From assembly GCA_028277795.1 (NCBI GenBank), contig JANQFP010000208.1, positions 3,751 through 67,750 on the forward strand: 64,000 bases of DNA, written 5' to 3'. The notes under the pieces were generated by a model that did not search any database, was not told the origin of the DNA, and was given only the letters and a program-made list of their open reading frames with translations. The first letter of the stretch is position 1, and the number at the start of each line of letters is the position of its first letter. The stretch is from Rhodospirillales bacterium (GTDB taxonomy: Bacteria; Pseudomonadota; Alphaproteobacteria; Rhodospirillales; JANQFP01). The position numbers were made by a program, and so were the translations under genes. Shown here piece after piece: positions 1-64,000 of this stretch.

Positions 1-2
1 CC

Positions 3-515
3 CTGAAGAAGTTCCTGGAGCAGAAGGCGAAGGAGGAGAAAGGGGGCTGCGAGGCCAACAAGTTCACCATCTGCCATTACCAGGAATGGATGGCCTACCT
101 CGACACCCTGCGCGACAAGACGCCGCTGGAGCAGGTCTACGCCGTCAACAAGTACATGAACACACGGCGCTACATCACCGATCCCAAGAACTGGGGCAAG
201 AAGGACTACTGGGCCACGCCGGTCCAGTTTCTGATCCGCTTCGGCGATTGCGAGGACTATTCCATCGCCAAGTTTATGTCATTGAAGATTCTCGGCTTTC
301 CCGAGACGAAGATGCGCGTCGCCGCGGTCAAGGATCTCAATCTGAAGGTCGGCCACGCGGTGCTGGTGGTGTTCCTCGACGGCAAGACCTACCTGCTCGA
401 CAACCAGATCAAGAAGGTGGTCGAGACCAAGACCGTCACCCACTACGAGCCCGTGTTCTCCCTCAACACCGACTACTGGTGGCGCCACCGCAAGCCCAAG
501 AAGCGGAAGAAGTGA
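3..515 (+). CDS. Transglutaminase-like cysteine peptidase (BTLCP / LapG-like), 5' end cut by the window edge
   Basis: The frame is open from nt 3 (LKKFLEQKAKEEKGGCEANKFTICHYQEW precedes the track's Met at 90). Cys-His-Asp triad context is present: GDCEDYSIAKF, GHAVLVV, LLDN. The size and the basic C-terminal tail are typical of the family. Confidence 0.75.
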   Translation: MKKFLEQKAKEEKGGCEANKFTICHYQEWMAYLDTLRDKTPLEQVYAVNKYMNTRRYITDPKNWGKKDYWATPVQFLIRFGDCEDYSIAKFMSLKILGFPETKMRVAAVKDLNLKVGHAVLVVFLDGKTYLLDNQIKKVVETKTVTHYEPVFSLNTDYWWRHRKPKKRKK

Positions 516-534
516 GCCTGCGGGGCGGTCGGCT

Positions 535-1875
535 CTAAGCGCCTTCGACGCCGAGGCGGCGCATCTGCCGCCACAGGGTGGTGCGGTCGATGCCCAGGGC
601 GCGCGCCGCCAGGGACCGGTTGCCCCCGGACCGGCGCAACGCGTCGGCGATCTCGGCGCGGCGTCGGCCGGCATCCTCCGATGGGACCGCGGCCAGGGGA
701 CGGGGGCCGCGCGAGCGGAACTCGCGGATATCCTGGGGCAGACTCTCCGGGACCACGGTGCCGTCGACGGCGCAGATGATGCCGTGCTCCACCGCGTTCT
801 CCAGCTCCCGCACGTTTCCCGGCCAGGGGTAGTCCATCATCATGCGCATGGCGTCCGGGCTGAAGTCGCCGCCCTGCGGATAGCCCCTTTGGCCGAGCTT
901 GGCGCAGAAATGCTCGAGCAGCAGAGGGAGGTCGCCGGGTCGCTGGCGCAAGGGCGGGACGAGCAGCGGGATGACGGCGAGCCGGTAGTAGAGGTCGGCG
1001 CGGAACCGTCCCGCATCCACCATTTCCCGGAGATTGCGGTTGGACGCGGTGATGACGCGGACGTCCACCTGCACGGGGGCGTCCGACCCCACCATCTCGA
1101 ACTGCTGGTCCTGCACCGCCCGCAACAGCGTGGCCTGGAGATGCAAGGGGATCTCGCCGACCTCGTCGAGAAGCAGGGTTCCGCGGTGAGCGGCCTGGAA
1201 GCGGCCCGGACGGTCCTGGGTGGCGCCGGTGAAGGCGCCTTTGACGTGGCCGAACAGCTCGGATTCGATCAGCGATTCGGGGATGGCCGCGCAGTTGACC
1301 TCGACGAAGGGGTAGTTGGCGCGGGTGCTCAGGCGGTGGATCATGCGCGCGATCTCGGTCTTGCCGGTGCCCGATTCCCCCTGCAGCAGGACGGAGGCGC
1401 TGGTGGCGGCGATCTGCTCCACCCGGGCCACGATCTCCAACATGCGGGGGTCGTTGCTGACCATCTCCTGCCGGGCCCGGTTGAACACCGCCTCCAGCCG
1501 GCGCCGGTCGGTGCGGTCGTGGGTGATCACCAAGCGCAGGGGGCGGTCGTGGTCGGGAACCTCGACCAGGCCGCTATGGCATTCCAGGTCGCGCACGGTG
1601 CCGTCGGCGCCGACCCGCTCCTCGAAGCGCACGAAGTTGCCCGGAGGGCGCCGTTCGCCGCCGCAAGCCCGGTCCAACGCCGCTTGCAGGTCGCACGGGC
1701 CGACCGCGTTCAGGGTGCGAATCGGTTCGTTGGGGGGCGCACCGAACATTTCACCCGCCGCCGGATTCTGGTATAGAACCTGTCCCCGCTCGTCGGCGAT
1801 AATGACTCCCTCATCCATGAAGGAAACAATCGCCTCCAAGAGGGGATAAAGGCTCAGCAGATCGAATCGCGGCAT
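535..1875 (-). CDS. Sigma-54-dependent transcriptional activator (PAS - AAA+ - Fis-type HTH)
   Basis: The PAS-like N-terminus reads [27 protein letters not shown]. The AAA+ domain has Walker A GESGTGKT and the GAFTGA sigma-54 contact loop. The C-terminal HTH reads [22 protein letters not shown] prefer the ATG at 1875 (MPRFDLL) over the track start at 1938, which overlaps a palindrome. Confidence 0.9.
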
Positions 1876-1923
1876 GGGGTTCTTTCCGGCGACGGCTCGC
1901 CACCCCGTTGTTGCACGGAGCGG

Positions 1924-1939
1924 CATGTTGCGCAACATG
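1924..1939. promoter_or_regulatory. Perfect 16-bp palindrome CATGTTGCGCAACATG, candidate enhancer (UAS) for the adjacent sigma-54 activator
   Basis: The palindrome is read directly from the sequence. It lies ~150 bp upstream of the -24/-12 element, and GTTGC(R) half-site-like motifs flank it (1908-1944 and 2016-2030). Confidence 0.45.
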
Positions 1940-2078
1940 TTGCAGTCGGCAAGAGTACGGCGGATTCCTAGCTAAATCAAGGCGTTATGTTTTCTCGATT
2001 GAACCGGGGCGCCATGGGTTGCGTTGCAGCCGTCACGGCGTCAAAGAAAAAATGTTTTTAAAACAAAGGCTTAACATA

Positions 2079-2094
2079 TGGCACAGGATTTGCT
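2079..2094 (+). promoter_or_regulatory. Sigma-54 (-24/-12) promoter TGGCAC-N5-TTGCT
   Basis: The sequence TGGCACaggatTTGCt matches the consensus TGGCAC-N5-TTGCW exactly. It sits 66 nt upstream of the ATG at 2160. An AT-rich tract (2042-2068) lies between it and the palindrome and could be a bending site. Confidence 0.8.
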
Positions 2095-2159
2095 AATATT
2101 AGAGAAAGCTTGATAAAGCGTTTCGATTCAGCCAATCTTCGGGACGAAGGGGAGGAGCG

Positions 2160-2555
2160 ATGGCAGAGCTGTTTTCGCCGGAATGGATGGCGAAATATAT
2201 GGAGGAATGGAACAACGAGCCCGAGCTCGCCGCCGAGCTCGAGAAGATCGGGTTCAACTCCAACATCGCCTACGGGTTCGACAACGAGGACAAGCCGCGG
2301 GGCGTGCTCGTGGTCAAGAACGGCAAGGCCGTCGGTGGAGAGGCCTACGCCGATCAACCGCTCAATTGGGACCTCAGGGCGTCCAAGGGCGCCTGGGAGG
2401 GGTGGCTGACCAAGCCACCCGGGCTCATGGGTCTCGGCATGGCCTATACGTCACGCAAGCTCCGATTCAACGTCGGCGACTATGCCGGCATGATCAAGGA
2501 TCCGCGCATGGCCGGCCCGTTCATCAAGAGCTTCGTCGTTATGGGGCGGGTCTGA
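2160..2555 (+). CDS. SCP2 / sterol-carrier-like small protein
   Basis: The 131-aa sequence has the pattern SPEWMAKYMEEWNNEPELAAELEKIGF ... KLRFNVGDYAGMIKDPRMAGPFIKSF, which resembles SCP2-fold lipid-binding proteins. It is the first gene after the sigma-54 promoter. Confidence 0.55.
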   Translation: MAELFSPEWMAKYMEEWNNEPELAAELEKIGFNSNIAYGFDNEDKPRGVLVVKNGKAVGGEAYADQPLNWDLRASKGAWEGWLTKPPGLMGLGMAYTSRKLRFNVGDYAGMIKDPRMAGPFIKSFVVMGRV

Positions 2556-2558
2556 CCC

Positions 2559-3689
2559 ATGCGGGTGAGAGCATGGCTGGCGGCGGTCTGTCTGACCCTG
2601 GTCCCGGCCGGGGCCCATGCGGCGGACTATCAGACGACCACGGTCATGGTCCAGGAGGTGGGCCAGCAGGCCACGGTCGGCGGGACGGTCATTCCCTACA
2701 AGGAGGTGACCCTGGCCGCCCAGATCCCGGGGCAGGTGATCCACCTGGCGGGCAGCGAGGGTGATCGCTTTCAGCTCGGCGCCGTGCTGGTCGCCATCGA
2801 CGACGACGCCCTCCAGGCCCAGCGCCGTGCCGCCCTCGCCCAGATCTACAACGCCGAAGCGGCGCTCAGGAACGCCCACGTCCAGTACTCCCGGGAGCTG
2901 ATCTCGCCGCGCATGAACAGTCCGACGACCATGCCCGGCATGGGGTCGCCCAATATGTTCGACCAATTCTTCACCCGCGGCTTCAGCGACTGGACGGGAC
3001 GCAGCGACACCCGCTTCGAGCGCCATGCCAACCTCTATGCCCAGGGCAGCGGCGTCAACCAGGCGCAGAGCGCGTTGTTGCAGGCCCGCGCCCAGGTGGA
3101 GACCCTCGACGCCAAGATCCGCGATGCCCGCCTGCTGGCGCCTTTCGACGGCGTCATCGTGCAGAAGATGGTGGAGATCGGCGACACGGTGCAGCCGGGG
3201 CAGCCTTTGCTGCGCTTCGCCCATACGGAGTACCTGCGCATCCAGGCCGAGGTGCCGGTACGCCTGGTATCGGCGCTGCGCAAGGGCATGCTGGTGCCGG
3301 CGCGCCTGGACGTGCGCGGCGCCCTGGTGCAGGCGAGGGTGGCACGCATCTACCCGATGGCCGACGCGTCGCGCCACACGGTGACGGTGAAGTTCGATCT
3401 GCCGAGGGGTGTTCCCGGCGGCCCCGGCATGTACTCCGAGGTGCGCATTCCCGACCACACCATGCGGGCGCGCAGCCTGCCGGTGGTGCCGGAGACGGCG
3501 TTGGTGTGGCGGGGCAGCCTGCCGGGCGTGTTCGTCGTCACCAACGGCCGGCTGTCTTTGCGGCTGCTGCGTCTGGGCGTGCCGACCGGCACCGGCGTGG
3601 TCAGCGTGCTCGCCGGCCTGCGCGGGGGCGAGCAGATCGTGCTCAAACCGCCGCCGGGCCTCGCCTCGGGAGTCAAGAAGGCGAAATAA
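2559..3689 (+). CDS. Efflux RND transporter periplasmic adaptor (HlyD/MFP family)
   Basis: It has a signal peptide (MRVRAWLAAVCLTLVPAGAHA), a coiled-coil hairpin region and beta-barrel motifs (APFDGVIVQKMVEIGDTVQPGQPLL). It lies directly upstream of the RND permease. Confidence 0.85.
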   Translation: MRVRAWLAAVCLTLVPAGAHAADYQTTTVMVQEVGQQATVGGTVIPYKEVTLAAQIPGQVIHLAGSEGDRFQLGAVLVAIDDDALQAQRRAALAQIYNAEAALRNAHVQYSRELISPRMNSPTTMPGMGSPNMFDQFFTRGFSDWTGRSDTRFERHANLYAQGSGVNQAQSALLQARAQVETLDAKIRDARLLAPFDGVIVQKMVEIGDTVQPGQPLLRFAHTEYLRIQAEVPVRLVSALRKGMLVPARLDVRGALVQARVARIYPMADASRHTVTVKFDLPRGVPGGPGMYSEVRIPDHTMRARSLPVVPETALVWRGSLPGVFVVTNGRLSLRLLRLGVPTGTGVVSVLAGLRGGEQIVLKPPPGLASGVKKAK

Positions 3690-3737
3690 TCCCGCGCCGC
3701 CGCTCAAGCGGCGGCACGCGGGGGGAATTCAGCGACG

Positions 3738-6700
3738 ATGGCCGAGACCCAAACGCCGCACCAGCCCCAGGACCCGTCCGCCCACGCGCACGGCCACACC
3801 CTCGGGCTGGCCGGCCGTATGACCCGGGCCTTCATCCATTCGCCGCTGTCGCCTCTGCTGCTGCTGGCCAGCCTGTCGGTGGGCATTCTCGGCCTGCTGT
3901 TCACGCCGCGCCAGGAGGACCCGCAGATCTCGGTGCCGATGATCGACGTGTTCTTCGGCTACCCGGGCGCGTCGGCCGAGCAGGTGGCGAGCCTGGCGGT
4001 CGACCCCCTGGAGCGGATCATGAGCGAGATCCCGGGGGTCAAGCACGTCTACTCCGCCTCCCAGCGGGGCGGCGGCATGGTCACCGTGGAGTTCGACGTG
4101 GGCGAGGAGATGGAGCCTTCGCTGGTCAAGCTCTACGACAAGCTGATGTCCAACATGGACAAGGTGCCGCCCGGGGTCACCGAGCCCCTGGTCAAGCCCA
4201 AGGGGGTGGATGACGTCCCCGTCGTCACCCTGACCCTGTGGTCCCACGACCTGGACGACGCGGCCCTGCGCCTGATCGGCCTCGACGTGCTGCAGCGGCT
4301 CAAGGAGGTGCCCGACACCAGCCAGAGCTTCATCGTCGGCGGCCGGTCCGAGCAGATCCGGGTCGAGGTGTTCCCCGAGCGCTTGGCCGGCTACGGGGTC
4401 AGCGCCGGGCAACTGGCCCACACCATCTCCACCGCCAATGCGGAGCAGGGGGCCGGGTACGCGGAATCGGCGGGCGGCAGCTTCGAGCTCTACTCGGGCG
4501 CCTTCCTGACCCGCGCCGAGGACATCGAGCGCCTGGTGGTCGGCGTCCGCAACGGCGCCCCCATCTACGTGCGCGACGTGGCCCTGGTGCGCGAGGTCGC
4601 CGAGGAGACCCGGGCGCTGGTGCAGTACTACACCGGCAGGGCCTACGGGCAGGACTTCGAGAAGCGGTTCGACGTCAAGCCCCCGATCGAGGCCGGGGAC
4701 GGCACGCCGGCGGTCACCATCGCCGTGGCCAAGAAGCCCGGCACCAACGGCGTCACCGTGGCCGCCGCCATCCTCGAGCAGGTGGAGCAGCTCAAGGGGC
4801 GCATCATCCCTGACAACGTCCAGATCGCCGTCACCCGCAACTATGGCGAGACCGCCAACGACAAGGTCAACGAGCTGATCTTCAAGCTGTTCATCGCCAC
4901 CGGCGCGGTGACCCTGCTGATCTGGTTCTTCCTCGGCTTCCGCGCCGCGGTGGTGGTGCTGATCGTCATCCCGGTGGTCATCCTGGTCACCGTCTTCTCG
5001 GCCTGGCTGCTCGGCTACACCATCGACCGGGTGAGCCTGTTCGCCCTCATCTTCTCCATCGGCATCCTGGTCGACGACGCCATCGTGGTGATCGAGAACA
5101 TCTACCGCCGCTGGCTGATCAAGGGCGAAGTGGACACCGAGACCTCGGTGGACGCCGTCCGCGAGGTGGGCAACCCCACCATCCTGGCCACCTTCACGGT
5201 CATCGCCGCGCTGCTGCCCATGGGCTTCGTCAGCGGCATGATGGGGCCGTACATGGAGCCCATCCCGGTGCTCGGCTCGGTGGCCATGCTGTTCTCGCTG
5301 TTCGCCGCCTTCATCTTCACCCCCTGGCTGGCCATCCGCATCCGTCCCAGCCTGGCCAAGCTCGACAAGGCCCAGGTCAAGGAGCACCGCCAGTCGGAGC
5401 GCCTGGACGGGGTGTTCCGGCGCATGTTGACGCCGCTGATCGATCACCGGGGCCGCCAGGTCATGCTGCGGGTCAGCATCTACGCCGTGTTCGCGCTGCT
5501 GTGCGCCATGTTCTACACCACCCACGTCACGGTGAAGATGCTGCCGTTCGACAACAAGCCCGAGTTCAACGTGGTGGTGAACATGCCCGACGGCACGGCG
5601 CTGCCGGAGACCGCCAACGTCATCCAGCGCCTGAGCGAGGAGGTCCTCGACATCCCGGAGGTGGTCGCCATCCAGACCTACGCCGGCACGGCCTCGCCCT
5701 TCAATTTCAACGGCCTGGTCCGCCACTACTACCTCAGGCAGGACTCCTGGCAAGGCGACATCCAGATCCAGCTCCTGCACAAGAACGACCGCGAGCGGAG
5801 CAGCCATCAGATCGCGTCGGCGGCGCGCGAGGCCCTGACGCCCATTGCCAGCGATCTGGGCGCCAAGATCCAAATCGTCGAGATGCCGCCGGGACCGCCG
5901 GTGCTGCAGACCATCGTGGCCGAGATCTACGGGCCCGACCAGCACACCCGGCGCAAGGTGGCGCGCGACATCACCGGCCTGTTCGAGGAGGCGCCGAGCG
6001 TCGTCGACGTCGACAATTACCTGCAGGACCCCTACGAGATCTGGCGCTTCGTAGTCGACCGCGAGAAGGCGGTCCGGCGCGGCGTGTCGGTGGAGGACGT
6101 CAACACCCAGCTCGGCATGGTCATGGGCGACTTCAAGCTCGGCGACGTCAAGGTCGGACGGGTCCTGGAGCCGCGCTACATCACCCTGCAGGCTCCCATG
6201 GCCCTGCGCAGCCAATTCTCGCGCATGGGCGAGCTGCCGATCCCGTCGTCCCAGGGCAACCTGATCCCGCTGGGCGAGCTCGGCCAGTTCGAGCGCATCA
6301 CCCAGGATCCCATCGTATTCCACAAGGACCTGCGTCCCGTCGAGTACGTGACCGGCGACGTGGCCGGCCGCCTCGGTGCGCCCATCTACGGCATGCTGGA
6401 GGTCGAGGATCTCCTCGCGGATTACGTGGCGCCGGACGGTATCCGCGTGGAGACCGAGTACCTGGGACCGCCCAAGGACAGCTTCGCGTCGGCCTTCGAG
6501 TGGACCGGCGAATGGACGGTCACCTACGAGACCTTCCGCGACATGGGCCTGGCCTTCGCCGCCGCCATGGTCCTGATCTACATGCTGGTGGTGTGGGAGT
6601 TCGGCAACTTCCGGCTGCCGGGGATCATCATGGCGCCGATTCCGCTCACCTTGATCGGCATCATTCCGGGCCACTGGTTGTTCGACGCAGAGTTCACCGC

Positions 6701-7988
6701 AACCTCGATGATCGGGTTCATCGCCCTGGCCGGCATCATCGTGCGCAACTCCATCCTGTTGGTGGATTTCTCCAAGCAGGCGGTGGAGGCGGGCACCGAT
6801 CTCAGGGAGGCGGTCATTCAATCCTGCCGTACCCGGACCCGGCCTATCCTGATCACCGCTTTCGCCCTGGTGCTGGGCTCGAGCGTCATCCTCACCGACC
6901 CCATCTTCGAAGGGATGGCCATCTCGCTGATGTTCGGGGTCATGGTCTCGACCCTGCTCACCCTCGTCATCATCCCGCTGGGCTGCGTCCGGGCCAGGAA
7001 CTCCTTCGCCATTCCGCCTGCCGACCCGGCGGTCGCTGCTGCGGCGCCGGCCCCGGCCATGGCGGCCCCGGCCGCCGCGGGCGCCGCCGCGGCACCGGGC
7101 GCCGCAGCGTCGCCGACCGGTTTCGCCGATGAAGCCGGAAAGCCGGGCCGCCTGGCCAGGATCGGGCGGGCGGTGTTCATGGCGCCGGCCATTCTGCTCA
7201 TGTTCCTGGGTGCCGCCCTGCAGACCATCTTCGGGCGGTTCCAGAAGTTCCCGCCGGTCCGCTGGATCACCATGATCGTCTACGGCCTGCGGGCGCTGCC
7301 GTATTTCGTCATGCTGTTCCTGCGCGAGACCTTCAAGAGCAAGGGCGGCGGAGACCGGGCGCCGCAGCCGGCCGCCGCCGCGCCGGCGCCTTCGGCCCCG
7401 CCAGCCGCCGCGGAGCCCGCGGCGCCGCAGCCACCCGCGCCGGCAGCGCCACCCGAACCGGAGCCGGCCCCGGAGCCGGTCGTGCCGTCGGAGCCCGTTC
7501 CGGAGCCCGCCGAGCTGGCTTCGGAGCCTGCGCCCGAGCCGGCCCCTCCGCCTGCCGCCTCGGAACCGGCGAGCCCGGTCCGGCCGGCCGAGAAGCCTGC
7601 CCGCAAACCGGTCGCCACGGAGCGCCGGACCATCAAGCCGAAACCGCCGGCGCCGCGGCCCGAGGCACCTTCGACGCCCGCCGCCACCGGCGATGCGGCC
7701 GAGGCCGGACGGGAGCGCGAGACCACGGCGGCGCCGGCGCCGGCCCGGCCCGGCAAACGCGCCATCCGGCCGCGCCCCATCGCTCCGAAGAAGGCCGCTG
7801 CGACGGGGCCTGCCGAGGCGGGGAAAGCCGAGCGGCCGGCCGCCAAGACCGCCAAAGCCCCTGGTAAGAAGCCCGCCGCCGACGAGAAACCATCGCCGAC
7901 CGGCCGGCGTCCCGGCGAGCGCCGCGGCATTCGCCTCAGAATCAAGCCCGGCCAGGGAAAGAAGCCGGGACCGGAAGGGAGTCGGTGA
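3738..7988 (+). CDS. RND efflux permease (AcrB/COG0841-like) with an atypical ~330-aa C-terminal extension
   Basis: The 12-TM RND core has typical motifs (FALIFSIGILVDDAIVVIENI, GFIALAGIIVRNSILLVDF) and ends near nt 7000. The frame then stays open for about another 330 codons, encoding two extra hydrophobic helices and a Pro/Ala/Lys-rich tail. Confidence 0.9.
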   Translation: MAETQTPHQPQDPSAHAHGHTLGLAGRMTRAFIHSPLSPLLLLASLSVGILGLLFTPRQEDPQISVPMIDVFFGYPGASAEQVASLAVDPLERIMSEIPGVKHVYSASQRGGGMVTVEFDVGEEMEPSLVKLYDKLMSNMDKVPPGVTEPLVKPKGVDDVPVVTLTLWSHDLDDAALRLIGLDVLQRLKEVPDTSQSFIVGGRSEQIRVEVFPERLAGYGVSAGQLAHTISTANAEQGAGYAESAGGSFELYSGAFLTRAEDIERLVVGVRNGAPIYVRDVALVREVAEETRALVQYYTGRAYGQDFEKRFDVKPPIEAGDGTPAVTIAVAKKPGTNGVTVAAAILEQVEQLKGRIIPDNVQIAVTRNYGETANDKVNELIFKLFIATGAVTLLIWFFLGFRAAVVVLIVIPVVILVTVFSAWLLGYTIDRVSLFALIFSIGILVDDAIVVIENIYRRWLIKGEVDTETSVDAVREVGNPTILATFTVIAALLPMGFVSGMMGPYMEPIPVLGSVAMLFSLFAAFIFTPWLAIRIRPSLAKLDKAQVKEHRQSERLDGVFRRMLTPLIDHRGRQVMLRVSIYAVFALLCAMFYTTHVTVKMLPFDNKPEFNVVVNMPDGTALPETANVIQRLSEEVLDIPEVVAIQTYAGTASPFNFNGLVRHYYLRQDSWQGDIQIQLLHKNDRERSSHQIASAAREALTPIASDLGAKIQIVEMPPGPPVLQTIVAEIYGPDQHTRRKVARDITGLFEEAPSVVDVDNYLQDPYEIWRFVVDREKAVRRGVSVEDVNTQLGMVMGDFKLGDVKVGRVLEPRYITLQAPMALRSQFSRMGELPIPSSQGNLIPLGELGQFERITQDPIVFHKDLRPVEYVTGDVAGRLGAPIYGMLEVEDLLADYVAPDGIRVETEYLGPPKDSFASAFEWTGEWTVTYETFRDMGLAFAAAMVLIYMLVVWEFGNFRLPGIIMAPIPLTLIGIIPGHWLFDAEFTATSMIGFIALAGIIVRNSILLVDFSKQAVEAGTDLREAVIQSCRTRTRPILITAFALVLGSSVILTDPIFEGMAISLMFGVMVSTLLTLVIIPLGCVRARNSFAIPPADPAVAAAAPAPAMAAPAAAGAAAAPGAAASPTGFADEAGKPGRLARIGRAVFMAPAILLMFLGAALQTIFGRFQKFPPVRWITMIVYGLRALPYFVMLFLRETFKSKGGGDRAPQPAAAAPAPSAPPAAAEPAAPQPPAPAAPPEPEPAPEPVVPSEPVPEPAELASEPAPEPAPPPAASEPASPVRPAEKPARKPVATERRTIKPKPPAPRPEAPSTPAATGDAAEAGRERETTAAPAPARPGKRAIRPRPIAPKKAAATGPAEAGKAERPAAKTAKAPGKKPAADEKPSPTGRRPGERRGIRLRIKPGQGKKPGPEGSR

Positions 7989-8704
7989 TGGAATTCAGAT
8001 CGCTCACCTGTGCCGTGGCGTTCGTCGGCCTCGCCGGGCTGACCTGGGCCGGGACGGCGCTGGCGCAGGGCGCCGCGGTGCCGGCGCCGCCGGAAGGGCC
8101 GTACGCCTCGGGCGAATTGCCGCCCGTGCATACGACCGAGCCCGGCGGGGGCTTCCCGCCCCTCGACTACGATCCCAGGCGCGCCTCGGTGCCGCGACCG
8201 GCGTGGACCAAGCCCCGCGCTCCTTCGATGCAGCGGGTGATCCCGGCGTGGCGCCCGGTCGTGCCCCAGCCGCGGACGAGCCGGGAGCCGACCCCGCAGC
8301 GGGGAGAGCAGGCGCGGACGGCGACTCCGGCCGCACGGCCGTGGCCGGGACTGGTCCCCTACCGGATGCCGTCCGGGACCTTGCCTGCGACGCGTCCCTC
8401 CGCGTGGCCGGTGCCGCGGCCGGTAACGCCGCCGGCTCCGGCCGTGACGCGGCCGCAAGCGACCGCGCCCGCGCAGATCCCGAGTCCGGCGGCACCGGCA
8501 GGCGGGGCCATCAAGCCGGCCCGCCCGCCGGAATCGGCGCCCAAGGAGGCGCCGACGTACGCGCCCTTGCCGGAAGGCGAGGGCTCGGTGTGGCGTCCCC
8601 GCGGCGAGGACCGTGAGAGGGCGCCCTACCGTCCGTTCCGGCATGGAGCGTCGTCCTGGGGCGGCGCCGAATATGGCGCGTCGTCCGCCACGGACTCGCG
8701 TTGA
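7985..8704 (+). CDS. Exported proline-rich protein (hypothetical)
   Basis: A signal peptide is present (MMEFRSLTCAVAFVGLAGLTWAGTALAQG) and the rest is ~25% Pro. The start overlaps the RND stop (GTGATG). There is no recognisable domain. Confidence 0.5.
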   Translation: MMEFRSLTCAVAFVGLAGLTWAGTALAQGAAVPAPPEGPYASGELPPVHTTEPGGGFPPLDYDPRRASVPRPAWTKPRAPSMQRVIPAWRPVVPQPRTSREPTPQRGEQARTATPAARPWPGLVPYRMPSGTLPATRPSAWPVPRPVTPPAPAVTRPQATAPAQIPSPAAPAGGAIKPARPPESAPKEAPTYAPLPEGEGSVWRPRGEDRERAPYRPFRHGASSWGGAEYGASSATDSR

Positions 8705-8724
8705 ACCAGGTGATCGGAAGTCCC

Positions 8725-9732
8725 ATGACAAATTCCTTGGCGCGCCTCGTTCTCTCCGCCCTCGCCGTGGCCTCGCTGGCAGCCGGCGCGTGGGCCGGCA
8801 ACCCGTGGCAGAGCCAGTCCGACTACTACGGCGGGGCGCAGCAGCAGGCTCCGTCGTGGTCGACGCCGGCGCCCTACACGGCCGATACCCTGCTTCAGCG
8901 GGCCCGCCCCTCGGTCCCGTCGGCGCCCGGGGTGCAGCCCTACGGAGCGCCGGGCGCGCCGCACCAGGCGCCGACAACCGGGTACTACCCGGCGCCGCAG
9001 CAGCAGTACCCGGGTACCGCGCCGCAGTATCCGGCGCCGGGCTACGGGGCCGCACCGTCGGACCAGCCGGTCTATGGCGGGCAACCTGGCGGCTATGGCC
9101 CGGGGGACTACGGAGGCGGCATCCCGCCGACCCAATTCCCCTCGGCGGCCAGCCCTTATGCGCCGGGAGGGCAGGTCTACGCACCGCCCCTGTCCGAATA
9201 CCCGCCGCTCGACGATTCCGTGCCGCCGCGCGCCGGACCGCCGCCGGGGACCTACGCGCCGCCAGCCGGCTACGCGCCGCAGCAAACGGCCCCGACGTAC
9301 GCGGCTCCGCCGGCCGGCTATGCGACCCAGCAGCCGGCACCAAGCTACGCAGCGCCGCCGGCCGGCTACGCGACACAGCCGACGACCACCTACGCGCCGG
9401 CGGGGACGCAGGCCGCGCCGGTGATCACATACCCTCAGGCAACCGTGGTGGCGCCGCAAGTCGGCTATCCGGCCTACGGAGTGCCGGGGCTGGGATACGG
9501 CGGCCTCGGCCATCCGGGTCTGGGCTACGGTCTCGGGTACGGCGGCCTGGGCTACGGTCTGGGCTATCCGGGGCTGGGATACGGCGGCCTCGGCCATCCG
9601 GGCCTGGGCTACGGTCTCGGGTACGGAGGCCTTGGCCACGGTCTCGGGTATGGAGGTCTGGGTTACGGGGGTCTGGGTTACGGGGGGCTCGGTTATCCGT
9701 GGTTGGGCGGATTTCCGGGGCTCACATGGTGA
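8725..9732 (+). CDS. Exported Pro/Tyr/Gln-rich protein with a C-terminal GLGYG repeat array
   Basis: The signal peptide is MTNSLARLVLSALAVASLAAGAWA. It is followed by YAPP/YPAP repeats and then (P)GLGYGGLGH / GLGYG repeats, ending in GFPGLTW. The ATG at 8725 is preferred over the TTG at 8701. Confidence 0.6.
   Translation: MTNSLARLVLSALAVASLAAGAWAGNPWQSQSDYYGGAQQQAPSWSTPAPYTADTLLQRARPSVPSAPGVQPYGAPGAPHQAPTTGYYPAPQQQYPGTAPQYPAPGYGAAPSDQPVYGGQPGGYGPGDYGGGIPPTQFPSAASPYAPGGQVYAPPLSEYPPLDDSVPPRAGPPPGTYAPPAGYAPQQTAPTYAAPPAGYATQQPAPSYAAPPAGYATQPTTTYAPAGTQAAPVITYPQATVVAPQVGYPAYGVPGLGYGGLGHPGLGYGLGYGGLGYGLGYPGLGYGGLGHPGLGYGLGYGGLGHGLGYGGLGYGGLGYGGLGYPWLGGFPGLTW
9484..9651 (+). repeat. Two tandem 84-nt units (~92% identical) encoding 28-aa PGLGYGGLGHPGLGYGLGYGGLG(Y/H)GLGY
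   Basis: I aligned the two units by eye (9484-9567 against 9568-9651) and found 6-7 mismatches in 84 nt, in frame. Confidence 0.85.
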
Positions 9733-9840
9733 TGGCCCGTGGCGGGTATCGTGTCGCCACGGGGCAGGACGGATACCGGGGGCGTTCCCTCCTTCCGGCG
9801 TCCGAAGTGGGAGAGGGAGCAAACATTGAGGAGTAAATCC

Positions 9841-10194
9841 ATGAGGAAAACTCTCAAGGCACTCGCCGTGGCGGGTCTGTTCGGCGCCGCCAGCGCCCTG
9901 CCGATCGGCGACGCCAATGCGTTCATGTTCAGCAGCGGCCCCGGCGGCGACGGATTCAACTTCAGCATGGGCTCCGGCGGCTACGGCTGGGGCCGTGGCC
10001 ACGGCTGGGGCGGCCCGTGGGGCGGCTACGGCGGCCCGTGGGGCGGCGGCTACGGCTGGGGCGGCCCGTGGGGCGGCTACGGCTATGGCGGCCCGTGGGG
10101 CGGCGGCTACGGCTACGGCGGCCCGTGGGGCGGCTACGGCTATGGCGGCCCGTGGGGCGGCTATGGCGGCGGCCCCTGGGGTGGTTGGTGGTAA
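9841..10194 (+). CDS. Small exported Gly/Trp/Tyr-repeat protein (GGPWGGYG repeats), paralog 1
   Basis: The ATG at 9841 follows a GAGGAG Shine-Dalgarno sequence. The signal peptide is MRKTLKALAVAGLFGAASALPIGDANA. The mature ~90 aa are almost entirely G/W/Y/P with about 9 GGPWGG(G)YG units, ending GGPWGGWW. Confidence 0.75.
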   Translation: MRKTLKALAVAGLFGAASALPIGDANAFMFSSGPGGDGFNFSMGSGGYGWGRGHGWGGPWGGYGGPWGGGYGWGGPWGGYGYGGPWGGGYGYGGPWGGYGYGGPWGGYGGGPWGGWW

Positions 10195-10213
10195 ACACCG
10201 GCTCTGGCTGGTC

Positions 10214-10236
10214 GGACGGCCCTTATTCGGCCGTCC
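10214..10236 (+). terminator. Hairpin GGACGGCC-cttattc-GGCCGTCC downstream of paralog 1
   Basis: It has a perfect 8-bp GC stem and lies 20 nt after the stop codon. There is no U-tract, so the terminator call is tentative. Confidence 0.4.
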
Positions 10237-10394
10237 GGCTGGCCGCCACCACACACACTTGAAAGGGTCCTGCCGAGGTTAGGTCGCGTGATGCGGCGGG
10301 GCCCGCGGTCCCACAGGGGAGGACGGATGCCGGGGGTTTTCCCTCCTTCCGGCATTCGAGGTGGGAGAGGGAACAGAGTTCGAGGAGTAGAGCC

Positions 10395-10727
10395 ATGAGG
10401 AAAACTCTGAAGGCACTCGCCGTGGCGGGTCTGCTCGGTGCCGCAAGCGCCGTGCCGATCGGCGACGCCAAAGCGTTCATGTTTGGCGGCGACGGCATGC
10501 ACTTCAGCATGGGCGACGGCTATGGGTATGGCCGTGGCTACGGCTGGGGTGGCCCTTGGGGTGGCTGGGGCGGCCCTTGGGGCGGTTACGGTCCCTATGG
10601 CTGGGGCGGTCCGTGGGGCGGCTACGGCCGGGGCGGCCCGTGGGGCTATGGCGGCCCGTGGGGCGGCTATGGCTGGGGCGGCCCTTGGGGCGGCTACGGT
10701 GGCGGTCCCTGGGGTGGTTGGTGGTAG
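10395..10727 (+). CDS. Small exported Gly/Trp/Tyr-repeat protein (GGPWGGYG repeats), paralog 2
   Basis: Its signal peptide is nearly identical to paralog 1 (MRKTLKALAVAGLLGAASAVPIGDAKA). It has the same repeat type, the same GGPWGGWW C-terminus and the same 74-nt leader. Confidence 0.75.
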   Translation: MRKTLKALAVAGLLGAASAVPIGDAKAFMFGGDGMHFSMGDGYGYGRGYGWGGPWGGWGGPWGGYGPYGWGGPWGGYGRGGPWGYGGPWGGYGWGGPWGGYGGGPWGGWW

Positions 10728-10742
10728 GCACCGACCGCGGCT

Positions 10743-10770
10743 GGACGGGCGGCCCGTTCGCGAACCGTCC
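10743..10770 (+). terminator. Hairpin GGACGG...CCGTCC downstream of paralog 2
   Basis: It occupies the same position as the hairpin after paralog 1, with a 6-bp outer stem. There is no U-tract. Confidence 0.3.
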
Positions 10771-10904
10771 GGCCACCACCCCGCATGCTCGGCAGGCTCC
10801 CGCCGCCGGCACGATCGCGTGACGCGGCGGGTCGGGTGACGCCGCACCGGTTGCGGTGCGGTGTCATCCCCCTGCCCGGCAATAGAACAAAGGGAGTGAA
10901 GTCC

Positions 10905-11783
10905 ATGCGGAAATACCTGTGGTTTCCCGCCGCAGTCTTCTTTCTCGCCGGCGCCGCCGGTGCCCAGGCGGGAAGCCCGTCGTTCACCGCGGACACCGTG
11001 CAGCGCCATCCCCAAGCCGGTGTGCAGCAGGGGCGCATCTTCGTCTCCGAGCTCGGGACGCGCATGGAGGGCAAGGACCAGCAGGGCCGCCAGGTGATCC
11101 AGATCACCCTGCCCAAGGAAGGCATCATGCGGGTGCTGTTCCCCGAAGAGGGGACCTACATGGAGGTCCAGGGGCCCAAGGCTCCGGCCCAGCCGATGCC
11201 CAAGCCGGACAACCCGTGCGCCATGGCGCCGCCGGAGAGCAAGTGCGAGCGGGTCGGCACCGAGACCCTGGGTGCGGTGGCGACCGAGCAGTATCGTTTG
11301 ACCATCAAGGACGCCAAGGGGCCGGTGACCGTCTGGTGGGATCCCCAGCGCAAGCTTCCCCTGCGCCAGGAGAACCCCGACGGCAGTTCCGTACAGCAGA
11401 CGCTTCGCGGCGAGACCCAGTACGAAGGCCGCCGGGTCGAGCACTGGGTGACGACCATGGTCACGCCGCAGGGACAGACCCATACCGTTCAGAGATGGGA
11501 CGACCTGGAACTCAAGATTCCCGTGTACCAGCAGTTGGGTGAAGGCACGACCAGCGAGTTGCACAACATCCGGCTGGTCAGTCCCGACCCGGCGTGGTAC
11601 CAGGTACCGCAGGGCTATCGGCGGGTGGAGCCCCAACAGCAGCAGCAACAGCAGCAGCCGCAGCAACAGCAGCGGCAGTGGGGCGCCCAGCCGCCCCCGC
11701 AACAGCCCAGGCAGCAGTGGCGCGGTCAGCCGCAGCAGCCGCAGCAGCAATGGGGGGGCCAGCGACCTGCCTGGCAGCGGTGA
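10905..11783 (+). CDS. Periplasmic LolA-like / DUF4412-like protein with a C-terminal polyglutamine tail
   Basis: The signal peptide is MRKYLWFPAAVFFLAGAAGAQA. A beta-rich body follows (RIFVSELGTRMEGKD..VIQITLPKEGIMRVLFPEEGTYMEV). The last ~50 aa read QQQQQQQQPQQQQRQWGAQPPPQQPRQQWRGQPQQPQQQW. The ATG at 10905 is preferred over the track start at 10785. Confidence 0.6.
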   Translation: MRKYLWFPAAVFFLAGAAGAQAGSPSFTADTVQRHPQAGVQQGRIFVSELGTRMEGKDQQGRQVIQITLPKEGIMRVLFPEEGTYMEVQGPKAPAQPMPKPDNPCAMAPPESKCERVGTETLGAVATEQYRLTIKDAKGPVTVWWDPQRKLPLRQENPDGSSVQQTLRGETQYEGRRVEHWVTTMVTPQGQTHTVQRWDDLELKIPVYQQLGEGTTSELHNIRLVSPDPAWYQVPQGYRRVEPQQQQQQQQPQQQQRQWGAQPPPQQPRQQWRGQPQQPQQQWGGQRPAWQR

Positions 11784-12421
11784 TGATCACGGTCGTCGGC
11801 AATCTCAAGGGCGGGACGGGGAAGAGCACCGTCGCCTTCAACCTGGCCATCTGGCTGCTCGCCCGGGGGCGCAAGGTCGAGTTGTGCGACCTCGACCCCC
11901 AGGCGACGCTGCACGATGCCGCCGAGGTCCGCATGGAGGAGGGGTACGACCCGGGATTGAGCGTTCTCGACCGCATCCCCCAGAAGCCGCAAAGCGAGAT
12001 CCTGGTGGACGTGGGCCTGTCCGACCAGGACGCCATGCAAAAAGCCATCGCGCGCGCCGGCCAGATCCTGATCCCGGTGGCGCCGAGCCAGGCCGACGTA
12101 TGGTCCACCCAACGTTTTCTCGAGATTGTCGACGAGGTGGCGCCGAAACGGAAGCGGCCGCGCCTGGTCGCCTTCATCAACCGTGCCGATACCCATCCCG
12201 CGGCCCGCGAGAACGAGGAGGCGTCGACCGCCCTTCGTCTGCTGGACGGCCTGACCGTGCTCAGGCCGCGCCTGGCCCAGCGGATGGCCTTCCGCCGTTC
12301 GTTCAGTGAGGGCCTCGGCGTGTTTGAAATGGAACCTCGCGGCAAAGCCGCAAAGGAACTCGAGGCGCTGGCCATCGCCCTGTTCGGTCGCGGCCGTGGC
12401 AAGCAAAAAGACGAGGAATAA
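11783..12421 (+). CDS. ParA/MinD-family P-loop ATPase (deviant Walker A)
   Basis: The N-terminus MITVVGNLKGGTGKSTVAFNLA contains the deviant Walker A KGGxGKS/T. DLDPQ and a Walker B-like ILVDVG are also present. The start ATG overlaps the upstream stop (TGATGA). The part of the track ORF upstream of 11783 is an out-of-frame-gene artefact. Confidence 0.85.
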   Translation: MITVVGNLKGGTGKSTVAFNLAIWLLARGRKVELCDLDPQATLHDAAEVRMEEGYDPGLSVLDRIPQKPQSEILVDVGLSDQDAMQKAIARAGQILIPVAPSQADVWSTQRFLEIVDEVAPKRKRPRLVAFINRADTHPAARENEEASTALRLLDGLTVLRPRLAQRMAFRRSFSEGLGVFEMEPRGKAAKELEALAIALFGRGRGKQKDEE

Positions 12422-12438
12422 TTAGGAGAACACAAGAA

Positions 12439-13341
12439 ATGGCTACCATTCGTTGGCTGTTTACGAACCTGTTGATCGTCCTGGTGGTCGTGACCGGCAT
12501 CCTCGGTGCCGCCTATTGGCGGGAGATCCGCCAATACCTGGTCGTCGTGGCCGACGAGTGGGGCATCGAGGCCACGGCCTTGCGCACCACCGGCCACGCA
12601 ACGCCCCGTCCGGCCGCGCCGCCGCCGATGACGGCCGCGCCAGCCCCGGCCGCGCCGCCGGCGGCGGCGCCACAACCCGCCGCGGCGCCGCAACCGCCGG
12701 CCCCAGCCCCGGCCGCGCCGCCGAGCGCGGCAGCGCCGCCGCCCGCAGCGGCTCCGGCGCCGAGCCCTCCGGCCCCGCCGGCGGCCGCGCCGCAGCCGCC
12801 CGCCGCAGCGGCGCCGAGCCCCTTGATGCCACCTGCGGCACCCAGGCCGGGTGGTTACACACCGCCGCAGGGCACCTATGCCCCGCCGGCCCCCGCCTAC
12901 CGGCCGGCGAGGCCGGCCGCCCCGCCGGCGGCGGCTCCGGCCCCCGCTGCCCCGCCGCAGGTGACGACCGCGCCGCCACCGTCGGCGCCGGCCCCGGCGG
13001 CCCAGGACACCGCCGACCTGCGCCAAGGCTGGATCGAGGCGCGACGCGCCTACTGGACACGGGATCTGGAGACGGCCGAAGAACGCTACCGGGCGTTGAT
13101 CGCCCGCCACCCGGACCAGGTGGACCTCCTGGGCGAGCTGGGCAACGTGTACTTCGCCCAGGGTAAGATCAAGGAAGCGGCTTCGCAGTATTTCGAGACC
13201 GGGCTGCGGATGCTCGACGGGCCCAATCCGGCCCGCGCCGGCACCGTCCTCAGCCTGCTCGAGCGGCTCGATCCGGACAAGGCCAGTGAACTGCGCCAGC
13301 GCATGTTCGAGGCCATGCAGGGCCGCGGTCCGGCCCGCTGA
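12439..13341 (+). CDS. Membrane-anchored Pro/Ala-rich protein with a C-terminal TPR-like domain
   Basis: The N-terminal TM segment is WLFTNLLIVLVVVTGILGAAYW. A ~150-aa PAAPP low-complexity linker follows. The C-terminus is TPR-like (AEERYRALIARHPDQVDLLGELGNVYFAQGKIKEAASQYFETG). Confidence 0.65.
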   Translation: MATIRWLFTNLLIVLVVVTGILGAAYWREIRQYLVVVADEWGIEATALRTTGHATPRPAAPPPMTAAPAPAAPPAAAPQPAAAPQPPAPAPAAPPSAAAPPPAAAPAPSPPAPPAAAPQPPAAAAPSPLMPPAAPRPGGYTPPQGTYAPPAPAYRPARPAAPPAAAPAPAAPPQVTTAPPPSAPAPAAQDTADLRQGWIEARRAYWTRDLETAEERYRALIARHPDQVDLLGELGNVYFAQGKIKEAASQYFETGLRMLDGPNPARAGTVLSLLERLDPDKASELRQRMFEAMQGRGPAR

Positions 13342-13388
13342 CCGCGGCCGGGACGCGACAAGGAACGCCGGCAGGGAGGCACCATGTC

Positions 13389-13985
13389 ATGAACCTCATC
13401 CGCAACATCCTGGCGATCATCGGGGCTCTGGTCATCGTCGGCGCGGCCGTCGCCTATCCGACCGTCTCCCGCTTCCTCGAGTTCGACGAGGGGGCGATGG
13501 ACACCTACGCCGAGATGATGACCAAGCTCCTGGAGACCGGCAATCCGGCGGAAGCCACCGTCTGGAAGATGAAGGTCGCCGACGGCATCACCTTCGAAGA
13601 GCTGGAAGAAACCATGCGCTTCGTCGCCAACGAGCACAACTTCATGAACGTGGGCGAGTTGCCGTTCTACCGGCAGATCGAGGCGATCTACGAGCAGACC
13701 CCGGGATTCGAGGGCAGGAAACGGCGGATCACCAAGTTCTACCTGTTCTGCGATGCGCTGGTGGGCGCCGACATGCTGGACTACAGCGACGCCTACTCGG
13801 CCTATATGCCGTGTCGAATCAGCGTCGTAGAAGATAAGGACGGAAACCTGTGGCTCTATTCCATGAACATGGACATGATGATCCACGGAGGCGACCCTTT
13901 GCCGCCTAAGCTCAAAGAGGACGCCATTCGGGTCAAGAAGGTCATGCTCGACATTATGAACCGTGCGGCGTCGGGCGACTTCTGA
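13389..13985 (+). CDS. DUF302-domain protein with an N-terminal membrane anchor
   Basis: A TM or signal-anchor segment (ILAIIGALVIVGAAVAY) is followed by a DUF302-like core containing YMPCRISVVEDKDGNLWLYSMN. Confidence 0.65.
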   Translation: MNLIRNILAIIGALVIVGAAVAYPTVSRFLEFDEGAMDTYAEMMTKLLETGNPAEATVWKMKVADGITFEELEETMRFVANEHNFMNVGELPFYRQIEAIYEQTPGFEGRKRRITKFYLFCDALVGADMLDYSDAYSAYMPCRISVVEDKDGNLWLYSMNMDMMIHGGDPLPPKLKEDAIRVKKVMLDIMNRAASGDF

Positions 13986-14058
13986 CCCATCGTGTTGGGG
14001 GGAGGGAGATGACTGACGACATCGGAAGCACGACGGACTGCGGCAGGGAGACCAGGCC

Positions 14059-15597
14059 ATGTTGACCGGCCCCGGTAAGACCCTGGCTGCCCGATTGGCC
14101 AGCCTGGAGGCCCAACTGAAGGCTGAGCATCCTGACCTCCTGGAGGCGGTGCCCACCTACAAGCGCATGGATCGGCTGCTCTATGGCATGGGCTTGATGA
14201 GCACCGACGAATCCCTGGCCACGCGCATTCCCTGGTGGCCGCTGATCGCGGTGCTCGGCACCTTCTCGTCGGGCAAGTCCACCTTCATCAACCACTACCT
14301 GGGCCTCAAGCTCCAGGCCACGGGCAACCAGGCGGTGGACGACAAGTTCACGGTGATCTGCTACGGCCCCGACGACGAGCACCGGGTGCTGCCGGGCACC
14401 GCCCTGGACGCGGACCCCCGCTTCCCGTTCTATGGAATGAGCGCCGAGATCGACAAGGTGGCGGCCGGCGAGGGCAAGCGCATCGACGCCTACCTGCAGC
14501 TCAAGACCGCCTGCAGCGAGGCGCTGAGAGGCAAGATCCTTATCGATTCCCCGGGATTCGACGCCGACGACCAGCGCCGCTCGACCCTGCGCCTGACCGA
14601 TCACATCATCGACCTCTCCGACCTGGTCCTGGTGTTCTTCGATGCCCGCCATCCCGAGCCGGGGGCCATGCAGGACACCCTGGAGCATCTGGTCGCCGCC
14701 AACCTGAAGCGCCCGGATGCCAGCAAGTTCCTGTTCATCCTCAATCAGCTGGACACCACGGCGCAGGAGGACAACCCCGAGGACGTGGTGGCCGCGTGGC
14801 AGCGGGCGGTTGCCCAGGCCGGCCTGATGACGGGCCGCTTCTTCTGCATCTACAACGAGCAGGCCGCCGTCCCCATCCCCGACGAGGCCTTGCGCCGGCG
14901 CTTCGAGGGCAAGCGCGACGTGGACATGGACGAGATCTACCGGCGCATCCGGGACGTCGAGGTACAGCGCGCCTACCGCATCGTCAACGTCCTGGAGGCA
15001 GTGGGGGACGACCTGGAGAAGGACGTGGTTCCGGTCCTCAACGAAGTCCTGTCACGGTGGCGCAAGAGGGTGCTGATGGTCGACGGCATCGCCTTCGTGG
15101 TGGCGGCGTTGGTGACCGTCGGCGTGGGCTTCGCCGTCGGCGGGGAGGCGGTGGGCACGGCGTGGCAGTGGCTGCTGGACGTGCATCCGCTTGGCCTGGC
15201 GGTGGCCCTGGCCCTGGTGTTCACGGCCATGGCCGGCGTCCATTTCGCGGTGCGCAACGTGCTGGCCCGCATGATGGCGCGGGATTTGCCCGAGTCCTAT
15301 GGCCCGGTGGAGCTGAACCTGCGTGAGGCCTTCATCAAGAACACCCGGTACTTCCGGGCCCTGTACCGTCAACATCCCGTCGGTTGGGGCCGCCGCACCA
15401 TGCGGCGGCTGCGTGAGATCGTCGACGCGGCCGACCGGCACGTGCAGCGATTGAACGACATGTATACCGACCCCTCGGGCCACCGGGCAAAGGCCGAAAC
15501 CGAAGCGCCCGCGACGTCGGCGCCCCCGGAGGAGGAGCCGGCGGCCACCAAGAGCGGTCCGTTCTTAACCAAGGCGGCGGGCGGCAAGAGCGGCTGA
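14059..15597 (+). CDS. Dynamin-family (bacterial dynamin-like) GTPase with a C-terminal hydrophobic paddle
   Basis: G1 is GTFSSGKST, G3 is DSPGFD and G4 is NQLD. A hydrophobic hairpin is present (IAFVVAALVTVGVGFAV ... LAVALALVFTAMAGVHFAV). Confidence 0.8.
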   Translation: MLTGPGKTLAARLASLEAQLKAEHPDLLEAVPTYKRMDRLLYGMGLMSTDESLATRIPWWPLIAVLGTFSSGKSTFINHYLGLKLQATGNQAVDDKFTVICYGPDDEHRVLPGTALDADPRFPFYGMSAEIDKVAAGEGKRIDAYLQLKTACSEALRGKILIDSPGFDADDQRRSTLRLTDHIIDLSDLVLVFFDARHPEPGAMQDTLEHLVAANLKRPDASKFLFILNQLDTTAQEDNPEDVVAAWQRAVAQAGLMTGRFFCIYNEQAAVPIPDEALRRRFEGKRDVDMDEIYRRIRDVEVQRAYRIVNVLEAVGDDLEKDVVPVLNEVLSRWRKRVLMVDGIAFVVAALVTVGVGFAVGGEAVGTAWQWLLDVHPLGLAVALALVFTAMAGVHFAVRNVLARMMARDLPESYGPVELNLREAFIKNTRYFRALYRQHPVGWGRRTMRRLREIVDAADRHVQRLNDMYTDPSGHRAKAETEAPATSAPPEEEPAATKSGPFLTKAAGGKSG

Positions 15598-15623
15598 CCG
15601 CCGTCGAGTCCGGCCCGCCGGGG

Positions 15624-16064
15624 TCAGTCCGACCGTTCCTCGCGGACCACCAGGACCGACACCTTGGAATGGCGGACCACGTGGCCGGCGTTGGGGCCGA
15701 GCAGGTAGTCGCTCATCTCCGGCCGGTGCGAGCCCATGACGATGAGGTCGGCGCCGATGCGCTCGGCGACGTCGACGATCACCGCGTAGGGGGTGCCCCA
15801 CTCGAGGATGCGGTGCGCGTTCACGTCCTTGGGCACCCGCTCCTCCATGAAGGCATCCAGGTCGCGGTCCAGGGTCTCGGTGAGCCGGGTCAGAGTGTCT
15901 TCCTGCAGGTACATGCCGACCAGACTCATGGGCAGGTTGGGCACCACCGTCAGCACGTGCAGGGTCGAGCCGAAGGCCCGGCACAGCTCCAGCGCCGTGG
16001 GCAGCGCCTTGCGCCAGGACGCCTCGTCGTGCAGGTCGACGCTCAGCAGGATGGTCTTGTACAT
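15624..16064 (-). CDS. Universal stress protein (UspA family)
   Basis: The 146-aa sequence runs MYKTILLSVDL ... ADLIVMGSHRPEMSDYLLGPNAGHVVRHSKVSVLVVR, which is the typical Usp ATP-binding motif region. Confidence 0.85.
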   Translation of the reverse strand: MYKTILLSVDLHDEASWRKALPTALELCRAFGSTLHVLTVVPNLPMSLVGMYLQEDTLTRLTETLDRDLDAFMEERVPKDVNAHRILEWGTPYAVIVDVAERIGADLIVMGSHRPEMSDYLLGPNAGHVVRHSKVSVLVVREERSD

Positions 16065-16097
16065 GCGGGGTCCTCCTCGGGCCGGGGCCGGGAGCGG

Positions 16098-17498
16098 TTA
16101 CTTGTACCCTCTCAGCTCGTCGATGTACTCGGGCAGGAACAGGGAGATCTCGGGCACGTAGGTGATCAGGATCAGGAACAGAACCAGGATTCCCGCCCAC
16201 GGCAGGGCGGCCCGTAGCACCCAGAGCAAACTTCGCCCGGTGATGCCGGCGGCGACGAACAGATTAAGGCCCACCGGCGGCGTCACCATGCCGATCTCCA
16301 TGTTCACCACCATGATGATGCCCAGGTGGACGGGATCGATGCCCAGCTGGACGGCGATGGGCAGCAGGATCGGGGCCATGATCAGCAGGATCGCCGACGG
16401 CTCCATGAAATCGCCGGCGAGGATCAGGATGACGTTGAGGACGATGAGGAACCCCCAGGCGGGCAGACCCCAGCCGATGATGGCCTCGGCGATCAAGTGG
16501 GGAATGCGCTCGGTCGTCAGCACATGGGCGAACAGCATCGCGTTGGCGATGATGAACAGCAGCATGATGGCGACTTTGGACGCGTCGAGGATGACCCTGT
16601 GGACGTCGGGATCGCCGGCGCTCCGCACCAGCGCAACGCCCATGCCGCCGACATTGCGCATTGCGGCCGTGGCGAGGGGCTCGTCGGGGCGACGCCATGG
16701 CACCCCTTTCATGGGGCCGATGTCCCTGTAGCCGAAGATGGACACGCAGTAGGCATAGAACGCCGACACCGCGGCCGCCTCGGTGGGGCTGGCGATGCCG
16801 CCGTAGATGGCGCCGAGGACGATGATGATCAGGAAGATGCCCCCCGACGCGGCGAAGGCCGAGACGAAGACCTCGCGGAACCCGGCCCACGGCTGGGCCG
16901 GCAGGTTCTTGACCCGGGCCGCGATATAGATGGCGACCATCAGCATCAGGCCCATGATGATGCCGGGGATGAAGCCGGCCATGAACATGCGCGCCGCCGA
17001 GACCTCGGTGGCGGCGGCGTAGACCAGCATGACGATGGACGGGGGAATGAGGATGCCCAGGGTACCCGCGTTGGAGATCACGCCGACGGCGAACCGCTCC
17101 GGGTAACCGGCGCGGACCATGCCTGCGATGACGATGGAGCCGATGGCGGCCACGGTGGCCGGCGACGAGCCCGACACGGCGGCGAACAGCATGCTGGCCA
17201 GCACCGAGGCCATGGCCAGGCCGCCGCGCACCATGCCGACGACGGAGATGGCGAAGCGGATGAGCCGTCGGGCCACGCCGCCGGTGGACAGGAAGGCCGA
17301 CGACAGGATGAAGAACGGGATGGCCAGCAGGGTGTAGTGCTCGGACAGGTTCTCGAAGAACTTGAGCGCCACGGAGGCCAGGGAATCGGGGGAGAAGAAC
17401 AGGATGGTGACGACGCTGGACAGGCCCAGGGCGATTGAGATGGGCATGCCCAGGAACATGCACCCGAACAGGATGATGAACAGCGCAGCGGTGGTCAT
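16098..17498 (-). CDS. dctM: TRAP transporter large permease DctM (copy 2, no cognate DctQ)
   Basis: It is ~80% identical by eye to the DctM at 18695-20095. The ATG at 17498 (MTTAALFIILF) aligns with the start of the paralog. Confidence 0.9.
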   Translation of the reverse strand: MTTAALFIILFGCMFLGMPISIALGLSSVVTILFFSPDSLASVALKFFENLSEHYTLLAIPFFILSSAFLSTGGVARRLIRFAISVVGMVRGGLAMASVLASMLFAAVSGSSPATVAAIGSIVIAGMVRAGYPERFAVGVISNAGTLGILIPPSIVMLVYAAATEVSAARMFMAGFIPGIIMGLMLMVAIYIAARVKNLPAQPWAGFREVFVSAFAASGGIFLIIIVLGAIYGGIASPTEAAAVSAFYAYCVSIFGYRDIGPMKGVPWRRPDEPLATAAMRNVGGMGVALVRSAGDPDVHRVILDASKVAIMLLFIIANAMLFAHVLTTERIPHLIAEAIIGWGLPAWGFLIVLNVILILAGDFMEPSAILLIMAPILLPIAVQLGIDPVHLGIIMVVNMEIGMVTPPVGLNLFVAAGITGRSLLWVLRAALPWAGILVLFLILITYVPEISLFLPEYIDELRGYK

Positions 17499-17655
17499 CG
17501 CAGATGCCCGCCCTCTGTTCGGGCGTGGACCGCCGGCATACGCGTCTCGTTGATCGCGGAAACCAAACCCGGTTCGGTGCCGATACAGGCGCACACGCCC
17601 ATCGGACGACGGCCTCCCCCCTTATACCCCTGCTTCTCTTGTTGGTCTGTCTTGT

Positions 17656-18651
17656 CTATTGATTGGACGCGACGGCCGCGTCGATCAGGTCCTTTCCGAT
17701 CTCGGCTTCGAACTCCTTCCACACCGGCATCAGCGCTTGGCGCCAGACGTCCCGTTCGGCCTCGTTCAGCGTCATGACTGTGACTTGCCCCGACTCGGCG
17801 ATCTCGCGGCGATTGGCGATGGCCTTTTCCTGCGCCAGCCGGCGGACCTCGGCGGTGACCTCGGCCAGGATGTTCTCCAGCTCGGTGCGGATGTCGGGTG
17901 GCAGGCTGTTCCAGAAGTTGGAGCTGGTGACCACCATGTAGCCCAGGTACGTGTGGCCCACCTCGGTGAAATACCTGTGCACGGTGTGCAGCTTGCGCGA
18001 GTAGATGTTGGACCACGCGTTCTCCTGGCCCTTGACCAGTCCTTCGCGCACCGCGTCGTAGACCTGCTTGAACGCCATGGGGAAGGTGTTGACCCCGATG
18101 CGGGACCACTGGGCATGGAACACCGACGAGGGTTCGATGCGGAAGGTCAGGCCGCGGGCGTCCTCGGGCCGTCGCAGCGGTTGGTTGGCCGAGATCACAC
18201 GGGGGCCGTTGTCCCAGTAGGCCAGGCCCTTGATTCCGCGCTCCTCCATGGAATCGAGCAGGGCGCGGCCGGGCGGGCTGGCCTGGAAGCGGTGCAGGGC
18301 CTCCATGTCCTTGAACAGGAAGGGCAGGTCGAAGATCTGCAGCTTCTTGGTATAGGTGCGGAACTTGGCCAGGGACGGGGCCGCCATCTCCGCGTCGCCC
18401 AGCAGCAGGGCCAGCAGCACTTGGTTGTCATTGAACTTGATGGACCGGGGATAGACCTCCACCCGCACGCGCCCCGCCAGCCGCTGCTCCACCAGGGTCT
18501 TGAACAGGGTGGCGCCCTCTCCCTTGGGAGTCCGTTCGCCGACCACGTGGGCGAAGCGTATGAGAATCTCGTCGGCCGCCACCGGCTGGACGGCGACCAG
18601 CAGGAGACCGATGGCTGCGACGGCTGATCTCAACAACGACATCGGGTGCAC
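17656..18651 (-). CDS. dctP: TRAP transporter solute-binding protein DctP (copy 2)
   Basis: It has a signal peptide and DctP motifs ([29 protein letters not shown]). It is a paralog of the gene at 20685-21677. Confidence 0.9.
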   Translation of the reverse strand: MHPMSLLRSAVAAIGLLLVAVQPVAADEILIRFAHVVGERTPKGEGATLFKTLVEQRLAGRVRVEVYPRSIKFNDNQVLLALLLGDAEMAAPSLAKFRTYTKKLQIFDLPFLFKDMEALHRFQASPPGRALLDSMEERGIKGLAYWDNGPRVISANQPLRRPEDARGLTFRIEPSSVFHAQWSRIGVNTFPMAFKQVYDAVREGLVKGQENAWSNIYSRKLHTVHRYFTEVGHTYLGYMVVTSSNFWNSLPPDIRTELENILAEVTAEVRRLAQEKAIANRREIAESGQVTVMTLNEAERDVWRQALMPVWKEFEAEIGKDLIDAAVASNQ

Positions 18652-18694
18652 TCCCCGTTTTCGAGGGACGCGCCGGCCTCCACCGGCCGCGACG

Positions 18695-20095
18695 TTATTT
18701 GAACCCCTTCAGGTGGTCGATGTACTCGGGCAGGAACAAGGAGACCTGCGGCACGTAGGTGACGATGATCAGGAACACGAGCAGGATCGCCAGCCACGGC
18801 AACGCTGCCCGCATGGCCCACAACAGGCTGTGCCCGGTGATGCCGGCGATGACGAACAGGTTCAGTCCCACCGGCGGCGTGATCATGCCGATCTCCATGT
18901 TGACCACCATGATGATGCCCAGGTGGATCGGGTCGATGCCCAGGGTCACGGCGATGGGGAACAGGATGGGGGCCATGATGAGCAGGATGGCCGACGGCTC
19001 CATGAAGTTGCCGGCGGCCAGCAGCAGCAGGTTGACCACGATCAGAAAGCCCCAAGCCGGCAGGCCCCACTGGACGATGGCCTCGGTGATCAGGTGCGGG
19101 ATGCGCTCGCTGGTCAGCACGTGGGCGAACAGCATGGCGTTGGCGATGATGAACAGCAGCATGATGCTGACCTTGGCCCCGTCCATCACCACCTTCTGGA
19201 CTTCCGCGCTGGCAAAGCTCTTGGGCAGGGCGACCAGAATCTGGCCCGCGTTGCGGACCGCCACCTTGCCCCACGGCTCGCCGTCGTGGCGCCACGGCAC
19301 CTCCTTGAGGGGACCCATGTCCCGGTAGCCGAACACGGCCACCAGGTAAGCGTAGACGGCGGAAATGGCCGCCGCCTCGGTGGGGCTGGCGACACCGCCG
19401 TAGATGGTGCCCAGCACGATGACGATGAGCAGAATGCCGCCCGTGGCGCTGAACGCCGATGCGAAGACCTCGCCGAAGCCGACGAACGGCTGCGCGGGCA
19501 GGTTCTTGAACCGCGCCACGATGTAGATGGCGATCATCAGCATCAGGCCCATGGTGATGCCGGGGATGAAGCCAGCCATGAACATCCGCGCCGCAGACAC
19601 CTCGGTGGCGGCGGCGTAGACCAGCATGACGATGGACGGCGGAATAAGAATGCCCAGGGTGCCGGCATTGGCGATAACGCCGGCGGCGACGGACTCCGGA
19701 TAGCCGGCGCGGACCATGCCCACGATGACGATGGAGCCGATGGCGGCCACCGTGGCTGGTGACGAGCCCGACACGGCGGCGAACAGCATGCAGGCGACCA
19801 CCGAGGCCATGGCCAAGCCGCCACGCACCATGCCGACCACGGATATGGCGAAACGGATCAGCCGCCGCGCCACCCCGCCCGTGGACAGGAAGGCCGACGA
19901 CAGGATGAAGAAGGGGATGGCCAGGAGCGTGTAGTGCTCGGACAGGTTCTCGAAGAGCTTCAGCGCGATGGACGCTAGGGAATCCTCCGAGAACACGAGG
20001 ATGGTGAAGACACTGGACAGGCCGAGCGCGATGGCGATGGGCATGCCCACGATCATGCAGGCGAACAGGCTGATGAACAGGGCGGCCGTAGTCAT
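18695..20095 (-). CDS. dctM: TRAP transporter large permease DctM (copy 1)
   Basis: It is a 466-aa polytopic protein. Its start overlaps the dctQ stop. Confidence 0.9.
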   Translation of the reverse strand: MTTAALFISLFACMIVGMPIAIALGLSSVFTILVFSEDSLASIALKLFENLSEHYTLLAIPFFILSSAFLSTGGVARRLIRFAISVVGMVRGGLAMASVVACMLFAAVSGSSPATVAAIGSIVIVGMVRAGYPESVAAGVIANAGTLGILIPPSIVMLVYAAATEVSAARMFMAGFIPGITMGLMLMIAIYIVARFKNLPAQPFVGFGEVFASAFSATGGILLIVIVLGTIYGGVASPTEAAAISAVYAYLVAVFGYRDMGPLKEVPWRHDGEPWGKVAVRNAGQILVALPKSFASAEVQKVVMDGAKVSIMLLFIIANAMLFAHVLTSERIPHLITEAIVQWGLPAWGFLIVVNLLLLAAGNFMEPSAILLIMAPILFPIAVTLGIDPIHLGIIMVVNMEIGMITPPVGLNLFVIAGITGHSLLWAMRAALPWLAILLVFLIIVTYVPQVSLFLPEYIDHLKGFK

Positions 20096-20652
20096 TGCTG
20101 GGCCTGACCGCCTTTGCCCTCGGCAGCCCTGCCCTCCTCCGCCTCCTTGAGGGCGTCGGCCGCCTCGTCAGCCAGGTTGAAGCCGGTCGCCGTGCCCTTT
20201 CCCAGTGCCCATAGGAGCTGCAGGAACCGGATGGACAACAGAATGAATCCGATTAACAGAATGGAGTGGGCGACCCACGTGGGGATATCGATGTCTTCCA
20301 GCGGGATGCCAATGCGGTACATCTTGTCCAGGTAGACCCAGCCGCCATAGAGGAATAGGCCGCAATAGATAAGGCACAGAACGACGGCGAACATGCTGAC
20401 CACCCGCCGGGTACCCGGCGGCAGGAGCTTGACCACGGCGTCGACGCCGATGTGCGACCCCACCTTGATCCCATAGGAGGCCCCAAAGAGAACCATCCAC
20501 GCCGAGAGGTGCAGGGTGGCTTCCTGAATCCAGATGAATCCGGTGTTGAAGCCGAAGCGCATCACCACTTCGACAAACACCATGAGCGTGAGGACGACGA
20601 GGAGGAGGGAAATGATTCCCTCCTCCAGTCGACCAATGAACCGGGCAGTCAT
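20092..20652 (-). CDS. dctQ: TRAP transporter small permease DctQ
   Basis: It is 186 aa with 4 predicted TM segments and lies between dctP and dctM, with an overlap of its stop with the dctM start. Confidence 0.85.
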   Translation of the reverse strand: MTARFIGRLEEGIISLLLVVLTLMVFVEVVMRFGFNTGFIWIQEATLHLSAWMVLFGASYGIKVGSHIGVDAVVKLLPPGTRRVVSMFAVVLCLIYCGLFLYGGWVYLDKMYRIGIPLEDIDIPTWVAHSILLIGFILLSIRFLQLLWALGKGTATGFNLADEAADALKEAEEGRAAEGKGGQAQQ

Positions 20653-20684
20653 GTCGGGTTGCTACGCCGCGGTGTGGTCCACGA

Positions 20685-21689
<1,005 letters not shown>

Positions 21690-21956
21690 CTAGCTTGGAC
21701 CTTAAGCTCCGGGGCCGGTCGGCTCCGGGCACCTCCCGGTTTCGAGTTGTTGTGGCCCCGGACGTCCCCGTGGCCCCTATTAACAGGGATCGCGACCCCT
21801 TTGGCAAGGAATTCAAAGAAATCGGTTCGTTCGGCCGGCAAGGCGCGCGCGGTTCCGGGGCGCGGACAGCCGCGAAAGGTTCATCGCTTTCTGCTACAAT
21901 ACCGGGTTAGGGGGGCGGCCGTCCGGATGCCGCCAGCGTGATCAGCGGAGGGCATC

Positions 21957-22904
21957 ATGAGCAAGAAGGCGGACCCGACGAAGCCGGGCAAGGGGAAGGC
22001 GAAAAAGGCCGACAAGCCGGAACCGCAGCAGCCCGCGCAGCCGACCCTTCGCGTCGTCGAAGACGCGGCGCCGGAACCCCACTACGATCGACCGATCGAG
22101 GAGATCCGGGGCGAGACAAAGGCCAAGCTCAAGAACCAATTCTACGAAGCGGAACTGGCCCGCCTGCAGGAAGAACTCGTCAAGCTGCAGGAATGGATCA
22201 AGCACAAGGGCCTGAAGGTGGTGGTCATCTTCGAGGGCCGCGATGCCGCCGGCAAGGGCGGCGTCATCAAGCGCATCATGCTCAGGCTCAACCCGCGCAT
22301 CTGTCGCGTCGTCGCCCTCGGCACGCCGACCGAGCGGGAGAAGACCCAGTGGTACTTCCAGCGCTATGTACCCCATCTGCCGGCGGCCGGGGAAATGGTC
22401 CTGTTCGACCGCTCCTGGTACAACCGGGCCGGGGTCGAGCGGGTGATGGGCTTCTGCACGCAGGAGGAACACCGGGAGTTCCTGCGCTCCTGCCCGGAGT
22501 TCGAGCGCATGCTGGTCCGTTCGGGCATCACCCTCATCAAGTACTGGTTCTCGGTCAGCGACGAGGAGCAGGAACGCCGCTTCCAGGGGCGCATCACCAA
22601 TCCGGTCAAGCGCTGGAAACTCAGCCCCATGGACCTGGAATCCCGCAAGCAGTGGCTGGAGTACTCGAAGGCCAAGGACGAGATGTTCGCCCACACGGAC
22701 ATCAAACAGGCGCCGTGGTATGTGGTCGAGGCCGACCAGAAGAAGCGGGCGCGGCTCAACTGCATCCGCCACCTGTTAAGCATGATCCCTTACGAGGACC
22801 TGACGCCCGAACCCATCGAGCTGCCGCCGCGGCAGCCCGACAGGGGCTACGTCCGACCGCCCATGGACGATCAGACCTTCGTGCCCGACGAATACGAAGA
22901 CTAA
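21957..22904 (+). CDS. ppk2: Polyphosphate kinase 2 (PPK2)
   Basis: The sequence VVVIFEGRDAAGKGGVIKRI is the Walker A region. QWYFQRYVPHLPAAGEMVLFDRSWYNRAGVERVMGF is the canonical PPK2 core. Confidence 0.9.
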   Translation: MSKKADPTKPGKGKAKKADKPEPQQPAQPTLRVVEDAAPEPHYDRPIEEIRGETKAKLKNQFYEAELARLQEELVKLQEWIKHKGLKVVVIFEGRDAAGKGGVIKRIMLRLNPRICRVVALGTPTEREKTQWYFQRYVPHLPAAGEMVLFDRSWYNRAGVERVMGFCTQEEHREFLRSCPEFERMLVRSGITLIKYWFSVSDEEQERRFQGRITNPVKRWKLSPMDLESRKQWLEYSKAKDEMFAHTDIKQAPWYVVEADQKKRARLNCIRHLLSMIPYEDLTPEPIELPPRQPDRGYVRPPMDDQTFVPDEYED

Positions 22905-22916
22905 GGAAACCGGCTG

Positions 22917-23531
22917 TCAGGCCGACTCGAGGTCACGCGGCGAGACGAACCCCTCGAGGCGGCAGCTGCCCGGAGCGAGGGCCGCCCAGTCCCCGGTCTC
23001 GCAGGTCAGCACGGCCAGGGCCCCGGTCGGGTACTTGTCGGTCATGCGTTGGTGGGCCGCCCCGTCGCCGCGGCCGGCCAGCGCCGTGGCCAGGATCTCG
23101 AGGCCGGGGTTGTGGCCAATCATCATCACCGACGGCACGGATGGGTCCAGGGTCTGCAGGCGGCGCAGGAGGTCGCCGGCGTCGGCCTCGTAGAGATCCC
23201 GTTCCACGTGGGTGGCGACGCCGCCACCCAATGCGCCTTCGATCAGCGCCAAGGTGTCGCGGGTCCGCCGCGCTGCCGAGCACAGGACCATGTGGGGCCG
23301 CAATCCATGGCGACGCAGGTGCTCGGCCATCAGCTTGCCGGCGCGGCGGCCGCGCTTGGCCAGCGGGCGGTCGAAGTCGTCCAGCGACAGGTCCTTCCAC
23401 GAGGACTTGGCATGACGCAGCAGATAGATGGTCTTCAGCGTCGGTGCGGCGGGCTTTTTGGCGGACCGCTTCGCGTCTTTCTTGCCTGCCTTCCCCTCGG
23501 TGCCGGCCTTGGGCCCGGGGTCGGCCATCAT
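22917..23531 (-). CDS. Histidine phosphatase superfamily protein (SixA-like)
   Basis: The RHA motif is in IYLLRHAKSSW and the second His is in MMIGHNPG. The ATG-ATG start at 23531 overlaps the stop of the upstream ppk2 (ATGA). The track ORF reaching 24110 is a run-on. Confidence 0.8.
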   Translation of the reverse strand: MMADPGPKAGTEGKAGKKDAKRSAKKPAAPTLKTIYLLRHAKSSWKDLSLDDFDRPLAKRGRRAGKLMAEHLRRHGLRPHMVLCSAARRTRDTLALIEGALGGGVATHVERDLYEADAGDLLRRLQTLDPSVPSVMMIGHNPGLEILATALAGRGDGAAHQRMTDKYPTGALAVLTCETGDWAALAPGSCRLEGFVSPRDLESA

Positions 23532-24487
23532 GAGGTCGGCGAGCCCGGCCCGGCGCGGCGGGGCAGGACGGAATCGGGCCCGCTGTCGCGGAGCTCGACG
23601 AAGTTGGATGCCGGGCCGACGATCTTCGGGTCGGGCGTCATCGCCACGGCAGGGTTCTTGTCCGGATAGGGAAGGGCCGTCAGCAGGTGCCGCATGCAAT
23701 TGAGGCGGGCCCGCTTCTTGTCGTCCGACTTGACGATGGTCCACGGGGCGTCGGTGGTGTCGGTGTGGAAGAGCATGGCCTGCTTGGCCGCCGTGTAGTC
23801 GTCCCACTTGTCGAGGGACTGCTTGTCGATGGGGCTGAGCTTCCACTGTTTCAGGGGGTCCGTGCGCCGGGACGCGAAACGCCGCGACTGCTCGGCGCGG
23901 CTTACCGAGAACCAGTACTTGAACAGGAGAGTGCCGCTGTTCACCAGCATGCGCTCGAACTGCGGCGCCTGGCGCAGGAACTCCAGGTACTCGGTGTCGG
24001 TGCAGAACCCCATGACGATCTCGACCCCGGCGCGGTTGTACCAGGAGCGGTCGAACAGGACGATCTCGCCCTTCGAGGGCAGGTGGGTCACGTAGCGCTG
24101 GAAGTACCACTGGCCGCGCTCGCGCTCGGTGGGCTTCTCCAGGGCCACAACCTGGGCGCCGCGGGGATTGAGGTGCTCCATGAACCGCTTGATGGTGCCT
24201 CCCTTGCCGGCGGCGTCGCGGCCCTCGAAGATGAGCAGCACCTTCTGCCCGGTGTCGCGCACCCAGCTCTGCACCTTCAGGAGCTCGGTCTGCAGCTCCA
24301 TCTTGGTGCCCTCGTACTCCCGGCGCCGCATCTTAATGCGGTAGGGGTAGTCGGGGTCGAGGATGCGCTTGCGCAGCGGGATGGCCGGGTCGTCCAGGGC
24401 GTCCGGGTGCGCCGGCGACGGATCGGCGGTTTCCGCCACGTCCGCGAGGTCGGCAGGGTCGCGTTGATCGGGCTCGGTTTCCGGCAT
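23528..24487 (-). CDS. ppk2: Polyphosphate kinase 2 (PPK2), second paralog
   Basis: VLLIFEGRDAAGKGGTIKRF and QWYFQRYVTHLPSKGEIVLFDRSWYNRAGVEIVMGF are both present. The ATG at 24487 is preferred over the TTG at 24505. Confidence 0.9.
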   Translation of the reverse strand: MPETEPDQRDPADLADVAETADPSPAHPDALDDPAIPLRKRILDPDYPYRIKMRRREYEGTKMELQTELLKVQSWVRDTGQKVLLIFEGRDAAGKGGTIKRFMEHLNPRGAQVVALEKPTERERGQWYFQRYVTHLPSKGEIVLFDRSWYNRAGVEIVMGFCTDTEYLEFLRQAPQFERMLVNSGTLLFKYWFSVSRAEQSRRFASRRTDPLKQWKLSPIDKQSLDKWDDYTAAKQAMLFHTDTTDAPWTIVKSDDKKRARLNCMRHLLTALPYPDKNPAVAMTPDPKIVGPASNFVELRDSGPDSVLPRRAGPGSPTS

Positions 24488-24667
24488 GGCACGATCGAAT
24501 GGCAAATGGGTGTCGGAGGTGATTTCGACCCTACCACAAGATCATGACAGGAACTATCACGGTCCCGGCCGCGGGCCCGTCGATGGCCTGGAACCCGCCG
24601 CCCGTGGTGTGGTAACGCAGGAGACGGCCCCGAGGTCGGGCCGGGCACGGGCAGGGAGCGGCGGGGC

Positions 24668-26260
24668 ATGGACGACTGGTGGCGCGGCGCCGTCCTCTAT
24701 CAGATCTATCCGCGCAGCTTCCTCGACACCAATGGCGACGGCATCGGGGATCTGCCGGGCATCGCGGAAAAGCTGGACTACGTGGCCGATCTCGGCGTCG
24801 ACGGGGTCTGGATCTCGCCCTTCTTCCCTTCGCCGATGAAGGACTTCGGCTACGACGTGGCCGATTTCCGGGGCGTCGACCCGATGTTCGGCAGCCTCGA
24901 CGATTTCGACCGGCTCCTCGACCGTGCCCACGGGCTCGGGCTCAAGGTGATCATTGATCAGGTCTACTCCCACACGTCGGACCGGCACCCCTGGTTTCAG
25001 GCCAGCCGGCAGGGCCGCGACAACCCGTTCGCCGACTGGTACGTGTGGGCCGACCCCAAGGTGGACGGCACGCCGCCCAACAACTGGCTGGCCATCTTCG
25101 GCGGCGTCGCTTGGGAGTGGGAGCCGCGAAGACGCCAGTACTACCTGCACAACTTCCTGCGCGAGCAGCCGGACCTCAACCTGCACAACCCGGCGGTCCA
25201 GGAGGCCATCCTGGACACGGCGCGGTTCTGGCTCGACCGCGGGGTCGACGGATTCCGCCTCGATGTCGCCAACTTCTTCCTGCACGATCCGCACTTGCGC
25301 GACAATCCGCCTTATGCTCACCCCAACCCCATCAAGCCCTATTGGCTGCAACGGCAGGTATTCAACCGCTCGCGGCCGGAGACCTTGGACTTCGTGGCCC
25401 GCCTGCGGGCGGTGCTGGACGCCTATCCGGGCACCATGACCGTGGCGGAGATCGCCAGCGACCGGCCGGTGGAGACCATGGTCGAGTACACGGACGGCCC
25501 GGACCGCTTCCACACCGCGTACAGCTTCGTTCTCCTCCGCCAATCCTTCGGCGCCGAGCACATCCGCCGGTCGGTGGAGGCCATGCGCGGCGAGACGTCC
25601 CACACCTGGCCGTCGTGGGCGTTCAGCAACCACGACGTGGAGCGGGTGGTCTCGCGCTGGGCGGCCGAGCCGTCGCCGGCGTTCGCCCGCCTGATGGTGG
25701 CCGTGCTGACCAGCCTTCGCGGCACCGCGTTCCTCTACCAGGGCGAGGAGCTGGGCCTGCCCCAGGCGGCGGTCCCCTACGAGCGTCTGCGCGATCCGGA
25801 GGGCCTCACGTTCTGGCCCGAGCACAAGGGCCGGGACGGGGCCCGCACGCCGCTGCCGTGGCGGGCCGACGGCGCCCACGCCGGTTTCTCCGATGCCGAG
25901 CCTTGGCTGCCGATGGACCCGGCCCACCGGCCGCTGGCGGTCGACCGTCAGGACGCCGATCCCGGGTCGGTGCTCAACTTCACCCGCCGGTTCCTGCGCT
26001 GGCGCAAAGGCCACCCGGCCCTCATCCGCGGGGCCATCCACTTCCTCGATGGCGCGGAGCCGCTGCTCGCCTTCGAACGGCAGGGACCCGACGGCCGCAT
26101 CCTGTGCGCCTTCAACCTGGGTCCCGAACCGCTGGCGGCGGCGCTGCCGCTGTCCGGCGTCGCGACCCCTTTGGCCGACGCCGGCCTGCCCGGGCGCCTG
26201 CACGGCAATCGGCTCGACCTGCCCGGATACGGCGGCGTCTTCGCCGCGTTGGACGGTTGA
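24668..26260 (+). CDS. GH13 alpha-glucosidase / oligo-1,6-glucosidase-like
   Basis: The N-terminus WWRGAVLYQIYPRSFLDTNGDGIGDLPGI and the segments GVDGVWISPFF, DQVYSHTS, GVDGFRLDVA and NHD make up the conserved GH13 regions. Confidence 0.9.
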   Translation: MDDWWRGAVLYQIYPRSFLDTNGDGIGDLPGIAEKLDYVADLGVDGVWISPFFPSPMKDFGYDVADFRGVDPMFGSLDDFDRLLDRAHGLGLKVIIDQVYSHTSDRHPWFQASRQGRDNPFADWYVWADPKVDGTPPNNWLAIFGGVAWEWEPRRRQYYLHNFLREQPDLNLHNPAVQEAILDTARFWLDRGVDGFRLDVANFFLHDPHLRDNPPYAHPNPIKPYWLQRQVFNRSRPETLDFVARLRAVLDAYPGTMTVAEIASDRPVETMVEYTDGPDRFHTAYSFVLLRQSFGAEHIRRSVEAMRGETSHTWPSWAFSNHDVERVVSRWAAEPSPAFARLMVAVLTSLRGTAFLYQGEELGLPQAAVPYERLRDPEGLTFWPEHKGRDGARTPLPWRADGAHAGFSDAEPWLPMDPAHRPLAVDRQDADPGSVLNFTRRFLRWRKGHPALIRGAIHFLDGAEPLLAFERQGPDGRILCAFNLGPEPLAAALPLSGVATPLADAGLPGRLHGNRLDLPGYGGVFAALDG

Positions 26261-26273
26261 GGGAGGACGGCGC

Positions 26274-26999
26274 GTGACAGCCCCGTCCCCTTGGTCGCCG
26301 CGGCCGCCCCGCCGCCCCCTGTGGCCGTGGCTGGTCGGGTTCGCGGTGGCGGTGGCGGCGCTGGTGGCCCTGTTGGCGAGCCTGTTTCCCGAGGCCCTGG
26401 CAGAAGACGTCTCGCGGGCCGAGTTGGTGCGATCGCTGCTCATCCTGGCCCTGATCGCCAGCGGGGTCATCGTCCATTGGCGGACCCGGCCGGGGCAGGC
26501 GCTGCGGCATCTGGGTCTGTGGACGGCCATCGGCGGCGTCGTTTTCCTCGGCTACAGCTTCCGCCACGAGGCGGGGTTCCTGAAGGACCGGATGCTGGGC
26601 GAGCTGGTTCCCCACCACGGCGCCGTCACCGGAGACGCCGTCACCCTGGTCAAGCGCGCCGACGGCCATTTCGTGGTCGCGGCGGAGGTGGACGGGGTTT
26701 CGGTGCGGTTCATGGTCGATACCGGGGCCAGCGACGTGGTGCTCAGCCCGGCCGACGCGCGCCGCCTGGGGTTCGATGTCGACGGTCTGGCGTTCACGCG
26801 CCGCTACCGGACGGCCAACGGCACCGTGTGGGGCGCGCCGGTCGTGCTCCGCCGCGTGGCCATCGGCCCCATCGCCCTGTCGGACGTCCGTGCCTCGGTC
26901 AACGGTGCGCCCATGGAACTGTCGCTGCTCGGCATGAGTTTCCTGGACCGTTTGTCGGGTTACGAAGTGGCCGGTGATCGTCTTACCCTTAGGCCCTAA
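26274..26999 (+). CDS. Membrane-anchored retropepsin-like (clan AA, TIGR02281-type) aspartic protease
   Basis: The GTG at 26274 follows GGGAGGA. TM segments are followed by GHFVVAAEVDGVSVRFMVDTGASDVVLS, which contains the DTGA active site, and by LLGMSFL. Confidence 0.8.
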   Translation: MTAPSPWSPRPPRRPLWPWLVGFAVAVAALVALLASLFPEALAEDVSRAELVRSLLILALIASGVIVHWRTRPGQALRHLGLWTAIGGVVFLGYSFRHEAGFLKDRMLGELVPHHGAVTGDAVTLVKRADGHFVVAAEVDGVSVRFMVDTGASDVVLSPADARRLGFDVDGLAFTRRYRTANGTVWGAPVVLRRVAIGPIALSDVRASVNGAPMELSLLGMSFLDRLSGYEVAGDRLTLRP

Positions 27000-27174
27000 C
27001 CCTTTGTTGCTGAGGCTTTGCGGGGTCCTCGGGCGTCCAGGCGGGATCGCTCTGGCGGGGAATTCGATTAAAGCGTGCGGCTATTTCTGCTAGACTCTTA
27101 GGTTGCGCAGAGGTTGAGTGTGAGGTGGGTACGTAGCGGCAATTTGGATCAACGTTGGTGTGGGGAGCAGCGAT

Positions 27175-27390
27175 ATGTCTGATAGTGTCTACAAAGTCAT
27201 TACGCTGGTCGGCAGCAGCCCGACCTCGTGGGAGGACGCGACGAAGAACGCCGTCGCCGAAGCCGCCAAGCACCTGCGGGACCTGCGTATTGCCGAGGTC
27301 GATAACCTCGACGTGCATCTCGAGAACAACGAAATCGCCATGTTCCGGGCCAAGGTGAAGGTCTCGTTCAAGTACGAGGGTACCGGCTGA
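27175..27390 (+). CDS. Dodecin (flavin-binding, DUF1458)
   Basis: MSDSVYKVITLVGSSPTSWEDATKNAVAEAAKHLRDLRIAEV matches the dodecin signature. The protein is about 71 aa. Confidence 0.8.
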   Translation: MSDSVYKVITLVGSSPTSWEDATKNAVAEAAKHLRDLRIAEVDNLDVHLENNEIAMFRAKVKVSFKYEGTG

Positions 27391-27517
27391 GGCTGCGCCG
27401 CGCGTTCGCCGCGCGCCATCCCGTGAATGGGCGAGGGGACCGCGAGGTCCCCTCGTGCCATGCGGGCGGAGACCTGGGGCCGCACCGGGAACCGAGACGG
27501 CGGATTCGGGACGATCG

Positions 27518-27847
27518 ATGAGCGAAAGAGCCGTTTTCAGGTTGTTCATCGCCGGCGATACGCCGCAATCGCGGAACGCAGTGGCCACCCTGCGACGCAT
27601 CGGCGAAACCGAGCTTGCCGGCAACTGCCAACTGGAGATCATCGATGTCCTCGAGGACCCCTGGGCGGCCGAGCGGGAGAAGGTGCTGGCGACCCCCGCC
27701 CTGATCAAGCTCGCGCCGCCTCCGGCGCGGCGACTGGTTGGCGACATGGCCGATATCCCGGGCCTGCTGTGGACCCTGGACATCGGGATTCCGGCGGCGG
27801 AAGGCGCCGACAGGGGGGCATCACGGCGGTCGCGGGGGACAACGTGA
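27518..27847 (+). CDS. kaiB: KaiB-like protein (thioredoxin-fold circadian clock protein homolog), orphan
   Basis: FRLFIAGDTPQSRNAVATLRRI..LEIIDVLEDPWAAEREKVLATPALIKLAPPPARRLVGDM aligns motif for motif with cyanobacterial KaiB (LYVAGNTPNS...IDVL..P..AE..KILATPTL.K..P.P.RRIIGDL). The ATG at 27518 is preferred. Confidence 0.85.
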   Translation: MSERAVFRLFIAGDTPQSRNAVATLRRIGETELAGNCQLEIIDVLEDPWAAEREKVLATPALIKLAPPPARRLVGDMADIPGLLWTLDIGIPAAEGADRGASRRSRGTT

Positions 27848-27916
27848 CGGCGAATTTTGGACGGCGGCGTCGCCGATGCCGTGATAAACTTCCGTGTTCG
27901 ACAGGAGGCATGGACG

Positions 27917-29671
27917 ATGATCGTTGAATTGCGGACGGTGTTGGCCGCGGCCCTTCTCGCCGGGCTGCTCGGAGTGGCCGCGGCGGATGCCGCGGGGCGC
28001 TTCCCGCCCGAGGTGGAGGCCAGTCTGGAGCGCGCCGACGCCCTCATCAAGATCGAGCAACTGGAAGAGGCTCTGGCCGTTCTGAAGTCCATAGAGACCG
28101 AGGACTCCGCGGTCGACGCCCGCATCGAGACCCTGCTCGGCAAGATTTATCTGCGCATCGCCAAGCCGGCGAAGGCCCTCGACCTGTTCGAGCATGCCAG
28201 CTTCAACACCCTCGACGATGCCGAGCCCCACCTGGGCATGGCCCAGGCCGCAATGGCGATGGGCAACCTGAAGCGGGCGCGGCGCCAGGCGAACATGGCC
28301 CTGCGGACCGATCCCGACTTGACCGAGGCGCACCTGGTGATCGCCCTCATCGACGACCGCAGCGGCAAAGTCGAGGAGGCGCACGGCCGTTTCCTCGAGT
28401 TGCGGCGCCACCAGCCGGACAACGAGGAAGTGGTGGTGGCCTACGGCCGGTTCCTGGCCGAGCGCGAGGGACTGGGCGAGGCGTCGCGGCTGCTCACCGG
28501 CTATATCGACCGGCATCCCTTCGCCCCCGAGGCCAGTGACCTGCTGGGTCAGCTCTACTGGCGGGCCGGCGGTCGCGTCGAGGACGCGCTGAGGTACCGG
28601 GCCGCCGCCGCCAAGGCGTTCGAACTCCAAGGGAACCACTACCGGGCGGAGGGCCTGCGCGATTGGCTCGCCGCCAACGATCCCAGCGGCCGCTTCAGCG
28701 GCCAGCCCGCGCCGGAGCCGAAAAAGACGACCCCGCCGCCGGCGAAACCCGAAGCCAAGCCGCCGGCCGCGCCGACGCCGCCGCAGCCGGTGACCCAGCC
28801 GCCGCGGCCGGCGCCGGCCCCGCCGCCGAAGACGCAGACGGCGAAGGTGCAACCGAAGGACCCGGTTCCGCCGCCAGGGGTGCAGAGCCCCAGGGCACGG
28901 CCGGACAGGCCGGCCCGGCCCGCTCCGCAGGTCACTCCGAAACCGGCCCCGGCGCCGCAGCCGGTGGCCGCGGTCATGCCGCGCCACACGGTCCTCAAGC
29001 GGCCGGAGCCATTGCCTCTCAGGCCCGGTTCCAAGTTCAAGAGCGGCAGCGGCTTCGTGGTCGACGGCGGGCGCCGGGTGGTCACCAACCGGCACGTCAT
29101 CGACGGCATGAGCCGGGTGGTGGTGCGCAGCGGCACCGGCGAGGTCCGCCACGCCAAGGTCGCCGCCATCGCGCCCAACGACGACCTGGCCGTCCTTGAT
29201 CTGGCCAAGGCGTTCCCTGCCTCCTATGCGGTGCCGTTTTCGGCCATGTCCGATCCGTCGCCCGGGCGGGCGGCGGTGGTGATGGGGTATCCGATGATGG
29301 GCATCCTGGGATCGCGCCAACCGTCGCTCACCGAGGGCATCGTCAGCAAGTCGAGCGGCATGGGCGACGACCCCAACACCTTCTTCATCACGTCCAAGAT
29401 GAACAAGGGCAACAGCGGCGGCCCCATCTTCGACCGGCGCGGCAACCTGATCGGCGTCGCCGTGGCCAAGCTCGACGCCCTCGACGTCTACGAAAAGAAG
29501 GGCTACATGCCCGAGGACGTCAACGTGGGGATCAAGGCCAACCGCGTCCTGCGTTTCCTCAAGCGGCCGGCCAAGCCGAGAGAGGGCCAGGCCGTGGCCG
29601 ACGCCGCGCTGGAGGACCTCTATCAGGGCATGTTGGCACGGGTGGTGCTGGTGGTCGGCGAAGTGAAATGA
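27917..29671 (+). CDS. Exported TPR-repeat / Pro-rich linker / trypsin-like (S1, PF13365-type) serine protease
   Basis: The ATG at 27917 lies 9 nt after AGGAGG. The signal peptide is MIVELRTVLAAALLAGLLGVAAADA. TPR repeats and a ~110-aa Pro-rich linker follow. The catalytic triad context is TNRHVIDG, NDDLAVLDL and KGNSGGPIF. Confidence 0.85.
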   Translation: MIVELRTVLAAALLAGLLGVAAADAAGRFPPEVEASLERADALIKIEQLEEALAVLKSIETEDSAVDARIETLLGKIYLRIAKPAKALDLFEHASFNTLDDAEPHLGMAQAAMAMGNLKRARRQANMALRTDPDLTEAHLVIALIDDRSGKVEEAHGRFLELRRHQPDNEEVVVAYGRFLAEREGLGEASRLLTGYIDRHPFAPEASDLLGQLYWRAGGRVEDALRYRAAAAKAFELQGNHYRAEGLRDWLAANDPSGRFSGQPAPEPKKTTPPPAKPEAKPPAAPTPPQPVTQPPRPAPAPPPKTQTAKVQPKDPVPPPGVQSPRARPDRPARPAPQVTPKPAPAPQPVAAVMPRHTVLKRPEPLPLRPGSKFKSGSGFVVDGGRRVVTNRHVIDGMSRVVVRSGTGEVRHAKVAAIAPNDDLAVLDLAKAFPASYAVPFSAMSDPSPGRAAVVMGYPMMGILGSRQPSLTEGIVSKSSGMGDDPNTFFITSKMNKGNSGGPIFDRRGNLIGVAVAKLDALDVYEKKGYMPEDVNVGIKANRVLRFLKRPAKPREGQAVADAALEDLYQGMLARVVLVVGEVK

Positions 29672-30492
29672 TTCGTCCGTCTCGGCTGATGCCGCCGCTT
29701 CTCGCGGTGGGCCTTCTGTTGTCGGCGCCGGCCGTGGCGGCCTGGTCGGCCGGCGTCGGCGAATGGATCTTCGGCCCCGACATGTCGGAGCGGGAAGCCT
29801 GCCTGCGGGCCGAAAGCAAGGCCAAGGAATCGGCCCTGCGCAAGGTCACCGGCGAGGCCATGTCGTCGGAGGACCTGATGGTCTGCCGGGAGCAGGGGGA
29901 CGACGCCCAGTGCCGCATGAACCGTATCACCTGGAGCATGATCGACGGCAACATCCGGGACGTGCGGAACGTCCGCAAGGAACGCCGTCCCGGGCCCCAG
30001 GGGGCGCTGTTGTGCCGGGTCAGCCTGGAGGTCAACGTGGACGTCGGTCAGGGGCGTCCCGACCCCAACTTCGATATGGCGGTGCGGCTCAACCGCCGCA
30101 CCCTGCGCCACGGGGACCCCATGGAGATCGAGGTGATCCCGACCCAGCCCATGTACGTCAGCGTGTTCCAATGGCTGCCCTACGAGAAGGCCGAGCGCCA
30201 GATCATGCGCATCTTTCCCAATCCCTACGACCAGAGGAACCTGTTCCAGGGACGGGCGACCGTTCCCACCGCGGCCGGCCGGCAGGCCTACGACCTCTAC
30301 GTGGGCTTTCCCCAGGGCTTGGCCGACTCCAGGACCATGGTCGACGAGTACCTGATGGTGATCGGCACCAAGGATCAGGTCCGTTTCCGCGAGACCTATT
30401 CGCTGCACGAGTTCACCGCCCGCCTTCTGGAGATTCCCCGCCAGGAATGGCGGCGGGTGCGCAAGGCCTACAACGTGGTGAGGTCGGAATGA
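29668..30492 (+). CDS. Exported DUF4384-domain protein
   Basis: The signal peptide is MIRPSRLMPPLLAVGLLLSAPAVAA. The C-terminal part is DUF4384-like (LRHGDPMEIEVIPTQPMYVSVFQWLPY...IFPN). The start overlaps the upstream stop (ATGA). Confidence 0.6.
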   Translation: MIRPSRLMPPLLAVGLLLSAPAVAAWSAGVGEWIFGPDMSEREACLRAESKAKESALRKVTGEAMSSEDLMVCREQGDDAQCRMNRITWSMIDGNIRDVRNVRKERRPGPQGALLCRVSLEVNVDVGQGRPDPNFDMAVRLNRRTLRHGDPMEIEVIPTQPMYVSVFQWLPYEKAERQIMRIFPNPYDQRNLFQGRATVPTAAGRQAYDLYVGFPQGLADSRTMVDEYLMVIGTKDQVRFRETYSLHEFTARLLEIPRQEWRRVRKAYNVVRSE

Positions 30493-32162
30493 GGACGCGA
30501 ACCGGCGCCGCCATCGGCATCGCCGCCCTGTGCGGACTGATCGCCGCCTGCGAGAAACCCACCTACCACGATCAGGGCCTCGAGGAGCAGGGCCTGGAGA
30601 ACCCCTTCTCCAAGGTGGTCTTCCAGGTCCACGACGCATACAAGGCCAACCCGCCGGAGTGCGTCGCCGTGCTGCCCTTCGAGATCGGGCCCGGCGAGGA
30701 GGAGGCAGATCCGGAGGCGGCACCCGAGGCGGAAGGCGAGGGATCCGCCGAGCCCGCGGCCGAGCCGCCCACCGAGGTCGCCACCGACGAGCAGGGAAAT
30801 CCGTTGACCGGCGACGTGACAGCCGAGGAGGCGGAGGCGGTGCGCCGCGCCTTCTATGCCCACCTGTCGCCCCAGGGCAAGCGGGACGTGGAGATCCCCC
30901 GCATCGATTTCGTCCTCAACCGGATTCCCGATGAGCACCGGCAAGACCTGGTGACCGTGGCCTCCAATCTGAACTGCGATTCGGTGATCGTGGGGCGGGT
31001 CACCGAGTACGGCGCCCAGTTCGTCGGCGTCTATTCGCGGATCGGCGTCGGCGCGGACCTGAAGATGGTGCGGGCCGAGGACGGCGCCGTGCTGTGGGAG
31101 GGCCGGCATCTGGCGCAGAGTCATGGGGGCTCGGTGCCGCTGTCGCCCATAGGGCTGGCCATGGGCATCCTCTCGGCGGCGTTCAACCTGGACGAGGAAC
31201 AGGAGCTGCGGGTGGTCGACGACCTGACCCGGCGCCTGGTGAAGACCATCCCCGACGACCGGCTGTCGGTCCTCGATACCCCGTTCACCACGGTCAAGGT
31301 GATGCCCCGCCGCGGCGACGAGGGTGCCAAGGTGGCGGGAGCCGGCGCCGGCGCCGGCGGCGACGCCGCCCAGCCGGCTCCGGCCGACGTTGCCGGCGAC
31401 GTCGGGGTCGGCCTGACCACCGTGGCCGACACGGTGGTGCTCAGCTCCGAGCACCTGGGGCCGGTGGAGGACGCGGCGGCCGCCCGGGCCTTCATCGAGT
31501 CGCTGGCCGCCGAGCCCAGGGAGCAAAGGGTGTCGGCCCTGGTCGAGGCGGCCGAGTCCTACCGGTTCGACGACGAGGGCACCGAGCTGGTGCACCGCAC
31601 GCTCATCGAATGGGCGCCGGACGACCCGTCCCATTCCATGCGCTTCGCCGAGCACCTGGTCGGCAAGGGCGATTACGACGGCGCGCTTCAGGTGGCCGAG
31701 CAGTCCCTGGCCGCCCATCGGGACGACCACGCCATGCATTACCTCAAGGCGCGGGTGCAGATCAAACTGGGCCAGCTCGACGCCGCCGACCAGTCCATCG
31801 TCCAGGCCGTCGCCCTGTCCGACAACGAGCCCAGTTACCTGAACGGCCTGGGCTACGTGAACTCGCTGAGGGGCAATGCCGAGCGGGCGCTGGCCGCCTA
31901 TCGCATGGCCCTTGATCGCGACCCCGCCAACGGCTACGCCTACTACAACATGGGCGTGACTCTTTATAATCTCGAAGACATTCCGGGCGCCGCGGAAGCG
32001 TTCTATGGTGCCGGTCTGGCCTATCTGAAGACCGGGGACTACGGTCAGGCGGAAAAGGCCCTGGAGGATCTCAAAGACCTCGCCGCCCAGGGGATTGATG
32101 CGGGCGAGGAAATCAAGACTCTGGAAGACGCCCTGGAGTCGCTGACAAGAGGGGTGAGCTGA
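30489..32162 (+). CDS. Lipoprotein with a DUF799 (GNA1162-like) domain carrying an acidic insertion, fused to C-terminal TPR repeats
   Basis: The lipobox is LIAAC. The DUF799-like core contains AVLPFEI...DSVIVGRVTEYG...ADLKMVRAEDGAVLWEG. An acidic E/A/P insertion lies at about 30700-30830. The C-terminal TPRs include ALAAYRMALDRDPANGYAYYNMGVTLYNLEDIPGAAEAFYGAG. The start has an ATGA overlap with the upstream gene. Confidence 0.65.
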   Translation: MRTRTGAAIGIAALCGLIAACEKPTYHDQGLEEQGLENPFSKVVFQVHDAYKANPPECVAVLPFEIGPGEEEADPEAAPEAEGEGSAEPAAEPPTEVATDEQGNPLTGDVTAEEAEAVRRAFYAHLSPQGKRDVEIPRIDFVLNRIPDEHRQDLVTVASNLNCDSVIVGRVTEYGAQFVGVYSRIGVGADLKMVRAEDGAVLWEGRHLAQSHGGSVPLSPIGLAMGILSAAFNLDEEQELRVVDDLTRRLVKTIPDDRLSVLDTPFTTVKVMPRRGDEGAKVAGAGAGAGGDAAQPAPADVAGDVGVGLTTVADTVVLSSEHLGPVEDAAAARAFIESLAAEPREQRVSALVEAAESYRFDDEGTELVHRTLIEWAPDDPSHSMRFAEHLVGKGDYDGALQVAEQSLAAHRDDHAMHYLKARVQIKLGQLDAADQSIVQAVALSDNEPSYLNGLGYVNSLRGNAERALAAYRMALDRDPANGYAYYNMGVTLYNLEDIPGAAEAFYGAGLAYLKTGDYGQAEKALEDLKDLAAQGIDAGEEIKTLEDALESLTRGVS

Positions 32163-32163
32163 G

Positions 32164-32766
32164 ATGAAGACCTTCGATCAGATTTCCGGACCGGCCGCGC
32201 TGGTCGGAACCATCGTGCTGGCCGCCGGGCTCATGGCCGGCTGCGCGACCCCGCCACCGGGATCGCCCGAGCAGAAGGCGGAGGCGGTGGAGGAGAGCGT
32301 GGTCGACATGCCGGAGTGGTTCGTGTCCCTGCCGACGGACGAAAACCACGTCTATTCGGCCGGCACGTCCACCTCGTCCAATCTGCAGCTCGCCAAGGAC
32401 AAGGCGGTCATGAGCGCCAAGCGGACCCTGGCGGATTCGCTGAACGGCAGGCTCAGCAGCAAGATGAAGAGCTTCCTCTCGGAAAGCACGGTCGGCGAGG
32501 ACACCGAGGCCATCGAGGAGGTCGAGCGGGTCACCACCAACCTGATCACCGAGACCAACGTGTCGGGCTACAGCGTCAAGCAGTCCAAGTTCCTGTCTCA
32601 GGGCAAGATGTTCCGCGCTTACGTGCTGCTCGAGTACCCGGTCGGCAAGGCCAACCGCATCCTGGTCGACCAGGTGAAGAAAAACCGGGTGCTCAGCGCG
32701 CGTTTGCGCAGCTCCAAGGCGTTCAAGGACCTGGAGGACGAGATCAAGGCGGCCCGCCAGCGTTGA
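32164..32766 (+). CDS. LPP20-family lipoprotein
   Basis: The lipobox is LMAGC. The core is LPP20-like (PEWFVSLPTDENHVYSAGTSTSSNLQLAKDKAVMSAKRTLADSL...FRAYVLLEYP). Confidence 0.7.
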   Translation: MKTFDQISGPAALVGTIVLAAGLMAGCATPPPGSPEQKAEAVEESVVDMPEWFVSLPTDENHVYSAGTSTSSNLQLAKDKAVMSAKRTLADSLNGRLSSKMKSFLSESTVGEDTEAIEEVERVTTNLITETNVSGYSVKQSKFLSQGKMFRAYVLLEYPVGKANRILVDQVKKNRVLSARLRSSKAFKDLEDEIKAARQR

Positions 32767-32790
32767 GGCGGTCCGGCGGGGGAGGATGAG

Positions 32791-33273
32791 ATGGTGAAAC
32801 GTCGTTCGTATCGGTGGGCGATCGCAGTGCCGGTGCTGCTGTGCCTGGCGGCCGGAGTGGCGCCGGCGGACGAACCCAAGTGGCTGATCACGCCGGAGGA
32901 GGTGGCCCAGGTCACGCGCGGCGGAAGCTACGACTTCAAGACCCTGGTGTCGGCCGAAGAGGGGCCGGGGCCCGAGATCGTGCTCAAGAACCCCAGGGCC
33001 CTGTCGCGGGTGGTCTCACCCGTCGACATCCACGTCAAGTTCGAGCCCGGCGACAGCGGCGAGCCACCCGACATGGGCAGTCTCGAGGTCACCCTGGTGG
33101 GCTTCATCGACATCGACATCACCGACCGCGTGCGCGAGTACGTCAAGGGGAACGATCTGGGCATCCAGGCGGCGCCCCTGCCCAGCGGCCGCCACCGCAT
33201 CCGGATGGCCATCAAGGATGTGAAGGGCAACCCCAACGAGCGCGACGTGGTGGTCCGGGTCGTCGACGAATGA
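32791..33273 (+). CDS. Exported hypothetical protein (beta-rich, Ig-like?)
   Basis: The signal peptide is MVKRRSYRWAIAVPVLLCLAAGVAPA. I recognise no domain. It is coupled to the next gene by an ATGA overlap. Confidence 0.5.
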   Translation: MVKRRSYRWAIAVPVLLCLAAGVAPADEPKWLITPEEVAQVTRGGSYDFKTLVSAEEGPGPEIVLKNPRALSRVVSPVDIHVKFEPGDSGEPPDMGSLEVTLVGFIDIDITDRVREYVKGNDLGIQAAPLPSGRHRIRMAIKDVKGNPNERDVVVRVVDE

Positions 33274-34574
33274 GCATCCGCCGTCCATATCGTCTACCCA
33301 AGTGGGCAGTGGCTGCACCGCTGCTGGTAGCGGCGATGGCCGTGGCCGGCTGCGAGAACCCGGACCAGGCGGCCCGCCAGGTCGACCAGTTGGCCGAGGG
33401 CATCAAGCAGATCGGGCGCGCGCTGGCGGTGAAGAATCCGCAAGTGGAGCCGACCAAGAAAGAGGTGGAGGGGCGCGAGTTCCGGGTCGACGTGTCGGAG
33501 AAGTGGGAGGGCGAATACACCATCCGCGTGGTCGACACCGCCTCGGTCATCTTCCGCCCGGACTCCGAGGCGGTCCAGGAGCCCCGCCGCAAGGCCATGG
33601 AGAAAGCCATCGCCGAAACCTGCCCCTATGGCGTCAAGAAGGTGCGCAAGGAGCGGACCCAGGCCGCCAACACCATGATCGCCACCGTCCAGTGCCTGCG
33701 ATCCGACGAGCCCCAGATCGCCCGCCGGCCCGGTCTCGGCGACACCGCGGCCCGCGGCCGGAAGTTGTCGGAGAAGGCTTTGGCGCTGGACTACCCGAAA
33801 GGCGAGAAGCGTGCCGACGACATCGCGGTGATCATCGGCAACGCCGACTACACCACCGAAGGCAAGGACATCCCCGACGTGGTGCCGGCCTATGCCGATG
33901 CCGAGAGCTTCAAGATGTACGCCCAGAGCACCCTCGGCATCAGCAAGGACAACATCATCTTCATGAGGGACGCCACGCAGGCCGACCTGATCTCCACCTT
34001 CGGCAGCGAGGACGACCACCGGGGCCAGCTCTTCAACTGGGTGGAGCCGGACGTCTCCAACGTGTGGGTGTACTACTCGGGCCACGGGGCGCCCGGCGAC
34101 AAGACCGGCGACAGCTACCTGGTCCCGGCCGACGCCCAGGCGACCATGATCCAACTCAACGGCTATCCGCTCAGGCGGCTCTACCGCAACCTGAGCAAGC
34201 TCCCCGCGAAGTCGGTGACGGTGGTCTTGGAGGCGTGTTTCTCGGGCGCCAGCGCCGGCGGCTCGGTGATCAGCAACGCCTCGCCCATCTACCTCAAGGC
34301 CAAGGAGACCGGGGTCCCGGCCAACGTCACCGTGGTCGCCGCCGGCACCGCCAACCAGATCGCCTCGTGGGAAGAGGACAAGTCCAACGGCCTGTTCACC
34401 AAATACTTCCTCAAGGGCATGGCCGGCGAGGCCGACGAAAGCCCCTACGGCGACGGCAACGGGACGGTGGCGTGGTCCGAGCTGGAGGCCTTCCTCAAGC
34501 GCACGCTGACCCGATCGGCGCGGCGTATCTACGGTCGCGATCAGACGGCGCAAATCGTCGTCGCCGGCCATTGA
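33270..34574 (+). CDS. Lipoprotein with a caspase-like (peptidase C14) domain
   Basis: The lipobox is AVAGC. The caspase His-Cys dyad context is VWVYYSGHGAP and VVLEACFSGAS. The N-terminal ~170 aa match no domain I recognise. The track ORF beginning at 32814 is a run-on. Confidence 0.8.
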   Translation: MSIRRPYRLPKWAVAAPLLVAAMAVAGCENPDQAARQVDQLAEGIKQIGRALAVKNPQVEPTKKEVEGREFRVDVSEKWEGEYTIRVVDTASVIFRPDSEAVQEPRRKAMEKAIAETCPYGVKKVRKERTQAANTMIATVQCLRSDEPQIARRPGLGDTAARGRKLSEKALALDYPKGEKRADDIAVIIGNADYTTEGKDIPDVVPAYADAESFKMYAQSTLGISKDNIIFMRDATQADLISTFGSEDDHRGQLFNWVEPDVSNVWVYYSGHGAPGDKTGDSYLVPADAQATMIQLNGYPLRRLYRNLSKLPAKSVTVVLEACFSGASAGGSVISNASPIYLKAKETGVPANVTVVAAGTANQIASWEEDKSNGLFTKYFLKGMAGEADESPYGDGNGTVAWSELEAFLKRTLTRSARRIYGRDQTAQIVVAGH

Positions 34575-34605
34575 CCGCGTCCGCGGCCGGGGCGGCCCGG
34601 CACCT

Positions 34606-36108
34606 ATGACCCAGCGGAGGAGCAGGCCGGGGCGGCCCGTGGCGGCGGGATTGTGGCCGGTCGCGGCGACCCTGCTGTCGCTGGTGCTGTCGGTCCATGC
34701 CGGCCAGGCCGCCGGGGGACCCATGCCGCCGCGGCCCTACTACGTCACGCCTTGGGCCTTCGTGCCGGTGGCATCGGCGTCGCCCAATCTATCGCGTGCC
34801 CTGTTCGCCTACGAGCGCCGCATCGACCGGCGCGCAAAGCCGACCGAGGTGCGGCGCTACAAACGCCTGTTCAAGGCGGTCTTCGAGCGGGTGCGCATGG
34901 ACTACGTGATCGCCGCCGACCCGGCCAAGCTGGTCGCCGCCGCCATCGGCGGCATGGACCAGGCGGTGGCCGGCGGCGGCGACAGATCGGCGCGGGCGGT
35001 GATGGAGGCGGGCCTGGCGGCCATGCTGACCTCCCTGGACCCCCATTCCGAGTACCTCAGCCCCGAAGACCTGCGGGATATCCGCGCCCAGAGCCGCGGC
35101 CGCTTCGCCGGCCTCGGCGTGGAGATCACCCTGGACGGCGGGCTGGTGCGGGTGATCTCGCCCATAGACGGCACCCCGGCCCACCGGGCCGGCATCCGCG
35201 CCGGCGACCGCATCACCCACCTGGACGGACAGCCGGTGCGCGGACTGACCCTGGCCCAGGCCGTCAAACGCATGCGCGGACGCAAGGGCACGGCCATCCG
35301 TCTCACCGTGCAACGGCCCGGGCAGCCGCCCTTCGACGTCACCGTGGTCCGCGACATCGTCAACGTCCGCGCCGTCCGCTCCCGCCTCGAAGGCCAGGTC
35401 GGCTACCTGCGGGTGACCGTGTTCAATCAGGCGACCGCGCCCAAGGTGATGCAGGCCGTCGAAGGTTTTCGCCGCCAGGCCGGCCCCCGCCTGCGGGGCC
35501 TGGTGCTCGACCTGCGCAGCAACCCGGGGGGCCTTCTCGATCAGGCCGTCGCCGTGGCCGACACCTTCCTGCCCGGCGGCGTCATCGTCAGCGCTCGTGC
35601 CCGGCGCGCCGCCGACAACCAGCAGTACCGGTCGGTGCGTGGCGACCTTACCGGCGGCCTGCCGCTGGTGGTACTGGTCAACGGCGGCTCGGCGTCGTCG
35701 GCCGAGATCGTCGCCGCGGCCCTGCAGGACCACCGGCGGGCGGCCATCCTGGGCAGCCGCTCCTTCGGCAAGGGCTCGGTGCAGACCGTGTTCCCGGTGG
35801 GCGGTCATGGCGCCGTGCGCCTGACCACCGCCATCTACTACACGCCCGCGGACCGGGCCCTGCAGAAGACGGGCATCGTGCCCGACGTGATCATCGCCAC
35901 CGAGGCCGAGGCCGACCGCAAGCGCGAGTCCGACCTGCCGGGCGCCCTGCCGGCCGCCGGCAACGCCCACGCGGCCTCGCGCGTCACCATTTCCGAGGAC
36001 CGCTGTCCGGCGGTGGGCGCCGATGCGGACCGGGTGCTCGGCTGCGCCCTGGCGTACCTGCGTGCGCCCAGCCCCGCCGCGTTCATCGACGCGGTCAACC
36101 GTCGGTAA
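34606..36108 (+). CDS. C-terminal processing peptidase (S41, PDZ-containing)
   Basis: A signal peptide is present. The PDZ domain contains GLGVEITLDGGLVRVISPIDGTPAHRAGIRAGDRI. The S41 core contains LVLDLRSNPGGLL, NGGSASSAEIVAAAL and GKGSVQT. Confidence 0.9.
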   Translation: MTQRRSRPGRPVAAGLWPVAATLLSLVLSVHAGQAAGGPMPPRPYYVTPWAFVPVASASPNLSRALFAYERRIDRRAKPTEVRRYKRLFKAVFERVRMDYVIAADPAKLVAAAIGGMDQAVAGGGDRSARAVMEAGLAAMLTSLDPHSEYLSPEDLRDIRAQSRGRFAGLGVEITLDGGLVRVISPIDGTPAHRAGIRAGDRITHLDGQPVRGLTLAQAVKRMRGRKGTAIRLTVQRPGQPPFDVTVVRDIVNVRAVRSRLEGQVGYLRVTVFNQATAPKVMQAVEGFRRQAGPRLRGLVLDLRSNPGGLLDQAVAVADTFLPGGVIVSARARRAADNQQYRSVRGDLTGGLPLVVLVNGGSASSAEIVAAALQDHRRAAILGSRSFGKGSVQTVFPVGGHGAVRLTTAIYYTPADRALQKTGIVPDVIIATEAEADRKRESDLPGALPAAGNAHAASRVTISEDRCPAVGADADRVLGCALAYLRAPSPAAFIDAVNRR

Positions 36109-36129
36109 TCTGCGATCGGAGTGGCCGGC

Positions 36130-36318
36130 TCAGCCCGAGGCGCCGTCGGGGGCCTCGTCGCCCTCGTCGGCCACGTCCGCCTCCGGCACCGGGGTGGCGG
36201 GCCGGCACGGGGCGGGTGCCCGCGGGGGTGGCGCAGCCGCCTTGTCGGCGCGCCGCGAGCTGGGATGGATGCGGAGCACAGGGCCGGCACAGGGTTCGGG
36301 GGGTTTGGTGTCGTTCAT
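36130..36318 (-). CDS. Possible small acidic Pro-rich protein (62 aa)
   Basis: The only support is an ATG start and about 85% GC at third codon positions. I see no homology and no clear RBS. Confidence 0.25.
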   Translation of the reverse strand: MNDTKPPEPCAGPVLRIHPSSRRADKAAAPPPRAPAPCRPATPVPEADVADEGDEAPDGASG

Positions 36319-36497
36319 CAGAAATCAATCCACGGTCGGTATGGGTTTCGTTCGCTTATCCGGTTGTGTTTGAAGATGGCGCCGTCGGCGTTCCGGTTCA
36401 ACCCGCGCCGCCGCTTGACAGGGGGCGGCCGGGCCGATTCGATGAAAGGCGGCGGGCCAAGGGCACGGGTCCACGGGCGCCTGCGAGGGGGCACGAA

Positions 36498-37187
36498 ATG
36501 AGCCGCGAGCTGATTTTCGTCATCGCCGGGTTCCTGGTTCTGATCGCCTATCACGGGCGGCTCTACTACATGCTGCGGCGGCGCCCGTTCACCACCTCCA
36601 TCGGGATCGCCAACTACATGCGCGCGCTGTGGGTGCGCAACGTGGTCACCGAACGCAAGGAGATCCTGGCCGTCCAGACCCTGCGCAACCTGACCATGGC
36701 GGCCAACTTCCTGGCCTCCACCGCCATCATCATCGGGCTGGCCATCCTCAATGTGGCCCTCGGCCGCGAGGAGCGGCCGGGCGATTCCCTGATGCTGTGG
36801 CAGTTCGAGATGACCGCCGGGGAGATCTGGACGGCCAAGCTGCTGGTCCTGTCCGGCGCCTTCTTCTTCTGTTTTTTCAACTTCATGCTGTCGGTGCGGT
36901 ACTACAACCACGCGGCCTTCTTCGTCGGCGTACCCCATTCCGAGGAGGCGAGCTGGGCCCTGCACAAGCCGGGGCTGCTCATCGACCTGGCCGAGCACGA
37001 CGAGGAGGCGCCGACCCTGCGGCCGGTGGCCGACACCGTCAACCGTGGCGCCGCCCACTACACACTGGGCATGCGCGGTTATTACCTGGTGGTGCCTCTG
37101 GCTTTGTGGCTGTTCGGGTCGGTTTGGTTCCTGGTCGGGGCCATCGGACTGGTCGGGGTGCTGTACCGCGTGGACAGCGCCGGCTGA
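36498..37187 (+). CDS. DUF599-family integral membrane protein
   Basis: The ATG at 36498 begins MSRELIFVIAGFLVLIAYHGRLYY. NYMRALWVRNV...LRNLTMAANFLASTAIIIG is the DUF599 pattern. The upstream 600 codons of the track ORF are a run-on. Confidence 0.7.
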   Translation: MSRELIFVIAGFLVLIAYHGRLYYMLRRRPFTTSIGIANYMRALWVRNVVTERKEILAVQTLRNLTMAANFLASTAIIIGLAILNVALGREERPGDSLMLWQFEMTAGEIWTAKLLVLSGAFFFCFFNFMLSVRYYNHAAFFVGVPHSEEASWALHKPGLLIDLAEHDEEAPTLRPVADTVNRGAAHYTLGMRGYYLVVPLALWLFGSVWFLVGAIGLVGVLYRVDSAG

Positions 37188-37330
37188 CGAGCGGGAGCCC
37201 CTCATTTGCGTCGCCGTGCCGAACGGTGTTGACTGCCCGGTCGTTCGTCCGTTGAATGGCGCCCGTGCCGGACGCGGACACCCCGGAGGGCCCGGAAGAC
37301 CGCGCACGGGGGGAAGGGAAGGACGTCCGC

Positions 37331-37801
37331 ATGGGTGAAGTACAAGGCCTGCGGATGCTGTTGAAGCAGCATCCGTTCTTCAAGGGTTTGGATGCAGAGA
37401 CCTACGAGCTGCTCGACGGCTGTGGCGCCAACGAGGTCTTCAACGAAGGCGACATGGTGTTCCGCGAGGGACAGCCGGCCGACAAGCTCTACCTGATCCG
37501 GGTCGGCGAGGTCGACCTCCAGCATGGCGGGCCCGGCGGCGATATCACCCCCATCCAGACCCTGCGCGACGGCGACGTCCTCGGCTGGTCGTGGCTGGTG
37601 CCGCCGTATTCCTGGCGGTTCAGCGCCCAGGCCAAGAAGCGGACACGGCTGATCAGCCTGGACGCCAACTGCCTGCGCAACAAATGCGACGAGAACCACG
37701 ACGTCGGCTACGCCATCGCCATGCGCATCGCCACCGTGGTCCTCGACCGGCTGACGGCGCTCCGCCTCAAGATGGTCAAGGGAGAGCGTTTGGGCCAGTA
37801 G
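37331..37801 (+). CDS. Cyclic-nucleotide-binding-domain protein (stand-alone cNMP domain)
   Basis: LLKQHPFFKGLDAETYELLDGCGANEVFNEGDMVFREGQPADKLYLIRVGEV has a CAP/PKA-type cNMP-binding beta-roll pattern. No DNA-binding HTH is evident. Confidence 0.7.
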   Translation: MGEVQGLRMLLKQHPFFKGLDAETYELLDGCGANEVFNEGDMVFREGQPADKLYLIRVGEVDLQHGGPGGDITPIQTLRDGDVLGWSWLVPPYSWRFSAQAKKRTRLISLDANCLRNKCDENHDVGYAIAMRIATVVLDRLTALRLKMVKGERLGQ

Positions 37802-37838
37802 GCGCAACGACGCCGGTCGCCGCGAGGCAAAACCGACC

Positions 37839-38654
37839 ATGGGGCGCACGGCCGGCCCCGGCGGCGCCATCCACGTTTTCGTCCTGACCTACAACAGCAT
37901 CGGCCTGTTCGCCGAGTTCTTCGATCCCGACCGCTTTCCCGGCATCGCGCTGCACATCGTCGACAACGGCCGCCAGCCGGTGCCGGCCGGCCTGGCCGAC
38001 CGCGTGGTCCATGTCACCGCCCGGAACATCGGGTGCGCCGGCGGCGTCAACCTGATCGCCGACATCGGATTCCGCTTCATGGACCAGGAGCGCATCGTCA
38101 TCACCCAGGACGACGCCTCCTACGGGCCGGCCGACCTCGAGGCGCTGATGGCCGAGACGGCGCCCGGGCGGGTCGCCGGCCTGTTCGGCCCGTTTTTCGA
38201 GTTCTCCTGCTTCGGCCTGCACCGGGACACCTTCGCCACCGTCGGCCGTTTCGACGAGAACTGCATTTACGGCTACAGCGAGGATACGGACTACAAGCAC
38301 CGGTGCGCCCTGCTCGGCATCGACGTGGTGTCCCTGGGGCGCAGCGTCGAGGGCGGCAACCGCAGCGCCACCCTCAAGAAGGACCCGGGCCTCGACCGCA
38401 TCGCCTACAACCAGGCCTACATCCGATTGAAATGGGGCGAAAGCCGCCATCCGCTGGAGGCGGCGCGGCACAACATGCAGCCGCCGTTCACCTACGATCA
38501 CCCGTTCAACATGGAGCAGATCCCGCCCACCTTCGTGCCCCTGTCCAACCGCATCAAGGAGGTGTACGGCGAGGTCACGGAGCTGCCCAGCGAGACCGAG
38601 TACGGGCGTTTCCTCGAGGCCAATGGCCAGGGAGGCGAAGACGGCCCCGGCTGA
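37839..38654 (+). CDS. Glycosyltransferase family 2-like protein
   Basis: VFVLTYNS, IVDNG, NIGCAGGVN and ITQDD (DxD-like) together resemble the GT-A fold GT2 pattern. Confidence 0.5.
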   Translation: MGRTAGPGGAIHVFVLTYNSIGLFAEFFDPDRFPGIALHIVDNGRQPVPAGLADRVVHVTARNIGCAGGVNLIADIGFRFMDQERIVITQDDASYGPADLEALMAETAPGRVAGLFGPFFEFSCFGLHRDTFATVGRFDENCIYGYSEDTDYKHRCALLGIDVVSLGRSVEGGNRSATLKKDPGLDRIAYNQAYIRLKWGESRHPLEAARHNMQPPFTYDHPFNMEQIPPTFVPLSNRIKEVYGEVTELPSETEYGRFLEANGQGGEDGPG

Positions 38655-38672
38655 CCCCGTGTCCCTGGTCCT

Positions 38673-39182
38673 GTGCGGCGCCCTGGCGATGAGGGGAGGC
38701 GGGCCTGTTCATCGTCCTGCAACATTTCCCTGGTATGGTCGGCGCGGCGAAGAAGGGGAGTCCGGGCCGTTCCAAACCGCCTTGCCGGGCTGTTCGTGTT
38801 GCTGGTGCTGGCCGCGTTGGCGGCACCGGCCGGTTCGGCGTGGGCGGGCGAGTCCCGCGACAGCCTGATCGCCGAAGGGGCGCGTCTGATGGCCGGCCAG
38901 GCCTGGGCCGACTTGCTCGCGGGCAACACCCTCAAGGGCCGCGGCTGGGCTACCTACTATGCCCCCGACGGACGCAAGGTCAGCACCTACAAGGGCTGGC
39001 GGGTGGAGCGCCGGTGGTGGATGGACGATGCGGGCCGCTTCTGCCAGACTCGGGCCGTGGACGGCGCCGAGACCTGCGAGGCCGACATCTACCGTGTCGG
39101 CGACCGATTCGTGGTGTTCGCCGACGACGGCTCGCCCCGCGCCTGGTTCCGTCTCGTCGACGGCAATCCCGAGAACCTGTAG
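38673..39182 (+). CDS. Exported hypothetical protein (possibly DUF995-like)
   Basis: The signal-like segment is LAGLFVLLVLAALAAPAGSAWA. It is followed by LAGNTLKGRGWATYYAPDG...WWMDDAGRFCQ. The start codon is uncertain (GTG at 38673 or a later codon). Confidence 0.45.
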   Translation: MRRPGDEGRRACSSSCNISLVWSARRRRGVRAVPNRLAGLFVLLVLAALAAPAGSAWAGESRDSLIAEGARLMAGQAWADLLAGNTLKGRGWATYYAPDGRKVSTYKGWRVERRWWMDDAGRFCQTRAVDGAETCEADIYRVGDRFVVFADDGSPRAWFRLVDGNPENL

Positions 39183-39190
39183 CCCGCTGA

Positions 39191-39255
39191 TACCGGCGCG
39201 CCTTCGAGCCCACTCGCGAAGCGCCGTCATGGCGCGCCGGAAAGCCCGCGCGGCG
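39191..39255. repeat. 65-nt palindromic intergenic repeat, copy A (CCGGCGCGCC-N28-GGCGCGCCGG plus an AAGCCCGCGCGGCG tail)
   Basis: It is ~92% identical (5 mismatches in 65 nt) to 55722-55786. Both copies start within 10 nt of a plus-strand stop codon. Confidence 0.85.
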
Positions 39256-39318
39256 GTATGATTGTCGGCCCAGGGCACGATGCTTATACTCGGAGCCGTA
39301 AACCAAGCCGGGAAGACA

Positions 39319-39564
39319 ATGGCGGGCAAGCCCTATCGCGTGAATGGCGCCTGGGACAGCGAGGCCGGCGTTTGGATCGCCACCAGCGAAGACGTGCCGG
39401 GATTGTGCTGCGAGGCGGCGACCTTCGACGAACTGGTCGAAGTCGTGGTCGCGTTGGTGCCCGAGCTCCTGGTCGCCAACAACGCGGGACCGCCGCCCGG
39501 TGTTTCCGAAATCCCCGTCGAAGTCATCGCCGAACGCCGGACCGTGGCCCGCCTCGTCGCCTGA
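39319..39564 (+). CDS. hicB: HicB-family antitoxin (DUF1902-type)
   Basis: MAGKPYRVNGAWDSEAGVWIATSEDVPGLCCEAATFDELVEVV has the DUF1902 pattern. It lies immediately upstream of a HicA-like ORF. Confidence 0.65.
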   Translation: MAGKPYRVNGAWDSEAGVWIATSEDVPGLCCEAATFDELVEVVVALVPELLVANNAGPPPGVSEIPVEVIAERRTVARLVA

Positions 39565-39758
39565 TCGCGAGCCTTTACCGCGACCTCGCGGAAATACTCC
39601 GGAGAAGCGGCTGCCGGCCGCTGCGGCAAGGCAAGGGAAGCCACGAGATCTGGAGTAGCCCGATCTCCGGCCGGACGTTCAGCGTGCCCGTGACTCTGAA
39701 GTCCCGTCACCTCGCCAACGCGATCCTCAAACAGGCGGGGCTCCCGAAGGGGCTCTGA
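39561..39758 (+). CDS. hicA: HicA-family mRNA interferase toxin
   Basis: LAEILRRSGCRPLRQGKGSHEIWSSPISGRTFSVPVTLKSRHLANAILKQAGL matches the HicA (YcfA) pattern, including the GSH motif. There is no ATG or GTG near the 5' end, so the start is assigned tentatively to the CTG at 39561, which overlaps the hicB stop. Confidence 0.6.
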   Translation: MIASLYRDLAEILRRSGCRPLRQGKGSHEIWSSPISGRTFSVPVTLKSRHLANAILKQAGLPKGL

Positions 39759-39761
39759 ATA

Positions 39762-41105
39762 TCATTCCGCCGCCATGCGGCGGTCCAGGTCGTCGGCGAG
39801 GGTGCGCAGGGCGGGGGCGACCTCGACCGGGTAGGGCGGCGCGGTGTCCAGGCGGCGCAAAGGCTCGGGCAGGCGGGCGAGTTGGTTCGCCGCGTGGGCG
39901 CGGGACTCTTCGAGCGACGGCAGGGGGGCGACCGCGTCACCGGCGACCAGCACCGGGCGCACAAGGGCCTCGCCGTCCCGGTCGTCGTCCTCGACGGTGA
40001 GCACGTCCCCGGTCATGCGGCCGTCGGCGGCATAGGTGCGGTACACCTGCTTGCGGCCGGGCCAGGTGGCCTTGCCCTCGGAGCGCTTGCGCCGGGCGAT
40101 GCCGGCGTATTCCTGCAGCTTGTAGGCGCAGTCCAGGGCCGGCGCGTCCTCCGACGTGGCCAGCGAGGTGCCGACCCCGAAGCCGCCGATGGGCACGTCG
40201 TCGGCGACGAAGCGTCGGATGAGATCCTCGTCGATGCCGCCGCTGGCGAACACGTTGACCTCGTCCAGGCCGGCGTCGTCGAGGATGCGCCGGACCGTCC
40301 GCGCGTGGGCCGCCAGATCGCCCGAATCGATGCGTACGCCTTTCACCTGGATGCCGTCGGCGGCCAGGCGCCGGGCCAGGGCCACCGCCTTGCGGGCGCC
40401 GGTCTCGGTGTCGTAGGTGTCGATCAGCAGCACCACCGCGTCGGGCCGCGAGCGGGCGAAGTGCTCGAAGGCGTCGGTCTCGTCGTCGTGGGCCTGGACG
40501 AAGGAATGGGCCATGGTGCCGAAGATCGGGATCCCGAACCGGGGCTCGGCCATCACCGTGGCGGTGCCGGCGAATCCGGCCAGATAGGCGGCGCGGGCCG
40601 CATACAGACCGGCCTCGCCCCCGTGGGCCCGGCGCAGGCCGAAGTCGATGAGGGTGCGCCCCTCGGCCGCCAGCACCATGCGCGCCGCCTTGGCGGCGAT
40701 GAGGCTCTGCAAATGCACGATGTTGATGAGCCGGGTCTCCACCAGTTGCGCCAGCGGCATGGGCGCGGTGACCCGGAACAAAGGCTCGTCGGCGAACAGC
40801 ACCGTGCCTTCGGGCACCGCGTGAAGGTCGCCGGTGAAGGTGAGACCGGCCAGGTAGTCCACCAGGTTGGCGCGGAAGCGTCCGCTGGCCGCCAGCCACT
40901 CCAGCTCGTCCTCGGCGAAGCGGAAGCCGCGCAGGAAATCCACCGCCTGCTCCAGGCCGGCGGCGACCAGGAACCCGCGGCGCGGTGGGAGCTTGCGGGC
41001 GAAGAACTCGAACACCGCGGTCTCCGTCATGCCGTGGTCCAGGTAGGCCTGGAGCATGTTGAGCTGATAGAGGTCGGTGAGCAGCGGGCTGGTATGCAGG
41101 TCCAT
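39762..41105 (-). CDS. pncB: Nicotinate phosphoribosyltransferase
   Basis: MDLHTSPLLTDLYQLNMLQAYLDHGM and FGTMAHSFVQAH are NAPRTase signatures. The ATG at 41105 is preferred. Confidence 0.9.
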   Translation of the reverse strand: MDLHTSPLLTDLYQLNMLQAYLDHGMTETAVFEFFARKLPPRRGFLVAAGLEQAVDFLRGFRFAEDELEWLAASGRFRANLVDYLAGLTFTGDLHAVPEGTVLFADEPLFRVTAPMPLAQLVETRLINIVHLQSLIAAKAARMVLAAEGRTLIDFGLRRAHGGEAGLYAARAAYLAGFAGTATVMAEPRFGIPIFGTMAHSFVQAHDDETDAFEHFARSRPDAVVLLIDTYDTETGARKAVALARRLAADGIQVKGVRIDSGDLAAHARTVRRILDDAGLDEVNVFASGGIDEDLIRRFVADDVPIGGFGVGTSLATSEDAPALDCAYKLQEYAGIARRKRSEGKATWPGRKQVYRTYAADGRMTGDVLTVEDDDRDGEALVRPVLVAGDAVAPLPSLEESRAHAANQLARLPEPLRRLDTAPPYPVEVAPALRTLADDLDRRMAAE

Positions 41106-41293
41106 AACCGGCGTTCCTGTCGTCTCCCCCTTGACCGCGCTGCCGTCCGCCGCGACCCCATTCAAGAGCAATCCCTTCCCTGAAATCAAATGGAAGGTTG
41201 CGCCCTCCGGCGGCCATCTCTCCGGTGAACGGGCGGGCGCGATAGGGTACGGTCAAACCCGCCGTTGGTCCGAGGCAGGAAGGAGGGACAAGC

Positions 41294-42268
41294 ATGGCCG
41301 AGCAAACGGGTTTGGTGGCCGCGTATGTCTTGGATGGCCAGGGGGGCGGCCGCAAGGTTGGCTGGCCGGAAATCGACGTCTGGACACCCGCGGAGGGGAC
41401 CCTGTGGGTCCACCTGCAAGGGACCGAGGAGGACACCCGGGCATGGCTGCGCGGGCCGAGCGGCCTCGATCCGCTGGTCGCCGACGCCCTGCTGGCCGAG
41501 GAAACGCGGCCGCGCGCCCTGGCCGTGGGGGACGGGCTGGTGGTCAACCTGCGCGGCGTCAACCTCAACCCCGGGGCCGATCCCGAGGACATGGTGTCAC
41601 TCCGCCTGTGGGTCGACGCGCACCGCGTCGTCACCGTGCGGCTGCGCTACCTGATGGCCCTTCAGGACGTGCGCGAAAGCCTGGCCGCCGGCCGCGGGCC
41701 CAAGGATACGGGCGACGTCCTGGCCGACATCTCGACCCGCCTGGTGGAGCGCATGGGGCCGGTCATCGGCACCCTCGACGATCGGACCGACGACCTGGAA
41801 GAACAGATGATCGGCGCCGAACGCCGCGAGATCCGCCAAGAGCTGGCCGGTATCCGCCACGAGGCCATCGTCCTGCGCCGCTATCTGGCACCGCAGCGCG
41901 ACGTCATGGGCGGGCTGCTGGTGGAGCAGCAGCCGTGGATCGGGGCCCGCCACCGGGCGCGGCTGCGCGAGGCCATGGATCGGGTCACCCGTTACGTCGA
42001 GGACCTGGACGCCATCCGCGAGCGGGCCGGCGTCATCCAGGACGAGCTGGTCAACCGGCTGGCCGAACAGATGAACAAGACCATGTACCACCTCACCGTG
42101 GTGGCCACCATCATGCTGCCGCTGGGATTCGTGACCGGGTTGCTGGGCATCAACGTCGGCGGCATCCCGGGGGCGGAGAACGAGTGGGCGTTTGCCGAGG
42201 TGTGCGCCATTTTGGCGGCCATGGTGGCGGTGCAGGTGGCTTTGTTCAAACGATTGAAGTGGATTTGA
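41294..42268 (+). CDS. zntB: CorA-superfamily zinc transporter ZntB-like
   Basis: The C-terminal two-TM region contains YHLTVVATIMLPLGFVTGLLGINVGGIPG, which carries the GxN motif. The N-terminal cytoplasmic domain is typical of ZntB. Confidence 0.8.
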   Translation: MAEQTGLVAAYVLDGQGGGRKVGWPEIDVWTPAEGTLWVHLQGTEEDTRAWLRGPSGLDPLVADALLAEETRPRALAVGDGLVVNLRGVNLNPGADPEDMVSLRLWVDAHRVVTVRLRYLMALQDVRESLAAGRGPKDTGDVLADISTRLVERMGPVIGTLDDRTDDLEEQMIGAERREIRQELAGIRHEAIVLRRYLAPQRDVMGGLLVEQQPWIGARHRARLREAMDRVTRYVEDLDAIRERAGVIQDELVNRLAEQMNKTMYHLTVVATIMLPLGFVTGLLGINVGGIPGAENEWAFAEVCAILAAMVAVQVALFKRLKWI

Positions 42269-42275
42269 GGGGCGG

Positions 42276-42298
42276 CGCGCCGGCTCCACCACGGCGCG
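42276..42298 (+). terminator. Hairpin CGCGCCG-N9-CGGCGCG after zntB
   Basis: It has a 7-bp GC stem and lies 8 nt after the stop codon. There is no U-tract. Confidence 0.3.
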
Positions 42299-42634
42299 AG
42301 TGTCAAATCCGTCGACACCGAATCGATGTGCGCGCGCGCAAATCGGGGGCGGAGTCCGGGATTCTTTACAGTCGAAACGGTATCGTCACCGGCGGTCGTC
42401 GTTAAGGTATTGAAATCCAAGAATTCAGCGGCCTTGGCGCGAAAATTGCTTCGGTGAAGAGCGGACAACGCCTGGGCTTTTCGACCATCGCCCTTGGGAA
42501 ACGCCGGGGTCGTGGGCGCAACGCGAGGGTCACAGGGAAGACGGATTGGAGCGTATCCCCTTGACGGACAACCTGACATCTGTAGATGGATGGCACGCCA
42601 GGGTGTTGCGGACGGACCAGTCGGTAGGCTGATC

Positions 42635-43291
42635 ATGGCATCTCCGGGAAGACGACCGTTTGCCGCAACCGTGTCTGCCTTGATCTTGGCCGCCGCGTTG
42701 TTTGGTGTGGATATCCGGCCAGCCGAGGCGACAGTCGTTCATCTCGTCGACGGCGACGGCTTCCTGATCGGCGCCCAGGACGTGGAGGTCGGCGGCGAGC
42801 TTTACAATGTCGAGTTCCTGGACGGGGTTTGCGACGACCTGTTCGGGGTTTGCGTCAGTTCCAGTCCGTTCACCTTCACCACCAAGCCCGATGCGACCCT
42901 TGCCGCGCAGGCTCTGCTTGACACTGTCTTCATCAACGGGGTCGTGATCGGAACCCAAACCTTCAATTTCGACTCGGAACCCGAGTTCACCCGCGGGTGC
43001 ACGGACACCGATCGGTGTGAAACCCTCGTCCCGTGGTTGGGGGGATCGGGCCGCTTGGTGGTTGTCATCGCGGCCAATGCCAATCCGTTTTTCGATGACC
43101 CGCCGCATTACGGGTCTGGGGATCACACCCGCGACGGGGACCTTCCCCACGGAACCGACACATCGGTTTCTGCACATCTGACCTACGCGCGGTTCACGTC
43201 GGTGAACCAGGTTCCCGAGCCGGCGACGCTGCTGCTGTTTGGCGTCGGTCTCGCGGGCTTGGGATTGATGAGGCGGCGCCAAACGGCGTAG
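42635..43291 (+). CDS. PEP-CTERM-anchored exported protein
   Basis: An N-terminal signal peptide is present. The C-terminus VPEPATLLLFGVGLAGLGLMRRRQTA is the canonical PEP-CTERM sorting signal (PEP, TM segment, Arg cluster). Confidence 0.8.
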   Translation: MASPGRRPFAATVSALILAAALFGVDIRPAEATVVHLVDGDGFLIGAQDVEVGGELYNVEFLDGVCDDLFGVCVSSSPFTFTTKPDATLAAQALLDTVFINGVVIGTQTFNFDSEPEFTRGCTDTDRCETLVPWLGGSGRLVVVIAANANPFFDDPPHYGSGDHTRDGDLPHGTDTSVSAHLTYARFTSVNQVPEPATLLLFGVGLAGLGLMRRRQTA

Positions 43292-43450
43292 ACCGCGTCG
43301 ATACCGTTGCCGCGGGGCGACGGCTCTTGCGATCCGGACCGCATCCCGGTCCTGGCATTTCGCCCTCACCTGCACCACCTGAAGAAGTATCGATCGCGGC
43401 CGGCGCGCCGGCGCGCGCGGCCGCAACCAGGACCGCGAAGGAGGTGCGTC

Positions 43451-43786
43451 ATGGCGTCGTTGGATGATCTTCTGGCCCTGGACGGGGTGGTCGCCGCCGG
43501 GGAGTTCGGCCGCGACGGGAGCCTCAAGGACCACAAGGCAAACATGGACATGTCGCCCGAGCTGGCCGCGGGGACGGCTCAGTTCTGCGCCAGCGTGACC
43601 ATGCTGTTCGACGTGCTGGCCGGAGCCTACGGCCACATCGCCCGCATGAACTGGTTGCCGCAGAGGGGCTGGGCATTCTCGGGCGGTGACTGGACGGTGG
43701 CCGTCGGCGGCAACAAGGGCGTGTTCGTGAAAACCGCCGAGGCCGACTTCAACCGTCTGTTCGAGGTGCTGGTCGGCCCGCGCTGA
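43451..43786 (+). CDS. DUF2173-family small protein
   Basis: The ATG at 43451 follows AGGAGG. MASLDDLLALDGVVAAGEFGRDGSL...WAFSGGDWTVAVGGNKGVFV matches the DUF2173 pattern as I recall it. Confidence 0.55.
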   Translation: MASLDDLLALDGVVAAGEFGRDGSLKDHKANMDMSPELAAGTAQFCASVTMLFDVLAGAYGHIARMNWLPQRGWAFSGGDWTVAVGGNKGVFVKTAEADFNRLFEVLVGPR

Positions 43787-43807
43787 GGCTTGGCTGCGGC
43801 GGTCTTT

Positions 43808-44965
43808 CTAATCGTCGCCGAAGCGCTGCGGCATGCCGAGCAGCCGGAGCAGTTGCGCCAAGTCGCTCTTGTCCTGGATCAGCTCCTGGAGGAGCTGGTC
43901 GAGGGACATGGAACCCCATGCCACGGCCCGCTTGACCAGGTACGGGGTCGGACTGTGGGGCTCGGTCTGCAACAGGTACTCGGCCGCCTCGGCGAGCCGC
44001 CGGTAGGCGTCGTCCCGGTCCGTGATGGGGCCCGAGGCGGTGGGCGCCGGGGCCGTCTCGGCGGTCTTGCCGGCCTTGTCGGGTGGGGGGGAGTCGTCCA
44101 TGGTCGAATCCTCCGGGGTCGGCGTCGGCTCGGGCACGGGCTCGCCGCGGTCCTTGAGGAACGAGGCGACCAGTTGCGCCGACTCGTTCAGCGCCGCGCG
44201 GAACTGAAGCAGGCTGGGCGCGGCGGGGCCGCACCGTTGGTCGAGCCAGGCCTCCAGGGCCGCCGCCTCCTGCTCGGCGGCGCGGGCCCGCTGCATGGCG
44301 TCCTGGAGCACCGGCTTGGGCGTAAGGGCGACGCTGGTCATGAAGCGCGCCCGGGTGACCTTGTCCTCGTCCTCGCCGCGGCGGTCGCCCTTGGGCATCA
44401 GGGCCAGGTTCTCGCGCCGCAAGGCGTCGTCCCAGTCGGCGTAGCGGTAGGGCAGGGCGTCGCCACTGGCCGGCTCGGTCAGCGGCACCAGGCGGACGGT
44501 CAGGGGCAGCTTCTCGTTGACCCAGTGGAACGGCGCCAGGCGGAAGTCCAGGTCGTCGTCCTCGATTTCCGGATAACAGGTGTCCCAGAAGGTCTCGGAC
44601 AGGGTCCGCAACACCCGCAGGCCGGCGACGGCGCCGGCGAAGCCGTGCAGGTGGATCAGGGCCTCCAAGAGCCAGGCGGCGATCTGCAGGTCCTTGCTGC
44701 GGGTGGCGAGCGCGTCGAGGCAGCCGTCGCGCACGGCCCCCCAGTCCGCCCGTTTCAGGGACGTCTGCCACACGCCCTGGGGCAGGTTGGGGTCGTCCTC
44801 GCGGGCGTCCTCGCGGATGCGGTCATAGGTCCCTTCGTAGCGGAGCGACTCGCCCGCCGGCTGGTCGCCGGGCAGCGGTGCGGCTAGGGCCGCGACGTCG
44901 ATGCCCAGATCGTCGTCGTCGGCCATGATCGACGCAGCGCTTTCGCCCATGGCGCCCTCCATCAC
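43808..44965 (-). CDS. tssA: T6SS protein TssA (ImpA N-terminal domain)
   Basis: The ImpA_N signature is present: ESLRYEGTYDRIREDAREDDPNLPQGVWQTSLKRADWGAVRDGC..SKDLQIAAWLLEA. Confidence 0.85.
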   Translation of the reverse strand: MMEGAMGESAASIMADDDDLGIDVAALAAPLPGDQPAGESLRYEGTYDRIREDAREDDPNLPQGVWQTSLKRADWGAVRDGCLDALATRSKDLQIAAWLLEALIHLHGFAGAVAGLRVLRTLSETFWDTCYPEIEDDDLDFRLAPFHWVNEKLPLTVRLVPLTEPASGDALPYRYADWDDALRRENLALMPKGDRRGEDEDKVTRARFMTSVALTPKPVLQDAMQRARAAEQEAAALEAWLDQRCGPAAPSLLQFRAALNESAQLVASFLKDRGEPVPEPTPTPEDSTMDDSPPPDKAGKTAETAPAPTASGPITDRDDAYRRLAEAAEYLLQTEPHSPTPYLVKRAVAWGSMSLDQLLQELIQDKSDLAQLLRLLGMPQRFGDD

Positions 44966-44969
44966 CCGG

Positions 44970-47900
44970 TCACTTCTCGGCCGTCATCAGACTCGGCGCC
45001 CGGCGCGGGAAGGTGGGCATCTGCAAATGCTTGACCCGCTCGCCCTCCTTGGGCGTCGTGGTCAGGCCGAGCCAGATGAACACCTTGGTCTCGCTGACCT
45101 CCTCGTTGCGCTGCACGGCGTCGGGGTCGACCCACTTGACGGTGGAGGTGGGGACCGCGAAGCGCAAGGTGTGCGGCGTGGTATCGACGCCGCGCGCGAA
45201 GTCGCCGGCCTGGCCGCGATGACGCTCCAGCAGCCGCAGCATGGACCAGGCGTTGTCGTATTCCCAGACCACCGTGCGTTCGTTCTCGATGCGCATGCCG
45301 GCGTCGGGTCCGGTCACCGGCGTGGCCGGCGAGTCCTTGGCCCAGCGCAGGGACACCCGCACCGGATCGCCGAACCGCCACGTTCCGTCCAGCTTGACGT
45401 CGGAAATCAGGAACCGCTTGCTGCCCAGGTCCAGGGCCCATTCGATGATCTGGTTGCTGCCCACGTCGGCGGCCCGGTTCACGCGGAAGTCCACCTTGGT
45501 GTTGTAGAGCGGCTCGATCCCGGCCAGATCGGCCGCCAGCACCGGCGCCAGGAAATCGCGCACCTTGGCCATGTCCCTGAGGAAGCCGATGGCGGCGCGA
45601 CCGGGGGCGCCGAGGACCGGGTTGTCCTCGAGCAGCTTCTCCACTGCGTCGGCCTCGCGGTCGAAGGTCAGGTAGAAGGTCCGGATGTCCTGGGGATCGG
45701 CGTCGCGGATGGTCTCGCCGGGGCCCACGTCGGCGAAGGGATAGCGGTCGGCCAGGGTGTCGTTGAACAGGTCGGCGATGCGGGCGTAGCGCACCTCGAC
45801 GCGCTCGCCGGCCAGGTCGCGGCAGCGGTCCAGCAGGGCGGCGTGCAGGGCGTTGCGCCGGGCGAGGAAGAAGTCGCCGCTGGGTTTGCGGTCGCCGGCG
45901 GACAGGGTCTCGTGGCAGTTGGCCGCGGTGGTCTCGAACATGTCGAAGCGGATGAACTTCTCCAGCTTGACCACCGAGCTGCCGGTCTGGCGGTTGGCGT
46001 ACTTGTTGAGCTCCTCGAAGATGCGCCGCCATTTGCCGACCACGAAGGCCACCGACCGGTCGCGGCGGAAATGGCTGCCGGCGAGGAAGGCGATCAGGGG
46101 TTCGGCATAGTCCCGGAGCAGCACGTCGACCCGGTCCCGCTGGAGGTCCAGGTAATGCAGGACCTCGGTGTCGTCGTGGGCCTGGAAGGCGAAGAACACC
46201 GGCGGCTCGCGGCCGTCCCACAGCTCCAGGCTCTCCGCCGGCAGGTAGAGATGCTCGCCGTTGAGCAGGCGGTCCACCCGCTCCAGCAGGTCGGCGGCAT
46301 GGGCCAGCGAGACCGCGTGCAGGGCCTGGTAGGACTCGGGCATCTGCAACTGCTCGAGCACGGTCAGCAACTGGGTCAGCACCCCCGAGGCCTTGCGGAA
46401 GTCGCGGATCTCGCGGGCCAGATCCTCTTCGGCCTGGACGTGCCAGGTGCTGAGCGCCACCCGCTGGCTCTGGGAGCCGGCGATCTCGGTGGCCATGTTG
46501 GTCTCCAGCCGGGCCAGGGCCAGGTCGCGCACCCGCGCCTGCAGGGGGAAAGGGAAGACGTCCAGGTGCTCGGCCATGAAGGCGTCGAACTCCTCGAAGA
46601 AGACGACCGCCGCATCCAGGCGCCGCGGCGACCACACCAGGCGCTTGACCGGACTGTAGGTGGGGTCGATGGGCTGGGGCAGCTTGACGGTCATGAAGTC
46701 CTGGGCGAACAGGCGCGACAGGGCCAGGCGCAGGCCGACCAGCGGCTCGGCCGCGCGCATGCGCACCCGGCCCTCCTCGCGGGCCAGCAGCGGGCCGGTC
46801 AGGCCGGCCTTGTACGCCCCCAGCTTCTGCTTGAAACGCTCGAACTCGCTCTGGCCCTGGGCCACCAGCTCGGTGCTCAGCTCGGGGCCGAGGAAGGCGG
46901 AGTCGGCGACCCGGGCCATGGCCTTGCCGAAGGCGACTCCCGGGTTGAACACGTCGCCGGCGATCCATGCCACGTCGGGGCTGCCGAGCAGCTTTTCCGT
47001 GCGCTCGATGGCGTCCAGGGACTCGCGCAGGGCGACCGCCTCCAGCTCCAGCGAGCGGGCCGGCTCCTCCAGCGCCCGCAGCTTCTGGGTGAGGCCGTAG
47101 AGCTGGCGGGAGATGGCGCCCGAATAGAACAGGCGCCCATAGAGCCGCCAAGTGGTGTCGCGCACCCGTGCCGTGGCCCTGCCGCCGAAGCGCTCGATCT
47201 CGAACCGGCGCTGGGCCACCGAGTGCAGGGCGCGGCGGAAGAACTCCGGATACTCGAAAATGCCGGGCGGCAGCTCGATGTCGAACAGGAAGCGCGACAG
47301 CTCGGCCACGTCCCTAAGGTCCTGGGTGTCGCCGAGGCCGTTGTAGCGGGCCACGTTGGCCTCCAGGTTCTCGATCTCGTCGAGCAGCCGGACCAGGGCC
47401 TGGAACTCGGCCATGTCGTCCAGGCCCTCCAGGGCCGCGGCCTCGTCCGCGCCGGCCTCCACCGGGGCCGCCAGCAGGGTGCGGGTGCGCACCACCAGCT
47501 CGTTGTACATGGCGCGCATGATGATGTTCTCGAAACCGCCGGCGATGAAGCGGCCGATGTGGTCGTCCAGATCGCTGAACCAGGACGACGGGATGAACAC
47601 CGACGTCAGGCTCTTGGTGCGCACGTGGGCCATGACGTCGAGCAGGCGGCGGGCGCTGCTCTCCTGGAGGAAGGTCAGCTTGGCCGCGCCGTCGCCGTCG
47701 CCGGCCACCTCGGCGGCGCGGCGCTCCTGGTCGCGGAGGCGGGCCACGTCGTCGCCGATGCCTTCGAGCACCGGCTGCAGGGAGCGGATGTCGGCGGTCA
47801 GCCCGTCGTAGGCGAACCACAGGCCGAGGCCGAAGATGAGCACCGAGGCGGCCAGCGCCGACTGGGCGGCGAGCACGGCGCGGTTGCGCGACAGCAGCGT

Positions 47901-49157
47901 GCGGCTGGCCGGCCGGGCCAGCCCGTGCTCGGGGAACACCTTGTCCTCGAACAGATGGGTGACCAGGGTCGGCCGGGCGCCGGAGCGGACGAATCCGGAA
48001 CCCAGGCCGAGGGCCGCCTCCGGCGCGGCGAACAGGTCGCCGGGCTTGCGGTGCTCCGGCGCCGTGCTGACGTCGGCGCCCACGTCGCCGGAGAAGTAGA
48101 GCCCGCGGAAGAAGAAGGACTCGTGGTAGACGGTGGGCCGGAAGATCTGGTCCAGATAGACGCCCAGCGGCGCGCGGATGCTGCGGAAGCGGCCCGGGAA
48201 CAGGAACATGCCGTCGCCGTCGGCGGGGTCTTGGCCGGCGGCGCCGATCTCCATCTGGGCCTGGAACAGGCCGCCGGCCATGGTCTCGAAGGCCTCGTCG
48301 ATCCAGGCCGGCGAGTAGGCGGCGGCCAGGGCGTAGGGGCTGGACCAGCCGAACATCTCGTCCTGGCGCTCCGCCGGCAGCTCCCGCCAGAAGCTGCGGA
48401 AGCCGGGCACGGCGTCGCACTTGGTGACCAGCACGTAGACGGGGAAGCAGACGCCCAAGGTCTTCTGCATCTGCCAGAGCTTGCGGTTGATGATGTCGGC
48501 CTTGACCGTCAGGTCGTCCCGCGACAGGGCGTCGGGCCCTAGGAGGTCGGTGGCCGGGATGGCCAGGACCACGCCGTCCACGGGCCGCTGGGGACGGAAC
48601 CGCTGCAGCAGGCGCAGGAACGACCGCCACTCCTTCTCCTCCGACGTGTTCTGCTCGCGCTGCAGGATGTAGTCGCCGGAGATGTCGAGCACGATGCCGC
48701 GGTCGAAGAACCACCAGTTGCAGCCGCGCCGGCTGCCTTTCTCCGGCTCCAGGGGCCGACCCAGGGGCAGGTTGAGGGCGACCCCGTGCAGGGCCGCCGT
48801 CTTGCCGGCGCCGGCCTCGCCGATCATGGCGAACCAGGGGATCTGGTAGCGGTAGCCCCGTCCCGAGACATGCCGGCGCAGCACCCGCATGGCGGTGCGG
48901 AAAGACCGCCGCAGGGACTTGACGCTGGCCCCCGACGCGGCCTCGGACTCCGAGACCGAGGCGGTCACCTCGGGGGACTCTTCCGGCGGCCCCTCGGCGC
49001 CGGCCGCGGCCAGGGCCTCCAGCTCGGCGGCGCGGGCCCGCCGTGCCGCCCGGCGCACCATCAGCACCAGGCCCAGCAGCACCAGCAGCGCCAGCACCAC
49101 GGCGGCGATGCCGATGTACAGCAGGTAGGGGCCCAAGGTGTCGATCAGGAAGTCCAT
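44970..49157 (-). CDS. tssM: T6SS membrane-complex subunit TssM (IcmF)
   Basis: It is 1395 aa with N-terminal TM segments and Walker A GEAGAGKTAAL. IcmF-like periplasmic domains follow, and it sits next to tssL. Confidence 0.9.
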   Translation of the reverse strand: MDFLIDTLGPYLLYIGIAAVVLALLVLLGLVLMVRRAARRARAAELEALAAAGAEGPPEESPEVTASVSESEAASGASVKSLRRSFRTAMRVLRRHVSGRGYRYQIPWFAMIGEAGAGKTAALHGVALNLPLGRPLEPEKGSRRGCNWWFFDRGIVLDISGDYILQREQNTSEEKEWRSFLRLLQRFRPQRPVDGVVLAIPATDLLGPDALSRDDLTVKADIINRKLWQMQKTLGVCFPVYVLVTKCDAVPGFRSFWRELPAERQDEMFGWSSPYALAAAYSPAWIDEAFETMAGGLFQAQMEIGAAGQDPADGDGMFLFPGRFRSIRAPLGVYLDQIFRPTVYHESFFFRGLYFSGDVGADVSTAPEHRKPGDLFAAPEAALGLGSGFVRSGARPTLVTHLFEDKVFPEHGLARPASRTLLSRNRAVLAAQSALAASVLIFGLGLWFAYDGLTADIRSLQPVLEGIGDDVARLRDQERRAAEVAGDGDGAAKLTFLQESSARRLLDVMAHVRTKSLTSVFIPSSWFSDLDDHIGRFIAGGFENIIMRAMYNELVVRTRTLLAAPVEAGADEAAALEGLDDMAEFQALVRLLDEIENLEANVARYNGLGDTQDLRDVAELSRFLFDIELPPGIFEYPEFFRRALHSVAQRRFEIERFGGRATARVRDTTWRLYGRLFYSGAISRQLYGLTQKLRALEEPARSLELEAVALRESLDAIERTEKLLGSPDVAWIAGDVFNPGVAFGKAMARVADSAFLGPELSTELVAQGQSEFERFKQKLGAYKAGLTGPLLAREEGRVRMRAAEPLVGLRLALSRLFAQDFMTVKLPQPIDPTYSPVKRLVWSPRRLDAAVVFFEEFDAFMAEHLDVFPFPLQARVRDLALARLETNMATEIAGSQSQRVALSTWHVQAEEDLAREIRDFRKASGVLTQLLTVLEQLQMPESYQALHAVSLAHAADLLERVDRLLNGEHLYLPAESLELWDGREPPVFFAFQAHDDTEVLHYLDLQRDRVDVLLRDYAEPLIAFLAGSHFRRDRSVAFVVGKWRRIFEELNKYANRQTGSSVVKLEKFIRFDMFETTAANCHETLSAGDRKPSGDFFLARRNALHAALLDRCRDLAGERVEVRYARIADLFNDTLADRYPFADVGPGETIRDADPQDIRTFYLTFDREADAVEKLLEDNPVLGAPGRAAIGFLRDMAKVRDFLAPVLAADLAGIEPLYNTKVDFRVNRAADVGSNQIIEWALDLGSKRFLISDVKLDGTWRFGDPVRVSLRWAKDSPATPVTGPDAGMRIENERTVVWEYDNAWSMLRLLERHRGQAGDFARGVDTTPHTLRFAVPTSTVKWVDPDAVQRNEEVSETKVFIWLGLTTTPKEGERVKHLQMPTFPRRAPSLMTAEK

Positions 49158-49182
49158 GGGTGCACCAGGCTCTCCCGCGCCG

Positions 49183-49950
49183 TCACAGGATGCGGGCGAC
49201 GGTGGCCGCGATGTCGGCGGTCAGGTCGCGCCACAGGATGTGGGAGACCAGCAGATAGCTGGCGAAGAACAGCACCAGCAGGGCCACCCAGCGGCGCATG
49301 TGGGGCAGCTTCTTGGCCTCGCCCTCGGCCAGGCGGTGGCCGTAGGCTTCGGCGAACATGTGGGCCGGGGCCTCGGCGCCGGGCTGGCGGCGGGTGACGA
49401 AATAGAACAGCTGGCGCCGGTAGCCTTCCAGGCGCCCGCCGTCCTCGGTGTCCCGGTAACGGCCACGGAAGCCGAGGGTCAAAGCCATCAGGTAGACGGC
49501 GCCCAGCTCGGCGAACACCGGGTCGCGGCTTTCCAGCACGTCCTCCAGCTTGGTGAAGAAGCGCTCGCCGGCCACGTAGCTCTGGAACAGGCGGGTCTCC
49601 AGGAGGTTGTCCTTCCAGGCGTTCCTGCCGTCCCACTCCAGGTCGTGGAGGAAGATCTCGTCGGCCACGGCGGCCATCACGTACTGGGCCTCGCGATAGA
49701 GCGCCGTGCCGTAGGCGCCGCCGCGGCGGGCCGCCTCGATGGCGCCGTTCTCCAGGTGGGCGAGGAGGCGCTGGCTGACCGCGGTGGCGCCGGTGACGGG
49801 GGTGCCCTCGGGCGCCCGCGGCTCGTCGTCGGAATAGGCCCAGTCGCCCCTGCGGGCGCGGCCCTTGAGGTCGACGATCTCGGCGTAGAACGAGCGGAAC
49901 TGCTCGAGCAGGAAGGTTTGGCCCAGGCGCGGCGCCGACCCGTCCATCAC
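49183..49950 (-). CDS. tssL: T6SS TssL (DotU family), without a peptidoglycan-binding extension
   Basis: The DotU pattern is present (FYAEIVDLK..., LMALTLGFRGRY). A single C-terminal TM segment is WVALLVLFFASYLLVSHILW. The protein ends ~20 aa after the TM, so it has no OmpA/Pal-like domain. Confidence 0.85.
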   Translation of the reverse strand: MMDGSAPRLGQTFLLEQFRSFYAEIVDLKGRARRGDWAYSDDEPRAPEGTPVTGATAVSQRLLAHLENGAIEAARRGGAYGTALYREAQYVMAAVADEIFLHDLEWDGRNAWKDNLLETRLFQSYVAGERFFTKLEDVLESRDPVFAELGAVYLMALTLGFRGRYRDTEDGGRLEGYRRQLFYFVTRRQPGAEAPAHMFAEAYGHRLAEGEAKKLPHMRRWVALLVLFFASYLLVSHILWRDLTADIAATVARIL

Positions 49951-51323
49951 GGCCGCCCCGCGCCGGCGCCGTCGGCGGCCACGTACAGGACCACCTCGGT
50001 CGGCGCCCGCTCGCCCTTGAGGTCACCCCGGTTGAGGATGAGCAGGGTCTCGTCCCCCTTGATGAAGGCCGGGTCCCCCTCGACGGCGAACAGCACGACC
50101 CCGCGGGTGGGCATCAGGCCCAAGGTCTCGTCCATGTCGATGACCCGGCGGCCGGGGCCGAGGATGCGGCGGTCCCCCATGGACTGGATGAAGGGATCGG
50201 AGCCGATCAGGCTTTCCTCGATCCAGGTGGTGGTGTCCTTCTCGCTGGCGCCGCTGCGGGTGCGGGCGCCGATGACCAGCCGCTCGCTCACCCACTCGTT
50301 GCGGAGCTGCAGGTGGAAGCCGCCCTCGACGCGGGAGAAGGGGACGGCGAAATAGGCCTCGCGCACGCTGTCGATCATGCGCTGGGCGAACTCCAGCGGC
50401 CGCGCGAAGGTGCCGCGCAGGTCGTTGTGGTTGTAAGGCGGCAGGGCCGGCGGCACCATGCCGCCGCCGAGGGCGGCCAGGTGGCCGACCACCGAGCACA
50501 GGCCCAGGTAGACCGTGTAGGGGTGGGCGGCGCCGGTGCCGATGACCGCCTCGAACCGGGGCAGGGCGGCGACCAGGCTGCGGATAGTGCCCTGGGTCTC
50601 GGCCACCATGGCGCCGGCGGCGGCGGCCGGCGACTGCAGCCGCTCCGACAGGTACACGGCCTTCTCACGCAGGGCGTGGGCGAGGTCGGCGCAGCGCCGG
50701 CCGAGGGCCGAGTCCGTAGTCACCGCCAGGCACGGCGGCACGAAGTCGCTCAGGCCCAGGGCCTCGTTGCGGTAGGCGATCTCGGCCAGGGGGAAGCTCA
50801 CGTACTTCTCCGGCGGCTTGTCGCCGAGGATGAGTCCGATGCGGGGGCGCAGGCGGGGGATGCGCAGGTCCGCCTCGCCGGTGTTGGCGTCGGCCACTGC
50901 CGGGCCCTCCGCCGAATCGTACCGGGGTAGCTCGCCCTTGCCCGGGCTATCCGACTTGAGCACCGGCACCACCAGGTGCACCAGCATGGGGCGCGCCTGG
51001 ATGTCGTCGAGATGCGGCGTCAGGTCCAGCTCCAGGTCGGCCCCGTTGGCGCCGCCGGAGACCAGCAGGGCGTCGGGCATGACGGCCACCAGGTCGGTGA
51101 CCCGGAAGGTGCCGTCGACCAGCAGCGACGGATCGATGGCCAGCCGCTGGACACCCCAGTGGAAGGGGGCGGCGGCGCCCAGGTGATAGGCCAGCAGGGC
51201 CTCGCTGCGCAGGGACCATTGCTGGAAGTGCTGCGGCGCCAGCAGCATGCCTTCGTGCCATTGGATGGCGTCGGGCGGCAGGAAATCGCTCACCACCGAT
51301 CCCCCATCCGGCGGTGGTGCCAA
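49947..51323 (-). CDS. tssK: T6SS baseplate subunit TssK
   Basis: IQWHEGMLLAPQHFQQ is the canonical TssK N-terminus. Its stop overlaps the tssL start (ATGA). Confidence 0.9.
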   Translation of the reverse strand: MAPPPDGGSVVSDFLPPDAIQWHEGMLLAPQHFQQWSLRSEALLAYHLGAAAPFHWGVQRLAIDPSLLVDGTFRVTDLVAVMPDALLVSGGANGADLELDLTPHLDDIQARPMLVHLVVPVLKSDSPGKGELPRYDSAEGPAVADANTGEADLRIPRLRPRIGLILGDKPPEKYVSFPLAEIAYRNEALGLSDFVPPCLAVTTDSALGRRCADLAHALREKAVYLSERLQSPAAAAGAMVAETQGTIRSLVAALPRFEAVIGTGAAHPYTVYLGLCSVVGHLAALGGGMVPPALPPYNHNDLRGTFARPLEFAQRMIDSVREAYFAVPFSRVEGGFHLQLRNEWVSERLVIGARTRSGASEKDTTTWIEESLIGSDPFIQSMGDRRILGPGRRVIDMDETLGLMPTRGVVLFAVEGDPAFIKGDETLLILNRGDLKGERAPTEVVLYVAADGAGAGRP

Positions 51324-51462
51324 GCACCGGGAAGAGATGACTCAAGGACTCTCAAGAATAGCCCCAACACCGGCAAAAGGATTCCTCCGCCCCCCTGCAA
51401 ACCAGACCACCGACAAGAGACCACACCCCACAAGCATCCGGATAATTCCCGCAAATGATTTT

Positions 51463-51977
51463 TTATTCGTTAACGGATTCTATTGTAAAGCCCTTTTCTC
51501 CCAGGCGAATCAGCACGTTGTCGATCTGATCGAGACGGGCGCGGTGGTCGCCGTCGGTGTAGTAGTTGGCGAACACGAAGCTGCCCACGGCGGTGGCGGC
51601 GTTGTGCGGCATGGGCGTCGGGTCGACCCGCTGGCCGGGCACCAGCTCCCATTCCAGGGCCTCGTAGCCGGAGGGGAAGTCGCGGCGGAACTGGTCGCGC
51701 TGGCGGAACCATTGGCGGGCCGGCAGCTCGCCCAAGCGGTCCATCATGTCCTCGTCGTAGATGATCAGCACGTCGACGGCCACCGGGTTGTCCTCGTTGG
51801 CCCACGGCGACACCTGGATCTGGATCTCCTTGGTCTTGAAGGCAGTGACCTCGAACACCGGCACCGGCACCGGGATGATGCCGCCGCAACCCGCCACCGC
51901 CAGGAGCAGCGCGGCGGCGGCCAGGGTGGCCAGCCGGCGAGCCCAGGAGCGGGGCCGGGGCGCGGCGCTGTTAACCA
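51463..51977 (-). CDS. tssJ: T6SS outer-membrane lipoprotein TssJ-like
   Basis: The ATG at 51977 is followed by the lipobox LAVAGC. The protein is about 170 aa and lies immediately upstream of tssK. The assignment rests mainly on position and size. Confidence 0.6.
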
Positions 51978-52170
51978 TGTTTCGCCCCACATGTTGTGGG
52001 CGCGCCACACCGCCGCCACGAATATTTGTCCTTACGCGCAACCGTTTCACAGTATTGTTCACCATACCTTTCAGTAAACGGCCGAACGAGTCCTGGTGGA
52101 ATCCATAACGCGAAAAATGGTCATCGAGAGGTTCGTTGCGGACTCCGTAGGACTCGTTCCCAATTCTCAG

Positions 52171-52184
52171 ATTCAACATTGAAT
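52171..52184. promoter_or_regulatory. Inverted repeat ATTCAA-ca-TTGAAT in the tssJ / SPOR-gene divergent region
   Basis: It is a perfect 6+6 palindrome read from the sequence, in the lowest-GC stretch of that intergenic region. Confidence 0.3.
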
Positions 52185-52201
52185 CACGACTTAGCATATT
52201 G

Positions 52202-52231
52202 TTGACACAAAAAGGAATCGCCGTCTATGTT
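52202..52231 (+). promoter_or_regulatory. Sigma-70-like promoter (TTGACA - 18 nt - TATGTT) for the SPOR-domain gene
   Basis: The -35 hexamer is exact and the -10 matches in 4 of 6 positions. It lies ~40 nt upstream of the ATG at 52268. Confidence 0.35.
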
Positions 52232-52267
52232 TTATGGTCGCTGACGGACGGACGGTCCTTGACGGCC

Positions 52268-53113
52268 ATGGCGGGCGAATCGATCCATACGGTACGGCAC
52301 GGGGACGCCGGGCTCTTCGGAGTCGGAGTGGCCGGCTCGCCGTTCGCGCATCCCATCGCGCCGGCGGCGGGCGAGGGTGTCGTTATGACCGAGCCGGTGC
52401 GCGGCGGCGGGGCCTGGCGCGACGCCGTGGCGCCGATGACCGCGCCGGTCATTGCGCTGACCCGCGGCCTGGTGGTGGCGGTGTCCGCCGGTCTGGTGGT
52501 CGCCGGGCTCAGCCTGTTCTGCGCCGGGCTCCTGGTCGGCCTCAGCCTGGGCCACGGACTGGTGGCGGCCAGCGGCGCCGGGGGGGGCGGCATGCGGCTC
52601 ACCGGCCCGACCGTGACCGCGGCCGCAGGCATGGGCGCCACCATGGCCGAGGCGGCGGCCCCGGCCGGCGTGGACGCGCCGCCGCCGGTCGTCGACCGGC
52701 CGCCGGACCCTGCGCCGGTGGCGAGCACCGCCCCGGCACCGGTGGCGCCGGCGCCGGCCGTGCCCGAGGAGAACGACCCGGTGCCGGCGGCCGAGCCAGC
52801 CGCGCCCGCGCCGGACCCTCAACCCTTGGTGCGACCGACGCTCCGACCCAAGCCCGCGCCGTCGGCGGGTGCCTATGCGGTCCAGGTCGGTGCCTTCCTG
52901 GTGCCGGGCAACGCCGAGGCGGCGAGCCGTGCCCTGGCGGCCAAGGGCCTCGACGCCTACCGCGTGCAGCGCACCGACCGGCGGGGGCGGACCTGGCACC
53001 TGGTGCGCGTCGGCCGGTTCGGTGGGCGCGGGCACGCCGTGGCCCTGGCCGGACGCCTGGGAGATCAGGGCACGCCCGGGTTCGTGGTCGCCCTGAAAGA
53101 CGCCGGCGGCTGA
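52268..53113 (+). CDS. Membrane-anchored SPOR-domain (peptidoglycan-binding) protein
   Basis: The TM segment is LVVAVSAGLVVAGLSLFCAGLLVGLSL. A Pro/Ala-rich linker follows. The C-terminal SPOR pattern is YAVQVGAFLVPGNAEAASRALAAKGLDAYRVQRTDRRGRTWHLVRVGRF. The start could instead be at 52385. Confidence 0.75.
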   Translation: MAGESIHTVRHGDAGLFGVGVAGSPFAHPIAPAAGEGVVMTEPVRGGGAWRDAVAPMTAPVIALTRGLVVAVSAGLVVAGLSLFCAGLLVGLSLGHGLVAASGAGGGGMRLTGPTVTAAAGMGATMAEAAAPAGVDAPPPVVDRPPDPAPVASTAPAPVAPAPAVPEENDPVPAAEPAAPAPDPQPLVRPTLRPKPAPSAGAYAVQVGAFLVPGNAEAASRALAAKGLDAYRVQRTDRRGRTWHLVRVGRFGGRGHAVALAGRLGDQGTPGFVVALKDAGG

Positions 53114-53282
53114 CGGCTCCCCACAATTTGTGTTCGGGTTCGGTAAAAGCCGCACCATCTCGCACGTCCTACTAGAACGAGCATATTGGCGCCTGGCCTT
53201 GCTCCATATATAGTGCCCATAGGCCGACGGGTGGCCCCATCGGGGCTGCGCGGCCGGCACGGGCACAACGGCGGCAGAGGCC

Positions 53283-53483
53283 ATGGCGGACGTGGAGCCC
53301 CGGATCCGGGTGGTCCCGGGCCGGGCGGAGTGGATGGGCAAGGGCGTCTGCGGCCGCGCCGGCGGGCGGGTGGTGGCGTCGCGGGACGTGCGCCTGCCCC
53401 TGGCCAAGCCGGCGCGCGAGCCGGAGCGGCGCCGCGAACGCATCATCATCACCGCCGACGTCGTTCCGGGCCGCGCCCGCTGA
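53283..53483 (+). CDS. Possible small basic protein (66 aa)
   Basis: The ATG is preceded by GAGG, and GC at third codon positions is above 90%, consistent with coding sequence in this genome. I see no recognisable domain. Confidence 0.3.
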   Translation: MADVEPRIRVVPGRAEWMGKGVCGRAGGRVVASRDVRLPLAKPAREPERRRERIIITADVVPGRAR

Positions 53484-53558
53484 CCCATTATCCTTGGGCG
53501 CGCCCGACCGGACTATGCTAGCGTCACCCCGGATTGCCCCGGACGGATCGGTGCGGCC

Positions 53559-55721
53559 ATGACCCAATCGCGCGGTGGCGACGGCGCCGCGAGACCGCCG
53601 AAGGGCCGGCTCGTCCGCGGATCGCTGCAGTTCAACATCCTGATCATCTTCATCAGCCTGCTGGTGGCCATGACCGTCAGCGTGGCTTGGTACACCTATC
53701 AGAAGCAGTCCGAGGCGATCCTCGATCTGTCCGAGGACATCATCCACCAGGTCAGCGCCACCGCCATCGAGAAGACCGTCCGCTACCTGGAACCGCTGCG
53801 CCAGGCGGCGGAGACCACGGCCGCCGTCGCCGGCCGCGCCGCCTTCCTCGACCGCCGGCCGGAGCTGGTCGCCTACCTGGTCCGGACCCTGGCCGTGCAC
53901 GACCACTTCTACAGCCTCTACGTGGGCTACGCCGACGGCGATTTCCTGCAGGTCATCACCCTGCCGGAGGGCCTGCAGCGGTTCCGCCCCGACGACATGG
54001 CCGTGCCGCCGGGCGCCGTCCGCGTGGTGCGGCTCCTCGACCGGGACGGCGAGGACGCCGTCGAGACCTGGACCTACGTGGACGCCGACGGCCGCACCCT
54101 GGCCGTCGGGGAATCGTCCGAGGTGGTGTTCGACCCGCGGGTGCGCCCGTGGTACCAGGGCGCCGAGCAATCAGACGGGGCCTTCTGGAGCGACCTTTAC
54201 GTCTTCTTCAGCCTCGGCAAGCCGGGGCTGACCGCATCCAGCCCGGTGCGCGGCGCCGCTGGCGGCATCGAGGGCGTGGTCGGCGCCGACGTGGCGCTGG
54301 ACGCCCTGTCGGCCTTCCTCGCCGGCCAGCACATCGGGCAGTCGGGCGCGGCGTTCATCATCAACTCCCGCGACGAGCTGGTCGCCTTTCCCGATCCGGC
54401 GCGGGTGGTCGCCACCGACGGCGGCCGGCCGCGGCCCGTGGTCATCGACGAGCTCGGCGAGGCCGGCCTGTCGGCGGCGGTGGCGGCGCGCCGGGAGGGC
54501 GGCGCCGCGCGCGCCATCGTCGAGGCCGACGGCATCAGCTTCATCTCCGCCTTCACCGCCTTTCCGCCGTCCTTCGGCAAGGACTGGACCATCGGCGTCG
54601 TGGTGCCGGTGGACGACTTCGTCGGCACCGTCAAGGAGACCAACCAGACCAGCCTCGCCATTTCGCTGGTGGTGCTGCTGGTCGGCATCGTCGTCATCGT
54701 CGTCGTCTCGCGCTGGATCTCCCGGCCCATCCGCAACCTGGCCGGGGAGGCGCGCAAGATCCGCGACCTGGACCTGGACGGCACCATCGAGGTGCCGTCC
54801 CACGTGGCCGAGGTCCGCGAGCTGGCCGAATCCATGGGCGCCATGAAGACCGCCGTCCAGGCCCTGGGCAAGTTCGTGCCCAAGGGCCTGGTGCAGGAGC
54901 TGATGGACAGCGGCGTCGAGATCGAGCTCGGCGGCCGCAACCGCGAGCTGACGGTGATGTTCACCGACATCGACGGCTTCGCCACCATCTCCGAGCACAT
55001 GGCGCCCGAGGCCCTGATGCTGCAGGTCTCCGACTACTTCGAGGAGCTGACCGTGGTCCTGCGCGACCACCGGGCCACCATCGACAAGTACATCGGCGAT
55101 TCGATCATGGCCTTCTGGGGGGCGCCCGCCGCCAACCTCGATCACGCCGGCGACGCCTGCATGGCCGTTCTGTTCGCCGACCGGCGGACCCAGGCGTTGA
55201 ACGCGCAATGGCGCGGCACCGGCAAGCCGTCCTTCGTCACCCGGTTCGGCCTGCATTGCGGCGAGACCGTGGTCGGCACCCTCGGCTCCTCGGAGCGCAT
55301 GAGCTACACGGTGCTCGGCGACACCGTGAACCTGGCCTACCGGCTCGAAGGCCTCAACAAGACCTACGGAACCCGCATCTGCGTCAGCCAGGACATCCAC
55401 GGCCGGGTCGAGGACCGCTTCCTCCTGCGGCCGCTGGACATCGTGGCGGTGAAGGGCCGCCAGCAGGGGACCTTCGTCTACGAGCTGCTGGGCGCCCGCG
55501 AAGGCGACCCGGACGTGGTCGCGCGGGCCCCCGACTACCGGCGGTGCCGCATGACGGAGGAGGGAATCGACGCTTACCTCGGCCGCCGCTGGGGCAAGGC
55601 CATCGCCGTGTTCACCGACCTGGCCGACGCCTTTCCCGACGACGGCCTGCCCGGCGTCTACCTGCCGCGGCTCAACGCCTACCGGACCCATCCGCCGCCG
55701 GATGACTGGAGAGGCATTTGA
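53559..55721 (+). CDS. Transmembrane Cache-HAMP class III adenylate/guanylate cyclase
   Basis: TM1 is ILIIFISLLVAMTVSVAWYTY. The periplasmic region is dCache-like (DPRVRPWYQGA). TM2 plus a HAMP domain follow (VVSRWISRPIRNLAGEARKI). The cyclase core contains VMFTDIDGFATISE and YIGDSIMAFWGAP. Confidence 0.9.
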   Translation: MTQSRGGDGAARPPKGRLVRGSLQFNILIIFISLLVAMTVSVAWYTYQKQSEAILDLSEDIIHQVSATAIEKTVRYLEPLRQAAETTAAVAGRAAFLDRRPELVAYLVRTLAVHDHFYSLYVGYADGDFLQVITLPEGLQRFRPDDMAVPPGAVRVVRLLDRDGEDAVETWTYVDADGRTLAVGESSEVVFDPRVRPWYQGAEQSDGAFWSDLYVFFSLGKPGLTASSPVRGAAGGIEGVVGADVALDALSAFLAGQHIGQSGAAFIINSRDELVAFPDPARVVATDGGRPRPVVIDELGEAGLSAAVAARREGGAARAIVEADGISFISAFTAFPPSFGKDWTIGVVVPVDDFVGTVKETNQTSLAISLVVLLVGIVVIVVVSRWISRPIRNLAGEARKIRDLDLDGTIEVPSHVAEVRELAESMGAMKTAVQALGKFVPKGLVQELMDSGVEIELGGRNRELTVMFTDIDGFATISEHMAPEALMLQVSDYFEELTVVLRDHRATIDKYIGDSIMAFWGAPAANLDHAGDACMAVLFADRRTQALNAQWRGTGKPSFVTRFGLHCGETVVGTLGSSERMSYTVLGDTVNLAYRLEGLNKTYGTRICVSQDIHGRVEDRFLLRPLDIVAVKGRQQGTFVYELLGAREGDPDVVARAPDYRRCRMTEEGIDAYLGRRWGKAIAVFTDLADAFPDDGLPGVYLPRLNAYRTHPPPDDWRGI

Positions 55722-55786
55722 CACCGGCGCGCCTTTGAACCGACTCGCGAAGCGCCGTCATGGCGCGCCGGGAAGCCCGCGCGGCG
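55722..55786. repeat. 65-nt palindromic intergenic repeat, copy B
   Basis: See copy A at 39191-39255. The arms CCGGCGCGCC (55724-55733) and GGCGCGCCGG (55762-55771) can form a 10-bp stem directly after the cyclase stop codon. Confidence 0.85.
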
Positions 55787-55866
55787 CTTGAGCGCCACCG
55801 CCTTCGCGTGAAGTGGCCCGGAGGGTCATTTCATCAGCGGGGCGGTATGGTGCGGGGTCGGTGCCG

Positions 55867-55998
55867 CCGGTCTGTCGTGTCATAAATCTGTCGTGTGCGG
55901 AGTCTGTCGCGTGGCCAGTCAGTCGCGTCGGCGCGTGACTCGGGCAGGTATGCGTCCGGCCGCCCCGGCGTCTGTCGCGCCGCATCTCTGTCGCGTCG
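55867..55998 (+). repeat. Array of TCTGTCG(Y)GT direct repeats with an exact 16-bp period
   Basis: Units begin at 55871, 55887, 55903 and 55919 (TCTGTCGTGT, TCTGTCGTGT, TCTGTCGCGT, TCAGTCGCGT). A second block begins at 55971 and 55987 (TCTGTCGCGC, TCTGTCGCGT). The array lies 385-510 bp upstream of tssB. Confidence 0.8.
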
Positions 55999-56273
55999 GG
56001 TCGACCCGTCGTCGCGAAGATTTCATGGGCGCGGGCGAGAGAAAGGGAGGGTGTGTTTTCCTCGGTCGAAGGAAAACCCAATAATGGCCTGGGGCGGGGT
56101 CGGGCCCGCGAGCCGGACCGCCGGATTCGAAAGAAGTGCCTGATTCGACGGTGATTCACCGATTTGTCCCCAACGCGGGCGGCGAGTGCCGATTCAGGAT
56201 CTGCCAACCTCGGCTGTCCTTCAACCCATCATGTTGGGGCCTTTATGGTTAACGGACTTCAGTCTTATTCCGT

Positions 56274-56292
56274 GAAAAAAACTATTTTTTTC
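56274..56292. promoter_or_regulatory. A7/T7 palindrome GAAAAAAA-cta-TTTTTTTC upstream of tssB
   Basis: It is a perfect 8+8 inverted repeat. It is the most AT-rich element in the window and lies 90 nt upstream of the tssB ATG. Confidence 0.4.
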
Positions 56293-56381
56293 GGGACTCG
56301 TTCCTGATAACCTCTGTCAACGACCCATAATAATGCCTCCACTTACTTGTGGAGTCGTTGAGTCCAGATAGAGCAGGGTAA

Positions 56382-56921
56382 ATGGCGGAAAGTATCCAAC
56401 ACAAACTCGACCGGGTTCGCCCGCCGCGGGTGCAGATCACCTACGACGTCGAGATCGGCGGCGCCATCGTGATGAAGGAGCTTCCCTTCGTCGTCGGCAT
56501 CCTGGCCGATCTCTCCGGCATGCCGGCCGAGCCCCTTCCCAAGCTCAAGGAGCGCAAGTTCGTCGAGATCGACCGCGACAACTTCAACGACGTGCTGGCC
56601 TCGGCCGCGCCGCGCCTGGCCTTCCGGGTGGACAACAAGCTCACCGAGGACGACACCCAGCTCAACGTCGAGCTCCACTTCAACAACATCGACGATTTCG
56701 AGCCGGTCAGCGTGCTCAAGCAGGTCGAGCCCCTGCGCCAGTTGTTCGAGGCGCGCCTGCGTCTGCGCGACCTGCTGGCCAAGCTCGACGGCAACGACGA
56801 CCTGGATGCGCTCCTGCGCGAGGTCATCGAGAGCACGGATCAGCAGGCCGAGCTGCGCAAGGCGATCGAGGCGGCCGCGCCCCAGGAAGAAGGCGGCGGC
56901 AAGGGCAAGGGCAAGAAGTAG
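56382..56921 (+). CDS. tssB: T6SS contractile sheath small subunit TssB (VipA)
   Basis: SIQHKLDRVRPPRVQITYDVEIGGAIVMKELPFVVGILADLSG is the canonical TssB N-terminus. Confidence 0.95.
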   Translation: MAESIQHKLDRVRPPRVQITYDVEIGGAIVMKELPFVVGILADLSGMPAEPLPKLKERKFVEIDRDNFNDVLASAAPRLAFRVDNKLTEDDTQLNVELHFNNIDDFEPVSVLKQVEPLRQLFEARLRLRDLLAKLDGNDDLDALLREVIESTDQQAELRKAIEAAAPQEEGGGKGKGKK

Positions 56922-57045
56922 CCGGGGCGGGCGGCACGTCAATCGGCGCCGTCGGCCGGTCCCGAGGGCGTCGGACGCAGCGACTCGCAGGCCCGTGAGT
57001 GACTGAGGCGGGACGCCGCCTGAGGGAGTTGCCAGGAGGACACCG

Positions 57046-58521
57046 ATGGCTGAGGAAAAACCGGAAAGCGGCGCCGCAGAAGGCGAAGACCTGCCGATTC
57101 TGGAAAGGATCATCCGCAAGGGCAAGATGGCCCGGGACGAGTCCCAGGAGGACTACGCCCGCGACCTGATCGGCGAGTTCGTCAAGGAGGTACTGGCCGA
57201 GGGGGCCACCGTCAGCGCCGACGCCGTGGCCGCCATCAACGACCGCATCGCCCAGATCGATGACCTGCTCAGCGCCCAGCTCAACGAGATCCTGCACGCG
57301 CCCGAGTTCCAGCGTCTGGAGGCGTCCTGGCGCGGCCTGCACTACCTGGTGATGAACACCGAGACGTCGACCCGCCTCAAGCTGCGCCTGCTCAACGCCA
57401 GCCGCGGTGACCTTCAGAAGGACCTGGAGAAGGCGGTCGAGTTCGATCAGAGCGCGCTGTTCAAGATGGTCTACGAGGAGGAGTACGGCACCTTCGGCGG
57501 CAACCCTTACAGCATGCTCATGGGTGACTTCGAGTTCAGCCGCCACCCGCAGGACATGGCCTTCCTCGACAAGCTGGCCGAGGTCGCGGCGGCGGCCCAT
57601 GCGCCCTTCATCGCCGCGGCGCATCCCCGCCTGTTCGACATGGACTCGTTCCTCGAGTTGGCCGGGCCGCGGGATCTGGCCAAGATCTTCGAGAGCGCCG
57701 AGCTCATCAAGTGGCGCTCCTTCCGCGACAGCGAGGATTCGCGGTACGTGGCGCTGGCCATGCCCCACATCCTGCTGCGCCTGCCGTTCGGCCCCGACAC
57801 GGTGCCGCTGGAGGAGTTCAATTTCGTCGAGGACGTGGACGGCAAGGACCACAGCAAGTACCTGTGGGGCAACGCCGCCTATGCCATGGCCCAGCGCATC
57901 ACCAATGCGTTCGCGCTGTATGGCTGGACGGCGGCCATCCGCGGCGTCGAGGGGGGCGGTCTGGTGGAGGGTCTGCCGGCCCACACCTTCCCCACCGACG
58001 ACGGCGACATCGCGCTCAAGTGCCCGACCGAGATCGCCATCACCGACCGCCGCGAGAAGGAGCTCAACGACCTGGGCTTCATCGCCCTGTGCCACTGCAA
58101 GGGCACCGACTACGCGGCCTTCTTCGGCGGCCAGACGGCCAACAAGCCCAAGGTCTACAACACCGACCAGGCCAACGCCAACGCGCGCCTGTCGGCCATG
58201 TTGCCGTATCTGCTCAACGCCTCGCGCTTCGCCCACTACATCAAGGCCATGATGCGCGACAAGATCGGCTCGTTCATGACCGCCGGCAACGTGTCGCGGT
58301 TCCTCAACACTTGGCTCACCGAGTACGTGCTGCTGGACGACGACGCGCCCCAGTCCATCAAGGCCCAGTACCCGTTGCGCGAGGGCCGCATCGACGTCAC
58401 CGAGATTCCCGGCAAGCCCGGCTGCTACAACGCCACGGTGTTCCTCAAGCCCCACTTCCAGTTGGAGGAGCTGACCGCGTCGATCCGGCTGGTCGCCGAG
58501 CTGCCGCCGCCGGCGGCGTAA
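57046..58521 (+). CDS. tssC: T6SS contractile sheath large subunit TssC (VipB)
   Basis: It is 491 aa, with EFQRLEASWRGLHYLV and other family-typical motifs, and it follows tssB. Confidence 0.95.
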   Translation: MAEEKPESGAAEGEDLPILERIIRKGKMARDESQEDYARDLIGEFVKEVLAEGATVSADAVAAINDRIAQIDDLLSAQLNEILHAPEFQRLEASWRGLHYLVMNTETSTRLKLRLLNASRGDLQKDLEKAVEFDQSALFKMVYEEEYGTFGGNPYSMLMGDFEFSRHPQDMAFLDKLAEVAAAAHAPFIAAAHPRLFDMDSFLELAGPRDLAKIFESAELIKWRSFRDSEDSRYVALAMPHILLRLPFGPDTVPLEEFNFVEDVDGKDHSKYLWGNAAYAMAQRITNAFALYGWTAAIRGVEGGGLVEGLPAHTFPTDDGDIALKCPTEIAITDRREKELNDLGFIALCHCKGTDYAAFFGGQTANKPKVYNTDQANANARLSAMLPYLLNASRFAHYIKAMMRDKIGSFMTAGNVSRFLNTWLTEYVLLDDDAPQSIKAQYPLREGRIDVTEIPGKPGCYNATVFLKPHFQLEELTASIRLVAELPPPAA

Positions 58522-58574
58522 GGGCGGCGCGCGGGACGCGGCAACGGTAACGCAAGCGAGGTTCGGAGAGAGAA

Positions 58575-59078
58575 ATGGACGCAATCGTCTTGGATTTCGG
58601 GAGCGGCGACGATGCGGTCGAGGGCGAATGCCAGCTCGAAGGCGAGGTCGGCAAGATCATGTGCCTCAGCTTCTCCCACGGGGTGACCATGCCCATGAGT
58701 TGGGACGTGGCCAACATGAAGCGGACCATCGGCAAGAGCCAGCACAACGACTTCACCATCACCAAGAAGGTGGACATCGCATCGCCGAAGCTGAATTTCT
58801 ACGCCTCGGTCGGACGGGAGTTCGCCGAGGTCAAGGTCCGGGTCTACCAGGCCGACGGCGAGGACGACTTCGTGCTCTATCAGGAGTTCGCCCTCACCGA
58901 GGCGGTGATGTCGGAGATGAGCACCGAAGGCGGTGGCGAGGATTCGGCGGTGGAGACCATCAACTTCAACTTCACCAAGATCAAGTGGCTGTACAAGAAG
59001 CAGCTCGCCGACGTGGGCCAGGAGGGCCAGTCGGCCTACGAGTTCGATCTGAAGGCGGCCAAGGGCGCCGCGGCCTAG
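58575..59078 (+). CDS. hcp: T6SS inner-tube protein Hcp (TssD)
   Basis: It is 167 aa. The Hcp1 pattern is present (FSHGVTMP...HNDFTITKKVDIASPKL...NFNFTKIKW). Confidence 0.9.
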   Translation: MDAIVLDFGSGDDAVEGECQLEGEVGKIMCLSFSHGVTMPMSWDVANMKRTIGKSQHNDFTITKKVDIASPKLNFYASVGREFAEVKVRVYQADGEDDFVLYQEFALTEAVMSEMSTEGGGEDSAVETINFNFTKIKWLYKKQLADVGQEGQSAYEFDLKAAKGAAA

Positions 59079-59085
59079 CGGGGCT

Positions 59086-59595
59086 GTGGGGCCCGTGGTA
59101 GCCGCCGGCAAGGACGGAGCCCCCGCGCCGCTGTTCGACCGCTTGGTCGATCTGCACCCCGAAGTGCCGGGGGAGCCCCGTCCGTTCCGCACACTTTCCC
59201 GAGACCAGCTCCGCGACTCCGTGCGCCGCGAGGTCGAAAGGCTGCTCAACACCCGGGCGCCGTTGACCCAGGAAGAGCTGGCCGGCCGGGCGCGCACGGT
59301 CATCGACTACGGCCTGCCCGACTTCGGCACCTTCTCGGTGACCAGCGGCGAGGATCGCTACCGGCTCGGCGTCTCCATCGCCGAGACCATCGAGATCTAC
59401 GAGCCGCGGCTCCGCGAGGTGGCGGCCGAGGTGGACACGGTGCGCCGGGCCGAGGGCGTCCTGGCGGTCAACATCGAGGCCCAGATCGTGGTCGGGCGCA
59501 TCATCGAGCCGGTGTCGTTCCCGGTGCTCATCCGTCAGGGGCGGGACGGGACCGCCGGCGAGCCGGAAGCGGTGGCGGCCGGCCATGAGGGGTAG
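59086..59595 (+). CDS. tssE: T6SS baseplate subunit TssE (gp25-like)
   Basis: PLFDRLVD...LRDSVRREVERLLNTR...DYGLPDF is the GPW/gp25 pattern. The start is a GTG at 59086 or 59095. Confidence 0.85.
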   Translation: MGPVVAAGKDGAPAPLFDRLVDLHPEVPGEPRPFRTLSRDQLRDSVRREVERLLNTRAPLTQEELAGRARTVIDYGLPDFGTFSVTSGEDRYRLGVSIAETIEIYEPRLREVAAEVDTVRRAEGVLAVNIEAQIVVGRIIEPVSFPVLIRQGRDGTAGEPEAVAAGHEG

Positions 59596-61396
59596 CTTCC
59601 AGGGCACCCTGCTCGACTACTACCAGCGCGAGCTCAGTTTCCTGCGCGAGATCGGCGCGGCGTTTGCCCGCAACTACCCCAAGATCGCTTCGCGCCTGCA
59701 GATCGGCCACGACGAGAGCCCCGATCCCCACGTGGAGCGGCTCATCGAATCCTTCGCCTTCCTGACCGGGCGGGTGCAGCTCGGCATCGACTCCGAGTTC
59801 CCGCTGATCCCGACGGCGCTGCTGGGCATCCTCTATCCGCATCTGCTGGAGCCGGTGCCGTCCATGGTCGTGGCCCGCATCGAGGCCGACCCCACCCAGG
59901 GCGAGCTGACCAGCGGCTTCCTCATCCCCCGCCATACGGCGCTGTTCACCGAGACCGAGCAGGGCGAGACCTGCCGCTTCCGCACCGGGACCGACGTCAC
60001 CCTGTGGCCCCTGGCGGTGACGGAGGCGGCCATCGAATCGGCCGACCAGTACGACTTCCTCGACGACACCGACATCGCCACGGTGCTGCGCATCCGCGTC
60101 GCCGCCCAGGGCGGCGCCACCCTTGCCGACATGGGCGTCGAACGGCTCCAATTCTACATTAACGCCGACCTGGAACGTGCCGGTTCCGTTTACGAAATCC
60201 TGTTCTCCAACGTGGCGGACGTGGTCGTGCTGCCGGACTACGCGGGTCCGCCGCGGGCCCTGTCGGGGGACGCGTTGCGGCCGGTGGGCTTCGCCGCCGA
60301 CGAGGCCCTGCTGCCCCATCCCGGCCAGGCCCATCCAGCCTACCGGCTGGTCCAGGAGTACTTCGCCTTCCCGGAGAAGTACCTGTTCTTCGACGTCGCC
60401 GAACTGTCCGGCCACGGCGCCGAGGCCGGGCTCGACATCCTGTTCCTGCTGAAGCAGACGCCGGACCGCCGCCTCACGGTGACCGCCGACACCTTCCTGC
60501 TTGGGTGCACGCCGGTCATCAACCTGTTTCCCCGGACCAGCGAGCCCATCCGGCTCGACCACACCCAGACCGAATACCGGCTGATCCCCGACTCGCGGTG
60601 GGAGCGGATCACCGAGATCCACTCCATAGAGCGCGTCTCGGCCTCGGCCGACGCCCGCGACGAGGCCCTGGCCTATGCGCCGTTCTTCTCCTTCGACCAC
60701 GCCACCGAGGGCAACGGCAGCACGGCGTTCTGGTACGCCAACCGGCACAACACAGAGCGGGCCGACCTGCCGGGGACCTACATGACCCTGTCCTTCGTCG
60801 ACCTGGAGTTCCGGCCCGCCATGCCGGCCGACCAGACGGTGTACGCCCACACCCTGTGCACCAACCGGGGGCTGGCCGACCAGGTGCCGCCGGGGGCCCT
60901 GCTGCAGATGGAGGAGGCGGCGCCGGTGGCCCGCATCTCGTGCCTGCGCAAGCCCACCGGGCAGATCCACGCGCCCCTCGGCGGGCCGGCCCTGTGGCGC
61001 CTGATCTCGCACCTGTCGGTCAACCATCTGTCCCTGGCCGGCGGCCCCGACAGCCTGGAGGCGTTGCGCGAGATCCTGCGGCTCTACACCCTGTCCACCC
61101 ACCCGGCCACCGAGCAGCAGATCCGCGGCATCCGCAGCCTGGAGGCGCGTCCCGTCGTGCGGCGGCGGGGGACGGACGCCTGGCGCGGCTTCGTCCGCGG
61201 CACCGAGGTCACCATGACCCTGGACGAGCGCTTCTTCGTCGGCGGCAGCGCCTTCCTGCTGGGCGCCGTGCTGAGCCGGTTCTTCGCCCTCTACGCGTCC
61301 ATCAACTCGTTCAGCCAGCTCGTGGTCCGTAACGCCCAACGCGAAGGGATCTGGAAGCAATGGCCGCCGGTCGGTGGCGAACAGGCCGTCCTGTAG
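59585..61396 (+). CDS. tssF: T6SS baseplate subunit TssF
   Basis: LLDYYQRELSFLREIGAAFARNYPKIASRL is the canonical TssF N-terminus. The protein is 603 aa. Confidence 0.9.
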   Translation: MRGSFQGTLLDYYQRELSFLREIGAAFARNYPKIASRLQIGHDESPDPHVERLIESFAFLTGRVQLGIDSEFPLIPTALLGILYPHLLEPVPSMVVARIEADPTQGELTSGFLIPRHTALFTETEQGETCRFRTGTDVTLWPLAVTEAAIESADQYDFLDDTDIATVLRIRVAAQGGATLADMGVERLQFYINADLERAGSVYEILFSNVADVVVLPDYAGPPRALSGDALRPVGFAADEALLPHPGQAHPAYRLVQEYFAFPEKYLFFDVAELSGHGAEAGLDILFLLKQTPDRRLTVTADTFLLGCTPVINLFPRTSEPIRLDHTQTEYRLIPDSRWERITEIHSIERVSASADARDEALAYAPFFSFDHATEGNGSTAFWYANRHNTERADLPGTYMTLSFVDLEFRPAMPADQTVYAHTLCTNRGLADQVPPGALLQMEEAAPVARISCLRKPTGQIHAPLGGPALWRLISHLSVNHLSLAGGPDSLEALREILRLYTLSTHPATEQQIRGIRSLEARPVVRRRGTDAWRGFVRGTEVTMTLDERFFVGGSAFLLGAVLSRFFALYASINSFSQLVVRNAQREGIWKQWPPVGGEQAVL

Positions 61397-62402
61397 AGGA
61401 CGTCCTTTTCGCCGAGCCCTATCGTTTCGACGTCTTCCAGGCGGTCAGCCTGCTCGAGGCCCGCGACCCCGACGCCGTGCCGGTGGGCGAGGGCACCGAC
61501 CCGGCGCGGGAGGCGGTGCGCTTCCGCTCCGGCGCCGGCCTCGGTTTCCCGGCCAGCCAGATCGCCGCCCTCGACCGCCCGGCCGCCGGTGAGCACACCG
61601 CCCCCATGGCGGTGAGCTTCATGGGCTTCACCGGGTACGCGGGCCCGTTGCCCGCCTCCTTCGCCGAGCTCATCCAGGCCCGCGCCTCCAAACGGGACTA
61701 CGCGCTCAGGGACTTCCTGGACCTGTTCGTCCACCGGCTCACATCCCTCATGGTGCGGGGGCGCAAGAAGCACCGCATCGGCCTCGACCGCCGCCACCCG
61801 GACCAGACCCATTTCGCCGACTACCTGTTCGCCCTGATGGGGCTGGGCACCGGCGCCCTGCGCCAACGCATGGCGGTGCGCGACCGGGCGTTGCTGGCCT
61901 TCGCCGGCCTGCTCAGCCAGCGGCCCCGCTCGGCCGTGGGGCTGGAGATCCTGCTCGGCCGGTATTTCCGCGTCCCCGTCCGGGTCCGCCAGTTCCTCGG
62001 CCGCTGGCTCGACATCAGCGAGGACGAGTGGACGGTGCTGGGCCGGGAGGGGCGCAACCGGCGCCTCGGTCAGGGCGCCGTCCTCGGCACCCGGACCTGG
62101 GTCCAGAACGACCTGTTCGAGCTCCGCGTGGGGCCGCTTTCCCTGGACCGCTTCCTCGACTTCCTGCCCGACAGGCCCGGGTTCGCCGGCCTGTGTGACC
62201 TGACCCGATTCTACGGCGGCACCGAGACCGACTTCGTCGTCCGCCTGGAGATCGAGGCGGCCCAGGTCCCGCCCCTGCGCCTGTCGGCTGCCGATGGCGT
62301 GGCGCGGCTGGGCTGGACCACCTGGCTCAAGACCGCCGAGTGGGCCGAGAACGATTCCCAGGTCAGGCTGCGGCCGCCCTTCGGAGTGTCCGCCTCGGTC
62401 CC

Positions 62403-62406
<4 letters not shown>
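61360..62406 (+). CDS. tssG: T6SS baseplate subunit TssG
   Basis: AEPYRFDVFQAVSLLE is the TssG N-terminal signature. The gene overlaps the tssF 3' end. Confidence 0.85.

Positions 62407-64000
<1,594 letters not shown>

Follow-up and report, generated by a model that had tools for sequence, protein, structure and literature searches.

A conserved cluster of pump, ParA and dynamin-like genes that may build a sulfur-globule-type periplasmic inclusion

Background

The model organism A. vinosum carries its sgp genes as dispersed, monocistronic units (PMC10386293); a 2025 review gives SgpA-D as the only known globule proteins and states that intracellular sulfur can be located in invaginations of the cytoplasmic membrane. 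Here, we analyzed a gene cluster in a 64-kb stretch of DNA (the whole stretch is referred to as the window). We propose that the region is a copy of a conserved, undescribed envelope-organelle cluster found in sulfur-oxidizing Proteobacteria, a reading to which we give a slightly better than even chance; its product would be a sulfur-globule-type periplasmic inclusion with pump, carrier, positioning and membrane-remodeling parts.

Results and Discussion

An earlier note on this DNA had described nine consecutive plus-strand genes, and comparison of third-position GC (GC3) between the chosen and the competing frames showed that all nine ORFs (g1 to g9) are real genes, with the chosen frame presenting the highest GC3 (0.77 - 0.91). 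The domain calls in that note (i.e., ParA, TPR, DUF302 and dynamin) also held up in profile matches. The unit had, however, been placed downstream of the RND gene, which was wrong, as a 131-aa protein (p131), an adaptor and the RND pump (2160-7988) are core members and, moreover, the most conserved partners of the unit. The operon order is p131, membrane-fusion protein (MFP, the adaptor), RND permease, a variable slot with exported low-complexity proteins, a LolA-like protein, ParA, a TM-TPR protein, in some loci a TM-DUF302 protein, and a dynamin-like GTPase. Coordinates below refer to the plus strand unless stated otherwise.

Conservation of the neighborhood across genomes, set beforehand as a test, was strongly positive in Alpha- and Gammaproteobacteria. 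Over 83 related loci, counted around the dynamin gene, genes for the RND permease (55/83), ParA (56/83; 50-65% identity), the LolA-like protein g5 (38/83) and the TM-TPR protein (about 35/83; 35 to 38 of the related loci or sources) were found adjoining the dynamin gene, with gene order rearranged, while the MFP and p131 were found in 48/83 and 21/83 loci, respectively. With more than 50 independent loci sharing this neighborhood, chance is far from sufficient to explain the arrangement. In Magnetospira QH-2, the order is identical from the 131-aa protein through dynamin, and an SQR-like gene follows the dynamin gene. The cluster recurs in dozens of bacteria, mostly sulfur oxidizers as judged from record titles, with hosts including Sedimenticola, Ca. 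Thiodiazotropha, Chromatiaceae, the Escarpia endosymbiont, Thiohalomonadaceae, Marinosulfonomonas, Magnetovibrio and Magnetospira. The 1.34-Mb genome of the symbiont Ca. Riegeria santandreae, a sulfur-storing bacterium that uses rDSR and for which storage of inclusions (sulfur among them) is a prominent trait, keeps p131, MFP, RND, SGP (sulphur globule protein), g5, TPR and dynamin.

The first operon gene, p131 (2160..2555), encodes a cytoplasmic protein with no match in Pfam or PDB; in most alpha- and gammaproteobacterial loci it is exactly 131 aa long, with 60-77% identity. A search of 1.84 billion proteins gave only 161 representatives, and p131 is a rare family specific to the cluster. It is followed by the RND periplasmic adaptor (2559..3689; NCBIfam RND_mfp, 163.8 vs. 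a cut-off of 94.9) and by the RND permease (3738..7988; 1416 aa; Pfam ACR_tran, 1.2e-144 over aa 30-1081), in which two additional TM segments and a disordered P/A/K-rich cytoplasmic tail of approx. 220 aa come after an AcrB-like core. We know of no established role for RND pumps in sulfur deposition. Near its C-terminus the tail carries the motif RRGIRLR (7920..7940), with the family consensus RRGI(R/Q)LK, which is near-invariant in approx. 48 loci even though the tail around it cannot be aligned. Loss or disruption of the motif is confined to cases in which ParA is missing or degraded too, i.e., locus L076 and Ca. Riegeria; two lineages without an intact RND tail thus have no intact ParA either, a co-loss argument that draws on these two lineages only.

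The ParA/ParF-type ATPase is small (212 aa; 11783..12421), matches CbiA, AAA_31 and MipZ (Pfam, NCBIfam), carries the Walker A sequence KGGTGKS (11807-11827), and has ParF and Soj as its closest solved relatives. It follows g5 (10905..11783), which encodes an exported periplasmic protein that is all-beta, of DUF4412/LolA-like type, and has a Q-rich tail. TGATG overlaps connect the RND gene with g1 and g5 with ParA; the TGATGA string previously pointed out at the latter junction is present, and the corrected ParA start (ATG 11783) overlaps the g5 stop codon (11781-11783), so ParA is probably translationally coupled to g5. The designation of g5 as LolA-like holds via its orthologues only, as the window copy itself showed no match in domain searches; among 16 orthologues, five matched DUF4412 (best 1.7e-11), two MucB_RseB and one LolA_like. 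A single-sequence AF2 model of g5 is all-beta with low confidence, and two conserved cysteines (C105 and C114) are invariant. Downstream of ParA, the TM-TPR protein g7 (12439..13341; TPR_16, 34.0 bits vs. a cut-off of 32.7) has a single N-terminal TM segment, followed by a conserved (K/Y)R(D/E), and a long P/A-rich linker that leads to a TPR domain at the C-terminus, and g8 (13389..13985) combines one N-terminal TM segment with DUF302 (36.7 vs. a cut-off of 23). DUF302 had been counted as part of the gene set; it is present in the window but in only 19/83 related loci, and is an accessory, facultative cluster member.

The last gene, g9 (14059..15597), encodes a 512-aa, membrane-anchored GTPase of the dynamin superfamily (Dynamin_N, 58.4 vs. 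a cut-off of 27) with a P-loop (GTFSSGKS, aa 67-74), a DSPG motif (aa 163-166) and a hydrophobic hairpin (aa 336-399); the closest solved relatives in profile comparison are the G domains of EHD4 and EHD2. One could argue that this GTPase and the DUF302 protein are neighbors by descent only and do not cooperate with ParA, the pump or the coat. Seven Azospirillum genomes and one Rhodospirillaceae MAG do carry the dynamin gene but not the cluster, many Gammaproteobacteria encode it on the opposite strand, DUF302 has the limited distribution given above, and gaps of 47-73 nt set the dynamin and DUF302 genes apart in the window. However, in most of the 83 loci the dynamin gene runs either in line with the pump operon or divergently from it, and its adjacency outlasts an inversion (colinear in Alphaproteobacteria; divergent in Sedimenticola, Thiodiazotropha and Chromatiaceae MAGs), and holds in two classes with protein identities of 52-63%, where neutral synteny is not expected. 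As adjacency is also retained in the reduced Riegeria genome, we consider mere descent improbable.

The slot between the RND and g5 genes contains g1 to g4 in the window. Together with g5, these had been described as five exported low-complexity proteins; the window copies show N-termini of the export type (K/R, then a hydrophobic stretch and an AxA-type site, judged by eye) and biased composition, but they do not represent a fixed set, as slot content varies. The first, g1 (7988..8704; GC3 0.86), is a Pro/Ala-rich protein (P 20%, A 16%) with a signal-like N-terminus and a PAPPEGPY motif; its start codon is corrected to ATG 7988, where a TGATG sequence is shared with the stop codon of the RND gene (7986-7988). 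In at least 16 other loci, the position behind RND is likewise taken by proteins with a PPPxGxY motif. The P/Y/Q-rich g2 (8725..9732; start codon corrected to ATG 8725) also has a signal-like N-terminus and contains 15 GLG(Y/H) units (G 21%, P 17%, Y 11%); its mature N-terminus reads G-NPW and its last residue is W, and an NPW start and terminal W also occur in slot proteins of loci L001, L003, L060 and L076. Many Gammaproteobacteria carry R/P/Y-rich "FRP" proteins in place of SGP.

The mini-proteins g3 (9841..10194; 117 aa) and g4 (10395..10727; 110 aa) sit in the position that is occupied by SGP-family proteins in many genomes. Both are rich in G (40-42%) and W (10-12%), g3 being an exported G/W/Y/P protein, and each has seven GGPWG units; they are tandem paralogues from a 554-bp duplication (84% identity) that includes approx. 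100 nt upstream. A profile of the family retrieved members of PF17228 ("Sulphur globule protein"), some of them named "sulfur globule protein CV1", and an SGP ORF is located directly upstream of g5 in 20 loci. Same-slot orthologues scored above the Pfam SGP cut-off of 26.7 (Magnetospira, 75.1 bits; L076, 49.4; L060, 39.2), but g3 and g4 of the window had no Pfam match and fell below the PF17228 threshold, so the previously suggested sulfur-globule-type envelope is directly supported by family members at the same position elsewhere and not by the window copies themselves. Full-length g3 and g4 likewise gave no significant score with an external SGP HMM, as the score is lost to composition bias. 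The N-terminal 62 aa of g3 scored 31.4 bits against this HMM (shuffles, 17.3 ± 3.4; 0/500 reached the observed score) and the N-terminal 56 aa of g4 scored 27.4 bits (shuffles, 15.7 ± 2.7; 1/500), and this similarity is order-specific. Judged from position, a short motif and composition, g3 appears to be a divergent SGP-like protein, and g4 would be assigned likewise.

A PAS-domain sigma-54-dependent activator gene (535..1938, minus strand; Pfam Sigma54_activat, 1e-67, with AAA_lid_14, HTH_8 and PAS) is transcribed divergently from the cluster, and a sigma-54 (-24/-12) promoter, TGGCACAGGATTTGC (2079..2093), is located 67 nt upstream of the first cluster gene, in an AT-rich intergenic region; it is the sole zero-mismatch sigma-54 match in the window. 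The activator is likely a local regulator of the cluster, and in the window it would drive the operon from this promoter. The pairing of activator and cluster is peculiar to the window and not kept at other loci, and no sigma-54 promoter was found upstream of the orthologous first gene in 22 other loci.

This unique regulation would fit the possibility that an ancestral sulfur-globule cluster was re-tooled and here builds another extracytoplasmic assembly (e.g., another periplasmic inclusion or an elastomer-like matrix), as suggested by the unusual GGPWGG and GLGYG proteins. The AWWGGGPW part at the N-terminus of SGP proteins is missing from the sub-threshold g3 and g4, g2 weakly matches the GGLGY repeats of lamprin (a sub-threshold match driven by composition), and domain annotation of the window genes revealed no sulfur-oxidation genes. 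On the other hand, g3 and g4 keep the SGP core motif FS/FN-MG, low-complexity coat proteins change fast even among close relatives, and all other cluster parts are orthologous (50-77% identity) and ordered as in known sulfur storers; among the readings weighed here, re-tooling seems the least probable.

We also regard it as unlikely that the unit serves envelope maintenance or efflux, with the RND pump exporting a hydrophobic or amphiphilic compound with the LolA-like carrier, ParA, TPR and dynamin organizing the pump in the membrane, the low-complexity proteins forming a periplasmic or surface matrix without a role in sulfur storage, and the enrichment in sulfur oxidizers reflecting phylogeny or habitat. 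Consistent with such a role, conservation is highest for the pump, adaptor, p131 and ParA rather than for SGP proteins; several loci (L042, L044, L053, L046 and L077) have an RND-ParA spacing of only approx. 0.9-1.3 kb and no recognizable coat protein; the dynamin family (>5000 homologues) is far wider than the cluster; and the window is devoid of sulfur genes. Against it stand the PF17228 proteins in the slot of 20 loci, retention of the cluster in the small genome of a symbiont known for stored inclusions (sulfur among them), and the rarity of p131, which fits poorly with a general housekeeping function.

If the cluster does specify a sulfur-globule-type inclusion, inner-membrane machinery would feed, anchor, space and accommodate a protein-coated periplasmic body. 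The P/Y/Q/G/W proteins g1 to g4 would be Sec-secreted and self-assemble into the coat. The RND-MFP pair, with no outer-membrane factor gene in the cluster, would act at the inner membrane and pass hydrophobic cargo, e.g., zero-valent sulfur or polysulfane, to the periplasm, where g5 may serve as carrier or chaperone. Nucleoid-bound ParA may act on the tail motif of the pump, possibly via the TM-TPR protein, and, as co-occurrence suggests, could set the spacing along the cell of the sites for pump and inclusion; the dynamin/EHD-like GTPase, anchored in the membrane, could, on the same grounds, remodel the cytoplasmic membrane invaginating around the growing inclusion.

Conclusions

Proteins of the sulfur-granule coat type are located beside a pump, ParA and dynamin in many sulfur oxidizers, and the cluster may therefore represent undescribed machinery to build and place sulfur storage granules. 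A. vinosum speaks against this reading, as its sgp genes are dispersed and the RND adaptor beside sgpD is unrelated to the cluster. No published account of the cluster was found in the searchable literature, and the earlier note likewise knew of no described system with such a gene combination.

Gene content and extent of the unit

As the window has a G+C content of 62-77%, at which every frame yields long open reading frames, GC content by codon position was assessed for the nine consecutive genes proposed as a system in the earlier note, i.e., five genes encoding exported low-complexity or periplasmic proteins (g1 to g5), followed by genes encoding a ParA ATPase, a TM-TPR protein (g7), a TM-DUF302 protein (g8) and a dynamin-like GTPase (g9). 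GC3 ranged from 0.77 to 0.91 in all nine frames and was higher than in the competing overlapping frames, indicating that the nine genes exist. Residue composition and repeat counts also bore out the low-complexity make-up attributed to g1 to g5; g1 contains 16% Ala and 20% Pro, g2 contains 11% Tyr, 17% Pro and 21% Gly with 15 GLG(Y/H) units, g3 and g4 contain 40-42% Gly, 10-12% Trp and 8-9% Tyr with 7 GGPWG units in each, and g5 ends in a Gln-rich tail. As judged by eye, the N-termini of all five proteins show a basic residue, then a hydrophobic segment, then an AxA-like site; for g3 and g4, the N-terminus with the predicted signal reads, by inspection, MRKTLKALAVAGL...ANA/AKA-F. With lengths of 117 and 110 aa, respectively, a predicted signal and Gly/aromatic repeats, g3 and g4 display the traits of sulphur globule proteins (SGP; ~90-150 aa); the two genes represent a tandem duplication of 554 bp, which includes approx. 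100 nt of upstream sequence. The GLG(Y/H)G units of g2 (8725-9732) weakly match lamprin (E = 0.0016; 18.7 bits vs. a cut-off of 34), a matrix protein from lamprey cartilage that carries GGLGY repeats and self-aggregates; this resemblance is one of compositional convergence.

The consecutive gene set was confirmed, with its boundaries corrected. While the unit had been proposed to start after the RND gene, it extends further upstream by three same-strand genes, i.e., those encoding a 131-aa protein (p131; 2160-2555), an RND adaptor (MFP; 2559-3689; RND_mfp, 163.8 vs. 94.9) and an RND permease of 1416 aa (3738-7988; ACR_tran, E = 1.2e-144 over aa 30-1081). The start codon of g1 (ATG at 7988) overlaps the stop codon of the permease gene (TGATG), g2 starts at an ATG at 8725, and the ParA start (ATG at 11783) overlaps the stop codon of g5, where the previously reported TGATGA string is present in the sequence. 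A full-length ACR_tran permease adjoining a membrane-fusion protein identifies an RND pump; all NCBIfam permease models scored far under their cut-offs (best 446 vs. 1250), and the pump does not fall into a named multidrug or metal subfamily. No outer-membrane factor gene was found in the cluster, and Rfam and tRNA scans of the window gave no match.

The p131 protein is rare, with 161 representatives at E ≤ 1e-3 in a set of 1.84 billion proteins; a length of exactly 131 aa is shared by most copies, and identity across classes is 60-77%. Searches of Pfam and PDB with single p131 sequences and with a profile gave no match, and an AlphaFold2 model from the single sequence showed a pLDDT of 39; p131 may resemble the SCP2 sterol-carrier domain. 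Five stretches matching p131 were also observed in a protein of 4824 aa (P0376).

A sigma-54 promoter (TGGCACAGGATTTGC; 2079-2093, + strand), the sole zero-mismatch match in 64 kb, is located 67 nt before p131 and faces the gene for a PAS-domain sigma-54 activator (535-1938, - strand), which is divergent from the cluster. At the window edge, this activator gene is adjoined by a gene for a LapG-like (BTLCP, Peptidase_C93) cysteine protease (90-515, + strand). Neither the promoter nor its pairing with an activator was found upstream of p131 in 22 other loci; the promoter was thus rejected as a conserved feature of the cluster and rather represents a local regulatory solution.

Domain assignments of the encoded proteins

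The earlier domain calls (ParA, TPR, DUF302 and Dynamin_N) were upheld by Pfam and NCBIfam. The ParA protein is a deviant Walker A ATPase by motif (KGGTGKS at aa 9-15) and by fold match (CbiA, 47.1 vs. 25.4; AAA_31, 45.2 vs. 27; MipZ also matched), and scored 126.8 against the NCBIfam model ParA_partition (NF041546), which has a cut-off of 180. No ParB-like gene is located beside the ParA gene, whose neighbours are g5 and the TM-TPR gene. The g7 protein matches TPR_16 (34.0 vs. 32.7 over aa 201-255) and has one N-terminal TM segment; its TPR domain was tentatively placed in the cytoplasm for 24 of 31 orthologues by a crude positive-inside count, which ignores basic residues at the extreme N-terminus. 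Likewise, g8 has one N-terminal TM segment and matches DUF302 (36.7 vs. 23 over aa 113-160).

The g9 protein (512 aa) matches Dynamin_N (58.4 vs. 27), contains GTFSSGKS and DSPG motifs as well as a two-segment hydrophobic hairpin (aa 336-399), and is by these sequence features a member of the dynamin superfamily, i.e., a predicted GTPase with a predicted membrane-binding element. Its nearest solved relatives by profile are the G domains of EHD4 and EHD2 (E ~1e-6), and no bacterial dynamin structure was matched by the g9 profile. Homologues of this dynamin number in the thousands, with 55-66% identity in Rhodospirillales and Chromatiaceae-type Gammaproteobacteria; the g9 family is distinct and well conserved (cross-class identity of 52-66%).

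For g5, no profile of the LolA/LolB-like clan (DUF4412, MucB_RseB, LolA_like) matched the window copy. Among 16 g5 orthologues with 22-45% identity, DUF4412 matched 5 (best E = 1.7e-11), MucB_RseB matched 2 and LolA_like matched 1. The family has two invariant cysteines, and a single-sequence AlphaFold2 model of g5 is all-beta, with a low pLDDT of 51.

Conservation of the gene neighbourhood

A scan with a dynamin profile, using one genome per species, yielded 80 loci, to which 3 loci were added from contig look-ups; partner genes were counted by tblastn with the window proteins and by all-against-all ORF clustering in 84 sources (i.e., the window and 83 related loci). Conservation of the neighbourhood, which the earlier note had put forward as a test of its proposal, was found in both Alpha- and Gammaproteobacteria, where ParA and RND occur beside dynamin in 57/84 and 56/84 sources, respectively. 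Window included, MFP was found in 49 of the 84 sources, g5 in 39, TM-TPR in 35-38, p131 in 22 (the gene being often cut by the locus edge) and DUF302 in 20. Magnetospira sp. QH-2 shows the same gene order, with a 131-aa protein, MFP, RND (1447 aa), proteins of 176, 188, 130 and 287 aa, ParA, TPR and dynamin. No published description of the cluster was found by full-text search of papers available without subscription.

A rival explanation holds that the dynamin and DUF302 genes are merely adjacent to the remaining genes. All partners are missing at 8 fully flanked dynamin loci (7 from Azospirillum and 1 from a Rhodospirillaceae MAG), and the dynamin family thus works outside the cluster as well; DUF302 is the least frequent of the partners counted. 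On the other hand, dynamin is the last gene of the operon in Alphaproteobacteria (Rhodospirillaceae MAGs, Magnetospira, and Rhodobacteraceae including Marinosulfonomonas), while it is divergent from the p131-MFP-RND-...-ParA genes in Sedimenticola, Ca. Thiodiazotropha, Chromatiaceae MAGs and the Escarpia endosymbiont, indicating that its adjacency outlived both rearrangement and class-level divergence.

Two further gene families, neither of which is present in the window, were observed at related loci. TM-anchored proteins of approx. 170-200 aa, whose coiled-coil-like repeats are Met/Asn/Thr/Ser-rich and whose C-terminal part contains a conserved FMPW, adjoin dynamin in 27 loci (e.g., L047:9371-9940, L076:9410-9979 and L042:2320-2874) and show a weak, sub-threshold resemblance to DUF948. 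A shorter relative (e.g., L011:455-928) is located upstream of the adaptor or downstream of dynamin in 10 alphaproteobacterial loci.

Exported proteins between the pump and ParA and their relation to sulphur globule proteins

Related loci carry a recurrent set of genes between RND and ParA, i.e., g1-like, g2-like and g3/g4-like genes followed by g5; the interval of exported low-complexity proteins is referred to here as the slot. The g1-like protein is exported and Pro-rich with a PPPxGxY motif, the g2-like protein has a mature end that starts with NPW and Trp as its last residue, and the g3/g4-like protein (120-150 aa) has a GDGDF(S/N)M(S/N)FSGRG motif and G/Y/W/P/N repeats. An HMM of the g3/g4-like family matched an ORF directly upstream of g5 in 20 loci. 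The family profile retrieved 183 proteins; PF17228 ("Sulphur globule protein") is found on most of these, and several are named "sulfur globule protein CV1" or "sulfur globule family protein". As compared to the Pfam gathering score of 26.7 bits for PF17228, slot proteins of Magnetospira (75.1 bits) and of loci L076 (49.4 bits) and L060 (39.2 bits) scored higher, while those of loci L033b (22.8 bits) and L003 (22.4 bits) scored lower.

The g3 and g4 proteins of the window did not match PF17228 even at E ≤ 10, and membership of the whole proteins in the SGP family was rejected, as it was not significant against an external HMM of 60 retrieved SGP-type proteins. When scored against the external HMM without null2 correction, the N-terminal 56-62 aa of g3 and g4 reached 31.4 and 27.4 bits, respectively, as compared to 17.3 ± 3.4 and 15.7 ± 2.7 bits for shuffles of these N-termini; the real score was reached by 0/500 and 1/500 shuffles. 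With null2 correction the signal was weaker, with 18/500 and 112/500 shuffles reaching the real scores. As several slot orthologues pass the SGP threshold and g3 and g4 do not, the latter are, from their sequences, best called divergent SGP-slot proteins that fall short of membership in PF17228. The suggestion of a sulfur-globule-type envelope in the earlier note thus gains homology support from the slot orthologues, although g3 and g4 themselves stay below the family threshold.

SGP-type proteins are replaced in the slot of many Gammaproteobacteria by exported proteins that are basic and R/P/Y-rich, with (F/Y/W)RP repeats. The presence of SGP-type proteins in some lineages and of (F/Y/W)RP proteins in others shows the slot to be a fast-evolving cassette of exported low-complexity proteins. 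At loci L028, L049, L055 and L081 as well as other gammaproteobacterial loci, the (F/Y/W)RP proteins of the RND-ParA interval are large, exported and Arg/Pro/Tyr/Gln-rich, and have no family assignment. When g4 was used as the single query, all matches were composition-driven and belonged to a separate small exported G/Y/W family (P0001-P0015). Apart from one Saprospiraceae MAG, the members of this unannotated family (~110-130 aa) all came from metagenomes; they are characterized by a conserved FNFGNMMNPSRWF...DRDRYY head, GGPYGWGG repeats and a conserved STIVVNPS...PRLPE tail.

A C-terminal motif of the pump and its loss together with ParA

After its AcrB-like core, the RND permease contains two more TM-like segments and a P/A/K-rich tail, which by predicted topology should be cytoplasmic. 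These tails can not be aligned between genomes, yet in almost all of them RRGI(R/Q)LK precedes the stop codon by a few residues. The motif is carried by approx. 48 loci; its version in the window is RRGIRLR (aa 1395-1401).

In locus L076, the RND permease is tail-less (1121 aa), and there is no ParA gene, with the TPR gene located directly after g5. In Ca. Riegeria santandreae, the RND permease is truncated, with a remnant GRRGIRLR past stop codons in another frame, and the ParA gene, in which the Walker A motif is degraded and stops occur in frame, is a pseudogene (L083/L005: 5600-5700 and 8240-8790). Locus L078 has kept ParA and carries the tail motif in a shifted frame, and the two loci that have the motif and no ParA match end too early. 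The two independent co-losses of tail and ParA are compatible with ParA acting on the tail motif, although they do not prove it. Besides ParA, the TM-TPR protein is a candidate for recognising the motif.

The Alvin_1737-1741 genes, annotated as "cobyrinic acid a,c-diamide synthase" and co-regulated with dsr in a pyrite study, were also considered as this ParA and were rejected, as by their neighbours they were judged to be NifX- and Mrp-type genes.

Hosts and the remainder of the window

By record title, the hosts of the related loci mostly belong to lineages that we take to be sulfur oxidisers, many of them with intracellular sulfur. Ca. Riegeria santandreae, a symbiont with rDSR that accumulates sulfur among other inclusions (PMC6486704), has kept p131, MFP, RND, an SGP-slot protein, g5, TPR and dynamin in its complete genome of 1.34 Mb (LR026963). 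An SQR-like gene follows dynamin in Magnetospira; as it was found in no other locus, SQR adjacency was rejected as a feature of the cluster.

No hints of sulfur metabolism were found in the remaining window, which also contains protease genes. A universal stress protein gene (15624-16064) is located between the cluster and TRAP-type transporter genes (16098-21677, - strand), which occur in two tandem copies, encode DctM-like large subunits as well as DctP-like binding proteins, and are convergent with the cluster. Two polyphosphate kinase 2 (PPK2) genes and an alpha-amylase-family gene follow near the cluster (21957-22904, + strand; 23528-24505, - strand; and 24668-26260, + strand), and a type VI secretion cluster (43808-63998) was assigned by the size and order of TssB/C, Hcp, TssE/F/G, ClpV, TssK/L and TssM, using ORF lengths and N-termini only. 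A PPK2 gene was also observed approx. 4 kb from dynamin in a Chromatiaceae MAG (L082).

This gene content would fit a rival explanation in which the cluster is a pump-centred envelope system that is unrelated to sulfur, whereas the SGP membership of slot proteins elsewhere and the retention of the cluster by Ca. Riegeria santandreae speak against it. Another rival explanation is that the cluster was re-tooled in the window's organism; the divergence of g3 and g4 would fit this view, whereas the gene order shared with Magnetospira sp. QH-2 speaks against it.

Proposed function of the cluster

We conclude that putative sulfur-globule envelope proteins are embedded in an undescribed cluster with a pump, ParA and dynamin. 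The earlier interpretation, i.e., a sulfur-globule-type periplasmic envelope with positioning and membrane-shaping machinery, stands as far as neighbourhood conservation and the SGP homology of slot orthologues are concerned, but not with regard to formal family membership of g3 and g4. Taking as a basis the directly observed gene content, order and conservation, the SGP membership elsewhere, the tail motif, its co-loss with ParA and the start-stop overlaps, we lean towards a mechanism with four components. The exported repeat proteins would form the coat of a periplasmic inclusion, and hydrophobic cargo would be handed to this inclusion by the RND-MFP complex and the LolA-like g5. ParA, through the RND tail motif and possibly with the TPR protein, would space the pump and inclusion sites along the nucleoid, and the dynamin/EHD-like GTPase would shape the cytoplasmic membrane around the inclusion. 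According to a 2025 review, intracellular sulfur can sit in invaginations of the cytoplasmic membrane.

A further-reaching reading, which we regard as speculative and rather doubtful, is that globules are not passive but represent products of dedicated, encoded organelle machinery; the RND pump would nucleate or feed them from the inner membrane, the LolA-like carrier and a fast-evolving, self-assembling coat would enclose them, ParA would space them along the nucleoid and across the membrane via RRGIRLK on the pump tail, and the EHD/dynamin protein would shape the invagination.

How periplasmic sulfur globules are formed, enclosed, sized, spaced and mobilised is a decades-old question, and among the bacteria that store sulfur are symbionts on which lucinid clams, tubeworms and flatworms feed. 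The known globule coat proteins number four, and the 2025 review lists nothing further. The cluster provides approx. 10 candidate genes common to free-living and symbiotic sulfur oxidisers, and the RRGI(R/Q)LK tail motif with its ParA represents a testable molecular handle. If the proposed mechanism is true, a periplasmic body would be subject to ParA-type positioning through a membrane protein, and a large conserved family of bacterial dynamin/EHD-like GTPases would have a physiological role. Research on self-assembling or phase-separating protein materials may likewise profit from the G/W/Y/P and GLGYG repeat proteins.

Comparison with known systems

Similar to SgpA, SgpB and SgpC of Allochromatium vinosum, g3 and g4 are small, Gly/aromatic-rich and predicted to be Sec-exported, with short repeats; their positional orthologues are bona fide PF17228 members, and the same role, i.e., that of a protein coat of a periplasmic inclusion, would be expected. 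On the other hand, g3 and g4 are below the family threshold and have GGPWGG(Y/W)G repeats. The sgp genes of A. vinosum are scattered, each forming a unit by itself with its own promoter and terminator (PMC10386293), whereas the SGP-slot genes described here lie within an operon-like cluster of 13 kb that also encodes a pump, ParA and dynamin. In the sole published hint of a pump beside an sgp gene, sgpD of A. vinosum adjoins an HAE exporter, and SgpD was localised to globules by fluorescent fusion (PMC10386293). The sgpD locus, which was recovered via its published terminator in one metagenome contig (L084), was rejected as a version of this cluster: the adaptor encoded next to sgpD shares only 26% identity with the adaptor of the window, the locus gave no match to RND, ParA, g5 or dynamin, and SgpD matches no ORF in the related loci. 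In a protein from a Chromatiaceae MAG (P0250), an SGP-type N-terminal part is fused to a long Q/E/K/R-rich helical region, which by eye resembles the SgpD helical repeats at L084:11135-11746.

The McdAB (carboxysomes), PpfA/TlpT (chemoreceptor arrays) and ParF/ParG (plasmid TP228) systems likewise pair the gene for a small ParF/Soj-type ATPase with that for its presumptive cargo. As a candidate partner peptide, RRGIRLK is short and basic, and we take it to resemble the ATPase-stimulating peptides of ParB, ParG, MinE and McdB. Unlike these systems, the cluster has no ParB- or McdB-like gene or centromere, its candidate partner motif is C-terminal, and the cargo would consist of a membrane pump and the periplasmic body behind it, i.e., positioning would take place across a membrane.

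In the Lol and RND lipid-handling pathways (LolCDE-LolA-LolB, and HpnN/MmpL-type RND exporters of hydrophobic cargo into the periplasm), an inner-membrane exporter and a soluble LolA-fold periplasmic protein are encoded together, as are the pump and the putatively LolA-like g5 of the cluster, and the pump also lacks an accompanying outer-membrane channel gene. However, the pump of the cluster is AcrB-like (ACR_tran) and has an adaptor, and g5 is, by its orthologues, DUF4412-like rather than LolA proper, with no direct Pfam match for the window copy. BDLP, DynA, LeoA and EHD ATPases share with g9 the Dynamin_N G domain, P-loop, DxxG motif and hydrophobic insertion hairpin; by analogy, a membrane-remodelling role would be expected for g9, which is shorter (512 aa). 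Finally, magnetosome gene clusters presumably offer an analogy, as they likewise combine structural or matrix, transporter, TPR and cytoskeletal or positioning proteins in one cluster that serves one inclusion; the cluster described here shows no mam homology, and instead of a lipid-bounded body in the cytoplasm it would produce a protein-coated one in the periplasm.

Follow-up and report, generated by a model that had tools for sequence, protein, structure and literature searches.

The stretch of DNA analysed here, 64 kb in length and called the window hereafter, carries on its forward strand two tandem genes that encode small, highly repetitive proteins with predicted export signals. Gene 1 (ATG, 9841..10194) encodes 117 aa with a Sec-type signal peptide, an FSM motif and 7 GGPWG repeats, and its tandem paralogue, gene 2 (ATG, 10395..10727), encodes 110 aa; a GAGGAG Shine-Dalgarno (SD) sequence lies 7 nt 5′ of the ATG in both. 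As read from the sequence, both products are precursors in the range of ~90–130 aa with a cleavable Sec signal peptide, composed of an n-region (MRK), an h-region of 20 hydrophobic residues and an A-x-A site (ANA or AKA, followed by F). An earlier note on this DNA had called the two signal peptides near-identical and the C-terminal ends identical, and both statements were confirmed: the signal peptides, MRKTLKALAVAGL(F/L)GAASA(L/V)PIGDA(N/K)A, have 24 of 27 residues in common, and the proteins, which are 89% identical overall, both end in GGPWGGWW. The estimate of about nine GGPWGG units per protein was too high, as each contains 7 GGPWG units. Regularly spaced Gly and aromatic residues dominate the mature parts, in which G accounts for 49–51%, W for 13–16%, Y for 11% and P for 9–10% (~85% G/W/Y/P) and W, Y and F add up to 28–30%; in both proteins Trp takes the place of the Tyr/Asn bias that is usual in sulfur-globule proteins (SGPs).

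A hairpin closes each gene, as the same note had indicated. The one behind gene 1 (10200..10247) comprises 19 bp, of which 16 form the core and 3 lie outside it (ΔG −37.4, z −5.2), and the one behind gene 2 (10739..10774) has a 10-bp outer stem (ΔG −25, z −0.35). They resemble intrinsic Rho-independent terminators in being G+C-rich and in lying right after the stop codon, but neither is followed by a U tract and a consensus terminator scan reports neither site, so that they are not canonical intrinsic terminators. A third hairpin (9733..9766, ΔG −24.2, z −4.2) fills the space between the stop codon of the upstream gene and the leader of gene 1, touching both, and a hairpin is found at this position in most orthologous loci.

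The pair is embedded in a conserved cluster of ~15 kb. A divergent gene for a PAS/sigma-54 activator/HTH_8 regulator (535..1938, reverse strand) is followed, on the forward strand and in this order, by a perfect sigma-54 promoter (TGGCACAGGATTTGCT, 2079..2094), a 131-aa ORF that is the first gene of the operon (2160..2555), genes for an HlyD-type membrane fusion protein (2559..3689) and an RND exporter of AcrB type whose tail, ~335 aa long, is rich in Pro and Ala (3738..7988; the marker gene of the cluster), and two genes for low-complexity secreted proteins, one Pro-rich and of 239 aa (7985..8704) and the other rich in P/Y/Q/G and of 343 aa (8701..9732), with six copies of GLGYGG and the end ..PGLTW. 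After the tandem pair come genes for a secreted 292-aa protein with a Q-rich tail (10905..11783), a ParA/MinD-type P-loop ATPase (11783..12421) whose start, MITVVGNLKGGTGKST, overlaps the preceding stop, a TPR protein with a Pro/Ala-rich linker (12439..13341), a DUF302 protein (13389..13985) and a dynamin-family GTPase (14059..15597). When 80 genome loci were searched by tblastn with the window proteins, the RND exporter was present in 80, HlyD in 76, ParA in 43, the 131-aa ORF in 35, the 292-aa protein in 33 and dynamin in 29, and the sigma-54 promoter occupies the same place in 34 loci. A G-rich gene with the FSM motif lies downstream of the RND gene in at least 48 of the 82 loci with enough downstream sequence, and in related loci positional counterparts of the 343-aa protein precede the SGP gene. 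Also, a protein of the Pfam SGP family PF17228 that was retrieved independently of the RND query (P0126) lies in a locus, L165, whose gene order is identical to that of the window, the slot of the 239-aa Pro-rich protein being filled there by a 276-aa low-complexity protein. The cluster is found in Alpha- and Gammaproteobacteria and in Magnetococcales, mostly in lineages whose names refer to sulfur oxidation or whose sulfur storage is known, and sulfur oxidisers and magnetotactic bacteria dominate among the taxa that bear it; the latter hold sulfur globules (PMC4169400). Rhodobium orientis and Magnetovibrio are among its carriers. The cluster is also present in some Rhodobacteraceae, both metagenome-assembled genomes and isolates, in which the slot has no SGP-type gene and from which globules are not known. 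A literature search found the cluster nowhere described. Scans for promoter consensus sequences returned no sigma-54 site in front of the SGP-like genes and nothing of sigma-70 type at them.

To which family do the two proteins belong? The earlier note had seen in them a resemblance to SGPs, and conventional searches do not bear this out: neither matches PF17228 at E≤1, so that its gathering cut-off of 26.7 bits is not reached, BLASTP against named SGP proteins gives no match, and phmmer against 1.84 billion representatives retrieves only two eukaryote-like repeat proteins. In the Pfam and NCBIfam scans of the two proteins and their neighbours, the sole match is a weak one to Lamprin, by the upstream protein. 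What stands of the resemblance is a match between profiles and a shared genomic slot. Ten of the 15 sequences of a family profile (A4) match PF17228 (best E 7e-25), and a search with this profile returned 222 proteins, mostly PF17228, some of which carry the source names 'sulfur globule protein CV1' or 'sulfur globule family protein'. Alignment of the window pair with A4 by hhalign gave a probability of 98.2% (E 4e-14) over the full length and of 86.7% (E 4e-6, score 35.4) once signal peptides were removed, a score attained by 0 of 60 column shuffles (17.0±3.9). The N-terminal motif of the window proteins, GDG(F/M)(N/H)FSMG.G.YG.GRG.G, aligns with the family motif GDFSMNFSGRG.G.GYG and may be a diverged version of the fuller motif GD(G)DFSM(S/N)FSG(R/K)GxGxGYG. 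Pairwise Smith-Waterman comparisons yield z-scores of only 1.0–5.0, and an HMM built here scores 78 and 71 bits with composition correction off (shuffles, 57±6 and 53±6), whereas with the correction on the scores of the window proteins are negative. Regarding the slot, the two genes occupy exactly the place of PF17228-positive genes in syntenic loci whose RND exporter is 74–79% identical to that of the window; the products of these counterparts score 46.5, 44.7 and 30.9 bits against PF17228, all over the gathering cut-off. Of three SGP genes that were sampled independently, two are solitary. At the profile level, kinship of the predicted window proteins with SGPs of the SgpA/SgpB (CV1/CV2) type is shown by these comparisons.

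Several other searches were uninformative on this point. The first homologue search produced 5 weak matches, and a profile mixing them with the window proteins was captured by a different family (AQAFNFGNMMNPSRWF...PRLPE); other large families of Gly/Tyr/Trp-rich secreted proteins that are not SGPs also exist. Five window proteins, looked up by exact sequence, gave no record. A genome scan with motifs of the window proteins gave 34 pattern matches, 0 of them confirmed, a number compatible with chance on a rough estimate.

The comparison with SgpA and SgpB of Allochromatium vinosum (PF17228) brings out likenesses as well as differences. Small size, a Sec signal peptide, a Gly/aromatic repetitive mature part, the occurrence as paralogous pairs and the genomic slot are common to both sides, and the N-terminal motif may be so in a diverged form, D-F-S-M-x-F-S-G-R-G-x-G-x-G-Y-G in the one and G-D-G-F-N-F-S-M-G-S-G-G-Y-G-W-G-R-G in the other. 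Unlike the known proteins, those of the window stay under every family sequence threshold, have 13–16% Trp and GGPWGG repeats instead of GYG/PYG/N-rich ones, begin the mature part with FMF and not with the typical (A)WWG, and end in WW with no Pro/Ala tail; their nearest look-alikes are W-terminated variants from two Magnetococcales loci, L046 and L026, and W-terminated variants occur in L044 and L049 as well. The gene layout is also alike, with ~75–80 nt of leader before and a hairpin behind each gene, the A. vinosum sgp genes having leaders of ~79 nt and hairpins of their own (PMC10386293). The A. vinosum gene sgpD (Alvin_2515) adjoins genes for a transcriptional regulator and an RND exporter of the hydrophobe/amphiphile type (PMC10386293), a neighbourhood similar to that of the SGP-like genes in the window; SgpD differs, however, in kind, with a predicted helical structure, and the published description does not report ParA, dynamin or sigma-54 elements there.

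Each gene of the pair is preceded by a conserved leader. The 74-nt regions at 9767–9840 and 10321–10394 align without gaps and are identical at 61 of 74 positions (82%), which reproduces the earlier observation; this identity alone is not beyond what tandem duplication would leave, because the paralogues are 93% identical in the signal-peptide codons, 89% in the mature coding sequence and 73% in the 3′ flank. Two helices are predicted. In P1, the arms 9770–9782 and 9792–9804 of leader 1 (9770..9840) form 12 of 13 pairs and the arms 10324–10336 and 10346–10358 of leader 2 (10324..10394) form 13 of 13. P1 encloses an anti-SD-like tract, S2a (UUCCCUC, 9785–9791; 10339–10345 in leader 2), which in P2 pairs over 7–8 bp with S2b (GAGGGAG, 9813–9819; GAGGGAA, 10367–10373), the GAGGGA standing 23 nt from the AUG and the true SD (9828–9833 and 10382–10387) farther downstream. 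The order of elements is S1a-L1-S2a-S1b-L3-S2b, P1 and P2 use disjoint nucleotides and 0–2 nt separate S2a from S1b; the predicted topology is that of an H-type pseudoknot, and both helices may coexist as such. The spacing is constant across orthologues (loop of 20–26 nt, GAGGGA to AUG 20–24 nt).

The arms of P1 covary across 11 lineages. The covariation score, calculated with an alignment register that was not optimised, is 0.394 against 0.274±0.030 in shuffles (0/500), and 25 cells are changed on both sides where 13.4 are expected. Own arms pair better than shuffled arms (Fisher p 6e-10 over the 11 lineages) and better than swapped ones (−17.0 versus −12.0 kcal/mol; permutation 0/20000). The P1 cells include 35 G-U and 13 A-C combinations, which argues for RNA pairing on the sense strand. 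In P2 (UCCCUC:GAGGGA) the core pairs are invariant C-G, and the two flanking pairs are paired in 20 of 20 with types UA/AU/CG and CG/UA/GC, a percentage inflated by the choice of the alignment register with the best pairing. The covariation score of P2 is 0.240 against 0.105±0.022 in shuffles (0/500). Conservation and covariation of the putative helices P1 and P2 are shown by these sequence comparisons. MAFFT alignments of the hairpins misplaced the arms, and equal-length sequences were used instead; RNAalifold, applied to the alignment derived from the model, gave no information, since alignment driven by sequence leaves the helices out of register. An attenuator made of P1 and a U run was considered and rejected, as a U run is missing from the window leaders and P2 is located 3′ of P1.

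Search results point the same way. A covariance model (R1) built from 8 leaders outside the window and searched in 1.42 Mb found leader 1 (9771–9823, 29.8 bits, E 1.6e-4) and leader 2 (10325–10377, 35.1 bits, E 6e-6) as its best non-seed matches and nothing else in the window, where the core pattern of the leader occurs at these two sites only (0 expected by chance); R1 also detects the leader of L165 (E 2e-5). The predicted leader is common to cluster-borne SGP genes of other alphaproteobacteria. Rfam 15 has no match at gathering score in the whole window, its matches at 9650–10900 being just miRNA/snoRNA noise (E 1–8), the DNA of the leader had 0 matches in a metagenome scan, and no description of an sgp leader RNA was found in the literature.

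How, then, should the leader be read? The earlier note proposed a simple hairpin, TCCCTC...GAGGGA enclosing an inner stem CTTC-GG/CC-GAAG, in alternation with a fold that would sequester the SD by pairing of CUCCU with GAGGAG. All these segments are present in the window leaders, the outer stem is the minimum free energy fold of leader 1 and its pairing is kept in orthologous leaders with compensatory changes; in addition, CUCC is complementary to every SD of the orthologue set, and predictions for some orthologues have most of the SD paired. The inner stem, however, shows no sign of conservation, with 53.4% of its cells paired against 50.8±2.6 in shuffles (106/500) and a covariation of 0.236 against 0.216 (139/500), and its nucleotides belong to the covarying P1. 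The A→G and C→U substitutions that had been taken as conserving it do yield G-U pairs, and they lie in the different, covarying helix P1. Moreover, in two leaders (L048b and L098b) the tract has become (G/A)CCCAC and its partner GUGGGU, while the SD is still GAGGAG; the selected partner would therefore be the decoy and not the SD, and both SD sequestration and the simple hairpin as a whole appear very unlikely. We give a limited but appreciable chance to a leader with no switching role, in which P1 would be a 5′ stabilising stem-loop or a processing boundary in a long sigma-54 operon transcript and, together with the 3′ hairpins, may lengthen the half-life of the SGP message, in analogy with the message-stabilising ompA 5′ UTR and puf operon intercistronic hairpins. 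The distant sigma-54 promoter, the lack of a promoter consensus before either gene and of U tracts after the hairpins, the strongly folding hairpins at 9733–9766 and 10200–10247 and the orthologous hairpins just 5′ of P1 all fit such a transcript, which nevertheless leaves unexplained why the loop tract is invariant and why its conserved, covarying partner keeps a fixed distance to the AUG; besides, monocistronic transcription from promoters of their own is reported for the sgp genes of A. vinosum (PMC10386293). Highly improbable, finally, is that the similarity of the leaders is a by-product of duplication and P1 a DNA operator or promoter palindrome. P1 is indeed an inverted repeat in DNA, the identity of the leaders falls between those of the coding sequence (89–93%) and the 3′ flank, and dinucleotide shuffles fold as well as the 74-nt leaders do (z 0.00 and 0.07). 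Against this, a model from other genomes detects both leaders, the P1 arms diverge between lineages while complementarity is kept, and the excess of G-U over A-C shows RNA pairing that is strand-specific.

A further alternative concerns the proteins, which may be SGP-like in composition alone, that is, generic exported Gly/aromatic-rich matrix proteins, the cluster building or maintaining another envelope structure or inclusion. The failure of PF17228, NCBIfam, BLASTP and phmmer, the negative composition-corrected scores, the Rhodobacteraceae clusters that lack an SGP-type gene and the existence of non-SGP families of similar make-up speak for it, and so does the absence of sox, dsr, sqr and fcc genes from the 64-kb window. 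We regard it as unlikely, since the motif-level profile match exceeds shuffles, the slot and the leader RNA are shared with PF17228-positive genes next to closely similar RND exporters, and the cluster occurs mainly in sulfur oxidisers and in magnetotactic bacteria, the latter with globules (PMC4169400).

On balance, we think it probable that the window pair represents recently duplicated, divergent Trp-rich members of the SGP superfamily, located in a conserved cluster and each preceded by a cis-acting RNA of pseudoknot topology. The products would be Sec-exported, low-complexity structural proteins of ~9 kDa that, most likely, form the coat or matrix of periplasmic sulfur globules, where we would expect them to localise, or of an envelope inclusion closely related to these. 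In the proposed mechanism, the P1 arms, variable in sequence and yet covarying, would present the conserved (U)UCCCUC in a loop of 8–11 nt, and this tract would pair with the conserved SD-like GAGGGA(A) located 20–24 nt 5′ of the AUG. The fold would have two consequences: i) it would lock the anti-SD-like tract on the decoy GAGGGA and leave the true SD free, and ii) it would cap, on its 5′ side, the mRNA segment bracketed by strong hairpins that lack U tracts. For a very abundant protein this may give a message that is stable and is translated efficiently. Melting of the leader, or a factor bound to it, would then lower expression. Thermodynamic predictions let P1 and P2 compete.

H-type pseudoknots near the ribosome binding site are known from the 5′ leaders of the E. 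coli rpsO/S15 operator and T4 gene 32 and from the SAM-II and preQ1-II riboswitches. The window leader is like them in the order of its elements with 0–2 nt between S2a and S1b, in a 3′ edge ~10 nt 5′ of the SD and in a predicted equilibrium with alternative hairpins, but differs in that it has no Rfam match and no known ligand or protein partner, and in that its stem 2 is an anti-SD/SD-like duplex with the real SD outside the fold. Alphaproteobacterial ar14/'cuckoo' sRNAs carry anti-SD loop motifs, CCUCCUCCC. They share with the window leader a C/U-rich anti-SD-like tract in a hairpin loop, in the same class of bacteria, whereas the window tract lies in cis, in the leader of an mRNA, and its partner is intramolecular and conserved; no Rfam match of this type was found in the leader region at E≤10. 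Tentatively, the leader may represent a class of cis-regulatory pseudoknot RNA that has not been described before and is dedicated to the SGP coat genes of Alphaproteobacteria, and the sigma-54-controlled cluster a dedicated module for the biogenesis and positioning of periplasmic globules, common to purple, colourless and magnetotactic sulfur bacteria, a joint proposal that we put forward with considerable reserve.

Sulfur globules are a classic bacterial inclusion and, to our knowledge, essentially nothing is known about their assembly, export and positioning beyond four coat proteins in one organism. If the reading given here is true, the SGP family would extend in sequence space far past the reach of the curated model, with Trp-rich variants ending in WW that escape Pfam, BLAST and phmmer, and the coat genes of many lineages would sit inside a conserved sigma-54 cluster, whose RND exporter, ParA-type ATPase and dynamin-like GTPase would become candidate biogenesis and positioning factors ready for knock-out. 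The coat genes of alphaproteobacteria would carry a conserved two-helix leader of pseudoknot topology with no match in Rfam, and with this leader, post-transcriptional control could be put to the test for a structural protein that is abundant.

Gene 1 (ATG at 9841 to 10194, + strand, 117 aa) and gene 2 (ATG at 10395 to 10727, + strand, 110 aa) encode proteins that are 89% identical, and in both the sequence GAGGAG lies 7 nt 5′ of the ATG. As the earlier note had described, the two products share a signal peptide, MRKTLKALAVAGL(F/L)GAASA(L/V)PIGDA(N/K)A, and an identical C-terminus, GGPWGGWW; the mature proteins are rich in G (49–51%), W (13–16%), Y (11%) and P (9–10%), though each contains 7 GGPWG units rather than the nine or so GGPWGG(G)YG units proposed in that note. 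The 5′ leaders of the two genes align over 74 nt with no gaps and 61/74 identical positions, in agreement with the 82% first reported. Identity between the copies is 93% in the signal-peptide codons, 89% in the mature coding sequence and 73% in the 3′ flank; since the leader identity falls between those of coding sequence and flank, it shows only a recent tandem duplication. A hairpin is found 3′ of each gene, as anticipated, at 10200–10247 (dG −37.4, z −5.2) and 10739–10774 (z −0.35), and another at 9733–9766 (z −4.2), between the upstream gene and leader 1. All three lack a U tract, and a promoter and terminator consensus scan found none at the two genes.

The genes belong to a gene cluster that is conserved in related bacteria. 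Their 5′ neighbours are, in order, a PAS/sigma-54 activator (− strand), a small ORF, HlyD, an RND exporter and two secreted low-complexity proteins, and their 3′ neighbours a secreted 292-aa protein, a ParA-type ATPase, a TPR protein, DUF302 and a dynamin-family GTPase. A perfect sigma-54 −24/−12 promoter, TGGCACAGGATTTGCT, is located at 2079–2094 (+), between the divergent activator gene and the first operon ORF. The exact consensus occurs in 34 related loci, and the site stands directly 5′ of the first operon gene in every locus compared with its gene map. Scanning species genomes with the window RND protein returned 568 relatives, the best 80 of which are headed by Alphaproteobacteria at 74–75% identity (Rhodobium orientis, Rhodospirillaceae MAGs, Magnetovibrio, Magnetospira), followed further down by Magnetococcales, Thiohalomonadaceae, Chromatiales, Thiomargarita/Thioploca and a lucinid symbiont; on metagenome contigs RND identity reached 78–79%. 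This gene order is kept across the 80 genome loci, HlyD being present in 76, ParA in 43, orf2160 in 35, orf292 in 33 and dynamin in 29. Past its ACR_tran domain, the RND exporter continues for about 335 aa in a C-terminal extension with much Pro, Ala, Glu and Lys (6981–7988, +); the RND homologue of related locus L165 has 1393 aa, so the length of the extension is conserved and its sequence hardly. The protein encoded at 8701–9732 (+) is secreted, 343 aa long and P/Y/Q-rich, with six GLGYGG repeats, the end ..PGLTW and a weak Lamprin Pfam match as its sole family signal; in most alphaproteobacterial loci, the SGP gene comes after a positional counterpart with an aromatic end (..MPWF, ..SPFGFW, ..TPGMW). 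Within the 64-kb window, sox, dsr, sqr and fcc genes were not found; its remainder contains TRAP transporters, two PPK2 polyphosphate kinase genes close together (21957–22904, +; 23528–24505, −), an alpha-amylase and a complete-looking T6SS cluster (43808–62406: TssA, IcmF, DotU, VasE, VipA/B, Hcp, TssE/F/G). An open-access literature search retrieved no description of the cluster or of an sgp leader RNA.

In related loci, the position of the window genes is held by small secreted G/W/Y/N/P-rich proteins with the motif GDGDFSMSFSG(R/K)GxGNGYG, an FSM-motif gene being present in at least 48 of the 82 loci with sufficient downstream sequence. These proteins reach 46.5, 44.7 and 30.9 bits against the sulfur globule protein (SGP) family PF17228, above the Pfam cut-off, and 10/15 sequences in an alignment of syntenic proteins from this slot match it. 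A profile built from slot proteins retrieved 222 proteins, nearly all PF17228, some of them named at source 'sulfur globule protein CV1' or 'sulfur globule family protein'. In a reverse test that started from three PF17228 proteins taken from the SGP profile and not from the RND scan, one (P0126, in L165, whose RND is 77% identical) lay in a cluster with a gene order identical to that of the window, and the other two stood alone. Some loci, Rhodobacteraceae among them, have the cluster without an SGP-type gene. In A. vinosum, sgpD is likewise reported to have a regulator and an RND-type exporter as neighbours (PMC10386293). Two loci have an additional SGP gene, which lies some 3.6 kb 5′ of the RND gene (L048, 6283–6697; L098, 4463–4901).

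Are the window proteins, likened to Sgp proteins in the earlier note, themselves SGPs? Neither matches Pfam or NCBIfam, BLASTP against named SGPs gave nothing, a word-indexed homologue search gave five weak matches, and exhaustive phmmer over 1.84 billion representatives found two eukaryote-like repeat proteins only. Look-ups of these two exact sequences, and of three further proteins from the window, returned no record. Pairwise Smith-Waterman z-scores against named SGPs were 1.0–5.0. MAFFT aligned the window segment GDG(F/M)(N/H)FSMG..YG.GRG.G with the SGP family motif, and hhalign of the window pair against the 15-protein alignment gave 98.2% probability (E 4e-14, residues 1–59). Without signal peptides it gave 86.7% (E 4e-6, score 35.4), against 17.0±3.9 (maximum 28.1) in column shuffles, 0/60 of which reached the observed score. 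An HMM built on 15 proteins from the loci scored the window proteins at 78 and 71 bits without composition correction, against 57±6 and 53±6 bits for shuffled mature parts; with the correction their scores were negative. Unlike typical SGPs, they have neither the AWWG mature N-terminus nor the Pro/Ala tail, and their nearest look-alikes are Magnetococcales-locus variants ending in GGPWW or GGPWGW. We conclude that motif, architecture and position place them in the SGP superfamily as divergent members, but that the curated Pfam model does not include them. A large unnamed metagenomic family (P0002–P0121; secreted, about 110–135 aa, no Pfam family), with the pattern AQAFNFGNMMNPSRWF, DRDRYYDRGYY, GGPYGWGGPYG repeats and PSTIVVNPS..APPPRLPE, appears distinct from both SGP and the window proteins.

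The leaders carry a shared RNA element. Alphaproteobacterial cluster-borne SGP leaders read (U)UCCCUC, about 20–26 nt, GAGGGA(A), 20–24 nt, AUG. A covariance model trained on eight such leaders, those of the window left out, scored the window leaders at 35.1 bits (E 6e-6) and 29.8 bits (E 1.6e-4), the best non-seed matches in 1.42 Mb, with no further match in the window. It also matched metagenome relatives and, at E 2e-5, the L165 leader, which had been obtained independently. Stand-alone SGP genes gave no match to the model, and no Rfam family matches the leaders. Weak opposite-strand matches to leader models (E 0.02–0.25) lie about 1.7 kb 3′ of the SGP gene at L011 16924–16967 (−) and L100 15204–15262 (−), contain CACUCCCUCCUGCAGGUGGGAGG and have no obvious ORF after them. 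Most alphaproteobacterial loci have, 3–10 nt 5′ of the leader helix P1, a short, G+C-rich hairpin that lacks a U tract, like that at 9733–9766 (L085 ~6000–6020, L048 ~15495–15510, L005 ~16090–16105); it might belong to the leader element or be a structure at the 3′ end of the preceding gene. Gammaproteobacterial SGP leaders are reversed, with GGGGAGG, about 25 nt and CUUCCCC directly 5′ of the Shine-Dalgarno (SD) sequence (L070 ~14760–14837, L023 ~14690–14767, L030 ~14770–14848), and may form an analogous, differently built hairpin.

Folded alone, the window leaders are no more stable than dinucleotide shuffles (z 0.00 and 0.07). The outer stem first proposed, UCCCUC/GAGGGA, is helix P2: in a gap-free, arm-anchored alignment with the register picked by best pairing, the three pairs of the core are C-G throughout, both inner pairs are formed in 20/20 (types UA/AU/CG and CG/UA/GC), and covariation is 0.240 against 0.105±0.022 in shuffles (0/500) and 0.146 in the best slid control. 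The inner stem proposed with it gave no signal, pairing at 53.4% against 50.8% in shuffles, 106/500 of which reached that value. Its nucleotides are part of another helix, P1, which pairs the segment 5′ of the tract with the segment directly 3′ of it (in the window, CGGAU(A/G)CCGGGGG with CCUUCCGGC(G/A)U(C/U)CG; 12/13 and 13/13 pairs). P1 is present in every lineage with differing sequences (CAUCGGG/CCCGAUG, AUGGAG/CUCCAU, GAACG/CGUUC, UUUCGGGAG/CUUCCGGAA). Its duplex energies are better than those of shuffled arms (Fisher p 6e-10, 11 lineages), and own arms reach −17.0 against −12.0 kcal/mol for swapped arms (0/20000 permutations). With the alignment register not optimised, its covariation is 0.394 against 0.274±0.030 (0/500) and both partners have changed in 25 cells, where 13.4 are expected. 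P1 has 35 G-U cells and 13 A-C cells, an excess that indicates pairing in RNA, on the sense strand. The three window-leader substitutions A→G, G→A and C→U fall within P1, where they retain or strengthen pairing; pairing is thus preserved as the earlier note held, but in P1 and not in an inner stem.

The nucleotides of P1 and P2 are disjoint and follow the order P1 5′ arm, L1 (2–5 nt), P2 5′ arm, L2 (0–2 nt), P1 3′ arm, L3, P2 3′ arm. This order is an H-type pseudoknot topology, in which simultaneous formation of both helices is putative; in nested-structure predictions they compete. An alternative fold had been suggested, in which the tract sequesters the SD. The clearest compensatory change in P2, in the leaders of the second SGP genes of L048 and L098 (L048b and L098b), argues against this as the selected interaction, because the tract there is (G/A)CCCAC, its partner has followed to GUGGGU and the SD is unchanged.

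Taken together, we propose that the exported window proteins would make up, or contribute to, the coat of sulfur globules in the periplasm or of a related inclusion. RND/HlyD would serve export, the secreted low-complexity proteins would be further matrix proteins, the ParA-like ATPase may act in positioning and the dynamin-like GTPase in membrane remodelling, the whole cluster probably being controlled by the PAS/sigma-54 activator. In the leader, an anti-SD-like tract would be tied up by an SD-like decoy beside the ribosome binding site; the leader, together with the hairpins without U tracts, may bracket a stable, well-translated mRNA segment. The leader element might be a static enhancer or stabiliser, or a signal-responsive switch.

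Follow-up and report, generated by a model that had tools for sequence, protein, structure and literature searches.

A 64-kb stretch of DNA from a Rhodospirillales bacterium (hereafter, the window) was found to contain a 13-gene envelope cluster extending from position 535 to position 15597. The cluster comprises a sigma-54 activator and promoter, the small protein p131, a membrane-fusion protein, an RND pump with a basic tail, three families of secreted low-complexity proteins (LC-A, LC-B and LC-C), a LolA-like protein, a ParA ATPase, a bitopic protein with a transmembrane helix and a TPR domain (TM-TPR), a DUF302 protein and a dynamin-family protein. The activator lies on the minus strand; all other features described below lie on the plus strand. 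An earlier, sequence-only reading of the region had treated the LolA-like, ParA and TM-TPR genes as coupled to one another. The three open reading frames were all present where that reading had placed them, although they turned out to be the middle of the larger conserved cluster.

Gene content and conservation of the cluster

The same gene order was seen in 48 distinct loci of Rhodospirillales, Rhodobacterales, Rhodomicrobium and Gammaproteobacteria, in genome and metagenome sequences alike: membrane-fusion protein, RND pump, LC-A/B/C, LolA-like protein, ParA, TM-TPR, (DUF302) and dynamin-family protein. The tight intergenic spacing was also kept across these 48 alpha- and gammaproteobacterial loci. 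In 42 of the 45 distinct loci for which the sequence was long enough to judge, parA came directly 3′ of the LolA-like gene. It always began with ATG there, usually between −4 and +68 nt relative to the stop of the LolA-like gene, and four inferred overlaps of the two genes (−20 and −635 nt) probably reflect mis-called stops. Cultured carriers include Magnetospira sp. QH-2, in which the cluster is chromosomal (4.02-Mb genome), Magnetovibrio blakemorei and Sinisalibacter aestuarii B-399. The cluster is thus widespread, yet no published description of it was found in the literature on the gene combination, on DUF4412 or on dynamin and sulfur globules. No substrate-related enzyme was conserved within it.

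The sigma-54-dependent activator (535–1938), composed of PAS, AAA+ and HTH_8 domains (Pfam Sigma54_activat, E 1e-67; PAS; HTH_8), is divergent from the rest of the cluster and is syntenic in loci L002 and L004. A sigma-54 promoter, TGGCAC-N5-TTGC (2079–2093), lies 67 nt 5′ of the p131 gene and is the sole exact match in the 64-kb window; promoters were found at an equal distance in L002 (TGGTAT-N5-TTGC) and L004 (TGGTAC-N5-TTGC). The operon has a sigma-54 promoter in the lineage of the window. As a general feature of the cluster such a promoter was rejected, since its occurrence was limited to three loci, the ones with the activator. The p131 gene (2160–2555) encodes a small cytoplasmic protein, 66–77% identical in L002, L004 and L027; it is the first operon gene in Rhodospirillales-type loci, to which it is restricted. 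It gave no Pfam match even at E ≤ 10, and a PDB profile search was empty. The idea that p131 is an SCP2 lipid carrier was dropped, since hhalign against human SCP2 returned a probability of 0.7%, and no Pfam or PDB match pointed to it.

The gene for the RND membrane-fusion (periplasmic adaptor) protein (2559–3689; signal peptide; TIGR01730 RND_mfp, 163.8 bits, above the cutoff) is syntenic in every long locus. It is followed by the gene for the pump (3738–7988), a 1416-aa protein with an AcrB-like core (ACR_tran, E 1e-144) and a 331-aa C-terminal extension (nt 6993–7988). The 12-TM ACR_tran core and the cognate membrane-fusion protein place the pump among the RND (HAE-1-like) transporters, in which it scores below every named NCBIfam subfamily cutoff. 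No outer-membrane factor gene was found within the cluster. At the distal end of the cluster lie genes for a membrane-anchored DUF302 protein (13389–13985; DUF302, E 4e-9), absent from Rhodobacterales-type loci, and, as the last gene, for a dynamin-family NTPase with a C-terminal hydrophobic hairpin (14059–15597). The latter belongs to the dynamin superfamily (Dynamin_N, 58.4 bits against a cutoff of 27), is 53–72% identical across classes, and has EHD4 and EHD2 as its nearest solved sequences.

Between the pump and the LolA-like gene lie the genes of the low-complexity proteins, all three families of which have signal peptides. LC-A (7985–8704) is a Pro-rich protein with a PPPxGPY motif and no Pfam match; its motif and position are kept in alpha- and gammaproteobacterial loci. 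LC-B (8701–9732; translation probably begins at the ATG at 8725) is rich in G, P, A, Y and Q. Its signal peptide is followed by NPW, and the protein also has a YPPLD motif, repeats of GLGYG and an aromatic residue at the C-terminus. These motifs are kept across loci, and the GLGYG repeats account for a weak Lamprin match. LC-C is present as two tandem paralogues, of 117 aa (9841–10194) and 110 aa (10395–10727). Copy 1 is a Gly/Trp/Tyr protein with GGPWGGYG repeats and a conserved core, GDGFNFSMGSG; the core G[DS]F[ND][FM]x[FM]xG is kept in alpha- and gammaproteobacterial loci.

The LolA-like, ParA and TM-TPR proteins

The LolA-like gene (10905–11783), with an AAGGGAG ribosome-binding site, encodes a 292-aa secreted protein that was assigned to the LolA superfamily (divergent DUF4412). 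It starts with a signal peptide (MRKYLWFPAAVFFLAGAAGAQA/G, the slash marking its end) and finishes in a 54-aa Gln/Pro tail (26 Q, 9 P, 7 R, 4 W and 4 G, with one run of eight Q). The polyglutamine tail to which the sequence-only reading drew attention is therefore real in the window protein, although it is not a family-wide feature: the tail measures 19–99 aa in Rhodospirillales-type loci and ∼210 aa in Rhodomicrobium, and is absent from Rhodobacterales and Gammaproteobacteria. An exhaustive profile search identified 167 family representatives at E ≤ 1e-30, indicating that the family of only six members returned by a word-indexed search was a sensitivity artefact. The window protein gave no Pfam match (E ≤ 0.1); DUF4412 was matched by 15 of 40 family representatives, with a best E of 1.1e-8.

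In an AF2 model of the protein (pLDDT 78.8), residues 23–246 were confident and the tail was disordered. Foldseek related this model to RseB/MucB, LolA/LolA3, LolB, NE2245, DUF1329 and EPDR1, and the 44 matches at E ≤ 1e-3 all belonged to the LolA superfamily except for four PNGF-II chains; the TM scores were low (0.2–0.5), partly because of the disordered tails. The protein thus has a LolA-superfamily fold, an open β-barrel of LolA type. It shares this barrel, a hydrophobic-ligand binding fold, and periplasmic secretion with the LolA/LolB/RseB/DUF4412 superfamily, from which its family differs in the lineage-variable low-complexity tail and in two family-specific invariant cysteines, C105 and C114, which could form a disulfide in the periplasm. 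The protein is probably not an orthologue of LolA: its identity to solved members is 10–14% and no LolCDE genes are present in the cluster.

The parA gene (11783–12421) encodes a ParF-like small ATPase of 212 aa with CbiA, AAA_31 and MipZ matches. Its ATG (11783–11785) shares one base with the TGA stop of the LolA-like gene (11781–11783), in agreement with the overlap described earlier, and the deviant Walker A KGGTGKS is likewise intact (K9-GGTGKS-T16). K9 and K14 were invariant in 41 subfamily sequences, as were D36/D38 (DLDPQ) and D76 of the Walker A′ and Walker B motifs. The subfamily comprises over 120 clusters at ≥ 55% identity; a lookup of the exact window ParA sequence gave no match. 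The best structural match to its AF2 model (pLDDT 89) was ParF of plasmid TP228 (TM 0.80–0.83, rmsd 2.4 Å), and the ParF complex 5u1g and McdA were also among the matches. Residues 204–212 are disordered and lineage-specific.

The TM-TPR gene (12439–13341) follows the parA TAA (12419–12421) at a short distance, as had been proposed, although the gap is 17 nt rather than 18; it contains AGGAGA. The 300-aa product has the layout expected from the sequence-only reading (a TM helix, a PAAPP linker of ∼150 aa and a TPR-like end): a 6-aa N-terminal stub and a single TM helix (residues 7–25) are followed by a 152-residue linker, 70% of which is Pro and Ala, and by a C-terminal TPR (TPR_16, residues 201–255, 34.0 bits against a cutoff of 32.7). 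Among 17 homologues the charges on the N-terminal flank of the TM helix are all basic (+1 to +5, with +5 in Rhodomicrobium, whose proteins are extended N-terminally by 70 aa) and the C-terminal flank is net acidic in most, so that an N-in orientation, with the linker and the TPR in the periplasm, is predicted. The flanking charges of the window protein itself are nearly balanced, and its N-in call rests on the whole family. With this predicted topology, only a 4–8 residue N-terminal stub would be cytoplasmic. The predicted arrangement, in which an N-in anchor is joined by a Pro-rich spacer across the periplasm to a protein-binding domain at the C-terminus, recalls TonB/TolA and the periplasmic TPR protein CpoB (YbgF). 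TM-TPR differs from TonB/TolA in that its C-terminal domain is a 100-aa TPR, not a TonB/TolA domain, and in that ExbBD or TolQR partners are lacking.

Candidate partners of ParA

The pump of every locus carries a C-terminal extension, of 116–355 aa. In the window it adds two hydrophobic helices to the core, together with a disordered tail that is basic and rich in Pro and Ala. In all ParA-containing loci the extension is strongly basic; that of Rhodomicrobium is close to neutral, and that of L003, a locus without ParA, is basic as well. With their Ala/Lys/Pro repeats (e.g. AAKPKAAAKPKAPAKPK in L014), the pump tails resemble the histone H1-like AKP-repeat tails of proteins such as AlgP, from which they differ in being joined to a transporter. 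AKP-type repeats bind DNA or polyanions. Compared with such repeats, the tail of the window pump is richer in Pro, Ala and Glu, and its basic residues are gathered in the last ∼110 aa. Close to the end of the window pump lies the motif RRGIRLR (aa 1395–1401; 7920–7940), a candidate ParA- or dynamin-binding peptide that may resemble the N-terminal RRGLGRGL peptide of ParB. Wherever both ParA and the pump end could be seen (20 distinct loci), the motif R[RK]GI[RQ]L[KR] lay 3–16 aa from the C-terminus of the pump (as RRGIQLK in L010); it was missing from all three ParA-less loci (L003, L012 and L013), which represent two lineages only. The cytoplasmic side assigned to the tail rests on the predicted topology of the two extra helices; were only one of them to span the membrane, the tail would be periplasmic.

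The possibility that this ParA is an ordinary plasmid or island DNA-partition ATPase, found in the cluster by chance, was considered because NF041546 ('ParA family partition ATPase') is the family that it matches best and plasmid ParF the closest fold. The NF041546 score (126.9 bits) is, however, below the equivalog cutoff of 180; no ParB- or ParG-like gene was found in any of 42 loci (all cluster genes of the window, and likewise of related loci, are accounted for), and the canonical parS (TGTTNCACGTGAAACA) had no match with up to three mismatches in the 64 kb. The operon position fixed across two proteobacterial classes, the chromosomal location of the cluster and the one-base overlap with the upstream gene also speak against chance, and make a partition role highly improbable. 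The sequence-only reading, which had ParA serving the envelope and named a cognate ParB or parS as the contrary evidence, is borne out on both points. That same reading saw in TM-TPR a plausible adaptor linking ParA to the envelope, a view that has lost ground. The TM-TPR gene is always immediately 3′ of parA, in the window with its own ribosome-binding site, and the stub contains a conserved basic residue followed by an aromatic residue or Leu (xxIRW, LIRW, FLRL). Yet the positive-inside pattern would leave the linker and the TPR in the periplasm, the basic residue of the stub is one that any N-in anchor needs, and Rhodomicrobium loci contain TM-TPR but no ParA, indicating that TM-TPR does not depend on ParA. 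An adaptor function, whether through a cytoplasmic TPR or through the short stub, is thus distinctly unlikely, and the tail peptide of the pump is the better candidate.

The dynamin-family gene is also missing from the three ParA-less loci, and the motif therefore co-varies equally with it and with parA, so that the pump tail could bind the dynamin-family protein instead of ParA. ParA might then work with this NTPase as an assembly or polarity switch like MinD, FlhG or BcsQ, independently of the nucleoid, while the motif would recruit the dynamin-family protein. ParA/MinD ATPases are built into other envelope operons, as exemplified by BcsQ, FlhG and TadZ, which are encoded inside secretion or assembly operons and presumably control the site of machine assembly, or whether it happens at all; a weak TIGR03371 BcsQ match was also obtained here (36.8 against a cutoff of 157.85). 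The partner genes of those systems are nevertheless absent from the cluster, the C-terminus of ParA shows no evident amphipathic helix for membrane targeting, and the closest fold is that of the nucleoid-associated ParF, not that of MinD. We regard this alternative as unlikely.

Several known systems come close to a ParA that would act on the pump. In TP228 a flexible basic peptide of ParG activates the ParF ATPase. The window ParA resembles ParF of this type Ib system in its small size (∼205 aa in such proteins), in lacking an N-terminal DNA-binding domain and in its fold; it differs in its identity (∼22%), in having neither a ParG-like gene nor a centromere, in its location in an envelope operon, and in that the candidate activating peptide lies at the C-terminus of a membrane transporter. 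In McdA–McdB (carboxysomes), PpfA–TlpT and ParC–ParP (chemoreceptor arrays), a ParA-type ATPase stands beside a non-DNA cargo, with a basic or disordered adaptor segment. Here, the proposed cargo would instead be an RND pump complex of the inner membrane that has its adaptor tail built in, and the window ParA keeps the signature lysine K9.

A putative envelope machine

One possible function for the cluster is the building of periplasmic globules of sulfur, or of another hydrophobic mineral. The LC proteins would then coat the globules in the manner of Sgp proteins, hydrophobic sulfur would be handled by the pump together with the LolA-like protein, and the spacing and shaping of the deposits would fall to ParA and the dynamin-family protein. 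Carriers of the cluster include Thiotrichaceae and sulfur-oxidising magnetotactic genera, and many others are Rhodobacterales that, to our knowledge, are not known to store sulfur. An SQR-like flavoprotein gene follows the cluster in Magnetospira QH-2, although this link comes from one genome and a score of 111 bits against a cutoff of 525, and no sox, dsr or sqr genes were found in the window. Sulfur globule proteins are small, Sec-exported, repetitive and Gly/aromatic-rich with regularly spaced Pro (PMC10386293), a description that fits LC-C. The A. vinosum sgpD gene, moreover, adjoins a gene for a hydrophobe/amphiphile exporter (PMC10386293), which lends weak support. The likeness is compositional only, however: homology searches with the Gly/Trp proteins returned unnamed small secreted proteins of similar composition and no named Sgp, so that their identification as sulfur globule proteins by homology was abandoned. 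The compositional relatives of LC-C are stand-alone genes in unrelated contexts. The LC proteins have no detectable homology to SgpA–D, and the sgp genes are monocistronic (PMC10386293) whereas the LC genes lie inside a large operon. A sulfur-globule function is accordingly unlikely.

The explanation that we favour is that the ∼13-kb operon encodes an envelope-spanning machine, of which the LolA-like, ParA and TM-TPR proteins are three consecutive members, and in which ParA positions the pump through the tail peptide rather than through the TPR protein. Taken as a whole, we give it about an even chance of being correct. The RND pump and the fusion protein would move a cargo, probably hydrophobic, out of the inner membrane; the LolA-like protein would act as a periplasmic carrier or chaperone, and the three low-complexity families may form a matrix or coat. 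TM-TPR would be an inner-membrane-anchored, periplasm-spanning scaffold of TonB/TolA build, while the dynamin-family protein might remodel the inner membrane at the same site. ParA would be the positioning or spacing ATPase for the machine, not for DNA. Its most likely adaptor would be the RRGIRL(K/R) peptide at the end of the long, basic, disordered tail of the pump, which may act, by analogy, like the basic peptides with which ParG, ParB or McdB activate their ParA partners; the link between ParA and the pump is a prediction.

A more specific version of this explanation is put forward tentatively, as an unlikely one. The inner-membrane transporter would itself be the ParA cargo, its disordered cytoplasmic H1-like tail ending in a ParB-like activating peptide, and the ParF-type ATPase would space the pumps over the nucleoid. 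The operon would build an undescribed periplasmic or surface deposit or compartment, formed by the LC families, fed by the LolA-like carrier and shaped by the EHD-like dynamin.

Parts of the kinds brought together here (RND pump, LolA-like carrier, TonB-like TPR anchor, EHD-like dynamin and three families of secreted low-complexity proteins) are seldom seen in one cluster, and their combination suggests an envelope structure that has gone unrecognised. The cargoes known for ParA-type ATPases are DNA, carboxysomes, chemoreceptor arrays and a small number of polar machines. If the proposal is true, a transporter with its own ParA adaptor peptide would represent a new class of cargo, and the peptide and the ATPase would make a simple, testable pair.

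The LolA-like, ParA and TM-TPR genes

The window has a G+C content of ~69%, at which ORF listings are noisy; true genes were told from spurious ORFs by their third-position G+C. ORFs and domain matches confirmed the three genes described in the sequence-only reading: one for a LolA-like protein with a Gln-rich tail, one for a ParA with the Walker A motif KGGTGKS, and one for a bitopic protein with a TM helix, a Pro/Ala linker and a TPR domain (TM-TPR). The LolA-like gene (10905–11783) has a ribosome-binding site, and its product a signal peptide cleaved between AQA and G. Its TGA does overlap the ATG of parA (212 aa), by one base (TGATG), but the distance from the parA TAA to the start of TM-TPR is 17 nt, including AGGAGA, rather than the eighteen first counted. 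In TM-TPR (300 aa), a single TM helix is followed by a 152-residue spacer, 70% of it Pro+Ala; TPR_16 matches residues 201–255.

The window LolA-like protein gave no match in a Pfam search. Its AF2 model (pLDDT 78.8) shows a confident core (residues 23–246) and a disordered tail, and the structural matches are confined to the LolA superfamily (RseB, LolA3, NE2245, LolB and EPDR1). These matches, together with DUF4412 matches in 15 of 40 family representatives, mean that the label ‘LolA/DUF4412-like’ holds at the level of family and fold. Two Cys residues are invariant in the family, a pair compatible with a putative periplasmic disulfide. The last 54 residues include 26 Gln (one stretch of eight), 9 Pro, 7 Arg, 4 Trp and 4 Gly. 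This tail differs between lineages, and extended C-termini occur repeatedly in the family, representatives reaching 647 aa; the tail looks like another case of the low-complexity habit of the cluster, not a key functional element.

Distribution and members of the cluster

The nearest homologue of the LolA-like protein was found in Magnetospirillum sp. WYHS-4, where the entire neighbourhood is syntenic: sigma-54 activator, 131-aa protein (p131), membrane-fusion protein (MFP), long RND pump, three unannotated genes, LolA-like, ParA, TPR, DUF302 and dynamin. The flanking regions are not shared. The same order was present on further metagenome contigs. A genome scan added 16 loci, in Rhodobacterales (Marinosulfonomonas, Profundibacter, Sinisalibacter aestuarii), Rhodomicrobium, Thiotrichaceae and unclassified Gammaproteobacteria, and a metagenome scan 33 more; a ParA search also turned up the cluster in Magnetospira sp. 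QH-2, whose complete genome places it on the chromosome. Using the window proteins as tblastn queries, a single order was seen across all loci: MFP, RND, ~2.5 kb of low-complexity genes, LolA-like, ParA, TM-TPR, (DUF302) and dynamin. Among 48 distinct loci, 45 had enough sequence 3′ of the LolA-like gene to be judged, and in 42 of these parA came directly next, its start mostly falling between −4 and +68 nt relative to the LolA-like stop; the four overlaps inferred (−20 and −635 nt) probably reflect wrongly called stops. The LolA-like family is not a rare one: an initial word-indexed search returned six members, but an exhaustive profile search gave 895 representatives at E ≤ 1e-10, of which 167 reach E ≤ 1e-30. 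ParA clusters at least 55% identical to the window ParA number more than 120. Literature searches found no characterisation of the cluster, which appears to be uncharacterised.

The genes between the pump and the LolA-like gene are three real families of low-complexity (LC) proteins, not mere unannotated ORFs, recognizable in both classes by short motifs and fixed order. LC-A and LC-B (both in 7985–9732) are secreted, and their motifs and positions are conserved between alpha and gamma loci; the former is Pro-rich with PPPxGPY, while the latter has NPW directly after the signal peptide, YPPL(D/S) (YPPLD in the window), GLGYG repeats and, usually, FGFW or LTW (an aromatic residue) at the C-terminus. 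LC-C, rich in Gly, Trp, Tyr and Asn with the core G[DS]F[ND][FM]x[FM]xG, is a tandem duplicate in the window (9841–10194 and 10395–10727). Its copies (117 and 110 aa) are secreted, contain ~50% Gly, 13–15% Trp and GGPWGGYG repeats, and end in GGWW; relatives outside the cluster resemble them in composition only. The RND pump is diverged and AcrB-like, scoring under every named subfamily cutoff, and the cluster contains no outer-membrane factor gene. The dynamin-family protein (14059–15597), 53–72% identical across classes, has a C-terminal hydrophobic hairpin. Its closest solved sequences are the eukaryotic ATPases EHD4 and EHD2, not bacterial dynamin-like proteins of solved structure.

A further member, a Met-rich protein with a TM and a coiled-coil repeat, was detected in Rhodobacterales, Gammaproteobacteria, Rhodomicrobium and Magnetospira loci (L014, 2248–2739; L017, 12927–13937; the Rhodomicrobium locus L012, about 13003–13593, minus strand). 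It has no homologue in the whole 64-kb window and is absent from this locus type, in which the activator and p131 occupy the upstream position instead. A sigma-54 promoter, TGGCAC-N5-TTGC, lies 67 nt upstream of p131 (the sole exact match in 64 kb), and near-consensus sites equally far from the gene are present in both other activator-bearing loci. Just upstream of the activator, a transglutaminase-like cysteine peptidase gene (BTLCP, Peptidase_C93; 90–515) is not syntenic in related loci. The window also carries two TRAP transporter sets (16098–21677), two divergent PPK2 polyphosphate kinase genes adjoining an alpha-amylase-family gene (21957–26260), a protease-type gene run (27857–36108: TPR plus trypsin-like protease, DUF4384 protein, caspase-domain protein, S41/PDZ peptidase) and type VI secretion genes (43808–62406: TssA, TssM, DotU, TssK, VipA, VipB, Hcp, gp25-like, TssF, TssG).

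ParA and its candidate adaptor

In 41 members of the ParA subfamily, K9 and K14 of the deviant Walker A, D36 and D38 of the A′ motif and D76 of Walker B were all invariant; the block QRxAFRRSFSEGLxVFE was highly conserved, with most positions (nearly) invariant. The AF2 model (pLDDT 89) best matched ParF of TP228 (TM 0.80–0.83, rmsd 2.4 Å), followed by McdA, MinD, MipZ and Soj. The protein reached 126.9 bits with the ‘ParA family partition ATPase’ equivalog model (cutoff 180). The cluster has no ParB- or ParG-like gene, and the 64-kb window no parS-like site. Together with the fixed position of parA, this upholds the earlier proposal that the ParA serves an envelope system: it is an orphan, ParF-like and dedicated to the cluster. 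There is precedent for orphan ParAs that position cargo other than DNA.

TM-TPR had been proposed as the membrane adaptor for ParA, which is probably wrong. In 17 homologues the residues preceding the helix are solely basic (+1 to +2, and +5 for Rhodomicrobium, whose proteins carry a 70-aa N-terminal extension), and the 15 residues following it are net acidic in most. By the positive-inside rule, TM-TPR is predicted to be N-in with its spacer and TPR domain periplasmic, a placement reminiscent of TonB and TolA; the prediction comes from the family, the charges of the window protein being nearly balanced. The predicted cytoplasmic part is just 4–8 residues. Further, the two Rhodomicrobium loci contain the pump, LC proteins, LolA-like protein and TM-TPR, with no ParA, DUF302 or dynamin within 3–9 kb, so TM-TPR works independently of ParA.

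A peptide at the end of the RND pump is a better adaptor candidate, judging from its sequence and distribution. Every pump has a C-terminal extension of 116–355 aa past TM12. That of the window pump has two added hydrophobic helices and a disordered tail; the helices are a predicted hairpin, so the end of the pump should be back in the cytoplasm. In ParA-bearing loci the tail is strongly basic, often with AKP-type repeats. The tails are unalignable apart from a terminal R[RK]GI[RQ]L[KR], located 3–16 residues short of the C-terminus (RRGIRLR in the window, 7920–7940, pump aa 1395–1401). The motif was present in all 20 distinct loci showing both pump end and ParA and in none of the three ParA-less loci (two from Rhodomicrobium, plus L003, where a terminator immediately after the LolA-like gene closes the cluster), although this tally (20/0 against 0/3) ignores kinship and the three absences represent two lineages only. 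The dynamin-family gene is missing from the same three loci, so the partner of the motif could be either NTPase. ParA proteins are known to be activated by short basic peptides that lie in flexible regions, as in the ParG tail, the RRGLGRGL-type ParB N-terminus, MinE and McdB; the pump-tail motif may resemble these.

Possible function of the cluster

Anatomy, synteny, folds and motif co-variation form the established part of the model. The pump and MFP would export a cargo, probably hydrophobic, for which the LolA-like protein would be a carrier or chaperone. The LC proteins would form a matrix or coat. TM-TPR would be a scaffold across the periplasm, and may recognise LC-B and LC-C by their aromatic C-termini. 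Nucleoid-bound ParA would position or space the pump via the tail peptide, and the dynamin-family protein would remodel the inner membrane locally.

Another, less likely idea is that the cluster product is sulfur globules, the LC proteins being Sgp-like. Their composition fits, sgpD adjoins an exporter gene (PMC10386293), and in Magnetospira alone a sulfide:quinone-reductase-like flavoprotein gene lies directly downstream of the cluster (QH-2 locus, 13242–14540), its product scoring 111 bits against NF049943, below the cutoff of 525. However, the homology search gave no match to Sgp proteins, and the 64-kb window contains no sulfur genes. As for the pump-positioning model, if the tail peptide is the adaptor and the operon builds a new envelope structure, the system would be considerably more than another orphan ParA with a non-DNA cargo.
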